The translations under genes were made by a program, and so were the position numbers. A stretch of 64,000 nucleotides of DNA from contig JAVHPE010000126.1 in assembly GCA_036170475.1 (NCBI GenBank), positions 3,999-67,998 of the forward strand. The letters are read 5' to 3'. A model generated the notes under the pieces. That model did not search any database and had not been told where the DNA came from. It worked only from the letters and a program-made list of their open reading frames with translations. The stretch comes from Bacteroidia bacterium. GTDB taxonomy: Bacteria > Bacteroidota > Bacteroidia > 2-12-FULL-35-15. Numbering within the stretch: position 1 is the stretch's first letter; each line of letters begins with the position of its first letter. This document shows, in pieces, positions 1-64,000 of the stretch.

Positions 1-226
1 TGAAATATACGGACACACGGATAATGTTGGTAATGATAATTCTAACCTCGCCCTCTCAACCGACAGGGCATTCACTGTTCTCGATTTACTACAAAATAAA
101 GGGATAGACAAGAATCGGTTGATCGCCTTTAAAGGTTTTGGAGCGACGCAACCTATTGCAGATAATAATACTGATGCAGGCAGGGCAAAAAACAGGAGAA
201 CGGAATTTGCAATTGTTGGCAAATAA
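1..226 (+). CDS. OmpA-family peptidoglycan-binding domain protein, C-terminal fragment (5' end outside window)
   Basis: Frame-2 translation reads ...GHTDNVGNDNSNLALSTDRAFTVLDLLQNKGIDKNRLIAFKGFGATQPIADNNTDAGRAKNRRTEFAIVGK*. This matches the OmpA C-terminal domain pattern (TD..G....N..LS..RA..V ... NRR.E). Not in the ORF table because the 5' end is missing. Confidence 0.8.
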   Translation, partial: EIYGHTDNVGNDNSNLALSTDRAFTVLDLLQNKGIDKNRLIAFKGFGATQPIADNNTDAGRAKNRRTEFAIVGK

Positions 227-261
227 AATTACTGATCATTTACGGAAATATTGCAAAAATG

Positions 262-771
262 TTATCTGTTACCAGTTCTTGTTTTATAATACTCCTTATC
301 CGCTATATAGATGGTTTTAATTACTTCGGCATAAATTATTCCATTTTCATCCTGAAAGTTTGTTATCAGATCCAGAGAATATTTTTTGTCGGATTTTACT
401 TTTGTTATAATATCCTCTAAAATCTCATCGGTTATTAAAAATCTTGCAAATACATTTTTTTTAATTGGTTTTAAAAATTTTATGGTAGCCGATTTGTCCC
501 AAACCACATAATTCTTCCCAAGAATGTTAATTAGCTGAACCATAAACATAGGGTCTAATGCGCCATAAATGCTACCTCCGAATACGGAACCCACATAGTT
601 CTTTGTTTTCCATGTAAGTCCGAGAGTGATGTGAATATCCCGCCAATCCTCAGATAAAAAATAAACACGTGCTCCAGTACGCCTATATGCCGGAAAAAAA
701 TTAAATGCTATACGCATTAATTTTGATTTGATATTTTCTTTTTTATCTGTTTTGAAAATTGTTCTTCTCAT
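262..771 (-). CDS. hotdog-fold (DUF4442/YiiD_C-like) putative thioesterase
   Basis: 169-aa ORF, and the length and GGSIYGALDPMFMVQL region are reminiscent of DUF4442-type hotdog proteins. Family assignment is from memory only. Confidence 0.35.
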   Translation of the reverse strand: MRRTIFKTDKKENIKSKLMRIAFNFFPAYRRTGARVYFLSEDWRDIHITLGLTWKTKNYVGSVFGGSIYGALDPMFMVQLINILGKNYVVWDKSATIKFLKPIKKNVFARFLITDEILEDIITKVKSDKKYSLDLITNFQDENGIIYAEVIKTIYIADKEYYKTRTGNR

Positions 772-1160
772 TTTTTTTCGCTTTATTTAATACTAAATTA
801 TTGCCACTCTGCATGATTTATTCATTTAAAATAAAGGATTAGCGAGCCTTAGCACCTGTACAAATTAATTTCAACAAAGATAATTAAAAGAACAAAATCT
901 AAAATCTTCTGCAAATCTAAAGTTTGTAGCCAATTATAATAGGTAGATTACTTGTTTTTATTTATATTTCACAACTGATTTAGAAAAAAACAATAGTCCA
1001 AATTATAGGCAATACTTTTGTTCATAAAAGATGATTAATATATTTTTGTTTTTGCACTATAAAAAATATTTTTGACCTTTACATGCTAAATTTAGCCTAA
1101 AAACTGATAGAAAAAATCTTCGTACAAAAAACTGAATATTATAAAAAAAAAACGACAATA

Positions 1161-3635
1161 ATGTTAAATCAAAATAAACACCAACAGTATTTTTCAACGG
1201 AAAAGGTTACTATCAGTAACAAAAAAAGGCTCAGAAAAAATGCCCTTATTTTATTTATCGCATTTTCATCTTTGACGACTTTCGCGCAAAAAAAAGCGAC
1301 AACTGAATCAGAACCTCAAACAGAGACCGATGTGGATATTACCGCCAAACTGATACTTGATGGAATAAATAAAATACGGACAGAAAATTATACTGATTCG
1401 CTTGAATTTAATGAAATGCTTGCAAAAGCCAGTACCATTCAGTCGGAGAATATGGCGGAAAAAGGAAAGGCTATTTTGGAGAACAGTAAAGGGAAATATA
1501 AAACTACAGCAAAACGTGTGATTGCTATGGGTGGGACTAAAAATGCGGAAGAGTTGGTTTTGTGTTTAGCAACTGTAAAAGATAAGAAACAATTATCGCC
1601 GGAAGAACTTGCTGAAGCGGCGATTTTAAAATGGAAAACGGGAAAAAAGGAGCAAATTATTATTAAAAATGGAAATTATGTGTATGCAAGTCCTACTGTT
1701 AAGCTTGATGAAACAGGTAAAAAAATGTATATCTCAGTAGTTTTTGGAAGTTTCAACACATTCAATCCTGGAGTTAAAAAAAGGAAAGAGTTGAAAGTTC
1801 GGTTCACTAAAAAAAATAAAAAAATAAAAACCTCGGAGGATAAGGAATGTAAAAATTGTGAAAAATTCAAAGATTATGAAGGTTTGATGAATGGATTGTA
1901 TTTAGAAAATGGAAAAATATTTTTTAAATATGATAACCTTAAAGCATTAACACAATTGATTTCAAAATCCGGAGATGGACTAGCTGTCGACATTATACAA
2001 CGTGCACAATATGAAAAACCTGATTATAATATCCTTAACAATAATTTATTGAGCAAAGGGGTGCTGACGAAAACTGTTACCCTGTCAAAAATGTTAAGTA
2101 AAAACCGAATCCAACCAGAAAAAAAAGGCGGAAAAGTTGCTAAGGTAGATGTACAAATAGGCAAACTCCCTAAAGGGCTTTTAACAGATAGTACTTATGA
2201 AATAAATTTACTTGTTGTTCAGAATGGGAAATTATGTAAAACATTGATACGATCCTACATCGAGCAAGGCGACCAAAACTCAACCACTACACTTAAAATG
2301 CTTTTGATGCCCGATAGCGTAGCGTATTTAAAACCCTTATTCTCGCCTAAATCAGATGATGCCTTATTGAATTTTACCCTTCCCTTTGAAAAAAATAAAT
2401 TTGAGTATAAAGAAGCGGATATCTTACCCTTCTTAAATGCCTTACAAGAACCAGACTTTATTATTAGCGGGCTTTATATTACCGCCTATTCATCCATTGA
2501 AGGAGATGCAGAATCGAATATAAAACTTCAAAAAAAACGTTCAGAAAGCATCATTAAAGCGTTGGCAAATCTTCAAAAGGATAGCGTTGTAACCACAATA
2601 AAAACAAACGATTCATGGTCGCTTTTTCAAATGAGTATGGAAGGCGGAAAATATGATACATTGACTAAAATGACTAAGGAACAAGCAATTCATGAAATTA
2701 ATACGAAACCCGGACTGTCCGATTCGCTAGAACCATATTTGGCGAAACAACGTTTTGGTGAAATAATTATGGATGTAACCTATGATATCAGTGGACCCAA
2801 GGAAAAAAAATTTTCAGTTAGTAAATTTAATCAGGCTGCAAAAAAAGGAGATATCAAACTAGCGTATAAAATTCAATACTATATTGGTAAACAAATTCGT
2901 GGAAAAAAATACACTCCTGATGCATTCACTAAAATGGAAATTCCTAATGATGCGAAATATTCAGGAGTACTGAATAATCAAGTGGTATTGCGTTATATGA
3001 ACAATAATTATGCGATTGAAGCTGAAGATAATAAAGAAATGAAAAAACTTTCCGCCCTTGACCCTGCAAACAATTACATAGCTTTTAATTCCATTTTATG
3101 TGCTATAAAGTTAGATTCTGCCATTGGTAATAAAAAAGAAATAGCAGCTATGCAAAATCGAATTGATGCGCTTTACAAAAGTGAATTACAAAAAAAATAT
3201 ATTGATGCATTAAATATAGAATGGCAGTTTAAAATTATTGACGCTATGGATACAGTAGTAGGTGCAGAGCCTATAATCCAAGCCTGCACAGAAAAAGTAA
3301 AATCGTTTTATAATTTGAAAGAAGCAACCTGGCAAAACAACTTAAAACTTTCCTACATATTTGCCCGCTTCAAAGATTATAAATTTGCATCCAACTTATT
3401 AGCCGACTTTATTAAACAGGATAAAACAAATGAACAAGTATTATTTGCATACATCTCCTATTGTGCCCAAATGCCTGAATTAATTAAGTCACGCATATTT
3501 GTAACTGCACTTGAAAAAGCGGAGAAAACTAACCACGAACGCTATTGTAAATTATTTGGAGAACCTTATTTATCTTTCCAGGTTTTTGATAATCCTTTTG
3601 TTAAAGAAGATTATATTAAATTGAAGTGCAACTAA
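1161..3635 (+). CDS. hypothetical Lys-rich secreted protein (824 aa) with an internal OmpA-like segment
   Basis: Long ORF with an N-terminal hydrophobic signal-like segment (ALILFIAFSSLTTFAQKK). An internal stretch, ITAYSSIEGDAESNIKLQKKRSESIIKAL, resembles the OmpA-domain core (GhTD..G....N..LS..RA..V). The C-terminal third is helical and repeat-like. Confidence 0.45.
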   Translation: MLNQNKHQQYFSTEKVTISNKKRLRKNALILFIAFSSLTTFAQKKATTESEPQTETDVDITAKLILDGINKIRTENYTDSLEFNEMLAKASTIQSENMAEKGKAILENSKGKYKTTAKRVIAMGGTKNAEELVLCLATVKDKKQLSPEELAEAAILKWKTGKKEQIIIKNGNYVYASPTVKLDETGKKMYISVVFGSFNTFNPGVKKRKELKVRFTKKNKKIKTSEDKECKNCEKFKDYEGLMNGLYLENGKIFFKYDNLKALTQLISKSGDGLAVDIIQRAQYEKPDYNILNNNLLSKGVLTKTVTLSKMLSKNRIQPEKKGGKVAKVDVQIGKLPKGLLTDSTYEINLLVVQNGKLCKTLIRSYIEQGDQNSTTTLKMLLMPDSVAYLKPLFSPKSDDALLNFTLPFEKNKFEYKEADILPFLNALQEPDFIISGLYITAYSSIEGDAESNIKLQKKRSESIIKALANLQKDSVVTTIKTNDSWSLFQMSMEGGKYDTLTKMTKEQAIHEINTKPGLSDSLEPYLAKQRFGEIIMDVTYDISGPKEKKFSVSKFNQAAKKGDIKLAYKIQYYIGKQIRGKKYTPDAFTKMEIPNDAKYSGVLNNQVVLRYMNNNYAIEAEDNKEMKKLSALDPANNYIAFNSILCAIKLDSAIGNKKEIAAMQNRIDALYKSELQKKYIDALNIEWQFKIIDAMDTVVGAEPIIQACTEKVKSFYNLKEATWQNNLKLSYIFARFKDYKFASNLLADFIKQDKTNEQVLFAYISYCAQMPELIKSRIFVTALEKAEKTNHERYCKLFGEPYLSFQVFDNPFVKEDYIKLKCN

Positions 3636-3637
3636 TA

Positions 3638-4102
3638 TTATTTTCTCTTCATCATCCAAAAAAGTATCAAACCAATAATCAATACGATTGGTAAAAGCAC
3701 AGCCCAGAATGAAAACACTATTACAGGATGATTATAACTGAATTCTTCTGTAAAAATAGTTAAGACATTATCCTCATTAAATTTTTTCTTAAAACTCGCT
3801 TCACCATGAATAAATGTTAGCTGTTTCTCCTCACCGTTGATGATAAAATTTATTTTATTTTTATTAAATAACAGGCGGGTATGCTCAGTATTTTTGAATT
3901 TTACTTTTATTTCAGTCTCTGTGAAGGAAAAAATTAACAAAGGAATAGAAACTTCAATATCATCATTATTGATACGAGCAATAATCAAAGAATTATCGAC
4001 ATTCGTATTATTTTCGCTACCACTATCATCAATTCTGGCGAAGGAACAAAATGATAAAAAACAAAACGTTAAAAATAGTAATGCAAAACGTAAATCTCTC
4101 AT
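3638..4102 (-). CDS. hypothetical membrane-anchored protein (signal peptide plus C-terminal TM helix)
   Basis: 154-aa ORF. N-terminus LRFALLFLTFCFLSFCSFA, C-terminus FSFWAVLLPIVLIIGLILFWMMKRK. Confidence 0.4.
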   Translation of the reverse strand: MRDLRFALLFLTFCFLSFCSFARIDDSGSENNTNVDNSLIIARINNDDIEVSIPLLIFSFTETEIKVKFKNTEHTRLLFNKNKINFIINGEEKQLTFIHGEASFKKKFNEDNVLTIFTEEFSYNHPVIVFSFWAVLLPIVLIIGLILFWMMKRK

Positions 4103-4634
4103 GGTTCAATAAAAATTTGTCGGCAAATATAATTGTTTTTAAAATGCTTCAGCAAATTTTTAATAAATACTAAAAAAGAAACGCAAACAACGGTTCACCC
4201 AATTTAACTAGTCATTCGTACTCGGCAATTAGTCGTTAATTTTTCTTTATTGGTCATCCTTTCTTAATTTATTACTCTCTAAAACAATGAAAAAAGTTCA
4301 GCATAATAATCAATTTAACAATCCTTTCTCTACCAATTTGGCGGTAAAAAATTATTAAAAAATTAAATTGAGTACACATTATGACATTTGTTAATCCATA
4401 ACTTTTGCTTCCGGATAACGCTCCTGCCAAGACTTTACCGCATACATACTACGAACTGTTACTGTAGTTTTGCTGTCTAACCGTATCTTTATTTTAGGAC
4501 GGTTATCTAAAATTATTTTTTTTGTTCTCATGATTTTTGTCTTTTCTATACATAAACACACTATTATAAATTATTATAGAAGGGTTAATTAATTTTTAAA
4601 TAGCCAGTTACGAAGCAGTAGCCAGACGATTAAT

Positions 4635-7268
4635 TTATTTTACTTTTTCCTTTTTAATTTTTTTATCCGATTCAATAGGATTTCGAAAAACAAATTCCTT
4701 GTTAAATAAATCCAAGACAATCTGCGAATTTTTCTGAACCTTGCCTGCTAAAATTTGTTTTGAAAGTTCATTCAATACACGCTTCTGCATAACCCGTTTG
4801 ATAGGTCTTGCGCCAAATTGAGGATCATAACCAAGTTGAGCTAACCAATCAATAGCGTCAGGTGTAGCAGTAATATAAATGTCATTTTCTTCCAGCATTT
4901 TAGCAACTCCATTGAATTGCAGTTCAACAATATGATGCACATCCTTCCTGTTAAGAGGAGTAAACATAATGGTTTCATCAATTCTATTTAAAAATTCAGG
5001 GCGCAAAGTTTTCTTCAATAGTTCGAATACTTCGATTTTTGTCCTGGCCATTATTTCATCTTTATTTTTTTCATTCATCTTTTCAAAATTTTCTTGAATA
5101 AGATGCGATCCCATATTAGATGTCATTATGATGATGGTGTTTTTAAAATTCACGATACGTCCTTTGTTATCGGTTAATCGTCCATCATCCAGCACTTGAA
5201 GCAATATATTAAATACATCAGGATGTGCTTTTTCTATTTCATCAAGCAGAACAACACTGTATGGTTTTCTGCGAACTGCTTCGGTTAACTGCCCGCCTTC
5301 TTCATAACCAACATACCCTGGAGGAGCTCCAACCAAGCGACTCACAGAGTGTCGCTCCTGATATTCACTCATATCAATGCGGGTCATACTATTTTCATTG
5401 TTAAATAAAAATTCAGCTAATGCCTTTGCTAACTCTGTTTTCCCAACACCTGTTGTACCAAGAAAAATGAATGAACCAATAGGTCGTTTTGTATCCTGTA
5501 ACCCGGCGCGACTTCTACGAACCGCATCACTGATAGCTTCTATGGCTTCATTTTGTCCTACCACACGTTTATGTAATTCATCTTCGAGATGCAGTAATTT
5601 TTCACGTTCACTTTGTAACATTCTGGAAACAGGAATACCAGTCCAGCTGGCAATAACACTGGCAATATCTTCACTATCCACTTCCTCCTTTATCATCTGT
5701 GAGCCGCTTTCTTTCATAAGGGCTAATTTATTTTCAAACACTTTCAATTCTTTTTCGGCTTCCTGCATTTTCCCATAACGTATCTCGGCAACTTTACCAT
5801 AATCCCCGCTACGTTCAGCTTGTTCAGCTTCAAATTTTAAATTTTCAATTTTTTCCTTCACTTTTTGAATGCCATCCACCACATCTTTTTCGCCCTGCCA
5901 TTTGGCCCGCAAATCGGTACGTTGATCAGCCAATTCAGCAATTTCTTTATTCAAATCTTCCAATTTTTTCTTATCATTCTCACGTTTTATTGCTTCACGT
6001 TCAATTTCCAGCTGCCGAATTTTACGTTCCAGGACATCCAATTCAATTGGCATAGAGTTGATTTGCATTCGTAATTTTGATGCTGCTTCATCCATTAAAT
6101 CAATGGCTTTATCCGGAAGGAAACGATCATTTATATAACGTTGCGAAAGTTCAACAGCAGAAATAATAGCTTCATCTTTAATACGTACTTTATGATGAGC
6201 TTCATATTTTTCTTTGATACCGCGCAAAATGGAAATAGCATCTTCGGCACTTGGTTCGTCAACCATCACCTTTTGAAAACGTCTTTCAAGTGCTTTATCC
6301 TTTTCAAAATACTTTTGAAACTCACTTAATGTTGTTGCACCAATGGCACGTAATTCGCCACGTGCCAAAGCTGGTTTAAGAATGTTTGCAGCATCCATGG
6401 CACCTTCACCTCCGCCAGCACCAACAAGCGTATGAATTTCATCAATGAATAAAATTATTTCTCCTTCTGCTCCAATTACCTCTTTAACTACTGATTTTAA
6501 ACGCTCTTCAAACTCTCCTTTATATTTTGCACCGGCAATTAATGCGCCCATATCCAATGAAAATATTTGTTTGGATTTTAAATTTTCAGGAACATCACCA
6601 TTAACGATGCGATGCGCCAACCCCTCAGCGATAGCGGTTTTACCAACACCCGGTTCACCAACTAAAATAGGGTTGTTTTTGGTTCTTCGAGATAATATTT
6701 GCAAAACTCTTCTTATCTCTTCATCCCTGCCAATGACAGGATCCAGCTTTCCTTTTTTTGCCTGCTCATTGAGATTAATGGCAAATTTGTTGAGAGAATT
6801 GTATGTATCTTCCGCGGTTTGACTGGTTACCTTAGCTCCTTTTCGGAGTTCAGTAATGGCAGTTTTCAGGTCTTTTTCATTAACACCATTATCTTTAAGC
6901 AATTGTGAGATAGTATCCTTTGTAGAAAGAATAGCAAGCAATAAATGTTCAATAGAAACATATTCATCACCAAATTCTTTCAAATAAGTAGATGCCTTTG
7001 AAATAGCCTGGTTGGCACTGTTAGATAAAAAAGGCTGGCCACCGGAAACTTTCGGATATCCTTCAACAATTTTATCTAAAGCCAAAGAAAACATCTGAGT
7101 GTTTACATTTAGTTTCTTAAGAATAAAGGGGGTTACGTTTTCATCTACCTCCAGAATACCTTTTAAAATATGCCCGTTTTCGATGTATTGTTGCCCGTTA
7201 ACTGTAGCAATCTGCATGGCATGCTGAACAGCTTCCTGCGATTTTATTGTAAAGTTATTTAGATTCAT
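4635..7268 (-). CDS. clpB: ATP-dependent chaperone ClpB
   Basis: MNLNNFTIKSQEAVQHAMQIATVNGQQYIENGHIL is the Clp N-domain. Two AAA+ modules are present (GEPGVGKTAIAEGLA and LGTTGVGKTELAKALA), separated by a long coiled-coil middle domain, with a sensor-2 GARPIKR motif. Start moved to the second in-frame ATG (MNLNN...), which matches ClpB N-termini. Confidence 0.95.
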   Translation of the reverse strand: MNLNNFTIKSQEAVQHAMQIATVNGQQYIENGHILKGILEVDENVTPFILKKLNVNTQMFSLALDKIVEGYPKVSGGQPFLSNSANQAISKASTYLKEFGDEYVSIEHLLLAILSTKDTISQLLKDNGVNEKDLKTAITELRKGAKVTSQTAEDTYNSLNKFAINLNEQAKKGKLDPVIGRDEEIRRVLQILSRRTKNNPILVGEPGVGKTAIAEGLAHRIVNGDVPENLKSKQIFSLDMGALIAGAKYKGEFEERLKSVVKEVIGAEGEIILFIDEIHTLVGAGGGEGAMDAANILKPALARGELRAIGATTLSEFQKYFEKDKALERRFQKVMVDEPSAEDAISILRGIKEKYEAHHKVRIKDEAIISAVELSQRYINDRFLPDKAIDLMDEAASKLRMQINSMPIELDVLERKIRQLEIEREAIKRENDKKKLEDLNKEIAELADQRTDLRAKWQGEKDVVDGIQKVKEKIENLKFEAEQAERSGDYGKVAEIRYGKMQEAEKELKVFENKLALMKESGSQMIKEEVDSEDIASVIASWTGIPVSRMLQSEREKLLHLEDELHKRVVGQNEAIEAISDAVRRSRAGLQDTKRPIGSFIFLGTTGVGKTELAKALAEFLFNNENSMTRIDMSEYQERHSVSRLVGAPPGYVGYEEGGQLTEAVRRKPYSVVLLDEIEKAHPDVFNILLQVLDDGRLTDNKGRIVNFKNTIIIMTSNMGSHLIQENFEKMNEKNKDEIMARTKIEVFELLKKTLRPEFLNRIDETIMFTPLNRKDVHHIVELQFNGVAKMLEENDIYITATPDAIDWLAQLGYDPQFGARPIKRVMQKRVLNELSKQILAGKVQKNSQIVLDLFNKEFVFRNPIESDKKIKKEKVK

Positions 7269-7289
7269 ATTTTTATTTGTTACCTCACC

Positions 7290-7322
7290 CTTAATCCCTC
7301 TCCCAAGCAAGGAGAGGGGCAA
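7290..7322 (-). promoter_or_regulatory. perfect GC-rich stem-loop in the clpB 5' leader, also downstream of the convergently read 142-aa gene
   Basis: CCCTCTCC-caagcaa-GGAGAGGG, an 8-bp perfect stem, lying 22-50 nt upstream of the clpB ATG in otherwise AT-rich DNA. Confidence 0.4.
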
Positions 7323-7358
7323 TTGGTGATATTGTTAAATTGCATATTGTAAAATTGC

Positions 7359-7787
7359 TTAATTGATTATTCCTTTGCTAAATTTTATTTTTTCAATTTT
7401 ATTTTTTCTTTCTAATGAAAATGTTTTTTCAGTTTGATCTATATAATTGAAAATTATTAATACTTTTTGATACAATTTTTTTGCTTTCTCAATTTCCTTT
7501 TTTTGTTCAAACAGTTCTGCTGTGGCATAAATTATATCCCCCACATAACTTAAATGGGCAGAACTTAGTTTTTTTTCCTTTACTAATGTTTCAATAAAAT
7601 TTTCCAACGGAAGAGAAAATATTTTTTCAATATCTAAATCAAATGAATTTTTAAGAGTTTCCTGCAACAATGTAATACCTTCATTTACCATTCCCCTTTC
7701 CTTCAATTTCAGCATATCAGAAATCACTTTACCAATAGTGCGTCCCAATTCTTCCAGTTGGCGTTTTATAAAATCACGTTGTATCAT
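7359..7787 (-). CDS. hypothetical protein
   Basis: 142-aa ORF with a reasonable codon pattern and no family recognised. Confidence 0.4.
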   Translation of the reverse strand: MIQRDFIKRQLEELGRTIGKVISDMLKLKERGMVNEGITLLQETLKNSFDLDIEKIFSLPLENFIETLVKEKKLSSAHLSYVGDIIYATAELFEQKKEIEKAKKLYQKVLIIFNYIDQTEKTFSLERKNKIEKIKFSKGIIN

Positions 7788-8208
7788 TATTTTAATTTTA
7801 CCAATCTGTTGCCTTTAAATAAGAATATTTTTAAAATACATTAACCACGCCCCTACTTTTTATTTTGCTTGAGTTGGTATCACACAATGTCATTCCCACA
7901 ATCAGATTATTAGGTCGGGCTGAATTGTGGATTAAGAAGAAATTAGAATCCAATACCAGACATTATATATTTATGCTCTGTAAGGTACAAATTTATTCCA
8001 AGACAAAAAATGATTTTTAACAGAGAAAAAAATGCTCTTAAGCAGACGAAATGGCGGGAATTCTTTTTAATAAATGACGCTTTGGCTATATCGGGTAATA
8101 GATCAGGAATAAAAAAATGATTGGTGAGCGTTTAACCAACCATGGCCAATATGTCTTCGGTCAGTTGATTTATGAAAACTGTTTTCATTTATTATCCTTC
8201 CTGATTCT

Positions 8209-8538
8209 TTAATTCATTATTAATTTTGGTAGTTCAGTTGAAACGCTATTTTGGAAAGCCAATTCGAAAAACTCAGGTTTCATATAATTTATCAATGGAA
8301 ACGAAGAAATGATCTCTCTGGCTTTTGTTTCTGATTTTGCGGAAACAGTAACCCACAATTTTGAACGATCTATTGCTAAAGCATATTGAAGTATCTTACA
8401 ATCCGCCATCAATTCTTCTATTTTCGCCCGTTGATTGGGAATTAATGAAATAAATCCTTTCGTTAATTCCTTTGGCAATTGAATCATTATCATGTATGTT
8501 TTCATTTTGTAGAAATTTAATTTCATAACTAATGTCAC
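8209..8538 (-). CDS. small protein, possibly muconolactone delta-isomerase-like
   Basis: The pattern ...RAKIEELMADCKILQYALAIDRSKLWVTV...FPLINYMKPEFFEL resembles MLI-family spacing (…LWRI…LPLFPYMDIEV). The true start is probably an internal Met (MKTYMIMIQ...). Confidence 0.3.
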   Translation of the reverse strand: MTLVMKLNFYKMKTYMIMIQLPKELTKGFISLIPNQRAKIEELMADCKILQYALAIDRSKLWVTVSAKSETKAREIISSFPLINYMKPEFFELAFQNSVSTELPKLIMN

Positions 8539-8582
8539 ATAATGCCCGGTGGAGCGTTGTGTAACATCAGTTATAAGGTAAT

Positions 8583-9134
8583 TTATTTGGGTGTAACAAT
8601 CTCAATTTCTGCCTGAAGTTTAACCACTTTTCCAACCATCGCATTACCTGCCTCAAGCAATGTATTCCAGTTTAGACCAAAATCAAACCGGTCAATTGAG
8701 CCTTCAATAGTAAATCCTGCACGAATATTCCCCCATGGATCAATAAGCTGTCCGCCATAATTCACTTTAAATTCAATAGATTTTGTGATTCCTTTAAGTG
8801 TAATATCCCCCTCAAGCTTATAATCTTCATCGTTTATTTTAGTCATTGATTTTGATACAAATTTGATGGTCGAATATTTTTCCACATCAAAAAAATCAGC
8901 ACTACGCAGATGATTATCTCTATCTATAGAGGATGTGTTAATACTTTTCACATCGATTTCGAGTTCAATTTTCGCAGCAGAAAATTCAGATCCATTTGTT
9001 TCAACCTTTACGGTGTAATTTGTAAACGATCCTTTTGCCTGAGAGATTACCATGTGCTTAACTGAAAATTGGATATTTGAGTGTGTTTGGTCCAGTGACC
9101 ATACTTTCACATCATTTTTTGTCATTGTTTCCAT
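8583..9134 (-). CDS. YceI-family polyisoprenoid-binding protein
   Basis: 183 aa. VWSLDQTHSNIQFSVKHMVISQAKGSFTNY...GDITLKGITKSIEF has the typical YceI layout. Confidence 0.7.
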   Translation of the reverse strand: METMTKNDVKVWSLDQTHSNIQFSVKHMVISQAKGSFTNYTVKVETNGSEFSAAKIELEIDVKSINTSSIDRDNHLRSADFFDVEKYSTIKFVSKSMTKINDEDYKLEGDITLKGITKSIEFKVNYGGQLIDPWGNIRAGFTIEGSIDRFDFGLNWNTLLEAGNAMVGKVVKLQAEIEIVTPK

Positions 9135-9213
9135 TTTTTTTATTTTTTTAAGTTTAATTATTATTTATCAGTCTATACAAATAATGTACCAACATACATT
9201 TATTAAAAAATTT

Positions 9214-9663
9214 TTAACTTCTTATTTTATCTAAAAGCAAATTGATTTGTTCCGCTTCTTTTTTTGACACTTTTTTTAGTTCATTAATAAAATTATCCTC
9301 CTGTGTATCTAATTCTGTTAACAAATCCAACCCTTTTTTTGTTATCACAACATTTACTGCCCTTCTATCATCGGAGCTAACTGCACGGTCAACTAACTTT
9401 TTCACTCTTAATTTTTCAACCAAACGTGAAGCATTAGAGTTTTTATCAAGCATACGGTCAATTAATAAATTAACTGTTGCCGGTTTTGGGTGTTGCCCGC
9501 GAAGAATCCTCAAAATATTAAATTGCTGTGTGGATATGCCAAAAGGCTTTAACTTGCCAGCATGTTTTGAACTTAACCAACCACATGTAAATAATATATT
9601 CACGAGCATTTTTTGATGCTCATTTTTAAATTTTGCTTGTTTTATTTCCTGCCCGATTTTCAT
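9214..9663 (-). CDS. MarR-family transcriptional regulator
   Basis: Winged-helix core ISTQQFNILRILRGQHPKPATVNLLIDRMLDKNSNASRLVEKLRVKKLVDRAVSSDDRRAVNVVITKKG. Start set at MKIGQEIK. Confidence 0.8.
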   Translation of the reverse strand: MKIGQEIKQAKFKNEHQKMLVNILFTCGWLSSKHAGKLKPFGISTQQFNILRILRGQHPKPATVNLLIDRMLDKNSNASRLVEKLRVKKLVDRAVSSDDRRAVNVVITKKGLDLLTELDTQEDNFINELKKVSKKEAEQINLLLDKIRS

Positions 9664-9780
9664 TTCATTTATATTAATAGTACAAAGATATAAAATTTTA
9701 AATACAAACACACTATATGTATATACATTTATTTTAATTATTCGGGTAACCCAATTCCATCCTGTATTATTTCACACAAA

Positions 9781-11049
9781 TTAATGATCATTTAATGGCA
9801 AACCTCTTTTCTGGTATTCAATCCAATTAAGATATTCATCCCCTTTCCGGTGTTCCACCATGGTAATACAATCATTTACCGGACAAACGATCTTACATAA
9901 ATTACAACCAACACATTCTTCTTCTTTAATTGTATAGGTGTTGTATGGAATTGCTCTTTCCACGGTAATTGCCTGATGAGATGTGTCTTCGCAGGAAATA
10001 TAACATAATCCGCAATGAATACATTTTTCCTGATCGATATTAGCTTCGATATGAAAATTGATGTCCAGCTCTTCCCATCTGGTAATTTTCGGAACGGATA
10101 AACCTATAAAATCATCGATACTTTTATAACCTCTTTCATCCATCCAGTTACTCATTCCATCACATAAGTCGGTAATAATTTTAAATCCATAAATCATTGC
10201 AGCGGTACAAACCTGCACATTACTTGAACCCAGGAGCATAAACTCTACCGCATCTTTCCAGGTGGTTATGCCACCAATACCGGAAATAGGGATATTCCGT
10301 AATTTAGCTTCCTGAGCAAGTGTTGTTACCATTTTCAAAGCAATTGGTTTTACAGCAGGACCACAATATCCACCAAAAACAGACTGTCCACCTACATTTG
10401 GATTTGGAACAAGTGTACCTAAATCAATTCCGGTAACGGATTGTATTGTATTAATTAGTGAAAGTCCATTTGTGCCACCTTCAAAAGCAGCAATTGCACC
10501 GGGAACGGCAGAATGAACATTGGGGGTAAGTTTTGTAATTACAGGAATTGATGCAACTTCCATTACCCATTCAACAACCATTTTTGCAATTTCAGGATCT
10601 TGTCCAACAGCAGCACCCATCCCTCTTTCAACCATTCCATGCGGACATCCGAAATTTAATTCTAATCCGTGAGCACCGGTATCCTGGGCTTTCTTAACCA
10701 GTTCATGCCAGCTTTTTCTGTCGTTATCAGCCATCAACGAAACAATCATAGCACGGTCTGGAAACAGTTTTATCACTTCTTTAATTTCTTTCAGATTTAT
10801 TGCAAGTGGCCGATCCGAAATAAGTTCTATATTATTAAAACCTACTGCTTTTCTTCCGTTATAGCTAAGTGCAGAATATCTTGATGACACATTTTTAACC
10901 TGGGAGCCAAGTGTTTTCCATACTACTCCGCCCCACCCTGCCTCAAATGCACGTAGAACATTTGTTTTTTTATCAGTTGGAGGAGCTGACGCTAACCAAA
11001 AAGGATTGGGCGATTTTATGCCTAGAAAGTTTGATTGTAAATTTGCCAT
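9781..11049 (-). CDS. preA: NAD-dependent dihydropyrimidine dehydrogenase subunit PreA (DHOD-like TIM barrel plus 2x[4Fe-4S] ferredoxin)
   Basis: FLGIKSPNPFWLASAPPT...GWGGVVWKTLG...NFGCPHGM is the DHPD/DHOD fold. The C-terminus CIHCGLCYISCEDTSHQ...CVGCNLCKIVCP has two 4Fe-4S motifs. Confidence 0.85.
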   Translation of the reverse strand: MANLQSNFLGIKSPNPFWLASAPPTDKKTNVLRAFEAGWGGVVWKTLGSQVKNVSSRYSALSYNGRKAVGFNNIELISDRPLAINLKEIKEVIKLFPDRAMIVSLMADNDRKSWHELVKKAQDTGAHGLELNFGCPHGMVERGMGAAVGQDPEIAKMVVEWVMEVASIPVITKLTPNVHSAVPGAIAAFEGGTNGLSLINTIQSVTGIDLGTLVPNPNVGGQSVFGGYCGPAVKPIALKMVTTLAQEAKLRNIPISGIGGITTWKDAVEFMLLGSSNVQVCTAAMIYGFKIITDLCDGMSNWMDERGYKSIDDFIGLSVPKITRWEELDINFHIEANIDQEKCIHCGLCYISCEDTSHQAITVERAIPYNTYTIKEEECVGCNLCKIVCPVNDCITMVEHRKGDEYLNWIEYQKRGLPLNDH

Positions 11050-11141
11050 GTTTTTATTATTTGAAAATTTGTTAATGTGCTAATTTAAAAATTAATATAA
11101 ATCTGATTAAATTCGTGTCGGAAGACAAGCCGAACAGCAAA

Positions 11142-13688
11142 TTATTTCTTAATAAATTTTCTTGATACTATTCCTTTTGAAGTAGCAATTCTTATCATAT
11201 ATATTCCGGGCTTAATATTTCTGATGTCAATACTATTTTTTGCAATCTGTGAATCCAATATCTTTTCACCCATCACATTAAAAATTTCTATCTTATTTTT
11301 TTCAAAATTTGCAAATTGTAAACCTGAAATGGTTAATTGATCATCTGCAGGATTTGGATAGATAAAAACAGCATTATTTTTGCCTGGTTCATTAATACTG
11401 GTAATTGAACTCAGATCCGATTCCCAGATCCCTCTTCCATAAGTGGCTGCCCTTAATTTACCTGCGGAGTATTGAATTTCCAGTTCATTAATAATTACAT
11501 TTGGCAAACCTGTGTTATAATAGGACCAATCACTCATAGAACTGTTTTTGTAATAAACGCCAAAATCCGTTCCAATGTAGAGTCCATCAATACTTCCGTT
11601 TTGGTAAACAATACAATTTACAGGAATATTTGGAAGCGTACCTGAAACATTTATCCATGTTAATCCACCGTCAATTGAATTATAAACCTTGTCACCGTTT
11701 GAGTATCCGGATAACGTTATCCAAACATTATCAGGGTCTGCAGAATTAATTGCAATGCCAGTAATTGCAGCATTATTAACGGGTAGATTTTGAGTAATCG
11801 TATTCCAACTTGTTCCTCCATTGATAGTTCTGAAAATATTTCCAAAGCTGGCAACGTATATATAATCCGTATTGGAAGGAGCAATGGCAACAGAATTCAA
11901 AGTAGCGCCACCATCAATATTGTTTGAAATTGCATTCCATGAATCTCCACCATCATCAGATTTGTAAACATCCTGGTATCCTGCAAAAAGGATTTGAGGG
12001 TTTGTCGGATGCATTACCATAGGAGTAACCCATGCACCAGTAACTCCTGGAGGAGTAATGTCTAAGGAGAAGGTAGTTCCACCATCTGTGGATTTTATAA
12101 AATCTCCTTCGTAAACAGAGGCATAAACAATATAACTGTCAGTATAATCAATAAAACATTCCATTCCGTCACCTTTAAACACATTATCAGAATAAATTCC
12201 ATAGATACGGTCGGTACCATTATCCTGTGCCCCTCCATAAATAAGATTCGGATCAAGTGCTGAACAACCAATGCGATAATATTGTTTTATATCCAATCCA
12301 TTACTTAAATCATACCAGCTAGTTCCCCCGTCCATAGTTTTAAAAATCCCACCATCATTACATGAAAATATAGTAGAACCATCCCCACCTGGCAAAAAAG
12401 TAATAAAATGGTTATCGGCATGTACATAATCTGTTGCATTCCAAGGATACCATTCTGATGTAGTATTCCAAGTGCTTCCACCATCCGCGCTTTTAGCAAG
12501 AATCACTCCCCCTAAATAAATCACATTTTCATCCAGAGGAGAAACTGCAAACGCCCTACCATAATAATCCAAATCAGTCACTAAAGCACTCGGAGAACTG
12601 CCAATATTCCAGGACGCTCCACAGTCTGTTGATTTGTAAAAATCTCCTCCGGTGCACCATAAATAAATAACATTTGAATTGGCGGGAGTAACTTCAATAG
12701 AAGCTCTTCCACCAGCGCAAAAGGTTGCGGAAAGAAGAAACCATGTGACTCCACCATCATTTGATCGATAAAGTCCTCCGTAACTGGATGCAAAAACAAT
12801 ATTTGGATTTGCTGTATTAAATTCAAGATCGTAAAAATCTCCGACCTGCACATTCGTCAATGTTATGGCTGCGTCACTTGATCTGTAAATACCTGTATTT
12901 GTTGCAACAATTAGTATATTTGGATTTACAGGATTAATAATTACTCTTTGAATCAAGTTACTCTGGGCTTGTGTATAATTTAAAGTGGTAGGACTCCAGG
13001 ATGTTCCCCCATCAATTGACTTCATAAGTCCAGCCCTATAATTACCACCAAAGAAACCCGGTATTCCACCCCAAAAACCATATTTATCTCCAGTAGCAAT
13101 GTACATAATATTAGTATTAAGGGGATTAATTATAATTTCAGAAATACTCAAAGCGGGAAGCAGATCCGTATTGGAAGACCATGTGTTACCACCATCAGTA
13201 GATTTCCAAAGTCCTCCGCATACTGAACCAATAAATAATGTGCTGGAATTATTTGGATCGAAGGCCATACAATTAATTCGTCCGGCACCACCACCTCCAC
13301 CGGGAACAATTTGCGGACCTAAAAATGTCCAGTTTGCAGACCTTTCTCCCAAAGATTTTTCAGTTGAATGTTCCGCTTTATATTTGAAATATTCTTTAAC
13401 AAGAATTTCGGGATCAGAAAAATTTCCTGAAGGATAAACACGTTGTTCTGTAAACCACTCCCAACGCTTAAATTGCTGCCATTCACCATCTTTATCCTTT
13501 CCTTTTTTATCTATTACGTTAGCAGATTTTTTTTTCCAATATTCATTGAATATTTTTTGAATATCATAAAAATTTGGTTTGGTGTTGATAATGGAATCGG
13601 TTCCGGCCTTCTTTAGCCATGATTGTGCATTTATTGAAGAAACTGAAACAATAAATGAAAAAAGGATACAAAATAAAGATTTTTTCAT
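11142..13688 (-). CDS. BNR/Asp-box repeat beta-propeller protein (GH74/sialidase-like) with T9SS C-terminal sorting domain
   Basis: Signal peptide present. At least eight S-x-D-G-G-x-T/S-W repeats (STDGGNTW, SIDGGTSW, SNDGGVTW, STDCGASW, SADGGSTW, TMDGGTSW, STDGGTTF, SDDGGDSW, TINGGTSW, SIDGGLTW). The C-terminus FIYPNPADDQLTI...GIYMIRIATSKGIVSRKFIKK is a Por/T9SS CTD. Confidence 0.75.
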   Translation of the reverse strand: MKKSLFCILFSFIVSVSSINAQSWLKKAGTDSIINTKPNFYDIQKIFNEYWKKKSANVIDKKGKDKDGEWQQFKRWEWFTEQRVYPSGNFSDPEILVKEYFKYKAEHSTEKSLGERSANWTFLGPQIVPGGGGGAGRINCMAFDPNNSSTLFIGSVCGGLWKSTDGGNTWSSNTDLLPALSISEIIINPLNTNIMYIATGDKYGFWGGIPGFFGGNYRAGLMKSIDGGTSWSPTTLNYTQAQSNLIQRVIINPVNPNILIVATNTGIYRSSDAAITLTNVQVGDFYDLEFNTANPNIVFASSYGGLYRSNDGGVTWFLLSATFCAGGRASIEVTPANSNVIYLWCTGGDFYKSTDCGASWNIGSSPSALVTDLDYYGRAFAVSPLDENVIYLGGVILAKSADGGSTWNTTSEWYPWNATDYVHADNHFITFLPGGDGSTIFSCNDGGIFKTMDGGTSWYDLSNGLDIKQYYRIGCSALDPNLIYGGAQDNGTDRIYGIYSDNVFKGDGMECFIDYTDSYIVYASVYEGDFIKSTDGGTTFSLDITPPGVTGAWVTPMVMHPTNPQILFAGYQDVYKSDDGGDSWNAISNNIDGGATLNSVAIAPSNTDYIYVASFGNIFRTINGGTSWNTITQNLPVNNAAITGIAINSADPDNVWITLSGYSNGDKVYNSIDGGLTWINVSGTLPNIPVNCIVYQNGSIDGLYIGTDFGVYYKNSSMSDWSYYNTGLPNVIINELEIQYSAGKLRAATYGRGIWESDLSSITSINEPGKNNAVFIYPNPADDQLTISGLQFANFEKNKIEIFNVMGEKILDSQIAKNSIDIRNIKPGIYMIRIATSKGIVSRKFIKK

Positions 13689-13719
13689 GTTTAAGAATGC
13701 TATACATTACTAAAAAATA

Positions 13720-14209
13720 TTTCCCGCAGATTTCGCAAATTTTCGCAGATTTTTTTCTTGGTTAACCCGTTCTATCTATTTGAGATATTTGTAAATTATT
13801 TACTTTCCTATAAATTGAATTTGAAATATTATCGGTATTGAAATTTACTAGTATTCCTAGCTTTTTACCAGACAATTTCAAGTAAGTTAATACTTGTTTG
13901 TGATGTACATCTGCAATTTGTTCTACAGATTTTATTTCAATAATAACTAAATCATTTACTATAATATCTATTCTAAAACCAATATCTAATTTTTCACTTT
14001 CATAAATTACAGGTAAGGCAACTTGTGATCTGACCTCCAGTCCTTTCTTTTTCAATTCGAACATTAAGACCGCTTCATAAACTGATTCCAACAGGCCTGG
14101 CCCAAGTGAATTGTAAACTTTAAAAATAGCACCTCTTATAATGTAAGAAATTTCATTTTCTATCATTTTCTTAATTTTTTCCGCGTAAATCCGTGAAATC
14201 TGCGGGAAA
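13720..14209. mobile_element. inverted-repeat-bounded GxxExxY gene cassette
   Basis: TTTCCCGCAGATTTC at 13720-13734 and its exact reverse complement at 14195-14209 flank the GxxExxY ORF. Confidence 0.5.
13762..14166 (-). CDS. GxxExxY protein (PD-(D/E)XK nuclease-like)
   Basis: 134 aa. GPGLLESVYEAVLMFELKKKGLEV...IDIIVNDLVIIEIKSVE is the canonical GxxExxY family signature. Confidence 0.85.
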   Translation of the reverse strand: MIENEISYIIRGAIFKVYNSLGPGLLESVYEAVLMFELKKKGLEVRSQVALPVIYESEKLDIGFRIDIIVNDLVIIEIKSVEQIADVHHKQVLTYLKLSGKKLGILVNFNTDNISNSIYRKVNNLQISQIDRTG

Positions 14210-15541
14210 CAAATATTCTAAAATCCCTTTTGCTCCATCTTTTCCAGCCTGAACAGCATCCACAACTTCTTTGCCTCCATTTACGGAATCTCCACCGGCA
14301 AAAACTCCTTTCAAATTGGTTTCAGATTTTTCATTGATAGAAATTTTTCCATTTTTATTTTGTACGGACGATTTATTCAGAAGTTCTTCGAATGGCATCT
14401 GTCCTGCAGCTTTAATCACCATATCTACATCAATAGTAAATGTTTCACCCGTATCAACAGGAGCTCTTCTGCCCGAAGCATCAGGATCACCAAGCTTCAT
14501 TTTGTTGCAAACCAATTTTTTTACGTTGCCATTTTCACCAATAATTTCTTTAGGACTAGCTAACCAAATAAATGAACAACCATCAAGTTTCGCTAAATCA
14601 AGTTCCACATCGGTACATGGTTTTTCATTTTCTGTTCTACGGTAAATCATCGTTACTTCTCTTGATCCAAGGCGTTTTGATTGTGTTGCGGCATCAATGG
14701 CAGTCATTCCCATGCCTATAACAGCCACCTTATCTCCAACGGCTGTTGAAGAATAATCATTCGTACGAAGGTCATAAACAAATGAAATAGCATCTACAAC
14801 ACCTTCTAATTTTTCACCCGGAATATCTAATGAACGTGCAATTCCAACGCCTATTCCTAAAAATACCGCGTCATATTTTTTTTGAAGATCCGCAAGTATA
14901 ATGTCCTTCCCTAACTCTTTATTATATTGAACATTAATGCCTCCAATAGAAAGAATATAATCCACTTCATTTTTACAAAACTCAGGAGTAACCTTGTAAG
15001 CTGCCACTCCATAGGTCATTAAGCCACCGCCCTTTTTTTCTTTTTCAAAAATTGTAACATCCACACCTTGCAGAGAAAGTGCGTGTGCACAAGCTAATCC
15101 GGCAGGACCGGCGCCAACAACCGCTGCTTTTTTTCCATTAGAATGATTACGTTCAAAAAGTTTCCATTTTTCCTGAATCGCTTTTTCAGTAACATATCGT
15201 TGAAGTTTAGAGATGGCTATTGGTTTTTCTTCGAGCAAATTAAATACACAAATTCCTTCACACAACTTTTCTACAGGGCAAACTTTTGAGCATCCTCCAC
15301 CCATAATATTGGAAGTAAAAATGGTTTTTGCTGAACCTTTAATATTCCCGGAAGAAATTTGTTTTATGAATAATGGAACGTCAATACTTGTAGGACATAA
15401 TTTAGTGCATGGTGCATCATAACAATTAATACACCTGTCGGCTTCAATCATAGCACCTTCAGCATGTTCAAAAGGGGGATGAACGTCAGAAAAATTTTCT
15501 ATTAAAACTTCTTTTGATAAACGATTGTTTTTGATTGACAT
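14171..15541 (-). CDS. preT: NAD-dependent dihydropyrimidine dehydrogenase subunit PreT (GltD-like)
   Basis: N-terminal Cys cluster CINCYDAPCTKLCP, then Rossmann motifs AAVVGAGPAGLACA and KVAVIGMGMTAIDAA. This is the glutamate-synthase small-subunit-like fold, with preA nearby. Confidence 0.85.
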   Translation of the reverse strand: MSIKNNRLSKEVLIENFSDVHPPFEHAEGAMIEADRCINCYDAPCTKLCPTSIDVPLFIKQISSGNIKGSAKTIFTSNIMGGGCSKVCPVEKLCEGICVFNLLEEKPIAISKLQRYVTEKAIQEKWKLFERNHSNGKKAAVVGAGPAGLACAHALSLQGVDVTIFEKEKKGGGLMTYGVAAYKVTPEFCKNEVDYILSIGGINVQYNKELGKDIILADLQKKYDAVFLGIGVGIARSLDIPGEKLEGVVDAISFVYDLRTNDYSSTAVGDKVAVIGMGMTAIDAATQSKRLGSREVTMIYRRTENEKPCTDVELDLAKLDGCSFIWLASPKEIIGENGNVKKLVCNKMKLGDPDASGRRAPVDTGETFTIDVDMVIKAAGQMPFEELLNKSSVQNKNGKISINEKSETNLKGVFAGGDSVNGGKEVVDAVQAGKDGAKGILEYLFPADFTDLRGKN

Positions 15542-15617
15542 ATTTGAAATTGTATTATTATGAAATTTTTTAATGAATTAAGACAATGCCGTTAAGTTAT
15601 TGAACAATATTTACCCA

Positions 15618-15692
15618 ACGCACAGTCTTCGACAAGTTCTGACTGATCATTGTGCGATGTCACACTGAGCTTGTCGAAGTGTGCGAAGGCAT
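15618..15692. repeat. REP-like palindromic intergenic repeat, family 1, copy 1
   Basis: CACAGTCTTCGACAAGTTCTGACTGA...TCACACTGAGCTTGTCGAAGTGTGCG, an imperfect palindrome with about 26-nt arms. Related copies at 21166-21242 and 58188-58232. Confidence 0.7.
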
Positions 15693-15735
15693 TATAAAAT
15701 TTGTTATTGATATTTTATAAATCTTTATAAAAAAA

Positions 15736-16188
15736 CTACAGCGTTTCTGAAACGGTAGCATCCTTTTTAACTAAAACAGTTTCTTTTGGAGCAATGACTA
15801 AGGCTGTCCCATCAATAACTACTTTTTGATCTTGATTCTTACAAATTGTGCTCAATAAAACCTGATTTCCCTTAGGAAAATCAACTACTTCAATATACGC
15901 AGTAATAATTTCGCCCATCAATACCGGAGCCAAAAATTTCATATTCTGGTTTAAATAAATTGTGCCATTGCCCGGCAAATTTTTACCTATTGCAGCTGAG
16001 ATAAGACTTCCAACTAAAAATCCATGAACAATTTTTTGTTTAAAAATGCTATTTTTCGCATACTCTTCATTAAGATGAATAGGATTATCATCTCCCGAAA
16101 TTTTAGCGAAAACTATGACTTCTTCTTCTGTAATAGATTTAGTAATTTGGGTTTTATCTCCAATTTTCAAATATTTGGTATTTTCCAT
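15736..16188 (-). CDS. MaoC-family dehydratase (hotdog fold)
   Basis: 150 aa. FAKISGDDNPIHLNEEYAKNSIFKQKIVHGFLVGSLISAAIG is the MaoC signature. Confidence 0.8.
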   Translation of the reverse strand: MENTKYLKIGDKTQITKSITEEEVIVFAKISGDDNPIHLNEEYAKNSIFKQKIVHGFLVGSLISAAIGKNLPGNGTIYLNQNMKFLAPVLMGEIITAYIEVVDFPKGNQVLLSTICKNQDQKVVIDGTALVIAPKETVLVKKDATVSETL

Positions 16189-16346
16189 TGTACGTTATTT
16201 TAATTTTCCATTGCGTATTGTTACTGGATTTGCGTAAATATTGGTCATTCGTTTAATCCCCCTAACCCCTCCTTCGGCAAGCTCAGGACAGGCTTTTTCA
16301 AGGGGGAATTGTTCCGTATCCTTAGGGTAGTAGGATGGACATATTA

Positions 16347-17213
16347 TTACAGTTCCGTTAATCTACCGTAGGTTTCAGGTCTTCTGTCTCTGTAAAATTG
16401 CCAGGTACCTCTCACTTCTTCAATCATATCAAGATCAAAGTCAGCAATTAATAATTCGTCTTTATCTTCTGAGGCACAGGCAAATATTTGTCCGCGTGGA
16501 TCAACAAAATAAGAGCTTCCATAAAACTTACCTAAGTTCCAAGGTTTTTCCATTCCAACTCTGTTAATGCAACCCATAAAATAGCCATTTGCAGCTGCAT
16601 GGGCAGGTTGTTCCAATTTCCATAAATATTGCGATAATCCAGCGACCGTTGCAGACGGATTATAAACTATTTCAGCTCCATTTAATCCAAGGCATCTTGC
16701 ACCATCAGGAAAATGTCTGTCATAACAAATGTACACACCTATTTTCGCATATTTAGTTTGAAATACCGGATAACCAAGGTTTCCAGGCTTAAAGAAAAAC
16801 TTTTCCCAAAAGCCTGATGTTTGAGGAATATGATTTTTCCTGTATTTACCAAGATAGGTGCCATCTGCATCAATCACTGCAGCGGTATTATACAAAACTC
16901 CTTCCTGCTCCTTCTCATAGATCGGAACGATAATTACCATGTTGTATTTTTTCGCATACGTTGCCATCAAATCAGTAGTTGGTCCCGGAACAGCTTCTGC
17001 CGAAGCATACCATTTGTTATCTTGTCCCGGGCAGAAATAAGGAGTATTAAATATTTCCTGCAGACATAATATCTGAACTCCCTTTTTTCCGGCTTCCTCG
17101 ATATACGGAATGTGTTTTTGCACCATTGCATTGCAAATTTCTTTAATTGTTCCTTCTCCTTCAGTCATTGGAAGGCTCATTTGAATAAGTCCTGATTTAA
17201 TAATTCTTGCCAT
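16347..17213 (-). CDS. carbon-nitrogen hydrolase (nitrilase superfamily), beta-ureidopropionase / N-carbamoyl-amino-acid amidohydrolase-like
   Basis: 288 aa. Catalytic-triad context: E in LCLQEIF, K in GKYRKNHIP, C in GVYICYDRHFPD. Lies between preT and dihydropyrimidinase. Confidence 0.7.
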   Translation of the reverse strand: MARIIKSGLIQMSLPMTEGEGTIKEICNAMVQKHIPYIEEAGKKGVQILCLQEIFNTPYFCPGQDNKWYASAEAVPGPTTDLMATYAKKYNMVIIVPIYEKEQEGVLYNTAAVIDADGTYLGKYRKNHIPQTSGFWEKFFFKPGNLGYPVFQTKYAKIGVYICYDRHFPDGARCLGLNGAEIVYNPSATVAGLSQYLWKLEQPAHAAANGYFMGCINRVGMEKPWNLGKFYGSSYFVDPRGQIFACASEDKDELLIADFDLDMIEEVRGTWQFYRDRRPETYGRLTEL

Positions 17214-17361
17214 GTGGTTTAGTTTAGAGTTAAAAGTTTAGAGTTAAGAGTTTTTGTTTTGTGTTAAAAAAGTTTTGAGCTATATAGTTTTGAGTTAAAA
17301 GTGTAAATAGTTTTGAGTTAAAAGTTTAGAGTTATGAGTTTTTGTAGTGTGTTAAAAAAGT
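17214..17361. repeat. tandem duplication (about 45-bp units) at the left end of the four-helix-bundle cassette
   Basis: AGTTTAGAGTTAAGAGTTTTTGTTTTGTGTTAAAAAAGTTTTGAGC, then AGTTTAGAGTTATGAGTTTTTGTAGTGTGTTAAAAAAGTTTAGAGTT, with extra GAGTTAAAAGT units. Confidence 0.6.
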
Positions 17362-17752
17362 TTAGAGTTGTTTTGTTAAATATTTTTCTTTTGTTGTAAG
17401 TATAATACTGCTCAGAATTTTCATAAGTTCATTGCAATTATTTATTAAATTAATGTATTCTTCTTTATCTATGAAACCACTATCCGAAAGTAAATTAAGC
17501 CAATATGCCGTTTCTCTTGCTTCTTTTAATGAGATACTCATTTTGTGAATAAAATCTCTTTTTGATTCCCCTGCTAAAGCTTCGTTAATATTGGCTCCTA
17601 TGGAAGTGCCAGAACGTAAAACTTGTTTTGATAAAATAAATTCTCTCTTTTCAGACGATAAATTTTTGTAAAGTTTAATTATTAATAACGCAAAAGCATA
17701 AGATTTCCTTCCAACAATACTATCATTCTGTTTTAATAAACTCATAACTCTA
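17327..17752. mobile_element. inverted-repeat-bounded four-helix-bundle gene cassette
   Basis: TAGAGTTATGAGTTT at 17327-17341 and its exact reverse complement AAACTCATAACTCTA at 17738-17752. The ORF start codon lies inside the right arm. Confidence 0.5.
17362..17745 (-). CDS. four-helix-bundle protein (TIGR02436 / 23S rRNA intervening-sequence protein family)
   Basis: 127 aa. LSKQVLRSGTSIGANINEALAGESKRDFIHKMSISLKEARETAYWL is the family signature. Confidence 0.8.
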   Translation of the reverse strand: MSLLKQNDSIVGRKSYAFALLIIKLYKNLSSEKREFILSKQVLRSGTSIGANINEALAGESKRDFIHKMSISLKEARETAYWLNLLSDSGFIDKEEYINLINNCNELMKILSSIILTTKEKYLTKQL

Positions 17753-17763
17753 CTCTCTTAATT

Positions 17764-19143
17764 TTAAACTAAAGTAAATTTATTTCTTCTGATAAATTTA
17801 CCATATCCTTTTTCGACAAGTAATTTATTATCATCCACAGCTACATTACCTCTCAGGATTATTGTTTTGCATTTACCTGTTAATTGCCATCCTTCATAAC
17901 CGGAATAATCACAATTCATATGATGAGTTTTTGCAGAAATGGTATGCTTTTCATTCGGATCTAAAATTACTATATCAGCATCAGAACCTACAGCAATAGT
18001 ACCTTTCTGAGGATACATTCCAAATATTTTGGCTGCATTTGTGGAACTTACCTCAACAAATTTGTTCAGACTGATTTTATTTTTAATTACTCCTTCGGAG
18101 AATAATAATTCCATCCTGTTTTCAATTCCCGGAGCCCCATTCGGGATTTTTGTGAAATCGGTTGAACCCGCTTTCTTTTGTTCCCATGTGAATGGGCAAT
18201 GATCTGTCGCAACCACTTGCACAGTTCCCTGATTGATTCCTGCCCATAGACTTGTCTGATCTTTTTTCTCCCGTATCGGTGGACTCATCACCCATTTTGC
18301 AGATTCAAACCCTTTGTCATAAACAGAAGCATCGAGGACCAAATATTGAATACAGGTTTCAACAAAAATTTTCTGATTTCTTTTAGCAGCATCTCGGATG
18401 TGATTAAGCGCATCCTCGCTGGTCAGGTGTACAACATAAGATGGGACTCCTGTATGATACGCCATATCAGAAAAACGGCTTGTGGCTTCGCTTTCAGTAA
18501 TTTCGGGCTGAGATAAATAATGAAACAGAGGAGAAAGTTTCCCTTCCGATTTATGCTTCGCTACTAAGTAATCAATCATATCGCCATTGGTAGCATGAGT
18601 AGTTAATAATCCACCCTGTTTTTTTACTTCATGCATCAAGCCAATCATTTGCTTATCGTCAATCATTAAAGCACCTTTATAAGCCATGAATGTTTTGAAA
18701 GAAGTAATACCCTCTTTTTCAATCATGTCTTTTATTTCAGATCTGATTTCTTCATTAAAATCTGTTACGGACATGTGAAAAGAATAATCTCCAACAGCAT
18801 TTCCATCAGCACGACCCTTCCATTCATTTAATGCTGCGTATAAGGATTTCCCTTGTTTTTGGATCACAAAATCTATTACCATGGTAGTTCCTCCAAAAAG
18901 GGCTGCACGTGTTCCCGTTTCGTAATTATCACTGGAATAAGTCCCCATGAAGGGCATATCCAGATGAACATGAGGATCGATACCACCGGGTATTACCAAT
19001 TTGTTTTTTGCATCTATAACTATGTCCGCATTAACTGAAAGGTTGAGACCGATAAGTTTTACTTTTTCCTTTTCAATATAAATATCTGCAACATAATCAT
19101 CAGCAGCAGTTATAACTCTCCCATTTTTTATTAGAATTGACAT
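17764..19143 (-). CDS. dihydropyrimidinase / D-hydantoinase (cyclic amidohydrolase)
   Basis: ILIKNGRVITA...VIPGGIDPHVHLDMPFMGT...FKTFMAYKGALM, with metal-binding H-x-H, a carbamylated-Lys region and VVATDHCPF. Start set at MSILIKNG. Confidence 0.85.
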   Translation of the reverse strand: MSILIKNGRVITAADDYVADIYIEKEKVKLIGLNLSVNADIVIDAKNKLVIPGGIDPHVHLDMPFMGTYSSDNYETGTRAALFGGTTMVIDFVIQKQGKSLYAALNEWKGRADGNAVGDYSFHMSVTDFNEEIRSEIKDMIEKEGITSFKTFMAYKGALMIDDKQMIGLMHEVKKQGGLLTTHATNGDMIDYLVAKHKSEGKLSPLFHYLSQPEITESEATSRFSDMAYHTGVPSYVVHLTSEDALNHIRDAAKRNQKIFVETCIQYLVLDASVYDKGFESAKWVMSPPIREKKDQTSLWAGINQGTVQVVATDHCPFTWEQKKAGSTDFTKIPNGAPGIENRMELLFSEGVIKNKISLNKFVEVSSTNAAKIFGMYPQKGTIAVGSDADIVILDPNEKHTISAKTHHMNCDYSGYEGWQLTGKCKTIILRGNVAVDDNKLLVEKGYGKFIRRNKFTLV

Positions 19144-19310
19144 GTATGTTTTTTTAATCAAAGAATTTAAAATTCAATAAAAGATACAAAAATCAAATTT
19201 AATGAAATTTTCCAGAGGCTCTATATCTCACTTCCAAAATTTTATATTTTTTTGAATAAATTTTGCTTATATTTAGCTTCCTTAATTTTATAGACTTTAA
19301 AAATACTTTC

Positions 19311-21035
19311 ATGTTTGAAATAGGTACAGGAATAAGCGATATCACTGCTTTTAAGAAAGGCGTTGGAATGATGGGTTATGGGATGTACTTCAACACCGTT
19401 GAAGAAGTTGAGACGCCACTTTCCGCAAGGGCTTTTGTAGTTAAAAATTCGGAAACACAGAAAAAAATAGTATTTGTGAATACTGAACTATGTTTCATTT
19501 CTATTTCGGTCAAATACGGTGTTGTTGAAACACTAAAAGAAAAATACCCTCAATTTGGTTACACATCAGATAATGTGATATTGACAGCACAACACACACA
19601 CAGTGCTCCAGGAGGATTTACGCATTATGCGTTTTATAATTTAACCATTCCGGGATTTGTACCGGAAGTTTATCAAACTATTATCAAGGGTATCGTAGAG
19701 GCTATCGTGCAAGCAGAATCAAGTATTCAGCAGGGGAATATTTATTTGAACACAGGTATTTTTGAATCTCAACATGAAGTTGCATTCAACCGATCGATAA
19801 AGGCTTATAACTGCAATCCTGAGGTTACAAAAATTGATGAAAACAAAACACATCTTGCTGTGGACAGAGAAATGACTTTATTACGGATGGAAGGGTTAAA
19901 TGGAAAAAAAATTGGAATGCTCAATTGGTTCGGAGTACATGCGACAAATATTCCAAGCAACAATCATAAAATCTGTAATGATAACAAGGGTTATGCCTCT
20001 ACTTATTTTGAAGAAGATGTTCGATCCTCCGGAGAGCAAAAAAATTTCTTAGCGATATTTGCGCAAGGTTCCTGCGGTGATGTAAGTCCGAATTTCGTGT
20101 GGGACAAGAGAAAAAAACGCACCCATGGAAAATTTGAAAATGCTTTTGAAAGTGCCAAATACAATGGAAAATTACAATACACCAAGGCAAAGGAAATTTA
20201 TGAAACAGCACTAAACAATCAACCTTTAAAGAGTGAGATTGATTATGCTTTGATGTATGCTGATTTTTCAAACATTAATCCTGACAAAGAATTTACTAAT
20301 GGGCAAGATGTGAAAACAGGGGCAGCTTGTCATGGAGTTGCCTTCTTTGAAGGGACAGCTGAAGGTCCTGGGATGAGTGATGCACTTGGATCAGTTTCAC
20401 GTTTTGTATCTCGTGCGGTTAAAAAATATGAATATACAAAAGCGATTTTTCTATCTGCCGAGGAACGAAAAAAAATTCATGATAAATATAAAATTCAAGG
20501 AAAAAAAGATATCTTTTTTGAAACAGGAGATCGAAAAGTGCTGGGGACATCCGATATAAAAAATATGATAATTCCTTCCTGGATTGATAAAGGGATAAGT
20601 ACTTTCAAAGAACAGCACAGGAACGGCTCCCTCAATAAACCATGGATTCCGGAAATTTTACCTCTGCAAATCATTGTCATTGGAGAATTGGCTATTGCAG
20701 CTTTCCCCGCAGAAATTACTACCGTTGCCGGATGGCGGCTGAGAGACACTATCCTCAATATTTTGAAAAAAAGAGGGATTACAAAAGTTATTGTTTCTCC
20801 TTATGCAAATGCCTACTGTGGTTATGTTACTACCTATGAAGAATACCAATGTCAATGTTATGAAGGCGGTCACACAGTTTTTGGCGAGTGGACATTAGCC
20901 GCATTTCAAACTAAGTATAAACAGTTAGCCTTGCAACTGCTTGAAAAACCCGAGAATCGTACGATAGATAAAAATATTGCACCTATTAAATTTACCAAGG
21001 AAGAGTTAGATAAGAGAAGTTTTTCGGAAGTGTAA
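19311..21035 (+). CDS. neutral/alkaline ceramidase family protein
   Basis: Contains the neutral-ceramidase hexapeptide GDVSPN (IFAQGSCGDVSPNF), together with VILTAQHTHSAPGG and a C-terminal tail domain. Start taken at MFEIGTG. My position count in this block differs by 1 nt from the ORF table, so the start is given to within 1 nt. Confidence 0.75.
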   Translation: MFEIGTGISDITAFKKGVGMMGYGMYFNTVEEVETPLSARAFVVKNSETQKKIVFVNTELCFISISVKYGVVETLKEKYPQFGYTSDNVILTAQHTHSAPGGFTHYAFYNLTIPGFVPEVYQTIIKGIVEAIVQAESSIQQGNIYLNTGIFESQHEVAFNRSIKAYNCNPEVTKIDENKTHLAVDREMTLLRMEGLNGKKIGMLNWFGVHATNIPSNNHKICNDNKGYASTYFEEDVRSSGEQKNFLAIFAQGSCGDVSPNFVWDKRKKRTHGKFENAFESAKYNGKLQYTKAKEIYETALNNQPLKSEIDYALMYADFSNINPDKEFTNGQDVKTGAACHGVAFFEGTAEGPGMSDALGSVSRFVSRAVKKYEYTKAIFLSAEERKKIHDKYKIQGKKDIFFETGDRKVLGTSDIKNMIIPSWIDKGISTFKEQHRNGSLNKPWIPEILPLQIIVIGELAIAAFPAEITTVAGWRLRDTILNILKKRGITKVIVSPYANAYCGYVTTYEEYQCQCYEGGHTVFGEWTLAAFQTKYKQLALQLLEKPENRTIDKNIAPIKFTKEELDKRSFSEV

Positions 21036-21042
21036 GTATCCT

Positions 21043-21130
21043 CTGACAGGGTTTCAAACCCTGTTAGAGGTATTTAACGAGTTACGAAATCCGAACAAAA
21101 CCCCTAACAGGGTTTGGAACCCTGTCAGGG
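21043..21130. repeat. REP-like palindromic repeat, family 2, copy 1
   Basis: CTGACAGGGTTTCAAACCCTGTTAG ... CTAACAGGGTTTGGAACCCTGTCAG: two inverted hairpins (CAGGG-tttcaaa-CCCTG) separated by about 45 nt. Second copy at 56003-56090. Confidence 0.7.
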
Positions 21131-21165
21131 AGCGCACAATGTCGTTTAGTTAAGGAAAAACATCA

Positions 21166-21242
21166 GCCCACAGTCTTCGACAAGCTCTGACTGACCGCGC
21201 GCTGGTCATATTGAGCCTGTCGAAATATGTGCGATAGCATCT
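21166..21242. repeat. REP-like palindromic repeat, family 1, copy 2
   Basis: CACAGTCTTCGACAAGCTCTGACTGA...TGAGCCTGTCGAAATATGTGCGATAGCATC. Confidence 0.7.
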
Positions 21243-21269
21243 TAACTAAACAGCATTGAGGGAGCGCAA

Positions 21270-22502
21270 TTGTTTGGTTTGATAAAAATATTAAGTTTAA
21301 TTCGCATGACAGATTTTTCAAGAAATTACAATTATTACAAAAAAGTTTTTAAAGGCGTTCAAATGCCCTTTGCTTTTGTTGATATGGATATGTTCAATAA
21401 AAACAAGGAAGATATACTAAAAAGAGCTGGCAATAAAAAAATCCGGATTGCTTCAAAATCTATACGTTGCCTGAGTTTGATAAAAAATATTCTCTCCTCA
21501 AATTCTATTTTTCAAGGAGTAATGTGTTATCATCCTTTGGAAGCAGTCTACCTTAGTGAAAATGGGTTAGATGATTTGTTGATTGCTTATCCGATTTTCC
21601 ACGAACAACATATTTCAGCCATTTGTAAAGAGATAAAAAAAAGAAAATCAATAATTGCAATGGTTGATTTGACGGAACATGCGGTACAGCTTAACCATAT
21701 CGCTGAGCAAGAAAATTGCATACTCCCGGTTTGTATGGATATAGATATGTCAAGTGATTTCGGACTTTTACATTTTGGAGTCAGACGCTCAAAAGTAACA
21801 ACAACAGAACAGGCAATGGAATTATTCCATCAAATAAAAAAATTAAAAAACTTACGATTAGAAGGAATAATGGGCTACGAGGCACAAATAGCAGGAGTTG
21901 GTGATTTTACTGATAGTGCCCTTAAAAATAGTATCCTACCTATTTTGAAAAAAAAATCCGTGAAAGAAATTGCAAAACGAAGATCAGAAATTGTTAATAG
22001 AATTCAGTCAGAAGGTCATCAATTAAAATTCGTAAATGGTGGTGGAACAGGAAGTTTAGAGACTACCATAAAAGAATCCTGCATTACGGAAATTACGGTT
22101 GGTTCAGGATTTTATTCGCCTACATTGTTTGATAATTACAAAAATTTCCATCACCTACCTGCTGCAGCATATTCCATTGAAATTACCCGAAATCCAAAAC
22201 CTTCCGTTTTTACTTGTTACGGAGGAGGATATACTGCTTCTGGCTCGATGGAGAAAAATAAGTTACCAAAACCATACCTGCCAACAGGCGCAAAACTAAT
22301 CGAAACAGAAGGTGCAGGCGAAGTTCAAACACCCATTGTATATAATGGGGAAGAAAAGCTGAAATTAGGCGATCCTATTTTTATGCGTCATGCAAAGGCA
22401 GGAGAATTGTGCGAAAGGTTTAATTCATTATTGTTAATTGCTAATGGAAAAATTATTGATGAAGTAAAAACCTATCGTGGTGATGGGAAATGTTTTTTAT
22501 AA
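21270..22502 (+). CDS. PLP-dependent enzyme with alanine-racemase-like N-terminal domain (DSD1 / D-serine dehydratase / D-threonine aldolase-like)
   Basis: 410 aa. KIRIASKSIRC... (candidate PLP lysine), TIM-barrel-like alternation, and a C-terminal beta domain. Family call from memory; the true start is probably an internal Met (MTDFSR or MPFAFV). Confidence 0.45.
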   Translation: MFGLIKILSLIRMTDFSRNYNYYKKVFKGVQMPFAFVDMDMFNKNKEDILKRAGNKKIRIASKSIRCLSLIKNILSSNSIFQGVMCYHPLEAVYLSENGLDDLLIAYPIFHEQHISAICKEIKKRKSIIAMVDLTEHAVQLNHIAEQENCILPVCMDIDMSSDFGLLHFGVRRSKVTTTEQAMELFHQIKKLKNLRLEGIMGYEAQIAGVGDFTDSALKNSILPILKKKSVKEIAKRRSEIVNRIQSEGHQLKFVNGGGTGSLETTIKESCITEITVGSGFYSPTLFDNYKNFHHLPAAAYSIEITRNPKPSVFTCYGGGYTASGSMEKNKLPKPYLPTGAKLIETEGAGEVQTPIVYNGEEKLKLGDPIFMRHAKAGELCERFNSLLLIANGKIIDEVKTYRGDGKCFL

Positions 22503-22517
22503 AAAATCAATTTATTT

Positions 22518-22916
22518 TTGAATCAGAAAATGATGGATAAAGACTTATTACGTCCTTTCGTGGAAGAATGGCTTTCTTCATGGGCAGGAAACCATCCTGA
22601 AACTCTTATAAACTTTTATACACAGGATGCATTTTATCTCGACCCAGCAAATTCAAAGGGTTTAAAAGGGGAAGTACAACTTTTTGCATATTTCAAAAAA
22701 CTTTTACGAAAAAATCCAAATTGGAAATGGACAGCAGAAGAAATTTTCAAAACAGAAAAAGGCTTCACTCTTAAATGGATGGCTGAAATCCCGATTGGAC
22801 AAGAAAATTTAATTATTTATGGTTTAGATATTGTTGAATTGACTGATGATAAAATATCCAGAAATGAAGTTTATTTCGACAGACATGATTGGATAATGAG
22901 GATGACAAATAAATGA
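22518..22916 (+). CDS. SnoaL-like / NTF2-like domain protein
   Basis: 132 aa. Compact alpha+beta cone pattern PFVEEWLSSWAGNHPETLINFYTQDAFYLDP. Confidence 0.55.
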   Translation: MNQKMMDKDLLRPFVEEWLSSWAGNHPETLINFYTQDAFYLDPANSKGLKGEVQLFAYFKKLLRKNPNWKWTAEEIFKTEKGFTLKWMAEIPIGQENLIIYGLDIVELTDDKISRNEVYFDRHDWIMRMTNK

Positions 22917-22927
22917 CAGGCAATCAG

Positions 22928-23632
22928 TTACTTTTTGAAAATTTTATAAATCTGAACAACACTCATCTTATATTTTAATGCTACCTTCTGTATTGAGGTT
23001 CCATTCTCAATATCACGAATTATTTTCTCATTACGTATTTGGCGTATTTTGCTATAAGAAATACCTGCAGCCCCGGTTATTTGATTGATTCTTTTAATGC
23101 CAATTGAGTATTTATCGGAGATTTCGGAAGCTTTTTTTCCATTTTTAATATCAGAAATTATCTCTTTGTTTCTATCAGCGGTTTTTTCTTTGGAGATCCT
23201 ATAATATAATCCCTGTTTATGCAATTTTAGCAAAATAGTCGCACGCCCCTGGTTAAAAACATCGGCTATTTTCCTGGATGAAAAACCATGATGAAATAAG
23301 TCTTTAATCTTTTTATTTATAAGTTTTGTTCTTAATTGAAATTCAGAAGACTGTCCACCGGCTGTGAGAATATTTTGGAGACACGAATCACAAAGCTTAT
23401 ATTTTAAGGATAATTCTTTTACTGTTCTTCCTTTTTTGAAATCTTCAATTACATTTATATTTCGTATTTTCTTTTGAGCACGAAAACTTAATAATCCCCC
23501 TTTCAAACCAATTAACCGGACAGACTCCCTTGTAATTGCAAATTTTTCAGCAACCTCTTTGTTTGTTTTTCCGCTTTTAATAGCAGCAACAATTTTGGCA
23601 TTTCGTTGTATATTTTCTTTTCTGGTCGGCAT
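22928..23632 (-). CDS. protein made of five tandem HTH-like repeats (novel DNA-binding architecture)
   Basis: Five repeats of about 45 aa, each with a [RN]xxI(V/I)xxIxxGx(T/S)xxE(V/I)(A/S)xK(F/Y)xI and a small-basic-hydrophobic second helix: IVAAIKSGKTNKEVAEKFAI, IEDFKKGRTVKELSLKYKL, IKDLFHHGFSSRKIADVFN, IISDIKNGKKASEISDKYSI, IIRDIENGTSIQKVALKYKM. Confidence 0.5.
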   Translation of the reverse strand: MPTRKENIQRNAKIVAAIKSGKTNKEVAEKFAITRESVRLIGLKGGLLSFRAQKKIRNINVIEDFKKGRTVKELSLKYKLCDSCLQNILTAGGQSSEFQLRTKLINKKIKDLFHHGFSSRKIADVFNQGRATILLKLHKQGLYYRISKEKTADRNKEIISDIKNGKKASEISDKYSIGIKRINQITGAAGISYSKIRQIRNEKIIRDIENGTSIQKVALKYKMSVVQIYKIFKK

Positions 23633-23661
23633 ATTAAATTGTGATTTTTTAAAAAAAAATT

Positions 23662-25338
23662 TTAAACTGTTAACTTTTTATATCTTACCCGTTTGGGTTC
23701 TACATTGCCTAAACGTTTTTTCTTATTCTCTTCGTACTCAGAATATCCTCCTTCAAAATAATAAACCTGTGAGTTACCCTCAAATGCAAGTATGTGAGTA
23801 CATACCCTATCCAGAAACCAACGGTCGTGAGAAATAATAACAGCACAACCGGCATAGTTTTCTAATCCTTCTTCCAATGCACGAAGTGTATTTACATCCA
23901 AATCATTGGTGGGCTCATCCAATAATAAAACATTCGCTTCTTTTTTTAACGTTATTGCTAAATGCAAACGATTACGTTCGCCGCCTGAAAGAATTCCGCA
24001 TTTTTTTCCCTGATCGGAGCCGTTGAAATTAAATTTAGACACATAAGCCCTGGAATTCAATGTTTGTCCGCCTATTACAATATTTTCACTGCCACCAGTC
24101 AATACCTCATAAACGGTTTTGTTAGGATCTATTTCAGTATGTGATTGATCGACATAAGCAATTTTAACTGTTGAACCTACTTTAAATTCACCTGTATCAG
24201 AAGTTTCTTCTTTCATGATCATACGAAACAAGGTTGTTTTACCGGCACCATTCGGACCTATTATACCAACAATTCCGGCAGGAGGTAATTTAAAATTTAA
24301 GTGTTCATATAATAATTTATCACCAAATGCTTTTAAAACATCAATGGCTTCTATTACTTCATTTCCAAGTCGGGGACCATTCGGAATAAATAATTCTAAT
24401 TTTTCTTCTGTAGCTTTGGCATCGGCACCAAGCATTTTTTCGTAGTTCTGTAAACGCGCTTTTGATTTAGACTGACGACCTTTTGCTCCTTGTCTTACCC
24501 AATCTAATTCCCGTAATAAAGTTTTTTGTCGTTTGCTTTCTGTTTTTTCTTCCTGTGCCAAACGTTTTTGTTTTTGTTCCAGCCAATCAGAATAATTTCC
24601 TTTCCAGGGAATCCCTTCACCACGGTCTAATTCCAAAATCCAACCAGCCACATTGTCCAGAAAATAACGATCGTGAGTTACCGCGATAACAGTTCCTTTA
24701 TAATTTTTTAAATGTTGTTCCAACCAATCCACGGACTCTGCATCCAAATGGTTGGTAGGTTCATCCAATAATAAAATTTCAGGCTCCTGAATTAACAAAC
24801 GACACAAAGCAACACGTCTGCGTTCACCACCTGATAAATTTACTACCAGTGCATCACTCTCTGGACAACGTAATGCTTCCATAGCTTGTTCCAAACGATT
24901 ATCTAAATTCCATAGATCCAACTGATCAATCTGATCTTGTAATTTTGCCTGACGATTAATGAGTTTGTCCATTTCCTCTGGCGTCATTTCCTCTGCAAAT
25001 TTGTTATTTACCTCCTCATACTCTTTCAAAATATTCGTATGTTCCTGAGCACCTTCACGAACAATTTCAATAACAGTTTTTGTATTATCCAGTTGTGGTT
25101 CCTGCTCCAGCATTCCGATTTTATAGCCGGGAGAAAAATGTATTTTACCCTGGTAATTTTTTTCAACACCTGCAATAATTTTCAGGAGCGTAGATTTACC
25201 AGAACCATTTAAACCTAAAATACCAATTTTAGCCCCATAATAAAATGATAAATAAATATCTTTCAAGATAGTTTTACCTGCGGGTAACGTGCGACTGACG
25301 TTAACCATTGAAAAAATAATTTGTCTGCCTTCTGACAT
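23662..25338 (-). CDS. ettA: ABC-F family energy-dependent translational throttle protein EttA
   Basis: 558 aa. Two ABC cassettes (GLNGSGKST...LSGGERRRVAL...LLLDEPTNHLD and GPNGAGKTT...LSGGERNRLHL...LLLDEPTNDLD) with the EttA-type arm and linker. Confidence 0.9.
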   Translation of the reverse strand: MSEGRQIIFSMVNVSRTLPAGKTILKDIYLSFYYGAKIGILGLNGSGKSTLLKIIAGVEKNYQGKIHFSPGYKIGMLEQEPQLDNTKTVIEIVREGAQEHTNILKEYEEVNNKFAEEMTPEEMDKLINRQAKLQDQIDQLDLWNLDNRLEQAMEALRCPESDALVVNLSGGERRRVALCRLLIQEPEILLLDEPTNHLDAESVDWLEQHLKNYKGTVIAVTHDRYFLDNVAGWILELDRGEGIPWKGNYSDWLEQKQKRLAQEEKTESKRQKTLLRELDWVRQGAKGRQSKSKARLQNYEKMLGADAKATEEKLELFIPNGPRLGNEVIEAIDVLKAFGDKLLYEHLNFKLPPAGIVGIIGPNGAGKTTLFRMIMKEETSDTGEFKVGSTVKIAYVDQSHTEIDPNKTVYEVLTGGSENIVIGGQTLNSRAYVSKFNFNGSDQGKKCGILSGGERNRLHLAITLKKEANVLLLDEPTNDLDVNTLRALEEGLENYAGCAVIISHDRWFLDRVCTHILAFEGNSQVYYFEGGYSEYEENKKKRLGNVEPKRVRYKKLTV

Positions 25339-25508
25339 TTTTATAGTTTTTTATTTATAGAATTATTTATTTGTAGAATTTGCCTAAAAAATTAGGGACT
25401 GTAAATATCGTGAAATTATTGGAAAAAATAAAGCAGAGTTTTGAAGGGTAATGTTTTTCATAGAGCAATACAATTATGTACTTTCGTACTTAGAAAAAAA
25501 TTGAAATA

Positions 25509-26150
25509 ATGGAATTTATAGACGAAAGAATTGAAGCTTATGCATTAGCGCATTCACAGGCTGAGACAGACATTTTAAAAAAACTAAACAGGGAAACATA
25601 CGCTAATGTGCTTATGCCTCGTATGCTTTCAGGACACATGCAAGGCAATTTGTTGAGCATGATGAGTAAAATGATTCAACCCAAACAAATTTTGGAAATT
25701 GGCACTTATACAGGTTATTCAGGTATTTGCCTTGCACAAGGGTTACAGGAAAACGGGAAATTACACACCATCGACATCAATGAAGAATTAGAATTGATGG
25801 TTCGTTCGTTCTTTAACGAAGCAGGATTGAGCAATAAAATCAATTATTATATCGGTAATGCTCTAACTATTATTCCAACGATTAAAGAAACATTCGATTT
25901 GGTTTTTATTGATGCGGACAAAAAAAATTATTCTGCTTACTACGATTTAGTTTTTAATCAGGTACGAAGTGGTGGGTACATTATTGCTGACAATGTGCTT
26001 TGGAGCGGGAAAGTATTAGACGTTCCGGAAAAGATGGATTCGGACACAAAAGCAATTGATGCTTTTAATAAAAAGATTCATAACGATGCCCGTGTGGAAC
26101 ACATGATATTACCTGTAAGGGACGGGTTAATGATAGTTAGAAAAAAATAA
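25509..26150 (+). CDS. class I SAM-dependent O-methyltransferase (caffeoyl-CoA OMT-like, family 3)
   Basis: 213 aa. ILEIGTYTGYSGICLAQGL...LVFIDADKKNYSAYYD. Confidence 0.8.
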   Translation: MEFIDERIEAYALAHSQAETDILKKLNRETYANVLMPRMLSGHMQGNLLSMMSKMIQPKQILEIGTYTGYSGICLAQGLQENGKLHTIDINEELELMVRSFFNEAGLSNKINYYIGNALTIIPTIKETFDLVFIDADKKNYSAYYDLVFNQVRSGGYIIADNVLWSGKVLDVPEKMDSDTKAIDAFNKKIHNDARVEHMILPVRDGLMIVRKK

Positions 26151-26161
26151 TTTAAGAATTT

Positions 26162-27178
26162 ATGACAATAGATTTAAGAAGCGATACCGTTACCAAGCCA
26201 TCGAAAGGCATGTTGGATGCTATGTTCAAAGCAGAAGTAGGCGATGATGTTTTTGGTGAAGAACCAACAGTAAATGCTCTGGAAGAAAAAGCAGCCAAAC
26301 TATTTGGCAAAGAAGCAGCTTTGTTCTGTCCATCTGGAACAATGACAAATCAAATTGCAATTAAAGTACATACACAGCCCGGGGATGAAGTGTTATGTGA
26401 TGTTACTGCACATATTTATAATTATGAAGGAGGTGGAATTTCTTTTAATTCAGGTGCACAGGCAAAATTATTGCAAGGTGAAAGAGGACGAATTTCTGCG
26501 CAACAGGTTATAGAAAATATAAATCAAAATTTTGATTGGTTGACACGAACAAGTCTTGTATGTATTGAGAATACAGCCAACAGAGCAGGCGGAAGTTTTT
26601 ATTCATTACAGCAAATGCGGGAACTTGCCACTGTATGTAAACAAAATAATTTAAAATATCATTTGGATGGAGCACGAATTTTTAATGCTATCATTGAAAA
26701 CAATTATAGTCCAGCTGATTTAGGAAAATTATTTGATTCGATTTCTGTTTGTTTATCGAAAGGTTTAGGAGCACCTGTTGGTTCCCTCCTATTAGGCAAT
26801 AAAGAATTTATATGTAAAGCCCGCAGGATTCGTAAAGTTTTCGGTGGAGGAATGAGACAAGCCGGTTACCTTGCTGCTGCCGGAATTTACGCATTGGATA
26901 ATAATTTTCTTCGTTTAAAAGAAGACCATAAACGGGCAAAACAATTGAGTTCTGTAATTAGCGAATTAAGTTATGTTGATACTCTTTTGCCTGTGGATAC
27001 CAATATCATTATTTTTAATCTCAACGAAAAAATGAAACCGGAAATTTTTGTACAAAAGTTAGCAGCACATAGTATAAAAGCCAATGGATTTGGTAAACAA
27101 GCGATACGTTTTGTAACACATTTGGATTTTACAGATGAGATGCTGGAGAAAGTGGAGAAAGTTTTGAAAAATCTATAA
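26162..27178 (+). CDS. ltaE: low-specificity L-threonine aldolase
   Basis: [67 protein letters not shown] lysine in [11 protein letters not shown]. Confidence 0.85.
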
Positions 27179-27229
27179 TATTCTATTAAAAAATTGTTTT
27201 GGAAAACCATTCATGCATCAAATAAAACG

Positions 27230-27433
27230 ATGGAATTAAAATCAACAATTACCTGTCCAAATTGCGGACATAAAAAAGAAGAAATAATGCCAACTGATTC
27301 TTGTCAATTTTTTTATGAATGCGAAAATTGTAAACAAGTTTTAAGGCCCAGAGAAGGTGATTGTTGCGTATTTTGTAGTTACGGAACCATACCCTGTCCG
27401 CCTATTCAAAACAATCAATCTTGTTGCTCCTGA
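27230..27433 (+). CDS. GDCCVxC-domain small cysteine-rich protein
   Basis: MELKSTITCPNCGHKKEE...CQFFYECENCKQVLRPREGDCCVFCSYGTIPCPP has 12 Cys including the GDCCVFC signature. Confidence 0.7.
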   Translation: MELKSTITCPNCGHKKEEIMPTDSCQFFYECENCKQVLRPREGDCCVFCSYGTIPCPPIQNNQSCCS

Positions 27434-27708
27434 ATATAATTGAAATAAAGTATTGTAATTATTCTGCAAAAAAACCACGGAGACACGGAGAACACAAAGA
27501 AACACGGAGATAATTACCTGTAAATCTAAATTCCCACTATATTAAATTTTTTCGATAAAAATCAACCTATTAATAAACCCAAAATAGTATCTCTGCTCCT
27601 TTTTACAAAAATTAACGTTTGAAAATTTGATTGAAATTGTAAAAATCAATTTTAAACTTTACATTGTCGACTGTTTTTAATTGAAAATACATTTTTTGTT
27701 TTGTTCAA

Positions 27709-30700
27709 ATGAAAAAAATTCAAAATTTACTGATCCTTTCTTTTATTTACATCACTTCTATTTCTTATGCACAACTTGGAAAAGACGGCAATGGAAATAT
27801 TAATACGGCAAACCACATTGTAAATGAATATACTGATTTAACTTCAGATGCTACAATCGGTACTACTTCTATAAGTGTTTCAGCAAGCGGATTAAATGTG
27901 AATAATCGTTTTTCAGCTAACCTGGCTCCGGGCGATTTGATTATGATTATTCAGATGCAAGGCGCTACAATACTCGGACAGGCTGATTCAGCAAACCCTG
28001 TTACCAGCAACCCAAATGATGCTTCTTGGGGAAGTATAACCAATTATGGTAATTGTGGCAATTATGAATTATGCCAGGTAGCAGGCGTTCCTGATGGTTC
28101 TACCATTTCAATTGATTGCGGGTTAATAAACGGTTATACAGCCTCCGGGAAAGTACAAATAGTGCGTGTTCCACGATATAATACTTTAACAATAACATTG
28201 TCGGGTGTTTTAACATGCCAGCCTTGGAACGGAACAACAGGAGGTATTTTAGCTGTTGAAGTTCATGGCAGCACAACAATAAATGCCGGTGGAAAAATAA
28301 GCGCAGTTGGCAAAGGTTTTAGAGGTGCTTCATTATTTACTCCCACCCCTCCCCGCTCCCAAACTCTTTGGTACTCATCTACAAGCCTTGAAGTATCTGC
28401 CAACAAAGGAGAAGGTATTGCCGGATTCGACAATGATTATACAATTTATGGAGGGAAATACTGCAGAGGGGCGGCTGCTAATGCAGGTGGTGCAGGTAAT
28501 GTATGGAACGCAGGAGGTGGGGGGGGCGCTAATGCAGGATCAGTTGCTTCATGGACAGGTCAAGGAAATCCTGACACAAGTATAGCAGGATGGAGCACTG
28601 CTTGGAACCTTGAATCGCCCGGTTTTGCATATACTTCATCATCAGGCGGAGGCAGAGGAGGATATTCGTTTTCAGGTTCCAATCAAAACGCACTTGTTGA
28701 TCCTCCCAGCGATCTTATCTGGGGAGGCTATGCACGTGAAATTAACGGAGGCTTAGGAGGACGACCATTAGATTATTCAACCGGCAAAATTTTTATGGGT
28801 GGTGGTGGTGGCGGTGGTGAACAAGATAATAACCAAGGAGGAGTTGGAGGTGCAGGCGGGGGAATTATTTTCTTTACTTCTTATGGAACCATTACAGGCA
28901 GCGGCAATGACTCCATTATTGCTGACGGCAGCCATGGCGGAGATTCTCATACAACACCTCCTTTATCCAGCTATAGCGGAAAAGATGGATCCGGAGGAGC
29001 AGGAGGTGGAGGAACAATACTACTCAATGAATCTGGCATTAATGGACTTATATTATCTGCTCAGGGGGGCATAGGTGGTAATCAGGTTCTTACAAGAGGT
29101 TCATTGTATTTTGGAGCTATGAATGAAGCTGAAGGACCAGGAGGAGGAGGAGGAGGAGGATATATTGCCCTTTCTTCAGGTTCTGTAACACAAATAACTG
29201 ACGGTGGTTTCAGCGGAATTACTAATTCTGACGCGTTAACCGAATTCCTCCCGAATGGAGCAACCAAAGGTGCCGCAGGAATAATCAATCAAACAATTCC
29301 AAGAATTGATACAATTTCTGCTGCCAGTATGACTATTTGTGCAGGGGATTCTGCTACCCTTACTGCTACAATTGATGGAACAATTCCTGCCACACTTACT
29401 TGGTATAATGCACAAACAGGAGGCTCCATAGTTGGAACAGGTACATTTAATACATCTGCTTTATCAATTACTACTACCTATTATGTCGGGTTATGCCCGG
29501 GAACTTACAGAATTCCTGTAGTTGTAACAGTAGATCCGAGTATTGCATCAGTAAATATTTCACAAAACCCAACCGGTTCCATTTGTCCAGGAACACCCAT
29601 TACATATACTGCCGTCCCAACTACAGGAGGAACCTTACCTGTTTATCAATGGCTTGTAAATGGGTTATCTGTTGGAACTAATGCCGTTTCATTCACCAGT
29701 TCGACATTAATCAACAATGACACAGTAATTTGCATCATGACACCAAATTCCGTTTGTGCTTCAGGCATTCCTGTAGTATCTAATACAATAGTACTATCAG
29801 TAACCCCAAATGTAACGGCATCAGTAAATATTACATCCATACCTTCAGGACCAATATGTGCAGGCACTTCAGTAACTTTTACTGCAACGGCTGTTAATGG
29901 TGGAACAATCCCTGTATTTCAGTGGCAGCGGAATGGAATAAATATCGGAGGTAATTCTAATATTTATAGTAGTTCCTCCTTATCAAATGGTGATGTCGTA
30001 GTTTGTATACTTACTTCAAATGCTGATTGTGTTTTGAATTCCCCTGCAACATCCAATTCAATTACAATGGTAATATACCCTTTACCAATACCAGGCATTA
30101 CCTCAAATACAAACAGTGGATGTTATCCTATGTGTATTCAGTTTAACGAAACCAGCGGAGCTACATATAACTCCGTAATTTATACCTTCGGAGATGGCGA
30201 TTCGTCCACAACAATGGCTCCTCAACATTGTTATACGCAAATTGGAACTTATTCTGTAACCATTACCTGCACTGATGCAAACGGGTGCATAGGTACAACT
30301 CTGAACTCAAATATGATAACGATAGGCTCTAATCCTATCGCAGATTTTTCTTCTTCTCCCACAAATGTTATTACAGCAAACACTATTGTTTCTTTTACAG
30401 ATATATCAACAAATAGCGTTGTATCGATGTGGAATTTTGGGGATCCTGGCTCAGGTATAGATAACAGTTCATATTTATCATCACCTTATCATACTTATTC
30501 ATCCGCCGGAACATATTGCATAGAACTGACTGTACAAAATCAGTTTGGTTGTATGGATTCTACCAATGAATGCCTAACGGTTACTAATGATGCAGCCATA
30601 ACTATTCCTAATGTATTTTCTCCAAATGGCGATGGCATTAACGATAAGTTTTTTATCACGCTTACTGCAATAAAAGAGTTGAGCTGCAGTATTTTTGACA

Positions 30701-30867
30701 GATGGGGTGTAAAGGTTTCGGAATGGAATACCTTAGATGGAGATTGGGATGGCAAGACAGAAAGTGGGAAAATGGCCAACGACGGAGTCTATTTCTTTAT
30801 TATTAAAGCAACTGGATTGAATGAAAAAATAATTAATGAACATGGTTTCCTGACTTTGTCGAAATAG
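27709..30867 (+). CDS. large surface protein: Gly-rich N-terminal region, Ig-like/PKD-like repeats, gliding-motility-type (T9SS type B) C-terminal domain
   Basis: 1052 aa with a signal peptide. Repeats such as SIPSGPICAGTSVTFTATAVNGGTIPVFQWQRNG. The C-terminus IPNVFSPNGDGINDKFFI...DRWGVKVSEWN...NDGVYFFIIKA matches the type B CTD. Confidence 0.8.
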   Translation: MKKIQNLLILSFIYITSISYAQLGKDGNGNINTANHIVNEYTDLTSDATIGTTSISVSASGLNVNNRFSANLAPGDLIMIIQMQGATILGQADSANPVTSNPNDASWGSITNYGNCGNYELCQVAGVPDGSTISIDCGLINGYTASGKVQIVRVPRYNTLTITLSGVLTCQPWNGTTGGILAVEVHGSTTINAGGKISAVGKGFRGASLFTPTPPRSQTLWYSSTSLEVSANKGEGIAGFDNDYTIYGGKYCRGAAANAGGAGNVWNAGGGGGANAGSVASWTGQGNPDTSIAGWSTAWNLESPGFAYTSSSGGGRGGYSFSGSNQNALVDPPSDLIWGGYAREINGGLGGRPLDYSTGKIFMGGGGGGGEQDNNQGGVGGAGGGIIFFTSYGTITGSGNDSIIADGSHGGDSHTTPPLSSYSGKDGSGGAGGGGTILLNESGINGLILSAQGGIGGNQVLTRGSLYFGAMNEAEGPGGGGGGGYIALSSGSVTQITDGGFSGITNSDALTEFLPNGATKGAAGIINQTIPRIDTISAASMTICAGDSATLTATIDGTIPATLTWYNAQTGGSIVGTGTFNTSALSITTTYYVGLCPGTYRIPVVVTVDPSIASVNISQNPTGSICPGTPITYTAVPTTGGTLPVYQWLVNGLSVGTNAVSFTSSTLINNDTVICIMTPNSVCASGIPVVSNTIVLSVTPNVTASVNITSIPSGPICAGTSVTFTATAVNGGTIPVFQWQRNGINIGGNSNIYSSSSLSNGDVVVCILTSNADCVLNSPATSNSITMVIYPLPIPGITSNTNSGCYPMCIQFNETSGATYNSVIYTFGDGDSSTTMAPQHCYTQIGTYSVTITCTDANGCIGTTLNSNMITIGSNPIADFSSSPTNVITANTIVSFTDISTNSVVSMWNFGDPGSGIDNSSYLSSPYHTYSSAGTYCIELTVQNQFGCMDSTNECLTVTNDAAITIPNVFSPNGDGINDKFFITLTAIKELSCSIFDRWGVKVSEWNTLDGDWDGKTESGKMANDGVYFFIIKATGLNEKIINEHGFLTLSK

Positions 30868-30903
30868 TAACTGAAAGTTTGTTAGTGATAAATATACCAT
30901 CAA

Positions 30904-31371
30904 TTGTCTAAGATCTACCACTTACAATATTTGAAGAAAAACAAGCTTCTGACTTTCCTTTCAGTTGCTGATCGAATTCTTCCAGCCGAAGAAAATTCCC
31001 CTGGTGGCGGGAGTATGGAAACTGCAGCAGTAGTTGATTGGTATATGAATAAAGTCCCTGCAGACATCCGAAAAAAAATATTACTTTTTATTGACGTTAT
31101 TCAATTCACAGGGGTTTTCTTTGGAGGAAAAAAATTCTCGGATAACAGTATTCAAGCGCAGGAAAGGCAATTAAAATGGATGGAGAATAATAAAGTCAGA
31201 CTTTTTCGGATGGGATTTTTTGGAATAAAAACCTTTGTTGAGATGGGGTATTATACAAGGGAGGATATATGGACAACCATAAGTTATGATGGACCTATTT
31301 TACCTGACAGGGCATATTCAGATATAACAATTCGTGAATTATGTCAAAATAAACTTGAGATTTCAGAATAA
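30904..31371 (+). CDS. gluconate 2-dehydrogenase subunit 3-like protein (small partner of GMC oxidoreductase)
   Basis: 155 aa. ADRILPAEENSPGGGSMETAAVVDWYMNKVPADIRKK, and sits immediately upstream of a GMC oxidoreductase. Confidence 0.7.
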   Translation: MSKIYHLQYLKKNKLLTFLSVADRILPAEENSPGGGSMETAAVVDWYMNKVPADIRKKILLFIDVIQFTGVFFGGKKFSDNSIQAQERQLKWMENNKVRLFRMGFFGIKTFVEMGYYTREDIWTTISYDGPILPDRAYSDITIRELCQNKLEISE

Positions 31372-31390
31372 ATTTTTGCCTTAAATATTT

Positions 31391-32893
31391 ATGACACATC
31401 TAATTTACGATGTAATAATAATAGGTTCAGGTGCCGGTGGCGGTACTGTTGCCAGCCGGCTTTCTGCATTAGCGGCTGAAGGTTTGAAAATAGCTGTATT
31501 GGAATCAGGTCCGCATTTTCCAAAAGAATATTTTACCCAGCGTGAAATAGAGATGTTTGATTTGTTTGAAAGTGGAGGAGCATTTCCAAGTGCCGACGGA
31601 ACTATCACTGCAAGTTTTGGCAAAGCGATGGGTGGCAGTACTTTGATGTATACAGGTGTAACATTCAGATTACCAGATTCTGTAGTGGAAGATTGGGCAA
31701 TAGATGGTCTTTCCAGTTCCGATCTTAAAACCCGTTTTGAAAAATTAGAAAAAGAATTACATGTAATTGAACCTTGCCAGGAAATGGAAAACGATAATAA
31801 TCGTTTATTCAAAAAGGGTTGCGAAGAAATTGGAATATCGGTAAAAAAAATTTCCCTGAATTTAAAAAATTGCGAACAGATGGGGTTTTGCAACCTGGGA
31901 TGTGCCAATGGAAATAAACAGGGAACGTTGTCCGTTCAATTACCTGCAGCTTCTAAGGCAGGTATTGAATTGATACCCAACTGCAAGGTAACAAACATTT
32001 CTGAAAAAAAAGTTCGTGCAACCATAAAAAAAGCTCCTGCCGGTTCTTTGCAAGGAACATTAAATGAAGGAATATATGAATTTCAGGCTAAAATAATTGT
32101 CCTTGCCGGAGGTACAATAGGGTCTTCCGCTTTGCTATTAAAATCGGGTTTTAAAAAAGAATTTCCGGCACTTGGCGCTTATATTACACTTCATCCGGCG
32201 ATGACTGTTTATGGCATTCATCCAAAAAAAATAAAAAGCTATAAAGGATTTCCTAAAATATATTATTCACCTGATTACAGCGACAGTCCGGGGTATTATC
32301 TTGAAACCGCTTTTTATTATCCTTTCATCACTTCAAAAAATCTTTCTTTATGGGGAAAGGATTTGAAACATGCGATGAATAATTATAATAACCTGATGGC
32401 AATTATTATTCTTGTACACGACGAGGCTATAGCTGACAATAAGATAAAATTAAACTGGAAAAAGGAACCAGTGCTGGATTATAAGCTTTCTGACAATTCA
32501 ATAAAAGCATTCTGTGATGCACAGGCAAAAGCCTCCAGAATATTTTTTGCCGCAGGTTGTAATGAAGCAGTGATGCCCGCTGCAGAGAAGCCATTATTTT
32601 CAAAAGAGGATTTGAAGGGAAGAGAACCTGAATTATTTATTACTCCAAAAACATTTATTCCCAATAAGGTGCCTGTGGCTACAGCTCATTTGCAGGGAGG
32701 CTGCAGAATGGGCAAAGACAAGAATGATTCTGTTACAGACAGTTGGGGTAAAGTGCATGGAAAAGAATGGCTGTACATTGCAGATGGTAGTCTTTTCCCA
32801 AAAAGCTCACATGTAAATCCGTATCTTACTATTATGGCTTTGGCGGATAGGGTAAGTGAACGGATAATAGCAACTAAAGACCAATGGTTATAA
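31391..32893 (+). CDS. GMC-family FAD-dependent oxidoreductase
   Basis: YDVIIIGSGAGGGTVASRLS (FAD Rossmann) and a C-terminal GGCRMG...ADGSLFP motif. Confidence 0.85.
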   Translation: MTHLIYDVIIIGSGAGGGTVASRLSALAAEGLKIAVLESGPHFPKEYFTQREIEMFDLFESGGAFPSADGTITASFGKAMGGSTLMYTGVTFRLPDSVVEDWAIDGLSSSDLKTRFEKLEKELHVIEPCQEMENDNNRLFKKGCEEIGISVKKISLNLKNCEQMGFCNLGCANGNKQGTLSVQLPAASKAGIELIPNCKVTNISEKKVRATIKKAPAGSLQGTLNEGIYEFQAKIIVLAGGTIGSSALLLKSGFKKEFPALGAYITLHPAMTVYGIHPKKIKSYKGFPKIYYSPDYSDSPGYYLETAFYYPFITSKNLSLWGKDLKHAMNNYNNLMAIIILVHDEAIADNKIKLNWKKEPVLDYKLSDNSIKAFCDAQAKASRIFFAAGCNEAVMPAAEKPLFSKEDLKGREPELFITPKTFIPNKVPVATAHLQGGCRMGKDKNDSVTDSWGKVHGKEWLYIADGSLFPKSSHVNPYLTIMALADRVSERIIATKDQWL

Positions 32894-32924
32894 TGATCAT
32901 TGATTTCATTTCATAATTTTTTAA

Positions 32925-33887
32925 TTATTTCCACCGTTTTATTCTCCAGGCTTTTTGTTGCTCCTCATTTAAAAAAGTCCATGCAACAATACGACTTACC
33001 TTTTGCCCTTGAGCCATATCAATGGTTTTTATATCTATGGCATTTACCTTTTTGAGTGCTTTGTAAACACCGGCAAGGTTTTCTCTCTTGGAGATGAGTG
33101 TAGAGTACCAAAAACACTTTGTTGGCAGCTGAGCACTCTGTTCAATCATTTTTTTTACAAATCCGGACTCACCTCCTGTACACCACAGTTCAGTATTTTG
33201 CCCGCCAAAATTTAAAGCAGCCTTTTTATTCTTGATGCCTAAATTCCTCCACTTTCGTTCAGTACCTTCATTGGCTTCTGCTAAGGATGAATGGAAAGGA
33301 GGATTACAAATTGTAATGTCAAAAACTTCACCCGGCTTCATAATGTTCCTGAATATAGCGGATGAGGATGTTTGTAACCGGCACTCAATAGCAGATTTTA
33401 AATGATCATTTGAAACTATAATTGTATTTGCCGATTTAATCGCAAAAGGATCAATATCTGTTCCAACAAAGCGCCAGCCATATTCACTATTTCCTATAAT
33501 TGGATAAACACAATTGGCACCAACACCGATATCCAGAACCGAAATAGAATTGCCTTTTGGAAGAACATTATTGTTACTGCTCTTCAACAGATCGGCAATA
33601 TAATGGATATAATCAGCCCTTCCGGGAATTGGAGGGCAAAGGTAATTCACCGGTATGTCCCAATTTGAAATACCATAGAACTGCTTTAACAATGCCTTGT
33701 TCAAGGTTTTCACAGCCTCAGGATTACTGAAATCGATGGATTCATTATTATATTTATTGATTGATACAAATGCGGCAAGTTTAGGACAGACAAGGATAAG
33801 CTGTTCAAAATCATAACGAAGCCGATGCTTATTCCGGGGATGCAAGCCGCTCTTCTCTAATGGAAATATTTTTGAATTTTCTGACAA
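32925..33887 (-). CDS. rlmF: 23S rRNA (adenine1618-N6)-methyltransferase RlmF
   Basis: [17 protein letters not shown]...[14 protein letters not shown]...ICNPPFHSS, with the NPPF catalytic motif. Confidence 0.85.
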
Positions 33888-34021
33888 TTCAGACAGCGTA
33901 TAATTGTTTTAGTATTTCCCTTTATGCAACTAAAGTATTCATTAATTCGTCGCAAAATTATTGCTATCTGCCGCAAAAATTATTTTTCTGTCCAACAGCG
34001 ATATCTTTAGGTTTTTGGGGA

Positions 34022-35851
34022 TTAAACAACCGGGATAAATTTCAATTTCGTTTTAAGTTCTATAATCTCCAACTTAATTTTTTCTACTTTATCCTGATAG
34101 TCAGCGATAAGAGGATTTGTACTTTTTGCTTTCCCAAAAAAACTCAGATTATTTTCCAATTGATCCACCTCCGTCTGTTGCTTTTTTATTTTATCCTGCA
34201 ATAGCAAACGTTCTTTTTTTATTTGCTCCTTTCCTTGTGGAGATTTTAGCATTTGTTCGTATTTAAGGCGATAGAAAACTTTATCATCCACCTTCGAATT
34301 AATTTTAATTCGTTCGAGCAACTTTTCCATAGCTCTGCCGAAAGCATTGTTAAGCCGATCATTTTCTTTCAACGGAGGCTCTCCGGAAAGAGCCCATTCC
34401 TCTTGCATTTTTTTTAATTCTTCCAGGCATTGAGCAATATCATCCGAAGGTTGAAATAAATCTATTTTTGCTATGAGTGCCTCTTTAACTTCAAGGATTG
34501 CTTTGAGGGCATTTTCTTTTACAAGTACCTGATTATTTTTGCATTCAAAAAAATGATCACAAGCCTTTCGAAAACGCATCCAAACAACATCTGAATCTTT
34601 TGTCGCCACCTGTCCGATAGTTTTCCATTCCACTTGCAATTTTTTTAAAGCTTCCGCTGTAGTCTGCCATTCTGAGCTTTCCTGAAGCGTTTCGGCTTTT
34701 ACACAGAGTGCCGTTTTCTTTTCTAAATTGCTGGCGAACTCTCCCCTTTGTTTAGCGTAGTATAAATCCAGCAGTTGATGAAAATGCAAACGGGCTTTCT
34801 TAAATCGTTTCCAACAATTTCCATTATCACTTTTGGGCACAAAACTTATTTTCTGCCAGGCATCCCATATCGCACTTTCTTTTTCTGCCACTTCCCGACA
34901 GGCTTTATGAGAAACTAACTCGGTTTGGCAAAGTTGTTCTATTTGTTCACATAAAACAATTTTGGCTGCCAGGTTGTTTTGCTGCTGTTGTTTTACCTGA
35001 AGATCGTGTTCTTTTTTTCGTTCGATAATTTTATCTCCTACAGCATTGAAACGTAGCCATAAATTATCTTTCAATTCCCTGCTGGTATTTCTGATTTCAC
35101 TCCACTCTTCCTGTAAATGATGCAACCCCTCTAACGCTTTTTTCAAGGAAGGCTCTTCATTCAGTAGCTCTGCCTTTTCGCAGAGTTGAACTTTATGTTC
35201 ATTGTTTTTTTTCTTGTCAAGGATATTCAGTTCATTATTGATCTTTACCATATCATAGAACTTGCCTGTCAGGAAAAAATAATTTTCCCTAAGGGTATGA
35301 TTATCCGCGATGGGAACATTTCCAGTTGTACGCCATTTGGTCTGAAGCGCCTGAAACTTATTATAGGAGGACGAAAAATTATCATTGCCTTTTAACAATT
35401 CTTTTAATTCATCAATGATCATCTTTTTTGTAGAAAGATTTTCCATTGCCGATTTCTCCTTCTGCTTACGCTCTGAAACTTTTTTTGCATTTAAACTTTT
35501 CCAGATTTGGGCAATTTTTTCATCCAAAGGATCCGCTTTAGGTTCAAAATCTTCCGCAGGACTACCATCCTCGGTAAACACAGCCAGTTTGTGCTCAAAA
35601 TCTTCCTTTACCAGTTCATCTAATTTATTTTTGATGAGTTGGGCAGCAGGTAAAATAGAATGAATTTCCTCCTGTGCAAGAAATTCCGCAAGTTTATCTA
35701 CTAACTGGATTTTATTTAACCCATCTATTTCATCTTCAGAAATTATAGCTTCAGGATTTTCTGTTTCTAATTCATCAGTAAGATCAACCGATATAGCCTC
35801 CTGTGAAAGGTTTTTGTTTTGTATCGGTTCGGGATTTTCATTATTTTGCAT
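34022..35851 (-). CDS. DUF349 domain-containing protein
   Basis: 609 aa with repeated about 75-aa helical units, each containing L(Q/K)xEWxxIG...W.RF..AC.HFF. Confidence 0.7.
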   Translation of the reverse strand: MQNNENPEPIQNKNLSQEAISVDLTDELETENPEAIISEDEIDGLNKIQLVDKLAEFLAQEEIHSILPAAQLIKNKLDELVKEDFEHKLAVFTEDGSPAEDFEPKADPLDEKIAQIWKSLNAKKVSERKQKEKSAMENLSTKKMIIDELKELLKGNDNFSSSYNKFQALQTKWRTTGNVPIADNHTLRENYFFLTGKFYDMVKINNELNILDKKKNNEHKVQLCEKAELLNEEPSLKKALEGLHHLQEEWSEIRNTSRELKDNLWLRFNAVGDKIIERKKEHDLQVKQQQQNNLAAKIVLCEQIEQLCQTELVSHKACREVAEKESAIWDAWQKISFVPKSDNGNCWKRFKKARLHFHQLLDLYYAKQRGEFASNLEKKTALCVKAETLQESSEWQTTAEALKKLQVEWKTIGQVATKDSDVVWMRFRKACDHFFECKNNQVLVKENALKAILEVKEALIAKIDLFQPSDDIAQCLEELKKMQEEWALSGEPPLKENDRLNNAFGRAMEKLLERIKINSKVDDKVFYRLKYEQMLKSPQGKEQIKKERLLLQDKIKKQQTEVDQLENNLSFFGKAKSTNPLIADYQDKVEKIKLEIIELKTKLKFIPVV

Positions 35852-36143
35852 AGTGCGAATTTTACTAAAAATTATATATTACTCCTTCTTAACAAGATCA
35901 ATGGAATATTATCAAATAAAATTGTAATCAAAATTAATTTCTTAAACATCTAATTTACAATAAATTTTAAAAGCAACATTTAAAATAAAAAAATAATTGT
36001 CGTGAATCAATTTCGATTTTTTTATTATTCGCTTCAACTTACACAAAATTAATTTATGAATACATTCGTACATTTAGCTTAAAAGAACGGGAGAGAGAAC
36101 TATTTTGAAGGATTGGGATAAAAAATAAATGTAGCCGGTTTGA

Positions 36144-36932
36144 TTATAAACCTTCTATTCTGCCACCATCCACCGGGATATTAATACCACAGATATAAGC
36201 GGCAGCAGGGGAAGCCAAAAAAGCGATAGCATTAGCAATTTCATTTGGCTCAGCAAAGCGATTCGCAGGTATTTCAAGCAACATCTCTTGTTTTATTTTA
36301 TCAATTGATTTTCCTGTTTTTACAGCTTTATTTTCCATTAATGATTGCAAACGAAATGTATTGGTAGCGCCCGGCAATACATTATTTACAGTTATTCCAA
36401 AGGATGCGACTTCATTAGCCAGTGTTTTCGACCAACTTGCAACAGCGCCCCGAATGGTATTGGAAATGCCTAATCCGGGTATTGGTTGCTTTACAGATGT
36501 AGAAATAACATTAATGATTCTCCCATATTTTTCTGTTTTCATTCCGGGGATAACAGCTTGCGCTAAAATATGGTTACAGATAATATGGTTGGAAAATGCT
36601 GTTAAAAAATCCGCCGGTTTCGCTAAAGTAACCGTTCCTGCGGGTGGTCCACCGGTATTATTAACTAAAATATGTATGAATGGGTTGCTTTTTAAATAAT
36701 ATTCAATTTTTGATTTTAAATCTTCCGGATCAGAAAAATCAGCGCAGATCAATGTATGGTGTTGTTTTGAGTTAGTCGCTAACTCAAGTAATGTTTCTTT
36801 TAATTTAACCTCATTTCGGGCAAGTAAAATAACATTAGCACCCAACATAGCCAGTTCTATTGCAGCCGCTTTTCCAATGCCTTGGGTACTTCCGCAGACC
36901 AGAGCATTTTTCCCTTCTAAACTTAAATTCAT
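36144..36932 (-). CDS. SDR-family oxidoreductase
   Basis: NALVCGSTQGIGKAAAIELAMLGANVILLAR (TGxxxGxG-type motif) and NVLPGATNT. Confidence 0.8.
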   Translation of the reverse strand: MNLSLEGKNALVCGSTQGIGKAAAIELAMLGANVILLARNEVKLKETLLELATNSKQHHTLICADFSDPEDLKSKIEYYLKSNPFIHILVNNTGGPPAGTVTLAKPADFLTAFSNHIICNHILAQAVIPGMKTEKYGRIINVISTSVKQPIPGLGISNTIRGAVASWSKTLANEVASFGITVNNVLPGATNTFRLQSLMENKAVKTGKSIDKIKQEMLLEIPANRFAEPNEIANAIAFLASPAAAYICGINIPVDGGRIEGL

Positions 36933-37418
36933 GTGATTTAGAATAATTTATTTACAAATGAACGAAAAAAAATGTGAAATGAAATATAAACTTGGAATTT
37001 GCCAGATTTCAAAACATTGCCCTTTCTTCTTTTACTTTAGCGAATTATACAAACCTGATTGTTTGTTGAAAAGATAGTCGGGCAAATAACCAGAGCGATA
37101 TAAGCTGAAACAGCAAACACACCAACATAATCCAAACTCATACATTTACCAATCAGAATGGTATCAGAATGTTTTAAACTTATGGAGGAAAAACTTGACA
37201 GAGTAAAAACAAACCAAATTTTATAATTTTAGCCTCTCCTATTATTTTAAATAACCTACATCCATTTTCAAGGAAGAAAGTAGAAACAAATAGTTTTAAA
37301 ACATTTAATTAACTTTGTCCCGAAACGTTTCCTTATGCTGGAAAATTGTGTAAATCGTAAATTTATACGGTTTCCATTTTTATCAATATTCTTATAGCGA
37401 TATAGTATTATCTGTTTT

Positions 37419-38564
37419 ATGCAAACAAAAAGAATAACCATTGTAAACAGGCATTATCCTCCTAATATTAATATTACCGGAGAAAATGCCTGGGATTTAG
37501 CAAATTATTTAATTGAAAAACATAAAATTGAAGTCTCCATTGTACACATCGATCGTAAATATGAAGGAGGTGGAAATAAAAGAGAATCTGTCGGAATTAT
37601 TTACCCTCTGAAAACAATTTATGAAGGCAAAAATAAATTTTTGCGATACATAAGTGGAATGATGGATGGTTACAACTTGATAAAAAAAGCGGCAAAGTTG
37701 AATAATGGCCCCATCATTGTAATGACAAGCCCGCCGCTTCTTCCAATGTGGGCTTCAAAAATTCTGGGTAAAAGAAAAAAAGAATGGATCTTATGGAGCA
37801 TGGATTTATTCCCCGAAGGTTTTGCCGCATCCAACGAAATAAGCCCGACAAATTTTCTTTACAAATATGCTCTGAGGCAAACCTATAAATATGCTCCCGA
37901 AAAAATCATTGCACTTGGACCTCAACAGAAGAAGGTATTAGAACAGAAATATAAAAAGGAAATTGAGAATGTGATTCTGCCTTGTGGTGTTTTTTTAGAT
38001 CAAAATAAAATTGAAAACACTCCCTCCTGGAAAATTCATACTAATAAGATTTACCTTGGGTACTGTGGCAATTGCGGCATTCCACACTCCGTAGATTTTA
38101 TTAAAGAAGTTATTGACGCAATTAACCCTGATACACAACAGTTGGTTTTAGCTGTTTATGGTACTAAAGCGGAACAAGTGATTACTTATGCGAAAGGTAA
38201 ACCTGGAATTACCATACTTACAAACGTTCCAAGAAATGAATTGCATCATATTGATGTTCATTTGGTAACATTGGTAAACTCCTGGACACATGTGGCGGTA
38301 CCATCAAAGGCGGTAAGTAGTGTCTGTTCAGGTGCTACTATCTTATTCTGTGGCAATAAAGAGAGTGATAATTGGTGTTTACTTAAGGATGCCGGTTGGC
38401 TGGTGGAAGATGATTTGAATTTAAAACAAAATGTCCAAAAAGCCCTTGCTTCATTAAATTGGGTGGAAATCAAAATAAAAAAAAATAATGCATCCCGAAT
38501 ATCCGCCGAACTCAATAGCCTGATACTTCAAAGCTATGCCACAATTGCCACCTGGGCTAACTGA
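37419..38564 (+). CDS. glycosyltransferase (GT-B, group 1/GT4-like, WcaI-type)
   Basis: 381 aa. N-terminal [26 protein letters not shown], typical of GT4 N-domains. Followed by an epimerase and a second glycosyltransferase. Confidence 0.6.
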
Positions 38565-38634
38565 ATTAACTGAATTAACCGATTTTATTAATTTTAATAA
38601 TTATATTTGCATTTTAAAATCTATTCAAATTCAA

Positions 38635-39702
38635 ATGAAAATAGCCATCATAACAGGTTCAGGAGGACTCATCGGGAGTGAATCAGTATCGTTTTTCTCA
38701 AAACATTTTGATAAAATAATCGGCATTGACAATGATATGCGGAGCTATTTTTTTGGTAAAGAAGCTTCTACCAGTTGGAATGTGAACAGGATCAAAGAAA
38801 ACGTTCCAAACTATGAACATCATGCTATTGATATTCGTGATTTAGCGAGCCTTGAAAAATTATTTAACCAGTATAACAACGATATTAAATTAATAGTTCA
38901 TACTGCCGCGCAACCCAGTCATGATTGGGCTGCAAAAGAACCGATTACTGATTTCGGAGTAAATGCAACAGGTACGCTTCACATGCTTGAACTAACACGT
39001 AAATACTGTAGTAAAGCTGTTTTTCTATTTACTTCTACCAACAAAGTATATGGCGACAATCCAAATTATTTGCCTTTGGTTGAAAAAGAAACACGCTGGG
39101 AAATTGCGGAAAACCACGCTTATTTTAAAAATGGTATTGATGAACAAATGAGTATTGACCATACAAAACACTCTGTGTTTGGTGTATCAAAACTAGCTGC
39201 GGATGTGATGGCTCAGGAATACGGAAAATATTTTGATATGAGTGTCGGCATTTTTCGCGGTGGTTGTCTTACAGGGCCTAATCACAGTGGAGCCCAGCTT
39301 CATGGTTTTTTATCCTACCTGATGAAATGCACACTAACCGGAAACCATTACACCATCTTTGGTTATAAAGGAAAGCAGGTTCGTGATAATATTCATAGTT
39401 CTGATTTGGTGAATATGTTCTGGCATTTTTATCAACAGCCAAAAATGGGGGAGGCTTACAATGCCGGTGGCGGACGGTTTGCAAACTGTTCCATGATTGA
39501 AGCGATTAAAATGTGTGAAATTATCAGCGGTAAAAAATTAAACCATACCTATAGTGAACAGGCACGTAGTGGCGACCATATCTGGTATATCAGCGATGTA
39601 TCTAAATTCAAAAAAGATTATCCGGGTTGGGAATACAAATGGAATTTGCAGGATACCCTTATTGATATTTATAATACGATGAGTAAAAAAATTAGTTGGT
39701 AA
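38635..39702 (+). CDS. NAD-dependent epimerase/dehydratase (CDP-paratose 2-epimerase-like)
   Basis: [16 protein letters not shown] (Rossmann) and [16 protein letters not shown] (YxxxK). Start set at the internal ATG. Confidence 0.75.
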
Positions 39703-40915
39703 CAGAATTTTTATTTAACTGATCACTATACAAGTTGATTACTTGCTTTAAAAATTTTTCTTCTGAAAATTTCTCTTCAATGATAGCTCTGCCATATTCT
39801 GAAAAAGAGGTATAATCATCCATATCAATAAAGGTCTCAATATTTTGAATAAATTCTTTTTCATTATTCAGGTCCGCTAACAGTCCTGATTTATTATTTA
39901 TTACCATATCCGGTATTCCTCCGATATTAAAACCAAGAACCGGAGTTCCGCAAGCGAGGGATTCTACAATAGTATTCGGTAAATTATCTTCAATGGAAGG
40001 GATCACAAAAAAATCAGCCGCATTATAACAATTTACAATATCAATATCCTTATTTATAAAACCCAACTGAATTACTTGGAAATCAAAATCAATATGTTCT
40101 ACCTTCTTGCCTATCATTAAAACACAGATTTTTGATTTGTTTTTAATCTGATTCAAAGCAGAAAAAAGCAGATGCATCCCTTTCCTTTTATCATTCGGAT
40201 TTTCTGCGACAAACAAAATAAATTTTTTATCTATATGGTCAAGACTAAGTTTAATACGCGCTTCGGCTTTATTTACTGGCTTAAATAGTGTTGTGTTAAT
40301 ACAGTTAGGAATTACCTTCACTTCGAAATCTTTAAATACTTCACTTTCCTTTGCCAGCTTCCCAAGCCATACGGAAGGTGTAATAACAATCAAATTAACA
40401 TCTCTTAAATACTTTTTTTTAATGTCTATATTTCGCTGAAGCAAATTTTTATAGGGCTGGTAATCTAAATCTGCAGTGTAATGGTTTCCTCCGGTAAATG
40501 GATTCATGTCATGTAGTGTCCAAAAAAAAATTTTCTGCTTGTCAGTAAAAATGTGTTTATATGAAATAATTTTGGGTACCCAATGAAAATGGATAATATC
40601 AGCCTCTTTGTAGATGTTAAGTTTATCAATACGAAAAAGAGAAAAAGGACCATTTATGTAGGCTTTTTTATTAAATAAAGTGGGCAGTTTATTTAACAAT
40701 TGATTGATGAATTTTAATGAAAGGTAATAAAAAAAACCATACTTTTTTGAAAGCAATTCCTGAATAGAATAAACATTTTTCTCAACAGGACAATTTATTT
40801 TATTCAACACCAATAAACTGGAATCGTATCCATTAGCCAATAATGCCTGATGCTGCCTTCTACAAGCTATAGCCGCACCTCCTCCATAATTAGTAGTAAT
40901 CAATAAAATTTTCAT
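39692..40915 (-). CDS. glycosyltransferase family 4
   Basis: [25 protein letters not shown], and a C-terminal E-x7-E region ([32 protein letters not shown]). Confidence 0.8.
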
Positions 40916-41094
40916 CCAGGTAAACCTAAAAAACTTTGCATTATAACGGTAAAATTAAGAGAAAAACGATTGAACAGCGGAAAATTATCTTTCTAATTAA
41001 AATAGTGGTAATGACATAAAAAACCCAAACTCCTGATTTTCTAATTTTTATATTACTTTTAACATCTGTATAAGTTAAATTTAAAAATTCGTCT

Positions 41095-41493
41095 ATGAAA
41101 AAAATAATATCAATCTTATTACTTGCGATAGCCGTAACAAGTACCTCATGTAAAAAACCTGCCGGTGAAGGTGGTAATTCTTCTATTAAAGGAAATATAT
41201 GGGCACAAAAATGGAACAGTACATTTACAACGTTAACAAGTGAAGGTGCCGGAGAGAATATTGATGTTTTTATAATTTATGGATCCGAAACCAGTTATGG
41301 ACATAAAATTTCTACCAGTCCGGATGGGACATTTGAGTTTAATTATCTCCGTCCCGGTTCATATAAAGTATATGTATATTCAAAAACAACAACTACCGCT
41401 AATGCAAACGGTAAAGTTGCTGTTTCTGTTGATGTAGAAATTACTAAGAAAAAACAAGCCGTTGATGCCGGGAAAATTACGGTTAATATTTAA
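41095..41493 (+). CDS. lipoprotein with carboxypeptidase-regulatory-like beta-sandwich
   Basis: Lipobox VTSTSC, and PDGTFEFNYLRPGSYKVYVY. Confidence 0.45.
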   Translation: MKKIISILLLAIAVTSTSCKKPAGEGGNSSIKGNIWAQKWNSTFTTLTSEGAGENIDVFIIYGSETSYGHKISTSPDGTFEFNYLRPGSYKVYVYSKTTTTANANGKVAVSVDVEITKKKQAVDAGKITVNI

Positions 41494-41618
41494 AATTCAT
41501 ACAAATCAAGAATGATTACTAATTTACTAAACTGTATATATAAAGTAGCAATTTCTGTTTCGTAGATTCGTTTTTTATTTGTTATTCGTAACCCCCATCA
41601 CTATCCAAAGAATATACT

Positions 41619-42188
41619 ATGAAAACAAAAGCAGTTGTATTTATTATTGTGATGATTAGTTTTAGTTTAGCTATTCATTCCCAAGGCAAAAAAACAGTTA
41701 AAAAATTTAAAATTAAATCAACCAGTGTTTCGATTATGGAAATGGTTGATGGTAAAAGCAAAACACGTACAGACTCTTACCAAAAATACGATAATTCAGC
41801 TCATGTGATTGAAGATGTTGAATATAATAAAGACGGGACTTTCAAGAAAAAAGAAACAAAAAAATTCAACAAAAATGAAGATCCTATTGAGGAAGTTATA
41901 TATGATGAAAAAGGAAATTTTAAAAAGAAAACTACTACTGAATACAATACTAACAAGGATAAAACATCGGAAAATGTTTTTGACAGTAATGACAAATTAA
42001 TAGAAAAAACAGTTTTTGGTTATAACACAAAGGGAGAAAAAACCTTTGAGCTGACTACTGATGATAAAGGAAAAGTAATAAAAAATTCAATTTATTCGTA
42101 TGATAAAAATGGTCTTAAAATTGAGAAAAAAACAACGGATGCAAATGGTAATTTTCTTTCAACAAAAAAATATACTTACGAATATTAA
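41619..42188 (+). CDS. secreted Lys/Thr-rich repeat protein
   Basis: Signal peptide present. About five repeats of Yxx(D/N)xxGxxxxKxTxxYNxxxDKTxE... Confidence 0.45.
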   Translation: MKTKAVVFIIVMISFSLAIHSQGKKTVKKFKIKSTSVSIMEMVDGKSKTRTDSYQKYDNSAHVIEDVEYNKDGTFKKKETKKFNKNEDPIEEVIYDEKGNFKKKTTTEYNTNKDKTSENVFDSNDKLIEKTVFGYNTKGEKTFELTTDDKGKVIKNSIYSYDKNGLKIEKKTTDANGNFLSTKKYTYEY

Positions 42189-42244
42189 AATTGGAATATC
42201 TTAAAAATAGTTTGGGCAGCTTTACCCCCATTTCATTAGAAAAA

Positions 42245-42946
42245 ATGGACAAAGTAAAACTGATGGACAGAACAGATACAAAGTATGTTTTTACATTAGC
42301 TCAACTACCAATTCTTCTTGCTGAACTTAAACTGGATTACCATATTGTTGATATAAACGGCAACAGAATCAGCAGGTACGAATCGCTTTATTTTGATACA
42401 AAAAAGTTTGATTTATATCATTGCCATCATAGAGGTAAGCCAAACCGTTTTAAGATACGTTTTAGAAAATATGTTGAGTCTGAAATCTGTTTTTTCGAAG
42501 TAAAATTTAAAAACAATAAAGGAAGAACCATCAAAGATCGTGTAAAACAAAAACAAATTAATAACACAATAAATGGTAAAGCGGAAATTTTATTGAAAGA
42601 AAAAACACCTTTGCTTCCAATTCATTTAGAACCAAAGTTGTGGGTAAATTATTCACGAATTACATTAGTAAATAAAAATTCTCCCGAACGTGTTACTATT
42701 GATATCGACTTAAATTTTAAAAATAATGAGCAGACTATATCTATTAAAAATCTGGTAATTGCTGAAGTAAAACAAAATAAAGCGTTTAGTTCGGCATTTA
42801 CCAAACTAATGAAAAAATACCATATAAGGGAAGGTTCTATCAGTAAATATTGTTTTGGAGTAATAAGTCTGTTTAAAAAAATAAAACATAATAATTTTAA
42901 GCCCGATTTAAATTTACTAAAGAAAATACTTTATACTAAAATCTAA
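42245..42946 (+). CDS. VTC-domain (polyphosphate polymerase domain) protein
   Basis: KVKLMDRTDTKYVF...YESLYFDT...FKIRFRKY is the VTC/CYTH-like signature. The listed ORF begins at a TTG, so the start was moved to the first ATG (MDKVKL). Confidence 0.75.
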   Translation: MDKVKLMDRTDTKYVFTLAQLPILLAELKLDYHIVDINGNRISRYESLYFDTKKFDLYHCHHRGKPNRFKIRFRKYVESEICFFEVKFKNNKGRTIKDRVKQKQINNTINGKAEILLKEKTPLLPIHLEPKLWVNYSRITLVNKNSPERVTIDIDLNFKNNEQTISIKNLVIAEVKQNKAFSSAFTKLMKKYHIREGSISKYCFGVISLFKKIKHNNFKPDLNLLKKILYTKI

Positions 42947-42951
42947 TCATT

Positions 42952-43578
42952 ATGATTCTACTACAGGAAATTAGCGAAGAAGCCGTTAAATCGGGATTTG
43001 AGTTGTTTGACAAGTTAGGACCTAAATTTTTCATCCGCATAGGAATAAATTTTGCCTCTGTATTTATCCTTATCCGGTTTATATATTTTCGAAGATATAA
43101 AAGCAGTGAAAACTTTTTTACATTTTTTATTTTTAACCTCATTATTTTTCTGATTACGTTTATTCTAAATAAATCAGATATGAGTATGGGTGCCGCATTT
43201 GGGTTGTTCGCTGTTTTTTCTATGTTACGATACCGAACAGAAGGAATTAGCACAAAAGATATGACCTACCTGTTTTTGGTTATTGCAATGGGATTAATTA
43301 CAGCCTTAAGCAAAGGCACTTGGTTTGAATTAATATTTCTTAATATTCTTATTATTCTATCCACGTATTTGCTTGAAAGCAGCATGCTGATGAAAAAAGA
43401 AGAAACCAAAATAATACAATATGAAAATATTGAAATGATTCAACCCGAATTTCATACTGAACTAATTGCAGATTTAGAAAAACGAATGGGAATTAAAATC
43501 AATCGCATCTCTATTGGTAAAGTTGATTTTTTAAAAGACACCGCTTTAATAAAAATTTATTATTATGAGTCGAAATAA
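42952..43578 (+). CDS. DUF4956 domain-containing membrane protein (usual VTC partner)
   Basis: GAAFGLFAVFSMLRYRTEGISTKDMTYLFLVIAMGLITAL, immediately downstream of the VTC gene. Confidence 0.75.
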   Translation: MILLQEISEEAVKSGFELFDKLGPKFFIRIGINFASVFILIRFIYFRRYKSSENFFTFFIFNLIIFLITFILNKSDMSMGAAFGLFAVFSMLRYRTEGISTKDMTYLFLVIAMGLITALSKGTWFELIFLNILIILSTYLLESSMLMKKEETKIIQYENIEMIQPEFHTELIADLEKRMGIKINRISIGKVDFLKDTALIKIYYYESK

Positions 43579-43588
43579 GCAAAAGTGC

Positions 43589-44287
43589 ATGTCTTCATTG
43601 AAGGGAAAAGGTATATTGTCGCTGTTTTTCATCACTTTTAGCGTTAGTATAAATAGTTTTTCACAGCCAGTAAATGATGCTGGTATGTGGACAACATTTA
43701 ATGTGGATAAAAAAATTAAAAATGATGTTTCCATCTTCTTAACCGAAGAATACCGGTTGAAAGAGAATTTCACACAAACTAATTTGTTTTATTCTGAATT
43801 AGGACTTGAGATTCGTCCATTGAATTTTCTGAAAGTATCCTTGGCATACCGGATGATTGAAAAAAATTTAATTGATAACACCTTTAGCTTTCGCCACCGC
43901 ATGATGCTAAATATCACATTTAAAAAAAAATTGAAAAAAATTTCCTTGTCTTATCGTCAACGAATTCAAGCCGAAGAAAGAAATATATATTCCAGTGCGA
44001 ACGGAAGGATGCCCGAATGGTATTCAAGAAATAAATTTGAACTGAAATATGATTTAAATAAACCTGTTACACCCTATATCGCGGCTGAATTTCGCTATCA
44101 GATTAACGATCCAAGGAATACTGAATCCAACGGATTATGGCATCGTAGCCGTTATATTATTGGCATAGATTATAAAAGAAACGATAAAAATACATTTGGC
44201 TTGTATTACTTAATTCAAAATGAATACAATGTTTCTTCCCCTGAAAATTTATACATTGTCGGTTTGGAATATTCGTTGTCTTTATAA
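43589..44287 (+). CDS. putative outer-membrane beta-barrel protein (DUF2490-like)
   Basis: Signal peptide ILSLFFITFSVSINSFSQP, alternating amphipathic beta-strand pattern, C-terminal aromatic (LEYSLSL). Family call tentative. Confidence 0.4.
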   Translation: MSSLKGKGILSLFFITFSVSINSFSQPVNDAGMWTTFNVDKKIKNDVSIFLTEEYRLKENFTQTNLFYSELGLEIRPLNFLKVSLAYRMIEKNLIDNTFSFRHRMMLNITFKKKLKKISLSYRQRIQAEERNIYSSANGRMPEWYSRNKFELKYDLNKPVTPYIAAEFRYQINDPRNTESNGLWHRSRYIIGIDYKRNDKNTFGLYYLIQNEYNVSSPENLYIVGLEYSLSL

Positions 44288-44290
44288 AAA

Positions 44291-45487
44291 TTACCTCCTT
44301 TTTCCACCACCACTTCCCCTATTACCAGATTTTGACCCCGAGCTGGGAGTAGAATGTGAAGCAGGACTTGCATGATGCTCTGAACGATTTTGTTTAACTG
44401 ACGGCGACGACTTTTTATTTTCCTTCATTCTGTTACCTTTATTGTTGCTATTATTGTTACTCTTATTATCATTCCCAACTGAAACATTCTTTTCATTTCT
44501 TGTATCCTTATGAAACCCATCTTTAGTAGACTTGTTGTTGTCAACAGATGAATTTGTTCCTTTATCTTTACCTGACGAACGTCCTTCTTTAATTTGATCT
44601 GAACTCGCCCTGTCATACGTATTTTTATATTCTCCCTTTTCTCTTCTTTGATTTACAGTTGCTGACGTTGTTCTTCTCTGCCCGTAGTAATCATGAGCAT
44701 TCGAATTACGATAATGATCTGATCGGTGGTAATAACCATAATAATCATTATAATGATGGTAATGGTAGCCATAATAATAGGAATGCCAGTACAACGGTGC
44801 CCAAGGATTCCAATATCCGGGGTAATAACCCCAACTCCATGGAGAAACATATACTACATACGATGGGAAAAACAGGTAATGAATAATGCTCCAGCTTCCT
44901 ACCGGGTGCCAATAATCATTTATAGTGTTTGTAGAATTGTAATAATTATTAGTTATAGTAGTCGTTTTTTTATCGCCGGATCCTGAGTTAGCAGAGTTGG
45001 CAGATTTAGCACCCGTATATCCCGGATTCGGTGTTCCTCCTGTTGTGGTTTTTTCCACTTCATCTTTTGGTTCAATTATATAATTTTTCCCGTATAGCTG
45101 CTCATCGCCTATAATCTGAATCTGAACTTTTTCATTCTTATCTTTTTCAACTTCAATTACGGCAACATCCTGAGTTTCTTTTTCATTTACCGCTACCTGA
45201 AGAACAATAGCATGTGCAGTTCCTTTCACATTATCTTTTACACTAATATAGTCAATCTTACCATTGCCATTCAAATCAAGATTATTGACTTTAGAATCTT
45301 CAGCATTTAGTTTTTTCTCAAATTCTTCTAATGTTTCAGATTTTTGAAAAAGATCCAGAACACCGTAAAGATTTAGGTTATCTCCCGGCAAACCCAATGA
45401 GTCAGGGGTTATTTTTTCCTGAGAGAAAACAGGAGAGCATAAAAGACTACCTCCTATTATTGTTGCGAAAAACAGCGCTTTTTTCAT
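44291..45487 (-). CDS. secreted protein with Ca-binding-like N-domain and extreme Tyr/His/Trp-rich, then Ser/Asn/Lys-rich, low-complexity tail
   Basis: Signal peptide present. DLNGNGKIDYISV loop. WHPVGSWSIIHYLFFPSYVVYVSPWSWGYYPGYWNPWAPLYWHSYYYGYHYHHYNDYYGYYHRSDHY, followed by a basic polar tail. Confidence 0.5.
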   Translation of the reverse strand: MKKALFFATIIGGSLLCSPVFSQEKITPDSLGLPGDNLNLYGVLDLFQKSETLEEFEKKLNAEDSKVNNLDLNGNGKIDYISVKDNVKGTAHAIVLQVAVNEKETQDVAVIEVEKDKNEKVQIQIIGDEQLYGKNYIIEPKDEVEKTTTGGTPNPGYTGAKSANSANSGSGDKKTTTITNNYYNSTNTINDYWHPVGSWSIIHYLFFPSYVVYVSPWSWGYYPGYWNPWAPLYWHSYYYGYHYHHYNDYYGYYHRSDHYRNSNAHDYYGQRRTTSATVNQRREKGEYKNTYDRASSDQIKEGRSSGKDKGTNSSVDNNKSTKDGFHKDTRNEKNVSVGNDNKSNNNSNNKGNRMKENKKSSPSVKQNRSEHHASPASHSTPSSGSKSGNRGSGGGKRR

Positions 45488-45639
45488 TTTGATAAGTTTT
45501 TATATTAAAGATAAAACAAATACACATTACATTTACGCATAATCATAAACCATTCCAATTTTTATTTATAAATTTACGAGCACCCAAAAATACAAAATAC
45601 CAGCCAATATGATATACTAAAAAATATCGTAGCACTTAA

Positions 45640-46119
45640 GTCCCCCTTGTGAGTTGGACTGTGGGATTGCGAAGGGGGCAGGGGGATGAAAATCTGTTAT
45701 TCATGAACAACCATTACAATAAAAAGTTAAAATCCTTCGCTCAAAGCAATAGAAATTTTTCAACTAAAGCGGAAATAAGAATTTGGTGTGAATTATTGAG
45801 AAATAAAAAAATGTTAGGGTTCCCGTTTTTACGTCAACGACCAATTGAGAATTATATAGCTGATTTTATGTGTAAAGAACTAAATTTGATAATTGAAATT
45901 GATGGCTATTCTCATCAATTCAAATATGAGGAAGATATTGAAAGAGATGACAGACTAAAACAATTGGGATTTCATGTTCTGCGTTTTACAGATGACGAAA
46001 TAACAAAACATATTACAAATGTTGAACGTGCTATTATTCAATGGATAGATAATAAAGAAAAACAATTTCATCCCCCTGCCCCCTTCACTGACGCACATTC
46101 AATCACACAAGGGGGACAA
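45640..46119. mobile_element. DUF559 endonuclease gene bounded by about 49-bp imperfect terminal inverted repeats
   Basis: Left GTCCCCCTTGTGAG-n17-GAAGGGGGCAGGGGGATG at 45640-45688. Right (reverse complement) GTCCCCCTTGTGTG-n17-GAAGGGGGCAGGGGGATG at 46069-46119. Confidence 0.55.
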
Positions 46120-46131
46120 AAAAACAGATAA
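45703..46131 (+). CDS. DUF559 (Vsr-like) endonuclease domain protein
   Basis: NRNFSTKAEIRIWCELLRNKKMLGFPFLRQRPIENYIADFMCKELNLIIEIDGYSH...RDDRLKQLGFHVLRF is the DUF559 signature. Start set at MNNHY. Confidence 0.8.
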   Translation: MNNHYNKKLKSFAQSNRNFSTKAEIRIWCELLRNKKMLGFPFLRQRPIENYIADFMCKELNLIIEIDGYSHQFKYEEDIERDDRLKQLGFHVLRFTDDEITKHITNVERAIIQWIDNKEKQFHPPAPFTDAHSITQGGQKNR

Positions 46132-46377
46132 ATGCTAACCAATAACGATATACTAAAAAAAATACGTGTAGCTCTTGAGCTCAAAGATGAAGATGTGGTA
46201 AAAATCCTTAAGCTGGCTGACTTTGAAATTTCAAAAAGTGAATTAAATGCCCTCTACCGCAAGCCCGATCATGCCAACTATAAAGAGTGTGGAGATCAGT
46301 TATTACGTAATTTCCTGAATGGATTAATTATTTTTAAACGAGGTCCAATGCCGCCAAAAAAGCAAGAAGCAATTTGA
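46132..46377 (+). CDS. DUF1456 (YehS-like) domain protein, single-repeat form
   Basis: MLTNNDILKKIRVALELKDEDVVKILKLADFEISKSELNALYRK. Confidence 0.6.
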   Translation: MLTNNDILKKIRVALELKDEDVVKILKLADFEISKSELNALYRKPDHANYKECGDQLLRNFLNGLIIFKRGPMPPKKQEAI

Positions 46378-46407
46378 CAATTCGGCAGTAGGAAATTATT
46401 AAGCAAT

Positions 46408-48765
46408 ATGGAGGAATTTATACCAACAACAACTGATCAGGCTTTAGTTGCTTCCCGATTTATTAATTCTACTAATAAAAATGTATTCCTTACGGGTAAA
46501 GCGGGAACAGGTAAAACCACGTTCCTGCGGCAAATTGTAATTCACACCTACAAAAAATGTTTAATTGTTGCTCCCACCGGAATTGCGGCTATTAATGCGG
46601 GAGGCGTTACAATTCACTCTTTGTTTCAATTACCCTTTGGATCGTTCGTCCCTGTTAACCAATCCCCGCACAATTTTCAGGTAAATGTAAAAATAAATGA
46701 TCCACTTTCTGTTATCAAAAACCTTCAGATGTATGACTCTAAACGTAAACTTTTACGTGAATTAGAGTTATTAATTATCGATGAAGTAAGTATGCTGCGT
46801 GCCGATTTACTCGATGCCATTGATCTAGTTCTACGCCATGTAAGAAGAAGAAATAATCAGCCTTTTGGCGGAGTTCAGGTATTATTTATCGGCGACTTAT
46901 TGCAGCTTCCGCCCGTTGTAAAAAACGAAGAATGGGAACAGTTAAAACCTTTTTACAATAGCATTTATTTTTTTGACGCACAGGTATTAAAAAACAATAC
47001 ACCGGCATATATTGAATTAGACAAAATATACCGGCAGACAGATCAACGCTTTGTTGACTTATTAAATCATCTTAGAAATAACGAGATATCAGCCGAAGAT
47101 ACTACCTTATTAAACACCTATTATAAACCAAATTTTAAAGCAAGTCCATCGGATAAATACATTACTCTCACTACTCACAATTATAAAGCAAACGAATTAA
47201 ATAAAAATTTACTGAGCAGATTGCACGGTAAATCATTTTTCTTTGAAGCCAAAATAGAAGATGATTTCAACGAACATGCCTACCCTATTGAAAAAACGCT
47301 AGAATTAAAAATAGGTGCACAAATTATGTTTATAAAAAATGACCCTACCGGTGCTCAACGTTTTTTTAATGGTAAAATCGGTCTTGTTTCCGCTATCAAT
47401 AATGCTATTATTGAAATAAAGTTTGATGACACTTCAGATCCAATTAAGGTGGAACATTATATATGGCAAAATTTAAAATATAAATTGAATGAAACAAACA
47501 ACGAAATTGAAGAAGTGATAACAGGTACTTTTACACAGTACCCAATTAAATTAGCCTGGGCGATAACTGTTCATAAAAGTCAGGGACTTACCTTCGATAA
47601 AGCTATAATTGACGCTAGTGACGCCTTTGCTCCCGGACAAGTATATGTCGCTTTATCGCGTTTGAGATCATTGGATGGCTTGGTGCTGACTTCAGCAATA
47701 AATTTTAATTCAATTAATCAGGATAGTAAAATTAACGCCTATTCTAAAACGCAAATAGAACAACAAAATCTGAATGAGCTTTTAACAAGTGAAACCTACC
47801 AATTTTTAAAGGAGTATGTATTAAAAAGTTTTGACTTTAATTCCCTTACCAAACAGTGCGAGGAGCATACCGATAGTTATGTAAAAGATGAAAAAAAATC
47901 TACAAAACAAAGGCATCACAAATGGGCGCGGGAATTGGAAAAAGAAGTAAAAGAAATCAAGCCTCATGCTGATAATTTCAGACATCAAATACTTTCAATC
48001 ATTGATAAAAAAGAAACAGGACACCTTGATTTTCTTCATAAAAGAGTGCTTGCGGCTTCCGCTTATTTTTCTCCGATTTTTAAAAACCTGACCAACAAAA
48101 TATTCCGACACATATTAATTCTGAAATCAGAAAAAAAAATAAAAACCTACCTGAATGAGTTATTATCACTGGAACTTATTGTTAATGAACAATACAAACT
48201 CATAAATAAAGCCGCACTTTTAATACAAGCAAGCATTACCAACAAGGAGATTACTAAAGCGGAGGTTGCAAAACTAAGTCTGGATTCACATCGGCTGGAG
48301 CAACTGAATATGATCTTCAATGCTGCGGTAAAAAGTAAAGCTACTAAAGAAAAAAAGAAAAAAATTACTGCCCTTAATCCCATATCTTCAGCCACTGCCG
48401 GAACAAATACCGATGAAGGGCTGAAATACGAAGCAAAAAAAGATACGAAAGCGGAAACATTTAAACTTTACAAACAGGGTAATACCATTGAATCTATCGC
48501 TAAATTACGGTCTATGGCAACAGCCACAATAGAAGGTCATTTAGCTTATTTTATTACCAAAGGAGAGCTGAATGCCTGTGATTTTTTATCCGCTGAAAAA
48601 ATAAAAAATGTGATAAGCGTTTCAAAAAAATTAGATACATTTCAATTCGGTTCGATAAAACAAGCATTAGGAGATGAATATAGCTATGGAGATATTAAAA
48701 TAGCCATCGCTTCTTATCTTTCAATTTCCCAGAAAAAAAAAGAAAGAACTTCAGAAAAGGAATAA
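46408..48765 (+). CDS. PIF1/RecD-like SF1 DNA helicase with long C-terminal helical/HTH extension
   Basis: Walker A FLTGKAGTGKTT, LLIIDEVSML, FIGDLLQLPPV, and C-terminal VHKSQGLTFD...VALSRLRS motifs. Confidence 0.8.
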   Translation: MEEFIPTTTDQALVASRFINSTNKNVFLTGKAGTGKTTFLRQIVIHTYKKCLIVAPTGIAAINAGGVTIHSLFQLPFGSFVPVNQSPHNFQVNVKINDPLSVIKNLQMYDSKRKLLRELELLIIDEVSMLRADLLDAIDLVLRHVRRRNNQPFGGVQVLFIGDLLQLPPVVKNEEWEQLKPFYNSIYFFDAQVLKNNTPAYIELDKIYRQTDQRFVDLLNHLRNNEISAEDTTLLNTYYKPNFKASPSDKYITLTTHNYKANELNKNLLSRLHGKSFFFEAKIEDDFNEHAYPIEKTLELKIGAQIMFIKNDPTGAQRFFNGKIGLVSAINNAIIEIKFDDTSDPIKVEHYIWQNLKYKLNETNNEIEEVITGTFTQYPIKLAWAITVHKSQGLTFDKAIIDASDAFAPGQVYVALSRLRSLDGLVLTSAINFNSINQDSKINAYSKTQIEQQNLNELLTSETYQFLKEYVLKSFDFNSLTKQCEEHTDSYVKDEKKSTKQRHHKWARELEKEVKEIKPHADNFRHQILSIIDKKETGHLDFLHKRVLAASAYFSPIFKNLTNKIFRHILILKSEKKIKTYLNELLSLELIVNEQYKLINKAALLIQASITNKEITKAEVAKLSLDSHRLEQLNMIFNAAVKSKATKEKKKKITALNPISSATAGTNTDEGLKYEAKKDTKAETFKLYKQGNTIESIAKLRSMATATIEGHLAYFITKGELNACDFLSAEKIKNVISVSKKLDTFQFGSIKQALGDEYSYGDIKIAIASYLSISQKKKERTSEKE

Positions 48766-49052
48766 TACCAATACTTATCATAAAAACATCCAATGTTTAA
48801 CAACATAGAAACATAGGATTTAAGATTTGATAGAAAAATATTTTTTTCACATAGTCTATGTTTAAAGTTCAGCCTATGTTTTGTACTCCGAAATATTTTT
48901 TTCTATCAATCTATGTAGTTAATTTTTACCACACCTTCGGGTGGTTACCCGCAGGGTGACAATTAAATTATTGGACTATATGTTAAAGAGTAATGGTATA
49001 AAAGGAAGAATAGCAGGATTGAACAGCAGCAAAAAACAGAAGAAAAATTGGG

Positions 49053-49088
49053 CAAAAAAAAAGGAGTACCGCATTGGTGCTCCTTTTT
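49053..49088. terminator. bidirectional rho-independent terminator
   Basis: A-run, GGAGTACC-gcat-TGGTGCTCC, T-run. Lies just 3' of the minus-strand Ala-rich lipoprotein gene. Confidence 0.6.
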
Positions 49089-49105
49089 AAGTTTGCAAAA
49101 AGAAA

Positions 49106-49381
49106 TTATTTTTTCTTTTTACCACCTTTTTTTGCGGCAGCTTCAGCTTCAGCAGCTTTTGCAGCTTCTTCAGCAGCGGTAGCATCAGCAGCAGCTTTAG
49201 CAGCAGCTTCAGCAGCGGCAGCCTCTTCAGCAGCTTTAGCGGCGGCAGCAGCAGCGGCTTCTACTTGTGCTATTGAATCTTTTGTAGCTTTTTCTTTAGC
49301 AGCTTTTTCTTCAGCGCTTGGTCCACAAGCAGCGAATGTAAACACACCTGCTAGGGCAACTAATGTAAATACTTTTTTCAT
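49106..49381 (-). CDS. Ala/Lys/Glu-rich small lipoprotein (paralog 1)
   Basis: MKKVFTLVALAGVFTFAACG lipobox, then an AEEKAAKEKA...AAAKAAEEAAAAEAAAKAA helical low-complexity stretch and a KKGGKKKK tail. Confidence 0.65.
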   Translation of the reverse strand: MKKVFTLVALAGVFTFAACGPSAEEKAAKEKATKDSIAQVEAAAAAAAKAAEEAAAAEAAAKAAADATAAEEAAKAAEAEAAAKKGGKKKK

Positions 49382-49473
49382 TTTGTTTTGTTTGTGATTT
49401 TAATTAAAATTTGCACAAAGCTACATTTATTTTTTTATTTCAAACAACTATTTTAAAAAAAATTCTTCAAGAC

Positions 49474-49511
49474 ATAAAAAAAAGTCCCGCAAAATTGCAG
49501 GACTTTTTTTA
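49474..49511. terminator. bidirectional rho-independent terminator
   Basis: A8-AGTCCCGC-aaaatt-GCAGGACT-T7. Lies 3' of the minus-strand Ala-rich lipoprotein paralog 2. Confidence 0.65.
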
Positions 49512-49526
49512 ACTCAGAATAAGGTA

Positions 49527-49847
49527 TTAACCTCTTCCTTGACCAGGTTTAACCGGTGCTGGCTCAGCCTTTTTAACGGGCTTAGCTTTTCCACCTTTTT
49601 TTGCAGCTTTTGCAGCTTCTTCAGCAGCAGCAGCATCAGCAGCAGCTTTAGCAGCAGCTTCAGCAGCAGCAACTTCGGCAGCTTTTGCAGCTTCAGCAGC
49701 AGCAGCAGCTTGAGCAGCAGCAGCTTCTACAACAGCAATTGAATCTTGTTTTGCTTTTTCTTTAGCGGCTATTTCTTCAGCGCTTGGTCCGCATGCATAG
49801 AATGAAAACATTCCTGCTACGGCAACTAATGTAAGTACTTTTTTCAT
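49527..49847 (-). CDS. Ala/Lys/Glu-rich small lipoprotein (paralog 2)
   Basis: MKKVLTLVAVAGMFSFYACGPSAEEIAAKEKAKQDSIAVVEAAAAQAAAAAEAAKAAE... About 70% identical to paralog 1 over the N-terminal 40 aa. Confidence 0.65.
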   Translation of the reverse strand: MKKVLTLVAVAGMFSFYACGPSAEEIAAKEKAKQDSIAVVEAAAAQAAAAAEAAKAAEVAAAEAAAKAAADAAAAEEAAKAAKKGGKAKPVKKAEPAPVKPGQGRG

Positions 49848-49991
49848 ATTGTTTTAATTGTTTATTTGGTTAACCGGAGACAAAAGTAATATTTTTATTT
49901 AACAAAAAACAAATTTATTTTGATAAAAAAAAACAGTACATTTGTATCCGAAAAAATTAATCATTCCAACTAACAAATAAAAATTAAACAA

Positions 49992-50630
49992 ATGAAAAAA
50001 AACATTTTAAATTTATCCGCAATTGCAATGATTGCATTAGCATCAGTATTTACAGGATGTAAAAAAGATGATATTACTCCCCCTGTTGTTACATTAACCG
50101 GTGATGCAAGTATTACTATTCCACTTAAAGGAGCTTATACTGAATTTGGTGCTACTGCAACTGATGATAAAGATGGTACTATCACTCCTGTCGTTTCTGG
50201 AGATGTGAATACAAACCTTACTGGTACATATACTAAAACTTATACAGCAACTGATGCTGCAGGCAACGTTGGTACAGCTACAAGAACTATTATCGTAATT
50301 TATGATTTAGCTGCAATGCCAGGTACTTATACATGTACAATTTCAGGCACTCCGGATTATGTTTATACACAAACAATAACTGCTGGAACAAATAATAGAA
50401 TTATTTTTGGTAAATTTGGTGATTATGCAGGGAATACAAGTATCTACGCTGATCGCGTAGGTGAAACTATTACATTGCCTAGTCAAACAGCTGTTCAAGT
50501 TGGAACGAATCCTGCCGATAGAACTTTTTCCGGTACAGGGTCAACAACTCAAACAGGTTTTACCTTAACATATACAGAAACTACAAACGGAAATACCATA
50601 AATACTAGTGAAACCTTTGTAAAACAATAA
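49992..50630 (+). CDS. DUF5011 (Ig-like) domain lipoprotein, paralog A
   Basis: Lipobox FTGC. PVVTLTGDASITIPLKGAYTEFGATATDDKDGTITPVVSGDVNTNLTGTYTKTYTATDAAGNVGTATRTIIV is the DUF5011 signature. Confidence 0.75.
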   Translation: MKKNILNLSAIAMIALASVFTGCKKDDITPPVVTLTGDASITIPLKGAYTEFGATATDDKDGTITPVVSGDVNTNLTGTYTKTYTATDAAGNVGTATRTIIVIYDLAAMPGTYTCTISGTPDYVYTQTITAGTNNRIIFGKFGDYAGNTSIYADRVGETITLPSQTAVQVGTNPADRTFSGTGSTTQTGFTLTYTETTNGNTINTSETFVKQ

Positions 50631-50653
50631 TATTATTTTAATTTTCTAAAAAA

Positions 50654-50683
50654 GAGTCCCGAAAATTTCGGGACTCTTTTTTT
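50654..50683 (+). terminator. rho-independent terminator
   Basis: GAGTCCCG-aaaattt-CGGGACTC followed by T7. Confidence 0.75.
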
Positions 50684-50712
50684 GCACTTCAAATTCCTTC
50701 AAGCAATTTTAT

Positions 50713-50720
50713 TACCTTTG
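50713..50720 (+). promoter_or_regulatory. Bacteroidota sigma-A -7 box TAnnTTTG within a conserved motif GCAATTTTATTACCTTTGTAT
   Basis: TACCTTTG. The same extended motif recurs at 51662-51669 and 52837-52844, upstream of two other envelope genes. Confidence 0.4.
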
Positions 50721-50821
50721 TATTTGTTAAAACACATTGATTTTTCTTATTATCAATTTTTAAAAATTGATATCCCTTTTCCGGTTATTAAGAATCATTC
50801 TGACCTATTAAAATACAAAAA

Positions 50822-50995
50822 ATGAAAAAGAACATCTTTAATTTTATTGTAATAGCCTTAATTTCAACCTCAATAGTGCTTACCGGGTGTAAAAAGCCTG
50901 ATAAAACAGCACCTGTTATAACCTTAAATGGTGATGCCAGCCTAACAATCTCTTTACAAGGCACTTATACAGGTTTTAAAACCTTGAAAGTATAA
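50822..50995 (+). pseudogene. truncated DUF5011 lipoprotein paralog (58 codons), interrupted at the toxin-antitoxin insertion
   Basis: MKKNIFNFIVIALISTSIVLTGCKKPDKTAPVITLNGDASLTISLQGTYTGF then KTLKV*. The N-terminus is collinear with paralogs A and C and stops within 5 nt of the RelE/ParE gene end. Confidence 0.6.
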
Positions 50996-50999
50996 ATAG

Positions 51000-51323
51000 T
51001 TAACGCTTATTTCTTTTAATAATTTCCATAGGGTATTGTTTGGTGTGGAATACGTCTGTTATAATTACTTGATTGTTCCTGTGTTGATAAATGATCTTAT
51101 AATTGCCTTCTACTATATATCTGCTGTTTTGTTTTAAGTGTTTAAGCAGTTGTTCTTCCGATCCGGAGTCAGGAAAGTTTTGTAATTGCTCCGCCCGAGC
51201 GATTAATTTGTTAATGTATTTAATAGCGATCGTTTCCGATCGCGTTTCATGTTCAATGTAATCTTTGATCTCATCTAAACTTTTTAAAGCAAAGGGTGTC
51301 CAAGCTAGTTTTACGTTATTCAT
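51000..51323 (-). CDS. type II toxin-antitoxin toxin, RelE/ParE family
   Basis: 107 aa. WTPFALKSLDEIKDYI...RYIVEGNYKIIYQHRNNQVIITDVFHTKQ. Confidence 0.75.
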   Translation of the reverse strand: MNNVKLAWTPFALKSLDEIKDYIEHETRSETIAIKYINKLIARAEQLQNFPDSGSEEQLLKHLKQNSRYIVEGNYKIIYQHRNNQVIITDVFHTKQYPMEIIKRNKR

Positions 51324-51559
51324 TATTTGCTACCGTATTTTATTTTTACGCTTTTATGCGGTATGAGTTTTCCTTGTTTGATTTCTTTTTGCGATTGATC
51401 ATTACGGTCATAAAACTCCTCCAGTGTAAAGGGCTTTATCACTTCCTTTTTGTTTTTTATCTCTTCGTTTAAAAGCATATAAATAGCTTTTAATAGTTGA
51501 TCGCTGTCAACTATATCAACGGCTTTGTGTATTTGTTTTTTTATGGCAGTCTTTGTCAT
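51323..51559 (-). CDS. putative antitoxin / addiction-module component
   Basis: 78-aa ORF whose stop overlaps the toxin start (shared ATGA-type junction). Small helical protein. Confidence 0.5.
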   Translation of the reverse strand: MTKTAIKKQIHKAVDIVDSDQLLKAIYMLLNEEIKNKKEVIKPFTLEEFYDRNDQSQKEIKQGKLIPHKSVKIKYGSK

Positions 51560-51661
51560 TTGTCTAATATTTTAAAACAAATTTACTAATTAATCGGACA
51601 TGTGTATTCCCCGGTGGCAAAGATGTCTTGCACTCTTTTTTTTTCTCTCCTGCAATTTCAT

Positions 51662-51669
51662 TACTTTTG
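51662..51669 (+). promoter_or_regulatory. -7 box TACTTTTG in conserved motif GCAATTTCATTACTTTTGTAT, 29 nt upstream of the DUF5011 paralog C start
   Basis: Matches the TAnnTTTG Bacteroidota consensus. Confidence 0.5.
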
Positions 51670-51697
51670 TATCTTTAGCAAGTCAAAATAAATCTAC

Positions 51698-52333
51698 ATG
51701 AAAAAAAACATTTCAAATTTAATTGCTATTGCCTTTATTTTAGGCTCATTAGTCTTTGCCGGTTGTAAAAAGCCTGATAAAACAGGTCCTGTTATTACCT
51801 TAAATGGTGCAGCCAGTCAAACAATTTCTTTACAAGACACCTATACTGAATTGAATGCCACAGCAACTGACGATAAAGATGGTTCTATTACCCCAACATT
51901 TTCCGGGACTGTAAATGTAAATCATACAGGTGCTTATATTATTACATACAGAGCCACGGATGCAGCCGGCAATATTAGTACTGCAATAAGAACTATTACT
52001 GTTGTGAATGATGTTGCGGCTATGACAGGATACTATATTTGTTCAGGTTCGACTAATTATAATGACACAATAACATTTTCTCCAATAAAGAACAATAGAA
52101 TTCATTTCGGTAAATTCGGGAATTACCAGGGAAATACAAATATCTATGTAGATATTACAGGTACGGATGTTATTCTGGATAGCGTATTTGCTGTCCAGGT
52201 TGGGAGCCCTGCTCTTGACAGATCCTTTAAAGGAACCGGTGTAATAACCTCTCCAACTGTTTTTAATCTGGATTATACCGAAACTATTAATGGAGTAGCT
52301 ACAAATAAAAGTGAACTTTTTACAAAACAATAA
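51698..52333 (+). CDS. DUF5011 (Ig-like) domain lipoprotein, paralog C
   Basis: Lipobox FAGC. PVITLNGAASQTISLQDTYTELNATATDDKDGSITPTFSGTVNVNHTGAYIITYRATDAAGN. Confidence 0.75.
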   Translation: MKKNISNLIAIAFILGSLVFAGCKKPDKTGPVITLNGAASQTISLQDTYTELNATATDDKDGSITPTFSGTVNVNHTGAYIITYRATDAAGNISTAIRTITVVNDVAAMTGYYICSGSTNYNDTITFSPIKNNRIHFGKFGNYQGNTNIYVDITGTDVILDSVFAVQVGSPALDRSFKGTGVITSPTVFNLDYTETINGVATNKSELFTKQ

Positions 52334-52375
52334 TAACCTGCGTTCGATTAATAAATTCACAAAAACTGTGTGTTT

Positions 52376-52808
52376 TTCTTTTTTCTTGAAAAAAAAGAAA
52401 CAGGGCAAATGTGTAGTACACATTTGAGCCAGCATGTGTATGGCTTTCAAGAACAAACGATTCCTCCCCACAAGCAACACAACATCGCGTTTGTTCAGTC
52501 CTCACGCGCATTTCCATAAATTTATTTTTGCACAAAATGAAATTATTAACGGTGCGGCTGATGTCCACGAAAAGTGCGAACCGCAAGTTTCGTGGCGATG
52601 TTGCGTAAGGCATTTGCGGGTAAAACGAAGGCTTGTGGTTGGTTTTCGTGGTCTCCTTTTCTTTGTTTCTTTCTTTTGGAGAAACAAAAGAAAGAAAAAT
52701 CCTTTCACGAAGCTGCATTGCAAGTCAATTGGCGATATTTCTATAATCGAACTCAGGTTAAGGGTAGTGAATTTATAAAAGCCCTTCATTAATGGAAGGG
52801 CTTTTTTG
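52376..52808 (+). ncRNA. candidate structured non-coding element A (paralog of 57886-58110): sRNA or MITE-like unit
   Basis: GC-rich island with conserved blocks GGTGCGGCTGATGTC (52551), GGTTGGTTTTCGTGGTCTC (52640) and the hairpin CTTTCTTTTG-gagaaa-CAAAAGAAAG (52669-52694). A similar hairpin TTCTTTTTTC-ttg-AAAAAAAAGAA lies at 52376-52402. Mutually exclusive pairings are possible: CCACGAAAAG with CAAGTTTCGTGG or with GGTTTTCGTGG. A rho-independent terminator follows at 52779-52808. Overlapping ORFs on both strands are non-protein-like. Confidence 0.3.
52779..52808 (+). terminator. rho-independent terminator
   Basis: GCCCTTC-attaatg-GAAGGGC followed by T6. Confidence 0.65.
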
Positions 52809-52836
52809 TGTTATCTAATCCATTAAGCAATTTTAT

Positions 52837-52844
52837 TACTTTTG
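52837..52844 (+). promoter_or_regulatory. -7 box TACTTTTG in conserved motif AAGCAATTTTATTACTTTTGTGT, 34 nt upstream of the LTA-synthase-family gene
   Basis: TAnnTTTG consensus, in a motif shared with 50701-50725 and 51650-51672. Confidence 0.5.
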
Positions 52845-52877
52845 TGTGGTTGACTACAATTTTATAATTTAATCTGC

Positions 52878-54779
52878 ATGCAAAAAAACTTCGGCAACCT
52901 TTTTGGATTATTAAAACATCTTTTTCCCTTACTCATTATTTATGCCGCTTACAGACTACTTTTCTACTTTTTTTACTATTCATATTTTTCAGATTTAAGT
53001 CTCTGGAAACTTTCATCGATACTATTTTTTGGTCTTCGGTTCGATTTATCGGTTATCATACTATCTAATTTTCTTTTTGTTTTATTATACCTTTTGCCTT
53101 TTGCATTCAGGGAGAAAAATTGGTATCGAATATTGCTAAAATGGCTATTTTGGAGCGTTAATAGCTTAGCTATGTTAGCTAATTGTGTTGATTTAGTCTA
53201 TTTCCAATTTACATTAAAGCGTACGAATGCTACTGTGTTTCATTTTTTCGGAGGGAAAATCGGTAATGATTTAGGACATTTGCTTCCCTTGTTTTTAAAA
53301 GAGTATTGGTATATTTTAGCTATCTGGATGGTTTTATCATACTTTATCTATTATCTGTATAAAAAAACCGAAAAAATTTTTCCACAACAATGGACAACAA
53401 AGCAATATAGCCTGCAAACAGCTATTCTAATAGGATTCAGTCCGCTTTGTATTATTACCTATCGCGGGGGATTCCAATTAAAACCAATTAGTATTGTAAG
53501 TGCCGGAGAATATGCTCCCGCAAAATATGTTCCTTTAGTAGTGAACACACCTTTTGCTATTCTGAAAACATTGGATGTGCCGGCAATTGAACCCTCTGTT
53601 TACTGGCCGCATGAAAATGAAATAACGATTAAAGAATTATTCAATCCTAACCATAAAGCTAAAAATGGAACTTTTAAAAAATTAAATGTATTTGTAATTA
53701 CGCTAGAAAGTTTTTCAAAAGAATACATTGGCGCACTCAATGGTAAATCTAACGGCTACACCCCTTTTTTAGATTCGCTTATTTCTGAAAGTCTGATTTT
53801 TACCAATGCATTTTCAAATGGAAAGACTTCCATTGAAGGCATTCCTGCTATCGTTTCAAGCATCCCAACATGGATGAATGAACCTTTCATTACGTCACCT
53901 TATGGAAGTAATCAAATGAACAGCTTAGCTAATTTACTAAAAAAGCAAGGTTATTATTCCGCATTTTTTCATGGTGGGACCAATGGAACTATGGGTTTTG
54001 ATGCATTTGCCAATCTTGCCGGGTATGATGATTATTTCGGACGCACTGAATATAACAACGAAAAAGATTATGATGGAAACTGGGGAATCTGGGATGAAGA
54101 ATTTTTGCAATATACCGCCAATACTATTAATAAAAAGCAACAACCCTTCTTTGCAACTGTATTTACTTTAACATCACACCACCCTTTTCCTATACCTGCT
54201 AAATACAAAAATCAATTTAAAGAAGGTGCTCTTCCTATCGAAAAAAGTATTGCTTACACCGATTACGCATTAAAAATTTTTTTTGAATCCGCTAAAAAAA
54301 TGCCCTGGTTCAATAATACACTTTTTGTATTATCTGCTGATCATACAGGTATTTCAACTGATCCTTACTATACAAATAATATAGGCAACTATTCGATACC
54401 CATTATATTCTATATGCCAAACAGTAAATTGAAAGGATGTGATTCTACGATCACTCAGCAAATAGATATTATGCCTTCGGTACTTGATTTCTTAAATTAC
54501 CCATTACCTTATTTTGCTTTTGGAACAAGTGTTTTCGATACTGCCCAACAACACTTTGCATTTGTTTTCAGGTATGATTTATTTCAATTGATTGAAAATA
54601 ATTATTTACTTCAATTTAATGGTGATAAAGCAACCGATTTATTTCATTTTACTACTGATAGTTTGCTTAAAGATAATTTGATTCTGAAAGATTCAGTTCT
54701 TGCAAAAAAAATGGAAAACCATACTAAAGCTATTATTCAAACGTATCAGCAAAGTTTGATAAATAATAAAATGCACTAA
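52878..54779 (+). CDS. LTA-synthase-family protein (polytopic N-terminus plus sulfatase/alkaline-phosphatase-superfamily domain; phosphoglycerol/phosphoethanolamine transferase-like)
   Basis: Five predicted TM helices, then VFVITLESFSKEYIGALNG...TPFLDSLISESLIFTNAFSNGKTSIEGIP... and SADHTG. Confidence 0.7.
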   Translation: MQKNFGNLFGLLKHLFPLLIIYAAYRLLFYFFYYSYFSDLSLWKLSSILFFGLRFDLSVIILSNFLFVLLYLLPFAFREKNWYRILLKWLFWSVNSLAMLANCVDLVYFQFTLKRTNATVFHFFGGKIGNDLGHLLPLFLKEYWYILAIWMVLSYFIYYLYKKTEKIFPQQWTTKQYSLQTAILIGFSPLCIITYRGGFQLKPISIVSAGEYAPAKYVPLVVNTPFAILKTLDVPAIEPSVYWPHENEITIKELFNPNHKAKNGTFKKLNVFVITLESFSKEYIGALNGKSNGYTPFLDSLISESLIFTNAFSNGKTSIEGIPAIVSSIPTWMNEPFITSPYGSNQMNSLANLLKKQGYYSAFFHGGTNGTMGFDAFANLAGYDDYFGRTEYNNEKDYDGNWGIWDEEFLQYTANTINKKQQPFFATVFTLTSHHPFPIPAKYKNQFKEGALPIEKSIAYTDYALKIFFESAKKMPWFNNTLFVLSADHTGISTDPYYTNNIGNYSIPIIFYMPNSKLKGCDSTITQQIDIMPSVLDFLNYPLPYFAFGTSVFDTAQQHFAFVFRYDLFQLIENNYLLQFNGDKATDLFHFTTDSLLKDNLILKDSVLAKKMENHTKAIIQTYQQSLINNKMH

Positions 54780-54854
54780 AACAATTTTGCTATTGAGCAA
54801 TTGGCAATTGGCAATTATGCAATTTTAATTGAGCAATTGGCAATTTAGAACATA

Positions 54855-54900
54855 GTCCCCCTTGTGAGAAAGCAAGTGTGGAGGAGAAGGGGGGTGCGAA
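54855..54900. repeat. solo copy of the DUF559-cassette terminal repeat
   Basis: GTCCCCCTTGTGAG-n18-GAAGGGGGGTGCGAAG has the same architecture as the 45640-45688 repeat, with no endonuclease ORF nearby. Confidence 0.5.
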
Positions 54901-54972
54901 GATTTTGTGTGTTGTTGGGGGATGTTTTTTTTGATTCGTAAATTCGTTATAATACCATTTATTAATATATAT

Positions 54973-55066
54973 TAGTCCAATCTAAAAAAACAACCCGCTT
55001 TCTCGACTTCGCTCGAAATGGCCCGTGCGAAGTCGAGAAAGCGGGTGGCATAACTGAATTGGACTA
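54973..55066. repeat. large nested palindrome
   Basis: Outer arms TAGTCCAAT / ATTGGACTA. Inner perfect 19-bp arms CCCGCTTTCTCGACTTCGC / GCGAAGTCGAGAAAGCGGG around a 14-nt loop. Confidence 0.7.
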
Positions 55067-55114
55067 TTTTATAAGTATAATTGGTATAATTCATTATCCA
55101 AAACCAAAAATATT

Positions 55115-55987
55115 TTGAAAAAAAAAATTTGTTTTATCGTTAATCCTATTTCAGGTATTGGCAGACAAAAGGTCATTGAAAAACTGATTGACCAGCATCT
55201 TAACCGCTCACTTTTTGATTATGAAATAGCCTATACCAAAGCGGCTAAACATGCTACAGAACTTGCAAAAAAAGCTGTCGCGGATAATTTCAATATTGTG
55301 GTTGCTGTGGGAGGAGATGGATCTATTAATGAAATAGGAAAAGGACTGATTGGTTCTACTGCCGCATTGGCAATTATTCCGGCCGGTTCCGGCAATGGCT
55401 TGGCAAGACATTTGAAAATTCCATTAGATTCAAAAAAAGCGATGGACATAATTAACAATGCCAAAGAAATGATGATTGATACAATGCAATTCAATAATGA
55501 GACCTTTATTAATATAGCCGGACTTGGCTTTGATGCTCATATCGGTTGGGAGTTTGCTAAGTTCGGTAAACGCGGACTTTCCTCGTACCTCAAACTAATA
55601 GCTCGTGAATATCCAAAATACAAAGCTGCCGATTATGAATTGATTATTAATGGAAAATCTTTTCATAAAAAAGCATTTGTAATAAGTTTCGCGAACGGTG
55701 CGCAATGGGGAAATGACGCACACATAGCGCCTCTTGCAGATATTGCCGATGGCTTTATTGATATCGCTATTTTAAAAGATTTTTCATTTTTAAATGCAAT
55801 TTCGATAGGGTATCGATTATTCAGTAAAACACTACACAAATCGCCCTATTTGGAAATAATAAAAACTAAAGAAGTAATTGTAAAACATGCTAATACCATT
55901 GCACATATTGATGGCGAGCCTATTGAAATTGGCGATACCATTTCGATAAAAGTGAATCCATTATCTTTAAAAATAATAGTTCCTTAA
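55115..55987 (+). CDS. diacylglycerol/lipid kinase catalytic-domain protein (YegS/BmrU family)
   Basis: ICFIVNPISGIGRQ...VVAVGGDGSINEIG...IPAGSGNGLARHL. The ORF as listed starts at TTG, so start-codon identity is uncertain. Confidence 0.75.
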   Translation: MKKKICFIVNPISGIGRQKVIEKLIDQHLNRSLFDYEIAYTKAAKHATELAKKAVADNFNIVVAVGGDGSINEIGKGLIGSTAALAIIPAGSGNGLARHLKIPLDSKKAMDIINNAKEMMIDTMQFNNETFINIAGLGFDAHIGWEFAKFGKRGLSSYLKLIAREYPKYKAADYELIINGKSFHKKAFVISFANGAQWGNDAHIAPLADIADGFIDIAILKDFSFLNAISIGYRLFSKTLHKSPYLEIIKTKEVIVKHANTIAHIDGEPIEIGDTISIKVNPLSLKIIVP

Positions 55988-56002
55988 AAATTATTGACTT
56001 AC

Positions 56003-56090
56003 CCTGCCAGGGTTTCAAACCCTGTTAGGGTTAGAGTTAGGGTTAGGGTTTAAAAGTTCTGTTTCAATCTGACAGGGTGTTTGAAAGTTT
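56003..56090. repeat. REP-like palindromic repeat, family 2, copy 2, with embedded TTAGGG-like triplet
   Basis: CCAGGGTTTCAAACCCTGTTAGGGTTAGAGTTAGGGTTAGGGTTT...CTGACAGGGTGTTTGAAAG. The second hairpin is degenerate. Confidence 0.65.
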
Positions 56091-56130
56091 GAAAGCGAGT
56101 ATCGTAAAAAATATCAATGGGATGTTGTAT

Positions 56131-56706
56131 TTATTTGAATTTGCGCTTTAAAAATTTAGAAACAATTTTTTCGGCTTCCGCAAAAGCATTTTCTAATTTA
56201 TCATTCAATATTATTTTATCAAATAAATTCGCTGTTTTTAATTCGTTTTCAGCTTTCTCAATTCTATGGGCAAGACTTTCTGCCGTTTCTGAATCTCTTG
56301 ATTTTAATCGAGTTTCGAGGTGCTGAATGGAGGGAGGCATTACAAAAACAGCCAATGCCCTATCTCCAAACTGATTTTTTAAATGCAAGCCTCCTACCAC
56401 ATCTACATCAAAAATTACATGCTTTCCTTTTTTCCAGATTCGTTCTATTTCAACTTTTAAGGTTCCATAAAAATGATCTTTATAAACCTCTTCCCATTCT
56501 ACAAATTCATTGTCTTCTATTTTTTCTTTGAACTCCTTTATTGACAAAAAATAATAATCCACTCCATGTGTTTCGCCGTTACGCATTTGACGGCTACAAG
56601 CTGAAACTGAAAACTCTACCTGTGGAAGCACTTTCAATAAATGCTGCACAATAGTAGTTTTACCTGCTCCTGATGGCGCTGAAAATATGATAAGTTTACC
56701 CTGCAC
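56131..56706 (-). CDS. gmk: guanylate kinase
   Basis: LIIFSAPSGAGKTTIV (P-loop) and the typical Gmk length and layout. Confidence 0.9.
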   Translation of the reverse strand: MQGKLIIFSAPSGAGKTTIVQHLLKVLPQVEFSVSACSRQMRNGETHGVDYYFLSIKEFKEKIEDNEFVEWEEVYKDHFYGTLKVEIERIWKKGKHVIFDVDVVGGLHLKNQFGDRALAVFVMPPSIQHLETRLKSRDSETAESLAHRIEKAENELKTANLFDKIILNDKLENAFAEAEKIVSKFLKRKFK

Positions 56707-56734
56707 TTATAAATGAATTATGAATTTTAATATC

Positions 56735-57610
56735 CTACAAAACATTCAATAACTGTTCTTTAATTTTTTCCAATTCATCTTTCATTTGTACCACTAATTT
56801 TTGAATTCCCGCATCATTCGCTTTTGAACCAATTGTATTTATTTCGCGACCAATCTCCTGAGAAATAAAACCAAGTTTACGACCGCTGGCAGGCTCTTGT
56901 AAAGTATTCATAAAATAATCGAGATGGGTTTTTAATCGTAATTTTTCTTCCGTAATATCGAGCTTTTCAATATAATAAATCAATTCTTGCTCAAAACGGT
57001 TTTCATCTATTTTTTCTTTTTCAACGAGTTCGGCAATATTGTTTTTTATACGGGCTCTCACACTTTCAACTCTTGCGCTATCCATCCTTAAAACGTCAGC
57101 TAATAATCCGTAAATTATCCCAATGCGGGTTTGAAATTCCTTATCAAGTATTTTACCTTCATCTGAACGGAACTTTTGAAATGCATCTATTGCCTTATCA
57201 ATCGCTATTTTTACTTGCTCCCATTCTGCTTCATCTAATTCCACCACTTCTCTTTCGGCTTTCATTACATCCGGCATCTTTAACGCTAATGCCAATAAAT
57301 TTGAATTGCTCTCATTCATTTCATCAGCTAAAGCTTTCAACTCCTTATAATATGTTTTTATCAATGTTTTATTAATGGCAATCGGCAATGTTTCCTGAGT
57401 TGATTCGGTGTAAACCGATAAATCTATTTTACCACGTTCTATTTGTTTGGAAATATCGCTACGAAGTCCAAGTTCCTTTTCCTTGTATAAATAGGGTAAT
57501 CGCAAATTCAAATCCAAAGCCTTGCTGTTAAGTGAACGCACTTCAACTGTCACTTTTTTCCCTGGAATTTCAGTTACGGATTTTCCAAAACCGGTCATTG
57601 ATTTTATCAT
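56735..57610 (-). CDS. yicC: YicC/YloC-family stress-induced protein
   Basis: MIKSMTGFGKSVTEIPGKKVTVEVRSLNSKALDLNLRLP is the YicC N-domain, and the DUF1732 C-terminus ...FISQEIGREINTIGSKAND is present. Confidence 0.8.
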   Translation of the reverse strand: MIKSMTGFGKSVTEIPGKKVTVEVRSLNSKALDLNLRLPYLYKEKELGLRSDISKQIERGKIDLSVYTESTQETLPIAINKTLIKTYYKELKALADEMNESNSNLLALALKMPDVMKAEREVVELDEAEWEQVKIAIDKAIDAFQKFRSDEGKILDKEFQTRIGIIYGLLADVLRMDSARVESVRARIKNNIAELVEKEKIDENRFEQELIYYIEKLDITEEKLRLKTHLDYFMNTLQEPASGRKLGFISQEIGREINTIGSKANDAGIQKLVVQMKDELEKIKEQLLNVL

Positions 57611-57885
57611 ATATTTCTTTATTTGAAACAAATGTATGATTTTTTTATTTTACCATGCAGGTAACAAGCCTTGGGTGTACGACAAATATCCCTAACTATT
57701 TTTATTCCAAACCATACGGCAATGTCATTGAGTTATGGAACTTTCAAACATAAATGTCTCCCCAAGGTCTTCTACAGGCTTTGACTGAGTGCGCTAGGTC
57801 AGTCTGATTAAACAATTAAAAAAATTTAAAGCTCTTTGAAAATGACACAAAAAATTTTAAAATTACAGCAAACAAAAAGCATTTT

Positions 57886-58110
57886 TTCTTTTTGCTTGAT
57901 CAAAAAGAAACAAAAATTCAGTGGGGTGCGGCTGATGTCTCCCGCATAATGCGGGACGAACTGCAATTTTTTCAAGCCAAGTTTTGGCTGGTTTTGTGTG
58001 AAAGAAAAAATTGGTTTGGTTTTCGTGGTCTCTTTTTATTGCTGGCACACAATCTCGCTCATCCCGCCACAGGCGGGCTGCCGCTTTCTTTTGGAGAAGC
58101 AAAAGAAAGT
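57886..58110 (+). ncRNA. candidate structured non-coding element B (paralog of element A)
   Basis: 5' hairpin TTCTTTTTG-cttgat-CAAAAAGAA (57886-57910). Conserved blocks GGTGCGGCTGATGTC (57925), GGTTTGGTTTTCGTGGTCTC (58013), and 3' hairpin CTTTCTTTTG-gagaag-CAAAAGAAAG (58084-58109). Internal hairpins TCCCGCATAATGCGGGA and CCCGCCACAGGCGGG. Confidence 0.3.
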
Positions 58111-58187
58111 AAAATGTCCAATGAGTAAAAAAGTTATGTTTCATAAAAAAGTAATATTGTAAGTAATTGAAAAAAAATTAGCTACAT

Positions 58188-58232
58188 AGTGTGTCATTGG
58201 AAGCCTGTCGAAATATGTGCGATGGCTTCTTA
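58188..58232. repeat. REP-like repeat, family 1, half copy
   Basis: TCATTGGAAGCCTGTCGAAATATGTGCGATGGCTTCTTAA versus 21209-21247 TCATATTGAGCCTGTCGAAATATGTGCGATAGCATCTTAA. Confidence 0.6.
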
Positions 58233-58677
58233 AATTATGAGATTAGGGAAATTTGTCGTACACCCCAAGCCTTTGAACAGAAAATCTTAACGATAAGCCG
58301 GCATTTTAAAATAAAATTCATCTCAAATTTAATGAAACATTAAAACTTATTTTTCGTAGAATGTGTTCTAAAAAATTAACATCATTTAACAAAAAATGAT
58401 TGTATATGTTAAAATAAATGGTATATTGCGTAACGGTATTACATATTATCTTAAACAATCCCACAATAGTGGAGGATCAACTATAATATCCCATCAAAAT
58501 AAAAAAGTTTTTGCGAATTTTTTACTGATTAACAACAATAAGTGAGACAAAGAGATTGGAAATAATCTTTGATGATTGTCTATTATTCTTCTTTTTTAAT
58601 TTATTATTTTTTTACTAATCTGAATATAAACTGTGGGCTCATCTATAAAGCATACCGACTCTTAACTCAACCATATT

Positions 58678-61600
58678 ATGAAAAAAAAACTACCTTCACT
58701 TTTCGCAAAGAAACTGCTTTTTCTGGGTTTTTTATGTGTTGTTTCATTTAGTTCATTTTCCCAAAGTGGTAGTGTAATTATTTCACAAACTGTCCCACCT
58801 TCAGTTAATGTTTGTGATAGCGCACAGTTTATTATTAAAATTCAAAACATTACCGGCAACCCGCTTAATGGAATATTATTAAACGTGTCTATGCCCGGAG
58901 GCGTAAATTATAAAGGCTCCTTAAGTAGTTTACCTGTTGGCGTTGCGGTATCAGATATTTCCAACCTGCAAAATCCTGTTTTTGCAATACCTACAATTCC
59001 AGCGTTTAACTCTATTTTCGTACTCTTTTATGCCAATGTTGATTGTAGCATCATTGCATACCAGCAGCAGGGTAACCCTATATTAAATACCGCTACTGTT
59101 ACCTATACAAATTCAACCACCGATCAAAATATTTCAACCACTTACAATGTAAATGCGCCTACTTTAGTAATCACTACTTTTACTAATCAGTCCTATACTG
59201 GTGCTGTTGGAACATCCTTTACCAGATGCATAACTGTCAAAAATAGTGGAATCGGCTCCTTAACTTCTTTTACATTTACAGATGCGCATGGTCCTGAGAT
59301 TAGTATTTTAAGTGTGACTAATGGCATTCTTAGCGGAAACACAACCAACGATACTGTTTCTGTTTCAGGAACAGATTTTACCACTATTGGAGACGGGGAT
59401 AATTTATTTGAAAGTGGAGAATCCATTATCATTTGCGAGACTGTTAAAATAGTTGCTTGCATCCAACCGGGTGTTGCATCAAGTATAAAGGCATATTGGG
59501 GTTGTGATAATCAAACGGCTTGCCAGACTGCATCTACCACAGCTAATGTGACGGAAGTCCCTGTAGGAACCCCTGATTTAGTGATTACTCCAACTGAATC
59601 ATTTGAAACTTGTCTGGATCCCTTAATTGCCCGTAAACAGTTTTTACAAATTGTAAATATTGGTGCCGGTTCTGCCAATAATATTGCGATGGATATCTAC
59701 CAAGGTTCTTTTACAGTTCCCAACAGCAATTACCAAAATAGAATTGATGAAACCAGTTTTACTGTTCAAACAGGTATAAATGGAAGTCCTATTGTAGTTG
59801 TAGTTGACAGTGCATTAAATAATGCTACCTATTCTTGTCTTGGACCAAATCCCAAATACCGTGTTTTTCTGAGAATTCCTCTTGTTATTAATCCTATAAC
59901 TGATACTGTATATCTGAAATGGGATTCGTATGCCTGTTGCCAGATAAACAGTTGTGACAGCTCTTACCTCACTGCGGTTGCTCCCTGGGAATTTAAAGGA
60001 AAATACACCGATGCCTGCGACAGTACTGTGACGTATGACATATTCCCTACAAGCGGTGGTTCAATATATGGCAGGTATCTTAATACTTCTATGACACCGG
60101 AAGATATGCCAACTGACATAATAGGAGCAACAACTACTACCTTTGAACATTCTGCAACTAATTGGCAAAATGAACTTGATTCCGCCCCTGGAGCCTATTA
60201 CCAGGTGGAGATTACAGTTCCTCCCTGTTTTGTGCTTGCATCTAATTCTAACCCGGTAAGATTCATCTATAATCCGAATGGTACTTTCTGGTATCCCAAT
60301 TCCCCACCAACAATTTCAGGGAATGTAGTAACAGCTATTTTTACAACACCCGATCCTTTTGGGGTAAACGGACTTAGCTCATCTTCCCTTCTTTTCGATT
60401 TAACCTCTGATTGTACCAGTTGCCCGGATTCATTAAAGTGGGGGCAGAACATTTCTGTAGATATTAAATATAATGCCGATCCAAGTTGTGTAAAACCATG
60501 CCTTTTAAAGGTATACTGCAATACAAGTGCGGTAAATCTTCACTGTGGAAGTTGTGGTCCGGGATGGGGAGGAATGCAGTTTTTAAGCTATAAAATGGAA
60601 CGTACCAGTTACGGAAAACCGGATAATAACAATGATGGATTGCCTGAAGGAGGAAGCGTGAATCTGAGTGTTATTAAAAACCGAAGAGCCATGTTTGGCG
60701 ATACACTTACGGGATATTTTAAAGGAGTTATTGATACATCTCTGGCTAATCTTTCATTTCCTTATGCGTATGCCACTGCTTCAATAAATAATCTGGGTAA
60801 CTATCTTTCATTTATTGATGCCAGTGTTACTATCTTTGATAAAAGTACAGCAACAACATATACCTGCAATAATGTGCCGCCATTATCTGCTGCACCAAGC
60901 GGAAGCAACTTTAATTCAGATTTTGATATCAGCCCTTTGTATTTGAATACCAATGGCTGTACCATACCCGGAGGCTTTGTTTTTGAAGATGGTGATTCGG
61001 TATCATTGAATCACAGGTACAAAGTAATTGCAAATACCGGGGGTCCTGTTATCTCCAGCAACACTACCACTGATTTTTACGCGAGTAATATTCCTAATCC
61101 TCCACCTACTCCTAATCCGGCAAATAAATTTTCATGCGATAACTATTCCGGGAACTATGTTTCGCTTTATGGATATTATTTTAAAAGTGATACTACAGAA
61201 ACGTATGTAACTAAATCCTGTAATGCACCTATAATAAGAAACTCCAACTATATGAGCATAGGACCATGTTGCCAAAATTATGGCAGCAATAAATTCCCTT
61301 TTGAATATCGCCCTTGGGCAAATATTGATACAATTAAGGTGACAATACCTTTTGGATATGATTACGTTTCAGCCACAGTAGATGGTATCGGGCAGGTTTC
61401 TACTCCTATCAGCCCTATTAATCCATTATCTGACACATTGTTGTTTGATATGGGAGCTTTATACAGCAGCGGAACATGGTCCGATTATAGTTTTGACGGA
61501 TATGAAAATGCCATCCATGTTACAATAATACCCACCTGCAATGTAGCTAATAGCGCATTAAACCAAATTTTATATGAAGATACTCATAAAAAAGTGCCCT

Positions 61601-64000
61601 TTATCGGCGGCGGAAATTCTACTGTTAACTTTACTGATTTTATAGCTTATACATCTCCACAAATTACGTTGGCATCAACATTGCAAACGGTAAATGGTAT
61701 TAACAACATTGAATCCTGGGAAATAACACTCTGCAACACATCAAATAATTCAACTGCCAATAATTCATGGGTAAGTTTCGTATCTCCTAATGGAGATATC
61801 ACTCCATTGGATGTAATAAATGTTGCCACTTTAGATACAATAACTCCGCTTGGGGGCATTTATCCGCTGGGTACACGAACATTCAATACTTGCGAAACAT
61901 ACCGTATTATGTTTACTTATACAGCATGCTCTTTGGATAGTTTAATTGTAAATGCAGGTTTTAATTGTGCCGGTTACCCCGATTCGCTTTCAAAATATAC
62001 TTGTACACCTATAACACTTCCACTATATGTTGATCCAAAGCCTGCCGCTCTTCAAATGCAGATATCTGGTCCAATAAGAGATACAGTAGCTTTGTGTGAT
62101 ACTACAGGTTATGAAGTGGTATTAAATAGCGTACTGTTATCCTCAGTATATAACATGGTACTCACGGCAACGCTTCCTGCAGGAATGTCGGTAGCACCGG
62201 GGACATCAGAAATTTTATATCCGGAAACGCCGGTAGTCTGGTCACCAATTTCCGATCCTGTTGCTAATCAATGGTATTTATCTGATTCAATTTTGCAGTT
62301 GTCCAGTGGCCTACTCGGAGTGAATTCACCTAATGACGATCAGATACGGATACGATTCAAAATTCGTCCCGATTGTAATTTCACATCAGGAAGTACAGTT
62401 CCTTTTTCTACCACCTCTACAAATATTTGTGGGCAGAGCCTTCCAACACAAAATGCTACTTCAGGTCCGCTTTACATTCAGGGGATTGAGCAGTTAAATG
62501 TAACTTCGATGGCTGTGACTATTGATACAATACGTCCTTGTGGTATTCCTTCGTTAGTAACTGTTAAAGTATTGAATGTTGGACCTAATGCCACTACCGG
62601 AAATGAACATTTTGATTTTCCAAGCTCAAATGGAAGTACTTATGTATCCGGATCTTTCATAGGAATTTTAAACGCTCCTAACATTGGAACCCCTTCTACC
62701 ATTACGTTAAACGGAGACAGCTATATGGACTGGCAATTTCCGGTGGGTGTACTCCCAATGGACACTGTTATCTTTACCTTCTTAATAAATTTCAACCCTG
62801 ATTCAATTGATTGTTCAAATATTGTTTTCCCGGTAAAAACAACAGGATCTTTCAGTGCGGTATGTATTGCTGATAACAGTGTTTGTATTATGACTGCCAT
62901 AACAAGCGCAGCTGATATCAGTGTTCCTGTAAGTAAGCCATGTTTATCAGTAACTACTTTAGTTGCCAGTTCAACACCTGCCAGTAATGGAGAAAATATT
63001 TCAGTAGATTATACTATTTTTAATTCCTGCGCTGATAAAGCTACCGGTCTGCCAGTTGTTGTTTATTTTTATTTTGATAATGACAATAATGGTGTGCATT
63101 CCATCGGTGATACACTAATCGGAAGTAATACCACAACCGATTCAATACTCTCAAATACAGGAAATACCTATAACAATATCAGCTTTTTTTCAACATCAGC
63201 TCAGGCATGTTCAATTCTGGCAGTACTTGATACTTCTGCCAATGCTTGTACCTGTTCTAATAGTTTAATCACTTCAACACTTCCACTTTTAAATGCTGGA
63301 GTTGATACAGCTTTCTGTTCAGGGGATAGCTTAGTTATAGGGTTGATAAGCACTACAGGATACACCTATTTGTGGGCACCGGTTACAGGATTGAGTAATT
63401 CTACCGCTTCATCAACTACTATTACACTTACAAATAATACCCTGGCTCCGATAACACAGGCATATACTCTCACAACCAACAGGATAGGATGTACAAGTAC
63501 GGATACAGTTCAGATCACTGTTAATCCGATACCGACTGTAACAGCAACACCTGTAGCACAAACGTTTTGTTCCGGAGATAGTACATTAATAGCTTTATCA
63601 AGTACTGTGGCGGGAACTACTTTTTCATGGACAATCAACCAATCGGGTGTTACAGGAGCAACAGCAGATACAGGAGCTACAATTATACAAACATTAACAA
63701 CGCTGGGATCTATTGCAGGTACTGTAGTTTATACGATTACTCCATCTTCAAACGGATGTCCGGGAAATGCAGTTACTGTTACAATTACCGTAAATCCAGT
63801 GGATAACAGTGCGGCTTTTAACTATACATCAGGCACCTATTGCCAGTCAGGACCTAATCAAACTCCTACAATCACTGGGTTACCGGGAGGTGTTTTTTCA
63901 TTCACTCCTGCCGGCTTATCAATTAATCCATCCACAGGGACAATTGATTTATCTGCGAGTGCTTTGGGTATTTATGTTGTTACGTATACAACTTCGGGTA
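58678..64000 (+). CDS. giant repeat-rich surface protein / adhesin, N-terminal part (over 1774 codons, 3' end outside window)
   Basis: Uninterrupted frame-1 ORF from ATG at 58678 to the window end. Signal peptide MKKKLPSLFAKKLLFLGFLCVVSFSSFSQSG. The distal part carries about 90-aa Ig/PKD-like repeats (TVNPIPTVTATPVAQTFCSGDSTLIALSSTVAGTTFSWTI...). Not in the ORF table because no stop falls within the window. Confidence 0.75.
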   Translation, partial: MKKKLPSLFAKKLLFLGFLCVVSFSSFSQSGSVIISQTVPPSVNVCDSAQFIIKIQNITGNPLNGILLNVSMPGGVNYKGSLSSLPVGVAVSDISNLQNPVFAIPTIPAFNSIFVLFYANVDCSIIAYQQQGNPILNTATVTYTNSTTDQNISTTYNVNAPTLVITTFTNQSYTGAVGTSFTRCITVKNSGIGSLTSFTFTDAHGPEISILSVTNGILSGNTTNDTVSVSGTDFTTIGDGDNLFESGESIIICETVKIVACIQPGVASSIKAYWGCDNQTACQTASTTANVTEVPVGTPDLVITPTESFETCLDPLIARKQFLQIVNIGAGSANNIAMDIYQGSFTVPNSNYQNRIDETSFTVQTGINGSPIVVVVDSALNNATYSCLGPNPKYRVFLRIPLVINPITDTVYLKWDSYACCQINSCDSSYLTAVAPWEFKGKYTDACDSTVTYDIFPTSGGSIYGRYLNTSMTPEDMPTDIIGATTTTFEHSATNWQNELDSAPGAYYQVEITVPPCFVLASNSNPVRFIYNPNGTFWYPNSPPTISGNVVTAIFTTPDPFGVNGLSSSSLLFDLTSDCTSCPDSLKWGQNISVDIKYNADPSCVKPCLLKVYCNTSAVNLHCGSCGPGWGGMQFLSYKMERTSYGKPDNNNDGLPEGGSVNLSVIKNRRAMFGDTLTGYFKGVIDTSLANLSFPYAYATASINNLGNYLSFIDASVTIFDKSTATTYTCNNVPPLSAAPSGSNFNSDFDISPLYLNTNGCTIPGGFVFEDGDSVSLNHRYKVIANTGGPVISSNTTTDFYASNIPNPPPTPNPANKFSCDNYSGNYVSLYGYYFKSDTTETYVTKSCNAPIIRNSNYMSIGPCCQNYGSNKFPFEYRPWANIDTIKVTIPFGYDYVSATVDGIGQVSTPISPINPLSDTLLFDMGALYSSGTWSDYSFDGYENAIHVTIIPTCNVANSALNQILYEDTHKKVPFIGGGNSTVNFTDFIAYTSPQITLASTLQTVNGINNIESWEITLCNTSNNSTANNSWVSFVSPNGDITPLDVINVATLDTITPLGGIYPLGTRTFNTCETYRIMFTYTACSLDSLIVNAGFNCAGYPDSLSKYTCTPITLPLYVDPKPAALQMQISGPIRDTVALCDTTGYEVVLNSVLLSSVYNMVLTATLPAGMSVAPGTSEILYPETPVVWSPISDPVANQWYLSDSILQLSSGLLGVNSPNDDQIRIRFKIRPDCNFTSGSTVPFSTTSTNICGQSLPTQNATSGPLYIQGIEQLNVTSMAVTIDTIRPCGIPSLVTVKVLNVGPNATTGNEHFDFPSSNGSTYVSGSFIGILNAPNIGTPSTITLNGDSYMDWQFPVGVLPMDTVIFTFLINFNPDSIDCSNIVFPVKTTGSFSAVCIADNSVCIMTAITSAADISVPVSKPCLSVTTLVASSTPASNGENISVDYTIFNSCADKATGLPVVVYFYFDNDNNGVHSIGDTLIGSNTTTDSILSNTGNTYNNISFFSTSAQACSILAVLDTSANACTCSNSLITSTLPLLNAGVDTAFCSGDSLVIGLISTTGYTYLWAPVTGLSNSTASSTTITLTNNTLAPITQAYTLTTNRIGCTSTDTVQITVNPIPTVTATPVAQTFCSGDSTLIALSSTVAGTTFSWTINQSGVTGATADTGATIIQTLTTLGSIAGTVVYTITPSSNGCPGNAVTVTITVNPVDNSAAFNYTSGTYCQSGPNQTPTITGLPGGVFSFTPAGLSINPSTGTIDLSASALGIYVVTYTTSG

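Follow-up and report, generated by a model that had tools for sequence, protein, structure and literature searches.

A small gene for a DUF559 nuclease is bracketed by two inverted copies of a G/C-rich structured repeat in the stretch of 64,000 nucleotides that was analysed (the window), and two further copies of this repeat are found in the window without a gene. The unit formed by the gene and its two repeat arms is referred to here as the cassette. The features of the locus, and the gene-less copies elsewhere in the window, are as follows.

45578 to 45639, plus strand: left member (T') of a flanking direct repeat, copied with divergence from the host sequence after the right arm (5' end of DUF1456)
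45640 to 45698, plus strand: left arm, a long-form hairpin/mirror-repeat module, identified by direct reading and inverted-repeat search
45686 to 45706, plus strand: mini-ORF of six codons, MKICYS and a stop, starting at the ATG of the arm
45703 to 46131, plus strand: DUF559 (YcjD-type, Vsr-like PD-(D/E)XK) nuclease gene, 142 aa (Pfam DUF559, 6.8e-29)
46059 to 46117, minus strand: right arm, the long-form module inverted, overlapping the 3' end of the ORF
46118 to 46180, plus strand: right flanking direct repeat (T), a 14-nt spacer and the first codons of DUF1456
46132 to 46377: host gene DUF1456 (Pfam 1.1e-32), its start abutting the stop of the DUF559 gene
54855 to 54925, plus strand: solo long-form module without a gene, in the spacer between a sulfatase gene and a DAGK gene
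16250 to 16306, minus strand: second solo long-form module without a gene

By direct reading, the left arm is composed of GTCCCCCTTGTGAG (45640-45653), a 17-nt spacer and GAAGGGGGCAGGGGGATG (45671-45688), and the right arm, in reverse complement, of GTCCCCCTTGTGTG (46104-46117), a 17-nt spacer and GAAGGGGGCAGGGGGATG (46069-46086). An earlier note, made from the sequence alone, had described these arms and spacers as an imperfect repeat of about 49 bp around the gene. This description held, with the right end, given as 46119, corrected by 2 nt to 46117 and the repeat extended to 59 nt at 80% complementarity (45640-45698 / 46059-46117). The placement of the probable start codon 15 nt inside the left repeat boundary (ATG 45703) and the origin of the last 20 codons in the right repeat were also borne out, codons 123-142 (HPPAPFTDAHSITQGGQKNR and stop, from 46069) corresponding to the right arm plus 14 nt. 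In comparison with dinucleotide shuffles, three matches to the arm 14-mer were observed against 0.13 expected, and two matches to the arm 18-mer against 0.00 expected. The bracketing of the DUF559 gene by inverted repeats is real and well above chance.

The left arm reads, in order, GT-CCCCCTT, a 23-nt loop, AAGGGGG, C, AGGGGG and ATGAAAATCTGTT, the loop being a tandem pair of 12-mers (TGTGnGnnnGnn). The solo module at 54855-54925 reads GTCCCCCTTGTGAG, an 18-nt spacer, GAAGGGGGG, a 23-nt insertion and GGGGGATG. It had been reported earlier as a third, gene-less copy, which is real at 54855-54893 and runs on to a second GGGGGATG at 54917-54925. Only this solo had been named; a fourth copy, in the long form on the minus strand (16306->16250), had been missed, and is made up of TTCCCCCTT, a 24-nt loop, AAGGAGGGG, TT, AGGGGG and ATTAAAC. 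First loops of 23-24 nt are found in all four window copies. At the spot orthologous to the 54855 solo, the related locus L001 carries a different short module with a related grammar.

The stop of the mini-ORF overlaps the start codon of the DUF559 gene (ATGA), a layout also found in L001 and absent from L003, and translational coupling between the two is possible, as an inference only. A promoter-like TAnnTTT box, resembling the Bacteroidota promoter box, was noticed by eye upstream of the cassette. The cassette has as neighbours a domain-less protein of 398 aa, DUF1456 and a PIF1-like helicase. Elsewhere, the window also holds small genes within inverted repeats of their own, including one of the 23S_rRNA_IVP family and one of the GxxExxY/PDDEXK_3 family.

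DUF559 nucleases and their repeat arms

The window protein matches the PF04480 profile at 100.4 bits against a gathering cut-off of 20.6 (residues 26-132 of a 160-aa ORF). The YcjD equivalog PRK09767 (NCBIfam) is matched at just 55.5 bits against a cut-off of 218, and the protein is therefore considered a YcjD relative, not an equivalog. Sequence-profile matches were obtained with PDB 3HRL (8.8e-24) and I-Bth0305I (3R3P, 1.3e-6), and the AlphaFold2 model, with a core pLDDT of 74-93, was placed by Foldseek close to the same two structures (TMt 0.90 and 0.78, respectively) and further from E. coli Vsr (TMt 0.47). The columns D54, E65, D67, H71 and D78 are invariant among 22 sequences, catalytic roles not having been mapped per residue, and a dN/dS of 0.08-0.18 shows purifying selection on the nuclease. 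From the dN/dS, the invariant D/E/H columns and the fold match, the nuclease is inferred to be functional, in the absence of cleavage data. The C-terminal tail is predicted to be disordered (pLDDT <50), and codons 123-142, which are encoded by the right arm, look dispensable; the tail is read in another frame in L001, and L290 and L123 have a stop codon ahead of it. Among homologues, the tails HPPxPFKGG, IPLPPSKG and PLQRG represent one motif in three frames. Since the right arm is found in all three frames, it is the DNA sequence that is conserved and not the peptide.

Other affiliations of the protein were not supported. The Vsr family profile gave no match at E ≤ 0.01, Pfam returning DUF559 and a weak MTES_1575 match only, and neither a cytosine methyltransferase nor a recombinase was present among the neighbours scanned. 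The criteria for canonical very-short-patch repair (Vsr), i.e., the family profile and linkage to a cytosine-5 methyltransferase, are thus not met. No transposase of any known class was found, the sole ORF in the unit being the 142-aa DUF559 gene, without a Y1_Tnp match. PADLOC gave no match that would link the locus to a defence system, and PHROGs returned weak matches only, to function-unknown families.

The association between gene and repeat was examined in the best 80 of >498 relatives, picked by protein similarity alone (47-83% identity). Up to 200 nt from the gene, strict modules have a density of 1.87/kb, versus 0.09/kb elsewhere on the same contigs, an enrichment of ~20-fold over the 80 loci. 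An inverted repeat between the 5' and 3' flanks was detected in about 50 of these loci and is nearly always the C-run/G-run/G-run module; in genomic surroundings unrelated to one another, one arm adjoins the start codon and the other runs over the stop codon. Three stem types occur (TT/AA, TC/GA and GC/GC), and the stem variant is identical on both sides in 28 of the 29 two-armed loci. Of 94 modules, 90 have complementary inner stem pairs, where shuffles gave 70 at most. Moreover, the second G-run tracks the stem (GGGGGAT, GGGGGAG or GGGGGTG), covarying in 84 of the 94 modules, as mirror-repeat or purine-motif triads predict for the third run. Relatives also carry a short form, GTCCCCCTTTGAAGGGGGTAGGGGGATGA, with a 2-nt centre and a second loop of 1-3 nt, and the arms of L123 are amplified in tandem (three left, four right).

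The module is also found without the gene. Inverted doublets lacking a gene (interiors of 43-102 nt) and solos are present in Rufibacter, Pontibacter, Pedobacter and Bacteroidaceae genomes, with per-genome copy numbers that are lower bounds. A doublet lies 40 nt downstream of a DUF559 gene in Rufibacter roseolus, and a Pontibacter genome holds a DUF559 gene with both arms. When genome blocks were scanned by DNA pattern, a DUF559 ORF was seen beside the motif in only 5 of 119. Module copies occur in Chloroflexota, Deltaproteobacteria, Firmicutes and Spirochaetes MAGs, without DUF559 in the stretches examined, and 20 viral contigs bear solo modules with no adjacent DUF559. Carriage of the gene by phages was considered and rejected, viral contigs giving only distant DUF559 relatives (≤46% identity); modules are absent near such phage-borne relatives, save in 2 of 56.

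Several further candidates were set aside. The ORFs that follow solo modules are spurious or ordinary host genes and point to no other gene family, and DUF1456 was not retained as a functional partner, its adjacency being restricted to this lineage. Rfam gave no gathering-score match in the window or in 17 related loci, and an E-value search gave nothing relevant at E ≤ 10 in 45400-46400 or at E ≤ 1 in four Pedobacter loci. A resemblance of the left arm to the Pedo-repair motif (RF01715) was not borne out, with chance-level Rfam matches only. Shine-Dalgarno mimicry by AAGGGGG / CCCCCTT was dropped for lack of consistent spacing or evidence, as was CpG deamination at the TTYGAA centre, an idea considered from the sequence for which evidence is wanting.

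Altogether, the core of the earlier proposal, a selfish endonuclease unit with inverted repeats and solo or MITE-like gene-less relatives, is supported. The view of the arms as private terminal inverted repeats failed, as they are copies of an independent and widespread BoxC/PIT-like mirror-repeat hairpin, and so did the idea of a small family, the family being large and spread across several genera. That the solos are leftovers of the unit, produced by excision, has not been demonstrated.

Gain, loss and exchange at one site

Presence and absence of the cassette were observed at one orthologous site. In L203-L208, DUF1456 is 92-95% identical and synteny is unchanged, without the nuclease gene and the left arm. 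L203-L206 retain one degenerate, orthologous right-arm module, and only a doubtful trace is left in L207 and L208. The arm is decayed at these empty sites, and gene-adjacent arms keep perfect G/C runs. The window and L001 share 92-100% identity over the cassette (dS 0.15), compared with a dS of 1.2-1.5 for the helicase and DUF1456 flanks, which points to a recent horizontal exchange of the cassette into the same site; the high-identity block stops within ~12 nt of the arms. On the contigs of the lineage that were examined, the cassette always occupies one site, and movement to new sites is therefore not shown. No full copy of the unit was seen at a second site.

A check for target-site duplications, which had been suggested earlier, revealed no short one; a diverged direct repeat of host sequence, ~60 nt long, was found instead. 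This pair, T' and T, aligns locally with a score of 27, whereas null scores reached 18 at most and had a 95th percentile of 12. The same T'/T arrangement is present in L001, with an identity between the window and L001 of just ~70% at T', which lies outside the recently exchanged block. Flanking direct repeats of 35-65 nt were detected in ~7 of 39 loci. The pair formed by the filled L003 and the empty L209 showed no duplication and, its spacers being unrelated, gave no information on the boundaries.

BoxC-type repeats and other known systems

BoxC, PIT (potential intrastrand triplex) and TM_ECO are names of the same repeats of enterobacteria (Bergler 1992; Hoyne and Maher 2000; Holder et al. 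2015, PMC4666352). Known since 1992, these repeats are markers of unstable loci and adopt a triplex form in vitro. They are not known to have a function, an origin or a mobilising activity. The survey by Holder et al. (2015, PMC4666352) found no mobility gene close to them and tied TM_ECO loci to higher local rearrangement. Their hallmark is a C-run followed by two G-runs, the first complementary to the C-run and the second mirroring the first, and this criterion is met in the window, with CCCCCTT ... AAGGGGG-N-AGGGGGAT in both arms and a variant form in both solos. Both kinds of repeat are dispersed between genes as solos and inverted pairs, at loci unstable between strains. However, the blocks are of 7 nt in the window (CCCCCTT / AAGGGGG / AGGGGGAT) and of 9 nt in BoxC (CCCTCNCCC / GGGNGAGGG / GGGNGAGGG), and the first loops of 23-24 nt do not meet the loop criterion of TM motifs (stems 6-15 nt, loops 1-6 nt), a rule that the short form of relatives fits. 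Unlike published BoxC, for which no associated gene has been reported, the window repeat brackets a nuclease gene. Isolated window arms fold weakly as single strands (z = -0.01 and -2.6, using a tool limited to Watson-Crick and wobble pairs), their stability being indistinguishable from that of shuffles, the right arm excepted.

In E. coli, ycjD (DUF559) ends within a degenerate module, and a strict TM_ECO/BoxC copy lies 165 nt downstream in inverted orientation; the founding BoxC copy adjoins this gene. E. coli K-12 has 23 TM_ECO loci. The E. coli locus was the sole match to the TM_ECO pattern CCCTCNCCC-N3-6-GGGNGAGGG-N3-GGGNGAGGG. Every one of 5426 E. coli genomes has BoxC-like copies, and the ycjD block is full-length in 3377 of them, so the repeats persist without an intact gene. 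An empty ycjD site was not found, no E. coli genome joining the sapF-fabI flanks within ~650 nt (38% are without the full-length block).

There are parallels in organization with REP/REPIN repeats and RAYT transposases (Bertels and Rainey 2011, PMC3116915; PMC3337134; PMC5581495). In both cases, short structured repeats lie scattered between genes, an inverted doublet is proposed as the mobile unit, repeats are decayed at empty sites and intact beside the gene, and the criterion of a nuclease gene, single-copy per stretch examined, flanked by inverted repeats of the same family is met. The criterion of an HUH Y1, IS200/IS605-like transposase such as RAYT is not met, the enzyme being a Vsr-like PD-(D/E)XK nuclease; the module has a third mirror block and no GTAG 5' tetranucleotide, unlike REP, and the DUF559 gene is gained, lost and horizontally exchanged, in contrast with the mostly vertical inheritance of RAYTs.

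Homing endonuclease genes offer a second comparison. I-Bth0305I is a free-standing Vsr-like 'EDxHD' homing endonuclease (Taylor et al. 2011, PMC3239194) with the same nuclease fold as the window protein (E 1.3e-6, TMt 0.78). A fixed site, presence/absence among close relatives and an age younger than that of the flanks are shared with homing genes, and this criterion is met. However, the DUF559 gene is not in an intron, intein or phage, its product is without the large DNA-binding N-terminal region of I-Bth0305I, and the inverted structured repeats at its borders are also found elsewhere on their own. TIR transposons and MITEs share terminal inverted repeats (59 nt, 80%), short gene-less derivatives with the same ends and multiple copies per genome, the latter in Rufibacter and Pontibacter, but neither a known-class transposase nor a fixed-length short target-site duplication was found, so both criteria are not met. 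In genes for 23S rRNA intervening-sequence proteins and GxxExxY/PDDEXK_3 genes, an ORF of 120-140 aa likewise fills the interior of an inverted repeat; arms and proteins differ, however, the unit is not in rRNA, and there is no sign of RNA-level selection on the pairing of the DUF559 arms. The criteria for an invertible DNA switch (both orientations and a nearby site-specific recombinase) are not met on the lineage contigs and among the neighbours scanned.

The homing-like reading and its rivals

On balance, and by no wide margin, we favour the reading of the locus as a ~0.5-kb selfish, homing-like nuclease cassette that has the repeats as its cognate sites, in the manner of REPIN-RAYT, a reading for which there are no cleavage data. 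The DUF559 nuclease would recognise, and nick or cut, DNA at or near the structured repeat, the cleavage point being itself an inference. The break would be mended by copying a cassette-bearing template, with the repeats as portable homology arms; this step is inferred in preference to transposition. The nuclease gene would thus home into sites already bearing the repeat. By analogy with RAYT transposases and REPINs, the same activity may keep the repeats intact and spread them. What is shown is the architecture and its generality in the protein subfamily, the conservation of the arms at the nucleotide level and the covariation of hairpin and third run, together with purifying selection, presence/absence at one orthologous site and a cassette much younger than its flanks. 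Several observations count against a homing cassette: most repeat copies recovered by DNA pattern are not beside DUF559, distant phage-borne relatives mostly lack modules, the cassette of this lineage stays at one site, the repeats persist in E. coli genomes without an intact ycjD, the ~60-nt flanking direct repeat is unexplained by simple homing, and the window arms have 23-nt first loops and fold only weakly as isolated strands.

A bolder reading, in which DUF559/YcjD-type nucleases are dedicated partners of BoxC/PIT/triplex repeats across phyla and form a second REPIN-RAYT-like system based on a Vsr-like PD-(D/E)XK nuclease and a hairpin or triplex structure in DNA, with the repeat-enclosed gene as a nuclease-only cassette homing into repeat-bearing sites, can be held only tentatively and is somewhat less likely than not. 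No published report linking DUF559 and BoxC-type repeats was found in the literature searched.

The rival that survives best, and remains possible, is that DUF559 is a bystander, i.e., an ordinary Vsr-type repair nuclease near which repeats accumulate after spreading by other means (slippage, an unknown enzyme or non-B DNA recombination), gene gain and loss being a by-product of local instability caused by the repeats. In its favour, most repeats are far from DUF559, some are in phyla and phages without DUF559 in the stretches examined, and in E. coli BoxC-like copies occur in more genomes than the full ycjD block (5426/5426 versus 3377). The rearrangement linked to TM_ECO loci (Holder et al. 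2015, PMC4666352) and the tandem arms of L123, as a slippage-prone repeat would give, also fit, as does a Caulobacter DUF559 protein that acts as a Vsr-like repair factor (PMC12907096). However, the bystander model does not sit well with the 20-fold enrichment at the gene, the symmetric inverted placement with the same variant on both sides in 28/29 loci, arms that abut the start and overlap the stop codon across unrelated contexts, or an exchanged block bounded by the arms (dS 0.15 against 1.2-1.5). The decay of arms at empty sites, compared with perfect G/C runs beside the gene, and the lack of a cytosine methyltransferase among the neighbours scanned also argue against it.

It could also be proposed that the arms act at the RNA level, pairing in the transcript into a long stem around the ORF, comparable to that of 23S rRNA intervening sequences. 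With such a stem, RNase III could release the nuclease mRNA from the transcript of the host operon; alternatively, the stem could insulate this mRNA or govern its translation. The 506-nt transcript folds its 5' arm on its 3' arm (-136.9 kcal/mol, z = -7), the gene is downstream of a promoter-box-like sequence recognised by eye only, and its stop abuts the DUF1456 start. DUF559 genes mostly share the orientation of their neighbours (40/53 upstream, 47/58 downstream), and the window has other small genes in inverted repeats of their own, including a 23S_rRNA_IVP-family one. We nevertheless regard this as unlikely: arm mismatches in 50 elements show no G:U-compatible bias on the sense strand (57 vs 54, p = 0.85), solos, doublets and modules lying on either strand with respect to genes need no partner arm, a simple stem leaves the covarying third G-run without a role, and, according to Holder et al. 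(2015, PMC4666352), RNA does not form purine-motif triplexes.

A programmed inversion, by which the inverted repeats would switch the nuclease gene relative to a host promoter, is very unlikely. Among predicted targets of programmed inversion, enrichment was reported for 'DUF559 domain-containing protein' (odds ratio 14.3) and 'endonuclease domain-containing protein' (odds ratio 9.6) (Milman et al. 2023, PMC9881135), and the cassette has 59-nt inverted arms, one of them inside coding sequence. However, that enrichment is expected merely from inverted repeats with one arm in coding sequence, a single orientation relative to DUF1456 was seen in the window, L001, L002, L003, L123 and L290-L295, and no recombinase was found among the neighbours scanned. 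Chance complementarity or conserved DUF559 coding ends, the case that the earlier note had named as its refutation, have nothing for them except the overlap of the right arm with the 3' end of the ORF and are practically ruled out by shuffle expectations of 0.13 and 0.00 and by a motif that occurs in three frames, and in non-coding DNA at the left arm, solos and doublets.

DUF559 is a large family that, to our knowledge, has been assigned almost no biology. The physical link between DUF559 and the repeat, with its covariation, gain and loss, and transfer signature, provides a testable role for both, and the BoxC/PIT/TM repeats may thereby gain a pointer to an unknown enzyme partner. Because E. 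coli K-12 has ycjD beside the founding BoxC copy, the hypothesis of a homing-like cassette is testable directly in a model organism. If true, it would add a nuclease-only, structure-bounded cassette to the kinds of selfish DNA found in bacteria.

Repeat copies in the window and the module they share

The DUF559 gene lies in a real cassette, enclosed by inverted mirror-repeat hairpins that resemble BoxC/PIT, with gene-less solo copies of the repeat nearby in a window of AT-rich composition (34.8% G+C).

Repeat copies and the enclosed gene
45640-45688, plus strand: left arm core, GTCCCCCTTGTGAG, 17-nt spacer, GAAGGGGGCAGGGGGATG
45703-46131, plus strand: DUF559 gene
46069-46117, reverse complement: right arm core, GTCCCCCTTGTGTG, 17-nt spacer, GAAGGGGGCAGGGGGATG
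54855 onward: third copy, solo, running on to a second GGGGGATG at 54917-54925
16306 to 16250, minus strand: fourth copy

A repeat finder lengthened each arm of the inverted pair to 59 nt, with 80% complementarity (45640-45698 / 46059-46117), and matches were more frequent than in dinucleotide shuffles, both for 14-mers (3 observed, 0.13 expected) and for 18-mers (2 observed, 0.00 expected). The ATG at 45703 is 15 nt inside the arm, and the last 20 codons and the right arm begin at one and the same base. The third copy, claimed in an earlier note made from sequence alone, held up as real; the fourth had been overlooked. All four copies are of a long form in which two tandem 12-mers, TGTGnGnnnGnn, make up the first loop (23-24 nt); this long form also occurs in other loci of the clade (the syntenic orthologue L001, the right arm of L003, L123, L126 and others). 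A large palindrome (54949-55090; 67-nt arms, 76% complementary, 8 nt apart) directly adjoins the solo module and is missing from L001, where the orthologous spacer measures only 88 nt.

The arms are conserved at the DNA level and not as peptide. About 40% of the 120 best homologues have a C-terminal tail of one of three types (HPPxPFKGG, IPLPPSKG or PLQRG/SPLPPF), and these are one nucleotide motif, CATCCCCCTNCCCCCTTCAAGGGGG, in its three reading frames. In L001, which has a 1-nt indel, the arm is read in a different frame, and a stop codon stands just ahead of the arm in L123 and in the very close relative L290; residues 128-142 have a pLDDT below 50 in the AlphaFold2 model. Altogether, these data remove the case that the earlier note had named as its own refutation, in which the arms would be nothing more than conserved coding ends.

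A pattern scan of one genome per species returned at least 119 stretches, only a handful of which are adjoined by a DUF559 ORF. The remaining copies are solos or inverted doublets around 43-102 nt, often several per genome, with flank conservation reaching past the pattern; in Rufibacter they form a clear MITE-like family of ~150 bp. Each module is built of three blocks in a row: a C-run, a G-run complementary to it, and then another G-run. At the two inner stem positions, 90 of 94 modules show complementary bases (shuffle mean 62, maximum 70), as TT/AA (74), GC/GC (9) or TC/GA (7), and the bases after the second G-run vary with stem type (GGGGGAT, 68; GGGGGTG, 9; GGGGGAG, 7). By this covariation, the third block mirrors the second, in agreement with the rules for purine-motif triplexes (T*A:T, A*A:T and G*G:C). 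Phylum-specific versions, such as tctgggggtgtcccccagat...CCCCCTTCCTGGTCAGGAAGGGGGCAGGGGGATGgtcgaa and ttgggggccgcaggcc.ccaatcatatcaaCCCCCTTCCCTTTGGGAAGGGGGCAGGGGGATGggaaaaaac, were observed inside longer conserved repeats in Dehalococcoidia (L005, L009, L015, L030, L033, L063) and in one Deltaproteobacteria MAG (L018, L042, L087, L104, L109), with several modules per MAG; no DUF559 gene was found in the 8-kb blocks around them.

Other repeat-bounded units were also observed in the window. On the minus strand, a gene of the GxxExxY/PDDEXK_3 nuclease superfamily (13762-14166; Pfam 3.6e-41, TIGR04256) has its own 30-nt inverted repeat, 83% complementary (13720-14209; arms TTTCCCGCAGATTTCGCAAATTTTCGCAGA / ...TCTGCGGGAAA), alike in design to the DUF559 unit but with a different repeat. 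A 23S_rRNA_IVP-family four-helix-bundle gene (17362-17745, minus strand; Pfam 4.5e-30, TIGR02436) is surrounded by a 34-nt inverted repeat (17308-17341 / 17738-17771, in the region 17220-17771), with a 70-nt direct repeat nearby (17220-17289 / 17308-17377). At 57668-58270, a 28-nt inverted repeat (89% complementary) encloses ~550 nt with a 93-aa ORF that has no match in Pfam, NCBIfam or PHROGs; since parts of this unit recur at 15616-15646, 21164-21245 and 58193, it represents a further repeat family whose nature is unknown. There are three copies of a REP-like palindrome, CTGACAGGGTTTCAAACCCTGTTAG (21043-21130 and 56002-56044), two of them as an inverted doublet 22 nt apart. Two adjacent ORFs at 49106-49873 are mostly 9-nt GCAGC-rich tandem repeats that would encode Ala/Lys-rich low-complexity proteins, and are also mutual 247-nt direct repeats (77% identity). 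A weak Rfam hit for the DUF805 RNA motif, below threshold, at 46284-46398 (18.1 bits, gathering 51.1, E 1.9), covering the DUF1456 3' end and the spacer ahead of the helicase gene, is probably due to chance.

The nuclease and its association with BoxC-like repeats

The enclosed ORF matches Pfam DUF559 (E 6.8e-29), and a 22-homologue profile matches PDB 3HRL, an endonuclease-like protein of N. gonorrhoeae (8.8e-24), as well as the homing endonuclease I-Bth0305I over its catalytic domain (1.3e-6). Both align in structure with the model core (TMt 0.90 and 0.78, respectively), E. coli Vsr being a weaker structural match. The homologue alignment contains invariant D, E and H columns, and dN/dS of 0.08-0.18 among the window, L001, L123 and L003 places the protein under purifying selection. 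Defence-system profiles gave no match to the protein, and no methyltransferase was found among the scanned neighbour genes.

A metagenome scan by protein alignment alone recovered more than 498 relatives, of which the best 80 (47-83% identity) were examined. In ~50 of the 80 loci, the 5' flank and the 3' flank share a local inverted repeat, in nearly all cases (G)TCCCCCTT-TG-AAGGGGG-N1-3-AGGGGG-ATGA. Strict modules, defined with the inner stem bases left free, have a density of 1.87/kb up to 200 nt from the gene, compared with 0.09/kb over the rest of those contigs, and the stem type is the same on both sides in 28 of 29 two-armed loci. The pattern also holds in named genomes: Pontibacter sp. 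SGAir0037 has the gene with both arms, and Rufibacter roseolus has a complete gene-less doublet 40 nt downstream of it. In these two genomes the DUF559 gene was also seen inside conserved operons, co-oriented with the host genes, between PAPS-reductase-like and cysN-like genes in the former (L289) and between moxR and a DUF58 gene in the latter (L287).

The module shares its three-block grammar with enterobacterial BoxC, which has been re-described as PIT elements and as TM_ECO, the latter with the pattern CCCTCNCCC-N3-6-GGGNGAGGG-N3-GGGNGAGGG. MG1655 has 23 TM_ECO copies, five sites being inverted pairs; once isolated, the strand folds into a triplex in vitro, local variability between strains is raised at these loci, and neither transposase or integrase remnants nor mobility genes were found near the repeats (Holder et al. 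2015, PMC4666352). In K-12, the DUF559 gene ycjD terminates within a degenerate C-G-G module (tail ...RRSPSP*; L296, NC_000913.3 1351195-1351770), at 165 nt downstream there is a strict TM_ECO/BoxC, inverted, and part of the ycjD 3' end is duplicated in the interval. The first description of BoxC came from work on envM (= fabI), the neighbour gene of ycjD; from this adjacency, we take the founding copy to be the ycjD-adjacent one. With a 66-nt BoxC query, copies were detected in 5426 of 5426 complete E. coli genomes (median 19 places), and the full-length ycjD-BoxC block in 3377. No report linking DUF559 to these repeats was found in the full text of the open-access PubMed Central papers and bioRxiv preprints searched.

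Gain, loss and exchange at a fixed site

Every close relative of the gene lies directly upstream of DUF1456, in the same orientation. Loci L203-L208 carry DUF1456 orthologues 92-95% identical and the same gene order without the nuclease gene: a 399-aa gene on the other strand, a spacer, DUF1456 and a PIF1-like helicase. In L203, L205 and L206, the orthologous position in the spacer is occupied by a single degenerate module of the long form, oriented like the right arm (tCATCCCaagCCCtCTTC...CCAAGGGGGAC), and L207 has only a doubtful trace; the G/C runs of gene-adjacent arms are still perfect. For the window compared with L001, dS is 1.23 for the helicase, 1.48 for DUF1456 and 0.15 for the DUF559 ORF, and a sliding profile gives 92-100% identity from ~45620 to ~46135 against 65-88% on either side. 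The cassette is therefore much younger than the surrounding chromosome, and it was recently exchanged into this one site between lineages whose mutual distance is as large as their distance from the empty-site lineages. The cassette behaves selfishly, with gain and loss and with recent horizontal exchange at a fixed site.

No short target-site duplication was seen at the cassette. Immediately left of the left arm, 45578-45639 is a diverged direct copy of the sequence after the right arm (spacer and first DUF1456 codons), an arrangement shared by L001. This copy predates the recent exchange, since it is as diverged as other non-coding flank (~70%). Of 39 two-armed loci, ~7 are flanked by comparable direct repeats (35-65 nt), which score 21-36 in the six clearest and 14.5-16.5 in the others (null 95th percentile 12, maximum 18). 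In L200, a GC-type module lies outside a TC-type module on both sides, and this nesting could fit cassette insertion into a pre-existing doublet. In L123 (538-750, 1290-1700), tandem amplification has given three left arms and four right arms, and the stretches between right-arm copies resemble, by eye, the DUF1456 5' end.

Explanations for the association

A bystander model, in which unstable repeats pile up around an ordinary repair gene, accounts for the abundance of copies away from the gene and for repeats that persist where the gene is missing. However, it is unlikely, leaving unexplained the symmetric same-variant bracketing, the 20-fold enrichment near the gene and the arm-bounded low-divergence block. 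Pairing of the two arms as an RNA stem in the transcript is strongly predicted (z = -7), but arm-versus-arm mismatches in 50 elements show no sense-strand bias to G:U-compatible changes (57 vs 54), and this explanation is also improbable. Programmed inversion is very unlikely: DUF559 is enriched among predicted inversion targets (PMC9881135), but only one orientation was seen and no recombinase occurs among the scanned neighbours.

The mechanism we consider most likely, with moderate confidence, is that the nuclease acts at the structured repeat, its cleavage being inferred. Homology-directed copying would then follow, also by inference, with the repeats serving as arms. We propose that the same nuclease activity may also maintain and spread the gene-less repeats.

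Follow-up and report, generated by a model that had tools for sequence, protein, structure and literature searches.

The window analysed here, a 64,000-nucleotide stretch of contig JAVHPE010000126.1 from an uncultured member of the Bacteroidota, contains two intact genes for DUF5011 lipoproteins (A and C), a short open reading frame between them (B) that begins like both, and a small toxin–antitoxin (TA) pair that runs toward B on the opposite strand. The earlier note had described this segment as three lipoprotein paralogs in tandem whose middle copy is truncated where the TA pair sits. That arrangement is present in the window, and the coordinates given for A, B, C, and the TA pair are all correct. 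The features of the locus, by position in the window, are the following.

49992–50630, plus strand: paralog A, an intact DUF5011 lipoprotein gene of 212 aa (PF16403, E=1.5e-16; lipobox FTGC)
50648–50683, unstranded: bidirectional terminator-like palindrome after A (GAGTCCCG..CGGGACTC; inverted repeat I2)
50684–50821, plus strand: promoter and long leader of the resident second gene, with the -7 box TACCTTTG at 50713–50720
50822–50995, plus strand: ORF B, 57 codons and a stop, with its homologous 5' part at 50822–50979
50980–50995, unstranded: junction tail, from which ORF B takes its last codons and its stop
50996 to about 51666, minus strand: TA block, shared horizontally (toxin and antitoxin genes, TA promoter, a T-run at 51636–51644, and the upstream half of the C promoter module)
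51000–51323, minus strand: ParE/RelE-superfamily toxin gene, 107 aa (PF05016, 50.6 bits; TIGR02385, 32.3 bits)
51323–51559, minus strand: antitoxin gene, 78 aa, the ORF upstream of the toxin, whose stop overlaps the toxin ATG by 1 nt
51578–51585, minus strand: -7 box of the TA promoter (TAAATTTG), 19 nt upstream of the antitoxin ATG
51652–51697, plus strand: C promoter module (GCAATTTCATTACTTTTGT; direct repeat D3), with its -7 box at 51662–51669
51698–52333, plus strand: paralog C, an intact DUF5011 lipoprotein gene of the 211-aa type (PF16403, E=1.2e-16)
52334–52760, unstranded: 427-bp MITE-like insertion between C and its terminator, with 17-nt terminal inverted repeats (TIRs) matching at 16 of 17 positions (I5)

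Paralogs A and C have both marks of a DUF5011 lipoprotein, the domain and a signal peptide with a lipobox (FTGC in A and FAGC in C, read from the sequence), and are intact, as the earlier note had it. The DUF5011 profile PF16403, now named Bact_surface_Ig-like, scores 60.6 bits on A and 60.9 bits on C at a cut-off of 27, and the two proteins are ~59% identical. Paralog A is a mosaic, its N-terminal half resembling a 227-aa type of the family and its C-terminal half a 215-aa type. The protein of C is 83% identical to P0002, 82% to P0003, and 78% to P0004. The whole arrangement recurs, identical or 99.9% identical, in several independent metagenome assemblies (SRR254905xx runs) and is therefore not an assembly artefact of the window.

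The MITE-like insertion downstream of C is the sole TIR-bounded element nearby and is separate from the TA event, a second mobile insertion at the locus. It is absent at the same spot in L095, and metagenome contigs break inside it.

Promoters were read with the Bacteroidetes -7 motif TAnnTTTG; a sigma-70 scan is uninformative for this phylum. The motif occurs 83 times on the two strands of the 64 kb, so that single matches are weak evidence and it is position before each gene that counts: a copy is present ahead of every gene at the locus, that of A lying at 49937–49944. An Rfam scan of 48700–53000 returned nothing at the gathering score. The palindrome after A is bordered by an A-run and, at its opposite end, by a T-run, and is conserved in L007, L094, and L008. 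The 191-nt A–B intergenic region is 85% identical to the region upstream of the intact 211-aa genes P0002 (in L007) and P0004 (in L094), the closest relatives that lack the TA pair, which makes B the positional ortholog of a full-length gene. C has none of the long orthologous upstream region that B carries, and its leader is unusually short, with 28 nt from the -7 box to the ATG compared with ~100–140 nt in relatives.

ORF B aligns to C without gaps at 125 of 156 nt (80%), and the repeat search recovered B and the 5' end of C as direct repeat D1 (158 nt, 80% identity). The stump matches the P0002 gene at 127 of the 156 positions (81%), the P0004 gene at 126, and A at 104; at the protein level, 37 of 50 residues are identical to C and 38 to P0002. 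The earlier note had asked whether this similarity stops at the signal peptide. The homologous part comprises the signal peptide, the lipobox (LTGC), and ~27 residues past the lipobox cysteine, through CKKPDKTAPVITLNGDASLTISLQGTYT, and its mature portion holds the motif CKKPDKTAPVITLNG..SLQGTYT common to family members. The alignments thus confirm, at the level of sequence, homology beyond the signal peptide and membership of the DUF5011 lipoprotein family, and with it that B is a real 5' stump of a third DUF5011 gene. B has no Pfam match because just ~20 residues of the domain are left.

The homology of B to the family ends between 50972 and 50980, so its last residues, GF KTLKV, are not homologous to the family. 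The nucleotide alignment that the earlier note had proposed therefore bears out a collinear stump and moves the breakpoint, which lies after GTYT and not after GTYTGF. The junction tail at 50980–50995 resembles the family no more than shuffled controls do. The palindrome AGGTTTTAAAACCT at 50971–50984 (inverted repeat I24) spans the breakpoint, and the stop codons of B (50993–50995) and of the convergent toxin gene (51000–51002) are 4 nt apart. Local alignment of 50979–50999 and 51560–51697 to seven family genes gave scores below those of shuffled controls, leaving no trace of distal B on either side of the TA pair. An intact B was not found elsewhere: among 120 family proteins ranked by similarity to B, the best was P0002, and a search with the 50 residues of B, a weak test in which two candidates were collected, returned the stump itself and a 98% identical 57-aa variant.

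The toxin scores above the curated cut-offs of two families, PF05016 ParE_toxin (50.6 against 23 bits) and TIGR02385 RelE_StbE (32.3 against 27.9 bits). Its homologs are named in their sources 'toxin ParE1/3/4' or 'plasmid stabilization system protein ParE', and the nearest solved chain is a weak match, 6x0a_A ('Plasmid stabilization system', E=0.0019). With a small antitoxin gene placed first and overlapping the toxin gene, the pair is by gene order a predicted type II TA module. It resembles parDE and relBE in its two-gene operon led by the antitoxin, in the 1-nt overlap of stop and start codons, and in the size of its toxin, ~100 aa. Unlike those modules, it has an antitoxin that falls in no curated family, and searches for the pair on plasmids and phages found no copy. 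For the antitoxin, nothing convincing came from Pfam, NCBIfam, PADLOC, or PDB; its best profile match, NF050811 RelB/ParD, is sub-threshold (E=0.04, 14 bits where the cut-off is 60). There was no tblastn match to the pair in PLSDB or INPHARED, and relatives in IMG/VR are just 37–39% identical. Among the matches listed by a JGI metagenome scan with the toxin alignment, identity reached at most 56%, apart from one 34-residue partial match at 68%, and none of them served to map the junctions. The antitoxin gene stands upstream of the toxin gene and the two are conserved together in L091–L093 and L097–L104; the cassette of L093, at 75% identity, retains the TTAGTAAATTTGTTT around the TA -7 box. 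The dN/dS of the toxin against L097/L098 is 0.17, indicating purifying selection.

Across relatives, the locus, although prone to recombination, keeps the order helicase, small lipoproteins, DUF5011 gene or genes, sulfatase. The number of DUF5011 genes in it varies among species from one to three, with three in L041. Close relatives have two (L007 and its ENA contig, L094, L008, and L010) or one (L012 and L014–16), and none has three. The TA pair is absent from all of ~50 syntenic loci of other species-level genomes; in L043 the corresponding place is taken by two small ORFs without a Pfam match. Downstream orthology, next to the sulfatase gene, is held by C, as it is by P0003 in L095, L008, and L010. 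Since close relatives have two genes and not three, C may have come with the TA block. The earlier description of a tandem array of three thus holds for the window, but an intact three-gene array is undocumented for the lineage, and C is possibly an import.

The same block is present in a much more distant lineage, represented by L097/L098, at the same lipoprotein–sulfatase locus. With L097 flipped to the orientation of the window (positions 1455–2102), identity is 93.4% over 648 nt. The alignment passes the TA genes and the T-run, enters the C promoter module, and ends at the -7 box (51666), with one 11-nt indel. The promoter of C therefore appears to have travelled with the TA pair. Flanking genes are 73–76% identical between the two lineages. 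The dS between the window and L097/L098 is 0.15–0.18 for the toxin and 0.07–0.10 for the antitoxin, as against 1.43 for the neighbouring sulfatase, which is ~75% identical. On this contrast the block was demonstrably acquired horizontally; vertical inheritance of the TA pair at the locus, which would have to explain a ~tenfold or greater difference in dS, is ruled out.

In L097/L098 the cassette is flanked by other gene scraps. A 5' sulfatase fragment is followed by the TA-containing insert and then by a full sulfatase, the two sulfatase copies being 86% identical; the plan is that of the window, built from a different gene. On its toxin side the cassette borders directly on a 211-aa-type gene, of which the 3' end and the terminator are present; this 3' end is closer to P0002 (83%) than to C (74%). 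A remnant of a 211-type promoter follows on the other side, and the same locus holds a fragment of a second, different antitoxin gene. The three toxin-side flanks that we compared (the window, the L097/L091 group, and L092) part from one another no more than 4 nt from the toxin stop codon, which shows, by alignment, where the block ends on this side. No donor genome with the toxin-side tail of the window was found, and neither microhomology nor another mechanistic signature was readable at the junction. A search for inverted and direct repeats found no TIRs, target-site duplication, or attC-like pair bracketing 50996–51666, and near the block there is no integrase, transposase, or integron integrase ORF, the neighbours being the helicase, lipoprotein, and sulfatase genes.

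The earlier proposal, replacement of distal B by the TA pair, is in essence supported: the region upstream of B is that of intact genes, distal B is gone, other species lack the TA pair, and the pair came from outside. More than simple insertion took place, either a replacement or first an insertion and then a deletion. C may be an import that came in with the TA block through one-sided homologous recombination, or it may be a paralog of older date.

We tentatively favour, at a confidence somewhat below even, a history in which the TA block and the 5' part of C were co-imported by one-sided homologous recombination and addiction then fixed the scar. In this history B is the 5' remnant of the resident second DUF5011 gene, with its promoter and leader and the coding sequence for the signal peptide, the lipobox, and ~27 mature residues. 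A DNA fragment from a related bacterium would have brought in a compact ParE/RelE-type operon with its own promoter, along with the donor's own 211-aa-type lipoprotein gene, or at least its 5' part, and the promoter of that gene. On the toxin side, the join to the stump would have been illegitimate, a few nucleotides past the toxin stop codon and inside the resident gene. On the antitoxin side, the incoming DNA would have recombined by homology within or beyond the donor lipoprotein gene. The product would be the order now seen, resident stump B, TA pair, and a donor or hybrid full-length C. The route as a whole would be homology-facilitated illegitimate recombination, which has been described for Acinetobacter and Streptococcus pneumoniae during the uptake of foreign DNA. 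The likeness lies in a homology anchor on one side, an illegitimate join on the other, insertion accompanied by loss of resident sequence, and the capacity to leave behind part of the anchor gene as a diverged duplicate; the difference is that here the likeness is one of architecture.

The architecture of one-sided homology fits both in the window and in L097/L098. A crossover within C is weakly supported. The first 400–480 nt of C are 75–78% identical to P0002/P0004 and its 3' end 87–88%, about the level of the resident A–B intergenic region. The Max-chi2 break in C has p=0.01 against P0004, p=0.15 against P0002, and p ~0.06 at third codon positions, and the control comparison of C with L008C gives no such 5'/3' break. 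This mosaicism of C is suggestive and goes no further because the 5' end of the family is generally more variable and 5'/3' mosaicism is common across it; P0002 against P0004 also breaks (p=0.002).

A different order of events is possible, if on balance doubtful: A, B, and C stood in tandem first, in this lineage or in a donor, the TA pair was inserted between the terminator of B and the promoter of C, and a later deletion removed B from codon ~51 through its terminator to the toxin stop. L097/L098, where the cassette directly follows a 211-type 3' end and terminator and has a 211-type promoter remnant beyond its other side, resemble the 'gene, TA, promoter, gene' intermediate of such a history, and the greater similarity of that 3' end to P0002 than to C is as expected of the lost end of B. 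The variation in copy number, including the three genes of L041, the T-run followed by a promoter upstream of C, like a terminator–promoter spacer (D3, D14), and a B–C dS of ~0.5, compatible with old paralogs, also fit. Against it, three genes are found in no close relative, the window has no recognisable remnant of a B terminator or of the 41-nt spacer of L097, and the deletion must have ended by coincidence no more than 4 nt from the toxin stop, just where the unrelated L097-group and L092 flanks diverge.

It is unlikely that the block is a discrete unit of 650–675 bp (TA promoter, antitoxin, and toxin) with a fixed end at the toxin stop, inserted repeatedly by an unknown recombinase or structure-specific process into the terminator/promoter spacer of the lipoprotein–sulfatase locus, with the truncation of B as collateral damage. 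Three independent toxin-side junctions within 4 nt of the stop codon would be explained in this way, as would the targeting of one locus in two lineages between which the flanking genes exceed a dS of 1.4 and the second antitoxin fragment in L097/L098. A 2020 review (PMC7167474) describes stand-alone chromosomal TA insertions at plastic intergenic sites of enterobacteria (mazEF in relA-mazG, yafNO in dinB-yafP, and ccdO157 in folA-apaH) as non-random and their integration mechanism as 'unelucidated'. The present case shares with these a minimal cassette without mobility genes, presence/absence polymorphism between relatives, and repeated use of the same site by different elements. It differs in that the cassette abuts a truncated coding sequence instead of lying cleanly between genes, in its several gene scraps, and in its host with Bacteroidetes-type promoters. 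However, the block has neither the TIRs, target-site duplication, and transposase of a transposon- or IS-borne TA pair nor the attC site and integrase of an integron gene cassette. Its end on the antitoxin side is indistinguishable from shared target sequence, homologous flanks explain recurrence at the same locus equally well, and simple insertion would leave distal B beyond the TA pair, where there is none. TA cassettes of chromosomal integrons (e.g. the Vibrio superintegron) are likewise compact and sharp-ended, have their own promoters, and are thought to stabilise variable arrays, but those are bracketed by attC-like repeats near an integron integrase, and the array here is one of lipoprotein paralogs.

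That B is a partial duplicate of the 5' end of C made by the insertion as a long target duplication, as direct repeats flanking the TA pair might suggest, is effectively refuted by the divergence of the repeats (80% identity, as against 93% for the block copy in another lineage), by the equal nearness of B to P0002, P0004, and C, and by the long upstream orthology that C lacks, while 125 gapless identities in 156 nt cannot arise in an ORF by chance.

Under the co-import history that we favour, the TA pair would act as a type II addiction module in which a labile antitoxin neutralises a stable ParE/RelE-fold toxin, a predicted role. Loss of the pair, which would most obviously come about by recombination between the 158-nt repeats of B and the 5' end of C and would restore a single gene, would carry a penalty for the cell, and the scar would thereby be fixed.

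For annotation, the proper label for the 57-aa 'hypothetical protein' B is pseudogene fragment. Events of this kind are already known, and this is an unusually legible example, with a sharp toxin-side cassette end, TA-less relatives that keep the intact pre-insertion gene, gene scraps that record illegitimate joins, and a second copy of the cassette, in the corresponding locus of a genome far more diverged, that proves horizontal movement. Were the block a discrete cassette after all, the locus would be a natural system for working out how stand-alone TA pairs integrate, in Bacteroidia more than 25% apart in DNA. As it stands, the TA pair lies between direct repeats whose recombination would excise it, the setting expected if addiction freezes a gene-disrupting rearrangement in place.

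The locus is laid out in the window as follows.

46408-48765: PIF1-type helicase gene, left border of the locus
49106-49381 and 49527-49847 (-): two small Ala-rich lipoprotein genes, 91 and 106 aa
49992-50630: A, intact DUF5011 gene, 212 aa, PF16403, lipoprotein signal peptide
50822-50995: B, 57-codon ORF
51000-51323 (-): toxin gene, convergent to B
51323-51559 (-): antitoxin gene, upstream of the toxin gene, 78 aa
51698-52333: C, intact DUF5011 gene, 211 aa, PF16403, lipoprotein signal peptide
52878-54779: sulfatase-family gene, right border of the locus

In profile searches the A and C proteins match PF16403 (DUF5011, now Bact_surface_Ig-like) at E about 1e-16, and the stop codons of B and the toxin gene are separated by 4 nt. 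The order of A, B, toxin–antitoxin (TA) pair and C described in the earlier note is borne out by coordinates, by families and by several independent metagenome assemblies, in which the whole arrangement is found again at 99.9-100% identity. The two small Ala-rich lipoprotein genes are tandem paralogs, divergent from A, that occur in 1-3 copies at the matching position of nearly all related loci; their single family match, to the PG1828-family lipoprotein, is below threshold.

B aligns to C without gaps at 125/156 nt (80%) and to A at 104/156 nt, and in the repeat search B and the 5′ end of C form a 158-nt direct repeat. The similarity takes in the signal peptide and lipobox and continues for about 27 residues of the mature part (CKKPDKTAPVITLNGDASLTISLQGTYT), and since B is homologous well past the signal peptide, the possibility raised in the earlier note that the homology is confined to that peptide falls away. 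The nucleotide alignment proposed there places the end of B homology between 50972 and 50980, within a 14-nt palindrome. The last approximately 20 nt before the toxin stop codon resemble family genes no more than shuffled sequence does, and alignment of the 138 nt between the antitoxin gene and C with family genes, against shuffled controls, detected no distal gene part. The palindrome is perfect (AGGTTTTAAAACCT, 50971-50984) and is the exact site where B homology stops; a related TTTTAAAAC lies in the TA promoter region at 51570-51578, and the palindrome may be a chance product of AT-rich DNA.

We compared the locus with 80 related loci, collected by searching for the family and by scanning one genome for each species, all from uncultured Bacteroidota/Bacteroidia MAGs; these relatives are all metagenome-derived, many on short contigs, and the closest are represented only by short metagenome contigs. 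The order helicase, small lipoprotein(s), DUF5011 gene(s), sulfatase and diacylglycerol kinase is kept in about 50 of the 80. Most loci carry one DUF5011 gene, several carry two (L008/L011, L010, L017, L030, L055) and one carries three (L041). A toxin or antitoxin match was found in 0 of the about 50 syntenic loci from other species. At the matching spot between the DUF5011 and sulfatase genes, L043, which comes from a different species, carries some 1.5 kb more DNA (4466-5978) with two adjacent small ORFs of 100 and 108 aa, neither with a Pfam match; they may form a further selfish module of two genes at this hotspot.

In two relatives, L007 (protein P0002, 83% identical to C) and L094 (P0004, 78%), an A-like gene is followed, across an intergenic region, by an intact 211-aa gene. 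The A-B intergenic region of the window is 85% identical to theirs, a match that takes in the terminator, the TAnnTTTG promoter box and a leader of about 100 nt, and B matches the intact P0002 and P0004 genes at 127 and 126 of 156 nt, as against 125 for C. B is therefore the positional ortholog of the intact gene. Its alternative origin as an insertion-made duplicate of the 5′ end of C was rejected because B is equally near the P0002 and P0004 genes and its upstream region is orthologous. The earlier suggestion that the TA pair replaced the distal part of B is thus essentially right, as relatives have an intact ortholog and no distal B remnant was found on either side of the TA pair. C is the downstream ortholog, beside the sulfatase promoter, as is P0003 in L095; the leader of C is unusually short.

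With scores that exceed the curated cut-offs of both PF05016 (ParE_toxin) and TIGR02385 (RelE_StbE), the toxin belongs by sequence to the ParE/RelE superfamily; the 78-aa antitoxin had no confident family match in profile and structure-database searches. As is standard for a type II operon, the antitoxin gene comes first and its stop codon overlaps the toxin ATG. The antitoxin gene is preceded, at a distance of 19 nt, by a -7 box of the Bacteroidetes type (TAAATTTG, 51578-51585); the -7 motif is an established feature of Bacteroidetes promoters.

Through the 90%-identity cluster of the toxin we reached a second TA-bearing lineage (contigs L097-L104 and L091, the L097 group). Window positions 50996-51643 are 93.4% identical to its block, and the alignment extends to 51666 with one 11-nt indel, ending inside the -7 box of the C promoter. 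Between the window and L097/L098, dS is 0.15-0.18 for the toxin and 0.07-0.10 for the antitoxin, against 1.43 for the adjacent sulfatase gene (75% DNA identity); the A-type gene is 73% identical at the DNA level. These values indicate that the block moved between the lineages long after their divergence. Judged by sequence divergence, this amounts to proof that the TA pair was acquired horizontally, and the pair is found again at the matching locus of a lineage separated by dS above 1.4. The toxin dN/dS of 0.17 in the same comparison is consistent with a functional gene. The toxin-side flanks of the window, the L097/L091 group and L092 (toxin 87% identical) are three unrelated sequences, all diverging <=4 nt from the toxin stop codon; the cassette has a sharp toxin-side end. 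A 75% identical pair in L093 lies beside pgk; upstream, its similarity to the window is limited to the core promoter TTAGTAAATTTGTTT. No close copy was found on known plasmids or phages.

Read in the window's orientation, the L097 group begins with small lipoproteins and one A-type DUF5011 gene. Next come a terminator and the sulfatase promoter with about 45 sulfatase codons; these are fused to the final 40-55 codons of a DUF5011 gene of the 211-aa type (the class of B and C), which is followed by its terminator. After a 41-nt spacer come the toxin and antitoxin genes, a T-run and a 211-type promoter in truncated form. Roughly 150 nt of unassigned sequence then lead to the 5′ portion, in inverted orientation, of a second antitoxin gene that differs from the first and has a promoter of its own, and the stretch closes with the sulfatase promoter and a complete sulfatase gene. 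The fusion is a 71-aa chimeric ORF in L097/L098, with a sulfatase N-terminus and a DUF5011 C-terminus; the antitoxin fragment is 46% identical and has its own TAAATTTG promoter. Its presence indicates that this locus received TA DNA more than once.

L097 (flipped) 979-1358 and 2285-2374; L098 (locus coordinates) 6423-6638: chimera and antitoxin fragment

Two reconstructions fit these data. In the first, a resident A-B array, as in all close relatives, would have recombined with a relative's DNA carrying the TA pair, a promoter and a 211-type gene, by homology on the antitoxin side and by illegitimate joining inside B on the toxin side, so that B was cut to its stump, with the TA pair and then a C gene of donor or hybrid origin behind it. 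The two-gene arrays of close relatives support it, as do the orthology split (upstream with B, downstream with C) and the place of the C promoter in the horizontally shared block. C is also 75-78% identical to P0002/P0004 over its 5′ 400-480 nt and 87-88% over its 3′ end (Max-chi2 over 636 nt, p=0.01 against P0004 and p=0.15 against P0002; no break in the L008 control), and the L097/L098 sulfatase gene repeats the pattern of 5′ fragment, insert and full copy. In the second, the pair would have entered the B-C spacer of a three-gene array, with later deletion of distal B. Family copy number does vary, and the L097/L098 cassette comes after the 3′ end of a 211-type gene, with its terminator, and this 3′ end is nearer P0002 (83%) than C (74%); however, no close relative has three genes, and the deletion would have to stop by chance at exactly the divergence point of the other cassette flanks. 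Site-directed insertion of a discrete cassette is a minority view; no TIR, TSD, attC or recombinase was found.

Recombination scars abound at the locus: besides the B stump, the chimeric ORF and the fragment of the second antitoxin gene, there are a MITE-like insertion and lipoprotein alleles of mosaic structure. The MITE-like element (427 bp, 52334-52760; 17-nt terminal inverted repeats, 16/17 matching, TA dinucleotides at its flanks) lies immediately 3′ of the C stop codon, ahead of the C terminator, and is missing at the corresponding L095 spot; contigs L001 and L002 terminate 57 nt inside it, and its nt 114-213 have 78% matches elsewhere in L098, L099 and L010. The first ~100 residues of A are like the 227-aa type (P0085; 37 identical N-terminal residues) and its C-terminal half is like the 215-aa type (P0023, P0024), and the first DUF5011 genes of L097 and L098 are 91-98% identical except for a non-homologous central ~230 nt. 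These mosaics suggest frequent allelic recombination in the surface protein. A 19-nt promoter module, GCAATTTYATTACYTTTGT, stands upstream of B, C and the sulfatase gene (50703-50721, 51652-51670, 52827-52845), each copy ~20-30 nt past a terminator T-run; terminator-promoter spacers repeated in this way could offer recombination short stretches on which to anchor.

If the pair behaves like ParDE and RelBE, a labile antitoxin would neutralise and co-repress a stable toxin, and loss of the pair would be penalised. Recombination between the 158-nt repeats around the pair would precisely delete it and regenerate one gene, the type of loss that an addiction module would counter-select. The B promoter and leader are intact and no terminator was found between B and the toxin gene, so B transcription should run antisense into the toxin gene; the first terminator reached by the TA transcript is the bidirectional hairpin after A.

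In presence/absence polymorphism and in plastic, reused insertion sites, the locus matches the stand-alone chromosomal TA cassettes of enterobacteria, whose integration mechanism is unknown (PMC7167474). Tests of the TA block for integron-cassette and for transposon membership were negative. In architecture the locus resembles homology-facilitated illegitimate recombination (HFIR), a resemblance rather than a demonstrated membership. What the locus adds is comparative evidence: the pair has moved horizontally, its cassette ends sharply, it turns up again at this locus in a second lineage, and recombination scars surround it.

Follow-up and report, generated by a model that had tools for sequence, protein, structure and literature searches.

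Element B, which occupies part of the long spacer ahead of a giant surface-protein gene, is genuine, but it is an unusual member of a multi-copy, modular structured RNA family of uncultured Bacteroidota that has no entry in Rfam 15. The sequences show that the family is real, that its helices covary and that its RNA is read from the + strand. To the fuller reading, in which B is a copy of a structured non-coding RNA gene family that is regulatory and has spread as the cargo of MITE-like shells, we give roughly even credence.

Element B and its sister copy A

Within the window (the whole 64,000-nucleotide stretch of DNA that was analysed), yicC (56735-57610, - strand) diverges from a surface-protein ORF that starts at 58678 on the + strand and encodes at least 1774 aa with a PKD-like domain, and element B lies in the 1067 nt that separate the two; the earlier note had placed B between yicC and a giant adhesin gene, and that location holds. 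The B unit has the following parts, L141 being a related metagenomic locus.

57802-57884, + strand: left flank of the B unit, kept in L141 at about 90% identity
57836-57839 and 57859-57866, + strand: promoter-like TTTG, a 19-nt spacer and TAAAATTA, in the left flank
57885-57910, + strand: 5' AU-rich hairpin, TTTCTTTTTG-cttgat-CAAAAAGAAA, an optional module of the RNA family
57925-57939, + strand: block 1, GGTGCGGCTGATGTC, a conserved 5' segment read as single-stranded
57940-57956, + strand: B-specific GC hairpin TCCCGCATAATGCGGGA, that is UCCCGCA-UAA-UGCGGGA
57964-58013, + strand: P2/P3 helix, CAAUUUUUUC (57964-57973) with GAAAAAAUUG (58004-58013), around a 'type 1' apical domain
58017-58033, + strand: block 2, UGGUUUUCGUGG, which is the family's P1 3' strand, then UCUCU (58029-58033), the P4 5' strand
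58040-58083, + strand: optional hairpin domain, GCUGGCA ... CCCGCC-ACA-GGCGGG ... UGCCGC
58063-58077, + strand: GC hairpin CCCGCCACAGGCGGG, apex of the optional domain
58084-58115, + strand: 3' hairpin (58084-58109), CTTTCTTTTG-gagaag-CAAAAGAAAG, as RNA CUUUCUUUUG-GAGAAG-CAAAAGAAAG, plus the conserved tail UAAAAU
58116-58201, + strand: right flank of the B unit, kept in L141

A short segment of the right flank, UGUGUCAUU at 58190-58198, is complementary to one of the left flank, AAUGACACA at 57844-57852. Element A, which carries the full consensus fold, lies between a stop codon (52331-52333) and a terminator (52777-52805) and is enclosed by a 17-nt inverted repeat (52334-52350 with 52744-52760); at a paralogous locus, 50631-50694, the terminator follows the stop codon directly.

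52373-52700, + strand: element A, sister copy of B
52375-52400: 5' hairpin of A
52451-52459 with 52488-52496: M hairpin of A
52523-52530: TATTTTTG box of A, promoter-like
52565-52573 with 52643-52651: P1 of A
52579-52587 with 52632-52640: P2 of A
52669-52694: 3' hairpin of A

The two hairpins of B, both its GC hairpins and the blocks it has in common with A are present and are not products of chance. The window contains 15 perfect stems of 9 bp or more with a loop of 4-8 nt; in 30 dinucleotide shuffles the mean was 4.1 and the maximum 10. The four hairpins of A and B account for 8 of the 15. Block 1, GGTGCGGCTGATGTC, is exact in both elements, two copies where 0.46 matches would be expected at up to 3 mismatches; TGGTTTTCGTGGTCTC is also exact in both, and the elements agree at 30 of 32 bases in the 3' hairpin and at 27 of 30 in the 5' hairpin. 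B is indeed a second copy of a conserved-block element, as had been proposed from the window.

A covarying fold on the + strand

Relatives were collected by protein-database search with the open frame that runs through the element ('GAADV...GFRGL'); over successive searches the set of spurious ORFs returned from Bacteroidota assemblies grew from 11 to 19 and then to 44 cluster representatives (about 45 relatives). Seven DNA copies were available, namely A, B, L141, L182, L183 (L183/L184), L185a and L185b, the last of these having been found by nhmmer in the L185 contig, 7.4 kb from L185a. L141 was the one real hit among 40 matches in a pattern scan of metagenomes; a scan of genome contigs with GCGGCTGATGTC-N6-30-CGAAC proved too loose, giving 120 chance matches in high-GC genomes. 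Nothing came of two viral sequence scans for the element, of database look-ups with P0002, P0122 and the spurious ORFs of the window itself, or of a literature search for the block sequences. Rfam 15 gave no gathering-level match over the whole window, and its best matches over 57600-58700 had E-values of 2.7-8, far below gathering scores; over five related loci it found only Flavo-1, DUF805 and tRNA, none of them on the element. The copy density, two in 64 kb in the window and two in 16 kb in L185, with tandem copies in P0139 and P0166, suggests tens of copies per genome. Such numbers would be more usual for a dispersed repeat than for an ordinary small-RNA gene.

The consensus opens with two optional hairpins, a 5' AU-rich one and the 'M' hairpin, followed in order by the conserved single-stranded GGUGCGGCUGAUGU, a long rod, P4 with the 3' hairpin, and a purine-rich tail. 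The rod pairs CCACGAAAA...AACYGCAAK with MUUG.GGUU...UUUUCGUGG and is made up of helices P1 and P2, a variable P3 and a variable tip; P4 pairs UCUCU with GGAGA in the loop of the U-rich/A-rich 3' hairpin, and GGUGCGGCUGAUGU and UCUCUUUUUCUU are left unpaired. Palindromic hairpins had been described as bracketing B, and both are there, with about 173 nt between them, but they are not the true boundaries of the family: the 5' hairpin is missing from three of the seven copies (L182, L183, L185a) and elsewhere lies upstream of block 1 by anything from 14 nt (B) to about 150 nt (A), and conservation runs beyond the 3' hairpin into WAAAAU, plus CGAAGCU in 3 copies.

The long-range helices were proposed by RNAalifold. 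Block 1 (CCACGAAAA..AACYGCAAG) pairs with block 2 (CUUG.GGUU..UUUUCGUGG) as the long rod in six of the seven copies, and in six of seven the rod is also the MFE fold; the two blocks are conserved because each pairs with the other. Across these seven copies, two of which come from one genome, 91.5% of cells are paired against 42-51% when the partners are slid, five pairs have changed on both sides, and the observed covariation score was reached by 0 of 500 shuffles. P3 covaries fully (UUUCGU/ACGAAG, UUUUGU/ACAAAA, UUGCUC/GAGCAA, UUUUUUC/GAAAAAA), and P4 is UCUCU/GGAGA except in both copies of the L185 genome, where it is UGUCU/GGACA. In the 3' hairpin of L185b one U-A pair is missing from both arms. 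Pairing in the 5' hairpin is kept by compensatory changes: A and L185b have U-A as the innermost pair where B and L141 have G-C, and the second pair, U-A in A, is A-U in L185b. Three P1 pairs also carry compensatory changes that follow of necessity from amino-acid substitutions in the spurious ORFs, in four events (P0129 HKK/FCG; P0148 HQM/FGG; P0155 HEQ/VRG; P0130 HGK/...FP). Since G.U cells exceed A.C cells by 13 to 1, the RNA is read from the + strand, and the covariation of the helix between the blocks favours RNA as the explanation of the core. In B the loop bases GGAGA (58093-58097) pair with UCUCU (58029-58033), and P4 and the 3' hairpin could form a pseudoknot or represent two alternative folds.

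Two other pairing schemes were rejected. A local helix UGCGG/CYGCA is altered on one side only by the 'CVDV' and 'RVDV' peptide variants, and the change of CCGC to CCAC in L185a improves P2 and breaks this local helix. The hammerhead core is CUGAUGA ... GAAA with A9, an A15.1-U16.1 pair and three stems; read as a hammerhead or kink-turn, CUGAUGU-stem-CGAAC would have U instead of A9 and C instead of A15.1, there is no Rfam hammerhead match, and the bases of the supposed 'stem II', CCACGAAAA, pair with block 2.

The frame used as a query might itself be a small protein gene, the 78-aa ORF at 57892-58128 or its relatives, given that GAADV...GFRGL is open in A, B and L141 and is a called gene in about 45 database entries. 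The frame changes midway in P0130, P0158, P0162, P0164 and P0165, so for practical purposes this reading is refuted; in addition, there is no conserved start codon, A and B show no peptide similarity between the blocks (the middle domain), and the substitutions that occur together are precisely the ones by which RNA pairs are preserved. We consider a protein-coding role extremely improbable.

Element B departs from the family fold at helix P1. P1 pairs at 9 of 9 positions in each of the other six copies and at 6 of 9, not contiguous, in B, whose MFE fold has no P1; the GC hairpin at 57940-57956 stands in place of the P1 5' strand CCACGAAAA(GUG), and B is therefore structurally atypical. Both extra hairpins that had been noticed in B, TCCCGCATAATGCGGGA and CCCGCCACAGGCGGG, are present, but the first is a replacement of this strand and not an addition. 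The second belongs to the optional domain, which is found in B, L141 and L182 (where AAAUACCU/AGGUAUUU replaces the apical stem) and not in A, L183 or L185. The 'type 1' apical domain of B recurs in L182 and L183, and L141, whose backbone is otherwise that of B, has 'type 2'. B is a mosaic of an L141-like backbone and an L182-like central domain with the P1 5' strand lost, and for this reason it may be an altered or decaying copy. Its block 2 would have no partner and would be permanently exposed.

Nested repeats in the spacer

B is nested in a copy of a miniature element, MITE C, and MITE C in a 603-nt inverted-repeat unit.

21137-21258 (21127-21268 with flanks): intact MITE C without cargo
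57668-57695: left arm of the outer inverted repeat, GCCTTGGGTGTACGACAAATATCCCTAA
57720-57801, + strand: left half of the MITE C copy around B, 70% identical to 21137-21208
58202-58246, + strand: right half of the MITE C copy around B, including GCCTGTCGAAATATGTGCGAT, 94% identical to 21214-21245, with 0 chance matches expected
58243-58270: right arm of the outer inverted repeat

The intact MITE C has a perfect 10-nt target duplication, AGGGAGCGCA (21127-21136, 21259-21268); the terminal inverted repeats of MITE C are 18 nt long and 89% complementary, and its fold z-scores are -4.5 and -5.7. The copy around B opens with CAATGTC, the same terminus as at 21137, and L141 has the same right MITE C segment after its B-like element. 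The outer arms (28 nt, 89% complementary, 547 nt between them) bound the 603-nt unit 57668-58270, and Logan contigs from the yicC side end at 57707, 30 nt into a repeat that starts near 57678. The comparison with related strains for which the earlier note had called gave a partial answer: in a relative with a 92% identical YicC the spacer is 456 nt instead of 1067 nt, and this 611-nt difference, judged on lengths only, matches the 603-609-nt outer unit and not B alone; L129 and L174, from relatives whose YicC is 89-91% identical, have spacers without homology to this one, which are therefore uninformative on empty sites. About 600 bases of the yicC-adhesin spacer were apparently added by nested miniature transposon-like repeats. 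Shells differ by copy, being MITE C for B, another inverted-repeat shell for A, and a Flavo-1-like shell for L182, which is enclosed by a 45-nt inverted repeat with one arm a Flavo-1 match. We infer that the copies spread by duplication, by recombination between copies and by carriage in such MITE-like shells.

MITE or RNA had been offered as alternatives, and each stands for one part: RNA for the core, by its covarying helices, and MITE for the shell, that is C and the outer repeat, but not for the core. We think it improbable that B is a plain MITE, a non-autonomous DNA transposon whose terminal hairpins are its inverted repeats and which has no function at the RNA level. The terminal hairpins are alike, so that their outer arms could form a terminal inverted repeat (in A these arms are complementary over 37 nt at 76%, each hairpin being itself a palindrome); the copies are multiple and without coding capacity, B lies among true MITEs, and a close relative's spacer is about 611 nt shorter. 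Assembly contigs also end at 52390 and 52683, 30 nt inside A from both sides, as at the edges of a repeat. Set against this, no direct repeat that could be a target duplication was found around the hairpins of A or B, three of the seven copies lack the 5' hairpin, the internal helices persist in distant genomes through compensatory changes and strand-specific G.U changes, and the relative's length difference is that of the outer unit, not of B. The simpler reading of the contig ends is a repeat spanning 52361-52712, where a k=31 assembler usually stops 30 nt inside; they fit this equally as well as a precise-excision allele of A (junction of 5' left arm, CTTGAA and 3' right arm), and that candidate was dropped.

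The edges of this repeat lie 13-14 nt (left) and 15-18 nt (right) outside A's hairpins, and two similar same-strand hairpins a few bases inside the repeat edges are what a PATE-like remnant of an IS200/IS605 element would have, its hairpins serving as left and right ends for TnpA in trans and its RNA as an orphan omega-RNA-like scaffold for TnpB or IscB encoded elsewhere. Omega-RNA-encoding PATEs are documented, and like the element here they have end hairpins on one strand, neither terminal inverted repeats nor target duplications, no ORF, a structured RNA at the right end and many copies (PMC10055086). There is no inverted-repeat or target-duplication signature here, and the right end directly adjoins a strand-specific structured RNA with variable sequence after it. 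On the other side, TnpA, TnpB and IscB were not found in the window or in the L182-L185 loci, no Rfam omega-RNA, HEARO or IS605-orfB model matched even at E-values up to 1-10, no conserved motif was detected beside the left end in A, B, L141 and L185b, and the left hairpin is often missing. The AU-rich homopurine/homopyrimidine stems of these hairpins are also unlike the known IS200/IS605 ends. We judge such an origin unlikely.

Finally, the spacer could hold regulatory DNA specific to the adhesin, either an invertible promoter cassette (inverton) at 57668-58270 or B as a cis leader, in which case the giant surface protein would be phase-variable. A 28-nt inverted repeat around 547 nt does lie upstream of the giant gene, the + strand of the spacer has no canonical TAnnTTTG box elsewhere, and the repeat arms of A and B contain GCGTTCGA and GTGTACGA, which resemble the Mpi site ACGTWCGT. 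The contig ends at 57707, 52390 and 52683 are nevertheless off the inner ends of the inverted repeats, where inversion would make sequences diverge; no recombinase is encoded in the window, the same B-like unit precedes an unrelated gene in L141, and a terminator blocks read-out from A. Genes downstream of the other copies are unrelated. Nothing ties B functionally to the adhesin gene, and we regard this explanation as highly unlikely.

Transcription and likely function

A sigma-70-like site is predicted at 57836-57863, in the left flank of B, and both promoter-like boxes there are kept in L141, where the sequence is TAAAATTG. The Bacteroidetes promoter consensus is TTTG / TAnnTTTG; B differs from TAnnTTTG at two positions, a weak match. 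In A the TATTTTTG box lies 20 nt before block 1, and a promoter-like box at a fixed distance before block 1 is found in A, L182 and L185b. Most copies have no canonical intrinsic terminator after the 3' hairpin, and only A has one, about 80 nt downstream. The genes downstream of the copies are unrelated (the adhesin, a sulfatase behind the terminator of A, LpxK and two unknown proteins), so that no constant class of downstream gene, as looked for in a cis-leader or riboswitch, was found across the DNA copies.

These features bear on the possibility that the family is an RNA repeat dispersed through intergenic regions, like BOX, ERIC or Correia elements, with no promoter of its own, co-transcribed in the 5' or 3' UTRs of its neighbours and altering mRNA stability, processing or translation by its fold; this we consider a fairly unlikely alternative. 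A falls exactly between a stop codon and a terminator and so is in a 3' UTR, and at the paralogous locus the terminator comes directly after the stop; six of the seven copies are oriented as the downstream gene, the build is modular with optional modules and mosaic and tandem copies, most copies are without a terminator of their own, and copy density is apparently high. Opposed to it are L185a, which lies between two - strand genes and is antisense to both, the promoter-like box at fixed distance in three copies, and the invariance of the single-stranded blocks across genomes, which suggests a sequence-specific partner and not a generic stabilising hairpin. BOX of pneumococci, ERIC/IRU of enterobacteria and Correia of Neisseria are, like the family here, short, non-coding, multi-copy, modular with optional modules, intergenic, co-oriented with genes, folded as RNA and able to lie in UTRs. 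They are in essence long hairpins whose arms are inverted repeats within the element itself, with target duplications in Correia and ERIC. The core of the present family is more than a simple foldback: it contains unpaired blocks that do not vary, it pairs a loop with a strand (P4), and it is conserved across distinct species-level genomes.

Under the reading that we prefer, a family of regulatory RNA genes, the RNA would most likely act in trans, as one of a set of paralogous small RNAs each transcribed from its own promoter, with TTTG-N19-TAAAATTA at 57836-57866 as the candidate in B and the TATTTTTG box in A, and the conserved unpaired segments would be its working surfaces. The weak promoter match of B, the scarcity of terminators, the co-orientation of six of the seven copies (which also fits co-transcribed UTR elements) and the lack of P1 in B count against this reading. 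It is also conceivable, at a rather lower level of confidence than the family reading itself, that this is a mobile regulatory RNA gene, which spreads within and between Bacteroidota genomes as shell cargo, swaps modules by recombination, and seeds post-transcriptional regulators or guide-like RNAs beside surface-protein genes.

A close parallel lies in the same phylum. Bacteroides has 14 paralogous FopS small RNAs, and B. thetaiotaomicron another six-member family encoded next to transposases (PMC11697453). Like the family here, these families (FopS/GibS and the six-member family) have many paralogous copies per genome at intergenic, antisense and 3'-UTR sites, conserved single-stranded segments beside structured parts and a possible link to mobile DNA (PMC11697453). 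FopS RNAs are 65-70 nt long with a single-stranded 5' seed and a terminator hairpin (PMC11697453), whereas the RNAs described here would measure 145-330 nt, have a long rod and optional modules and lack a canonical terminator, and there is no sequence or Rfam match between the two. Flavo-1 (RF01705) is likewise a Bacteroidetes intergenic motif to which no function is assigned, and as one arm around the L182 copy it serves as a shell in the way that MITE C does for B; it differs in sequence and structure, and none of A, B and C matches it. Flavo-1 matches in F. psychrophilum lie sense, antisense or outside transcripts (PMC9723704), a placement expected of a DNA repeat.

A protein-database search with a spurious ORF of a non-coding element was an effective way to gather relatives. 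The family would add a well-supported structured RNA to a phylum with a poorly charted RNA biology. Bacteroidota are generally considered to have neither Hfq nor ProQ and to rely little on Shine-Dalgarno pairing. The presence of several copies in transposon-like inverted-repeat shells offers a concrete setting for the question whether regulatory RNAs are carried as passengers by miniature transposons, and the long 'leader' of the giant adhesin gene would be largely nested mobile DNA and not dedicated regulatory sequence.

Element B and its relatives

Element B (about 57885-58109) is a conserved-block element in the spacer between yicC and an adhesin-like gene. The earlier note had described it as a second copy of the blocks of element A (52373-52700), with hairpins at both ends and extra hairpins inside, and the sequence agrees: A and B have two exact blocks (block 1 and block 2) and both hairpins in common, and B lies inside a 1067-nt divergent spacer between the genes listed here.

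Features at the element B locus
57885-57910, + strand: 5' hairpin of B, TTTCTTTTTG-cttgat-CAAAAAGAAA
58084-58109, + strand: 3' hairpin of B, CTTTCTTTTG-gagaag-CAAAAGAAAG
57940-57956, + strand: GC hairpin, TCCCGCATAATGCGGGA
58063-58077, + strand: GC hairpin, CCCGCCACAGGCGGG
56735-57610, - strand: yicC, one side of the spacer
58678 to beyond the window end: surface-protein ORF with a PKD-like domain, other side of the spacer

The window contains 15 perfect stems of 9 bp or longer, versus 4.1 in shuffles, and eight of the 15 belong to the four hairpins of A and B. Another perfect hairpin (49097-49120), AAAAAGAAA-TTATTT-TTTCTTTTT, has the same arms in reversed order; it lies in a 1.2-kb gene-poor stretch after a PIF1-like helicase gene, and nhmmer found no family member there.

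B matches no Rfam family, tRNA or tmRNA, and a metagenome search gave one true match only, the locus L141. A, B and L141 share a single open frame (…GAADV…GFRGL…), the translations of which were used as bait for protein-database searches, which returned 11 and then 19 "hypothetical proteins", with 44 cluster representatives at 50% identity. The retrieved ORFs are all short and lack Pfam domains, and the named source organism, where given, is a Bacteroidota MAG. We rejected a protein family, since several members change frame midway, the start codon is not conserved among members, and peptide similarity between the blocks is absent when A and B are compared. Related DNA copies were recovered at L182, L183 (L184 is identical) and L185a, and nhmmer found L185b on the opposite strand, 7.4 kb from L185a. 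Translations of the protein-only records P0139 and P0166 contain tandem family copies about 45-120 nt apart; the first copy in P0166 is a miniature, with almost nothing between block 1 and the 3' hairpin. L183 also carries two identical DUF805 RNA motifs (13128-13196 and 13859-13927, 69.9 bits apiece), and each precedes a gene of 131 aa; motif and gene are a tandem duplication.

Structure and strand of the RNA

RNAalifold, applied to six copies, predicts pairing between block 2 and the 3' half of block 1, and the fold has four helices.

Helices of the family fold
P1: CCACGAAAA with UUUUCGUGG
P2: AACYGCAAK with MUUG.GGUU
P3: variable helix closing a variable tip, of which there are two types
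P4: UCUCU with GGAGA in the loop of the 3' hairpin

Across seven copies 91.5% of cells are paired, versus 42-51% when the partners are slid; five pairs show both-sided changes, and none of 500 shuffles reached the observed covariation score. P3 differs in sequence yet keeps its pairing in every lineage, P4 is UGUCU/GGACA in both copies from the L185 genome, and P2 of L185b has changed from G.U to G-C and from C-G to U-A. The spurious peptides served as independent covariation events, since some amino-acid changes determine the nucleotide. Thus E to K with R to C gives an A-U pair (P0129), E to Q with R to G a C-G pair (P0148), K to Q with F to V a C-G pair (P0155), and E to G with S to P, in a shifted frame, a G-C pair (P0130); a single member, P0146, has two pairs broken. 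The P1-P2-P3 rod appears in single-sequence MFE folds of six of the seven copies, and there are 13 G.U cells to 1 A.C cell, which identifies + as the folding strand. The family is a conserved + strand RNA fold, present in several copies per genome and tied to no gene family. A pure MITE is unlikely, as the covariation is strand-specific and a target duplication is absent.

The 5' and 3' hairpins are kept as hairpins across copies. The innermost 5' pair is G-C in B and L141 and U-A in A and L185b (a compensated change), the second is A-U in L185b with both sides altered in step, and one U-A pair is missing from both arms of the 3' hairpin in L185b. The earlier note took the two hairpins as bounds, and they do bracket B, but the 5' hairpin is absent from L182, L183 and L185a and conservation extends past the 3' hairpin; they are thus modules rather than boundaries. 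A PATE- or omega-RNA-like origin would fit hairpins at both ends with an RNA at the right end (PMC10055086), although no TnpA, TnpB or IscB was found in the window or at L182-L185, and the family has no conserved end motifs or model match.

B alone among the seven copies lacks P1: the place of the strand CCACGAAAA(GUG) is taken by a stable hairpin, UCCCGCA-UAA-UGCGGGA, while its block 2 is identical to the consensus. L141 is about 90% identical to B over 57828-58228, flanks included, but has P1, a 76-nt M-type hairpin that B lacks, and a type 2 tip, whereas the centre of B is type 1, as in L182 and L183. B is a mosaic copy, and it may be a damaged one.

Transposon-like shells

Repeats and genes around the copies
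21137-21258 (21127-21268 with repeats): intact 122-nt palindromic MITE C, with 18-nt terminal inverted repeats and a perfect 10-nt target duplication, AGGGAGCGCA, abutting both ends
57668-57695 with 58243-58270: 28-nt outer inverted repeat enclosing C::B
52334-52350 and 52744-52760: 17-nt inverted repeat (16/17 bases) around A, TAACCTGCGTTCGATTA / TAATCGAACTCAGGTTA, TA at both outer ends, in the 3' UTR of an Ig-like protein gene
49992-50630 and 51698-52333: Ig-like surface-protein paralogues, about 211 aa each, 1 kb apart
L182 7834-7878 and 8294-8338: 45-nt inverted repeat around the L182 copy, right arm an Rfam Flavo-1 hit (8307-8385)

C, which has a ceramidase gene on one side and an Ala_racemase_N-domain gene on the other, is a textbook MITE. 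Just upstream of it, the REP-like hairpins CCTCTGACAGGGTTTCAAACCCTGTTAGAGG (21040-21070) and CCCCTAACAGGGTTTGGAACCCTGTCAGGG (21101-21130) together form a BIME-like 32-nt inverted repeat. The halves of C recur in order at 57720-57801 and 58202-58246, 400 nt apart, and the gap holds B and its flanks. L141 also has these flanks and the right half of C, before an unrelated gene, so C::B is dispersed as one whole unit. A relative with a 92% identical YicC has the same divergent yicC/PKD-like pair 456 nt apart; since 1067 minus 603-609 leaves 458-464 nt, gene coordinates alone indicate that it probably lacks the whole outer unit.

A lies between the stop codon of the second Ig-like gene and that gene's terminator, and of the two paralogues only this one has A; in the other the terminator follows the stop codon immediately. 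The inverted repeat around A is possibly a TA-targeting MITE shell, or else a processing stem. Between the paralogues is a small - strand gene pair (about 51000-51559), one with a ParE_toxin domain in the annotation of contig L172. The promoter block AAGCAATTTTATTAC(T/C)TTTG recurs at 50695-50721, 51652-51670 and 52819-52845, in each case 30-50 nt upstream of a gene start; the Bacteroidetes TAnnTTTG box is part of it.

In a flavobacterial transcriptome, Flavo-1 hits are sense, antisense or outside transcripts (PMC9723704), as suits a DNA repeat. The Flavo-1 match in one arm of the repeat around the L182 copy suggests that Flavo-1 may, in some cases at least, be a palindromic repeat of DNA and not an RNA gene. 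Logan contigs with identical flanking genes end at 57707, 52390 and 52683 in many samples, as expected at k=31 if one repeat begins near 57678 and another covers 52361-52712. Another Logan contig, L127 (SRR25490542), diverges from the window downstream of gmk into (TTAGGG)n-like repeats and is probably a chimera into which eukaryotic telomere reads were assembled. The window encodes no transposase or recombinase. Of two small genes (13762-14166 and 17362-17745), one carries a PDDEXK_3 domain and the other encodes a 23S-rRNA-intervening-sequence protein; both are interspersed in a putative reductive pyrimidine catabolism cluster.

Genes of the putative pyrimidine cluster
9781-11049 and 14171-15541: DPD-like
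16347-17213: CN_hydrolase
17764-19161: amidohydrolase

Proposed function

Neither an inverton nor an adhesin leader finds support. The reading favoured below competes chiefly with a BOX- or ERIC-like repeat acting in the UTRs of neighbouring genes, with which the 3' UTR location of A, a downstream gene in the same orientation in six of seven copies, and the lack of an own terminator in most copies agree. We infer that the family would be a regulatory RNA, and favour paralogous small RNAs, each with its own promoter. A has a TATTTTTG box 20 nt upstream of block 1, in a region kept in L182 and L185b, and B and L141 have a TTTG-N19-TAAAATTR motif upstream of the 5' hairpin. Interactions would take place at the invariant unpaired GGUGCGGCUGAUGU and at the U/C-rich segment that follows block 2.

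Rfam 15 holds no matching family, and the block sequences occur in no paper found by literature search. A structured multi-copy RNA is a known kind of thing in bacteria, with Bacteroides precedents for such small RNAs in the 14-member FopS family and a six-member family encoded beside transposases (PMC11697453); new here are the particular fold, its modular build and its nesting in transposon-like shells.
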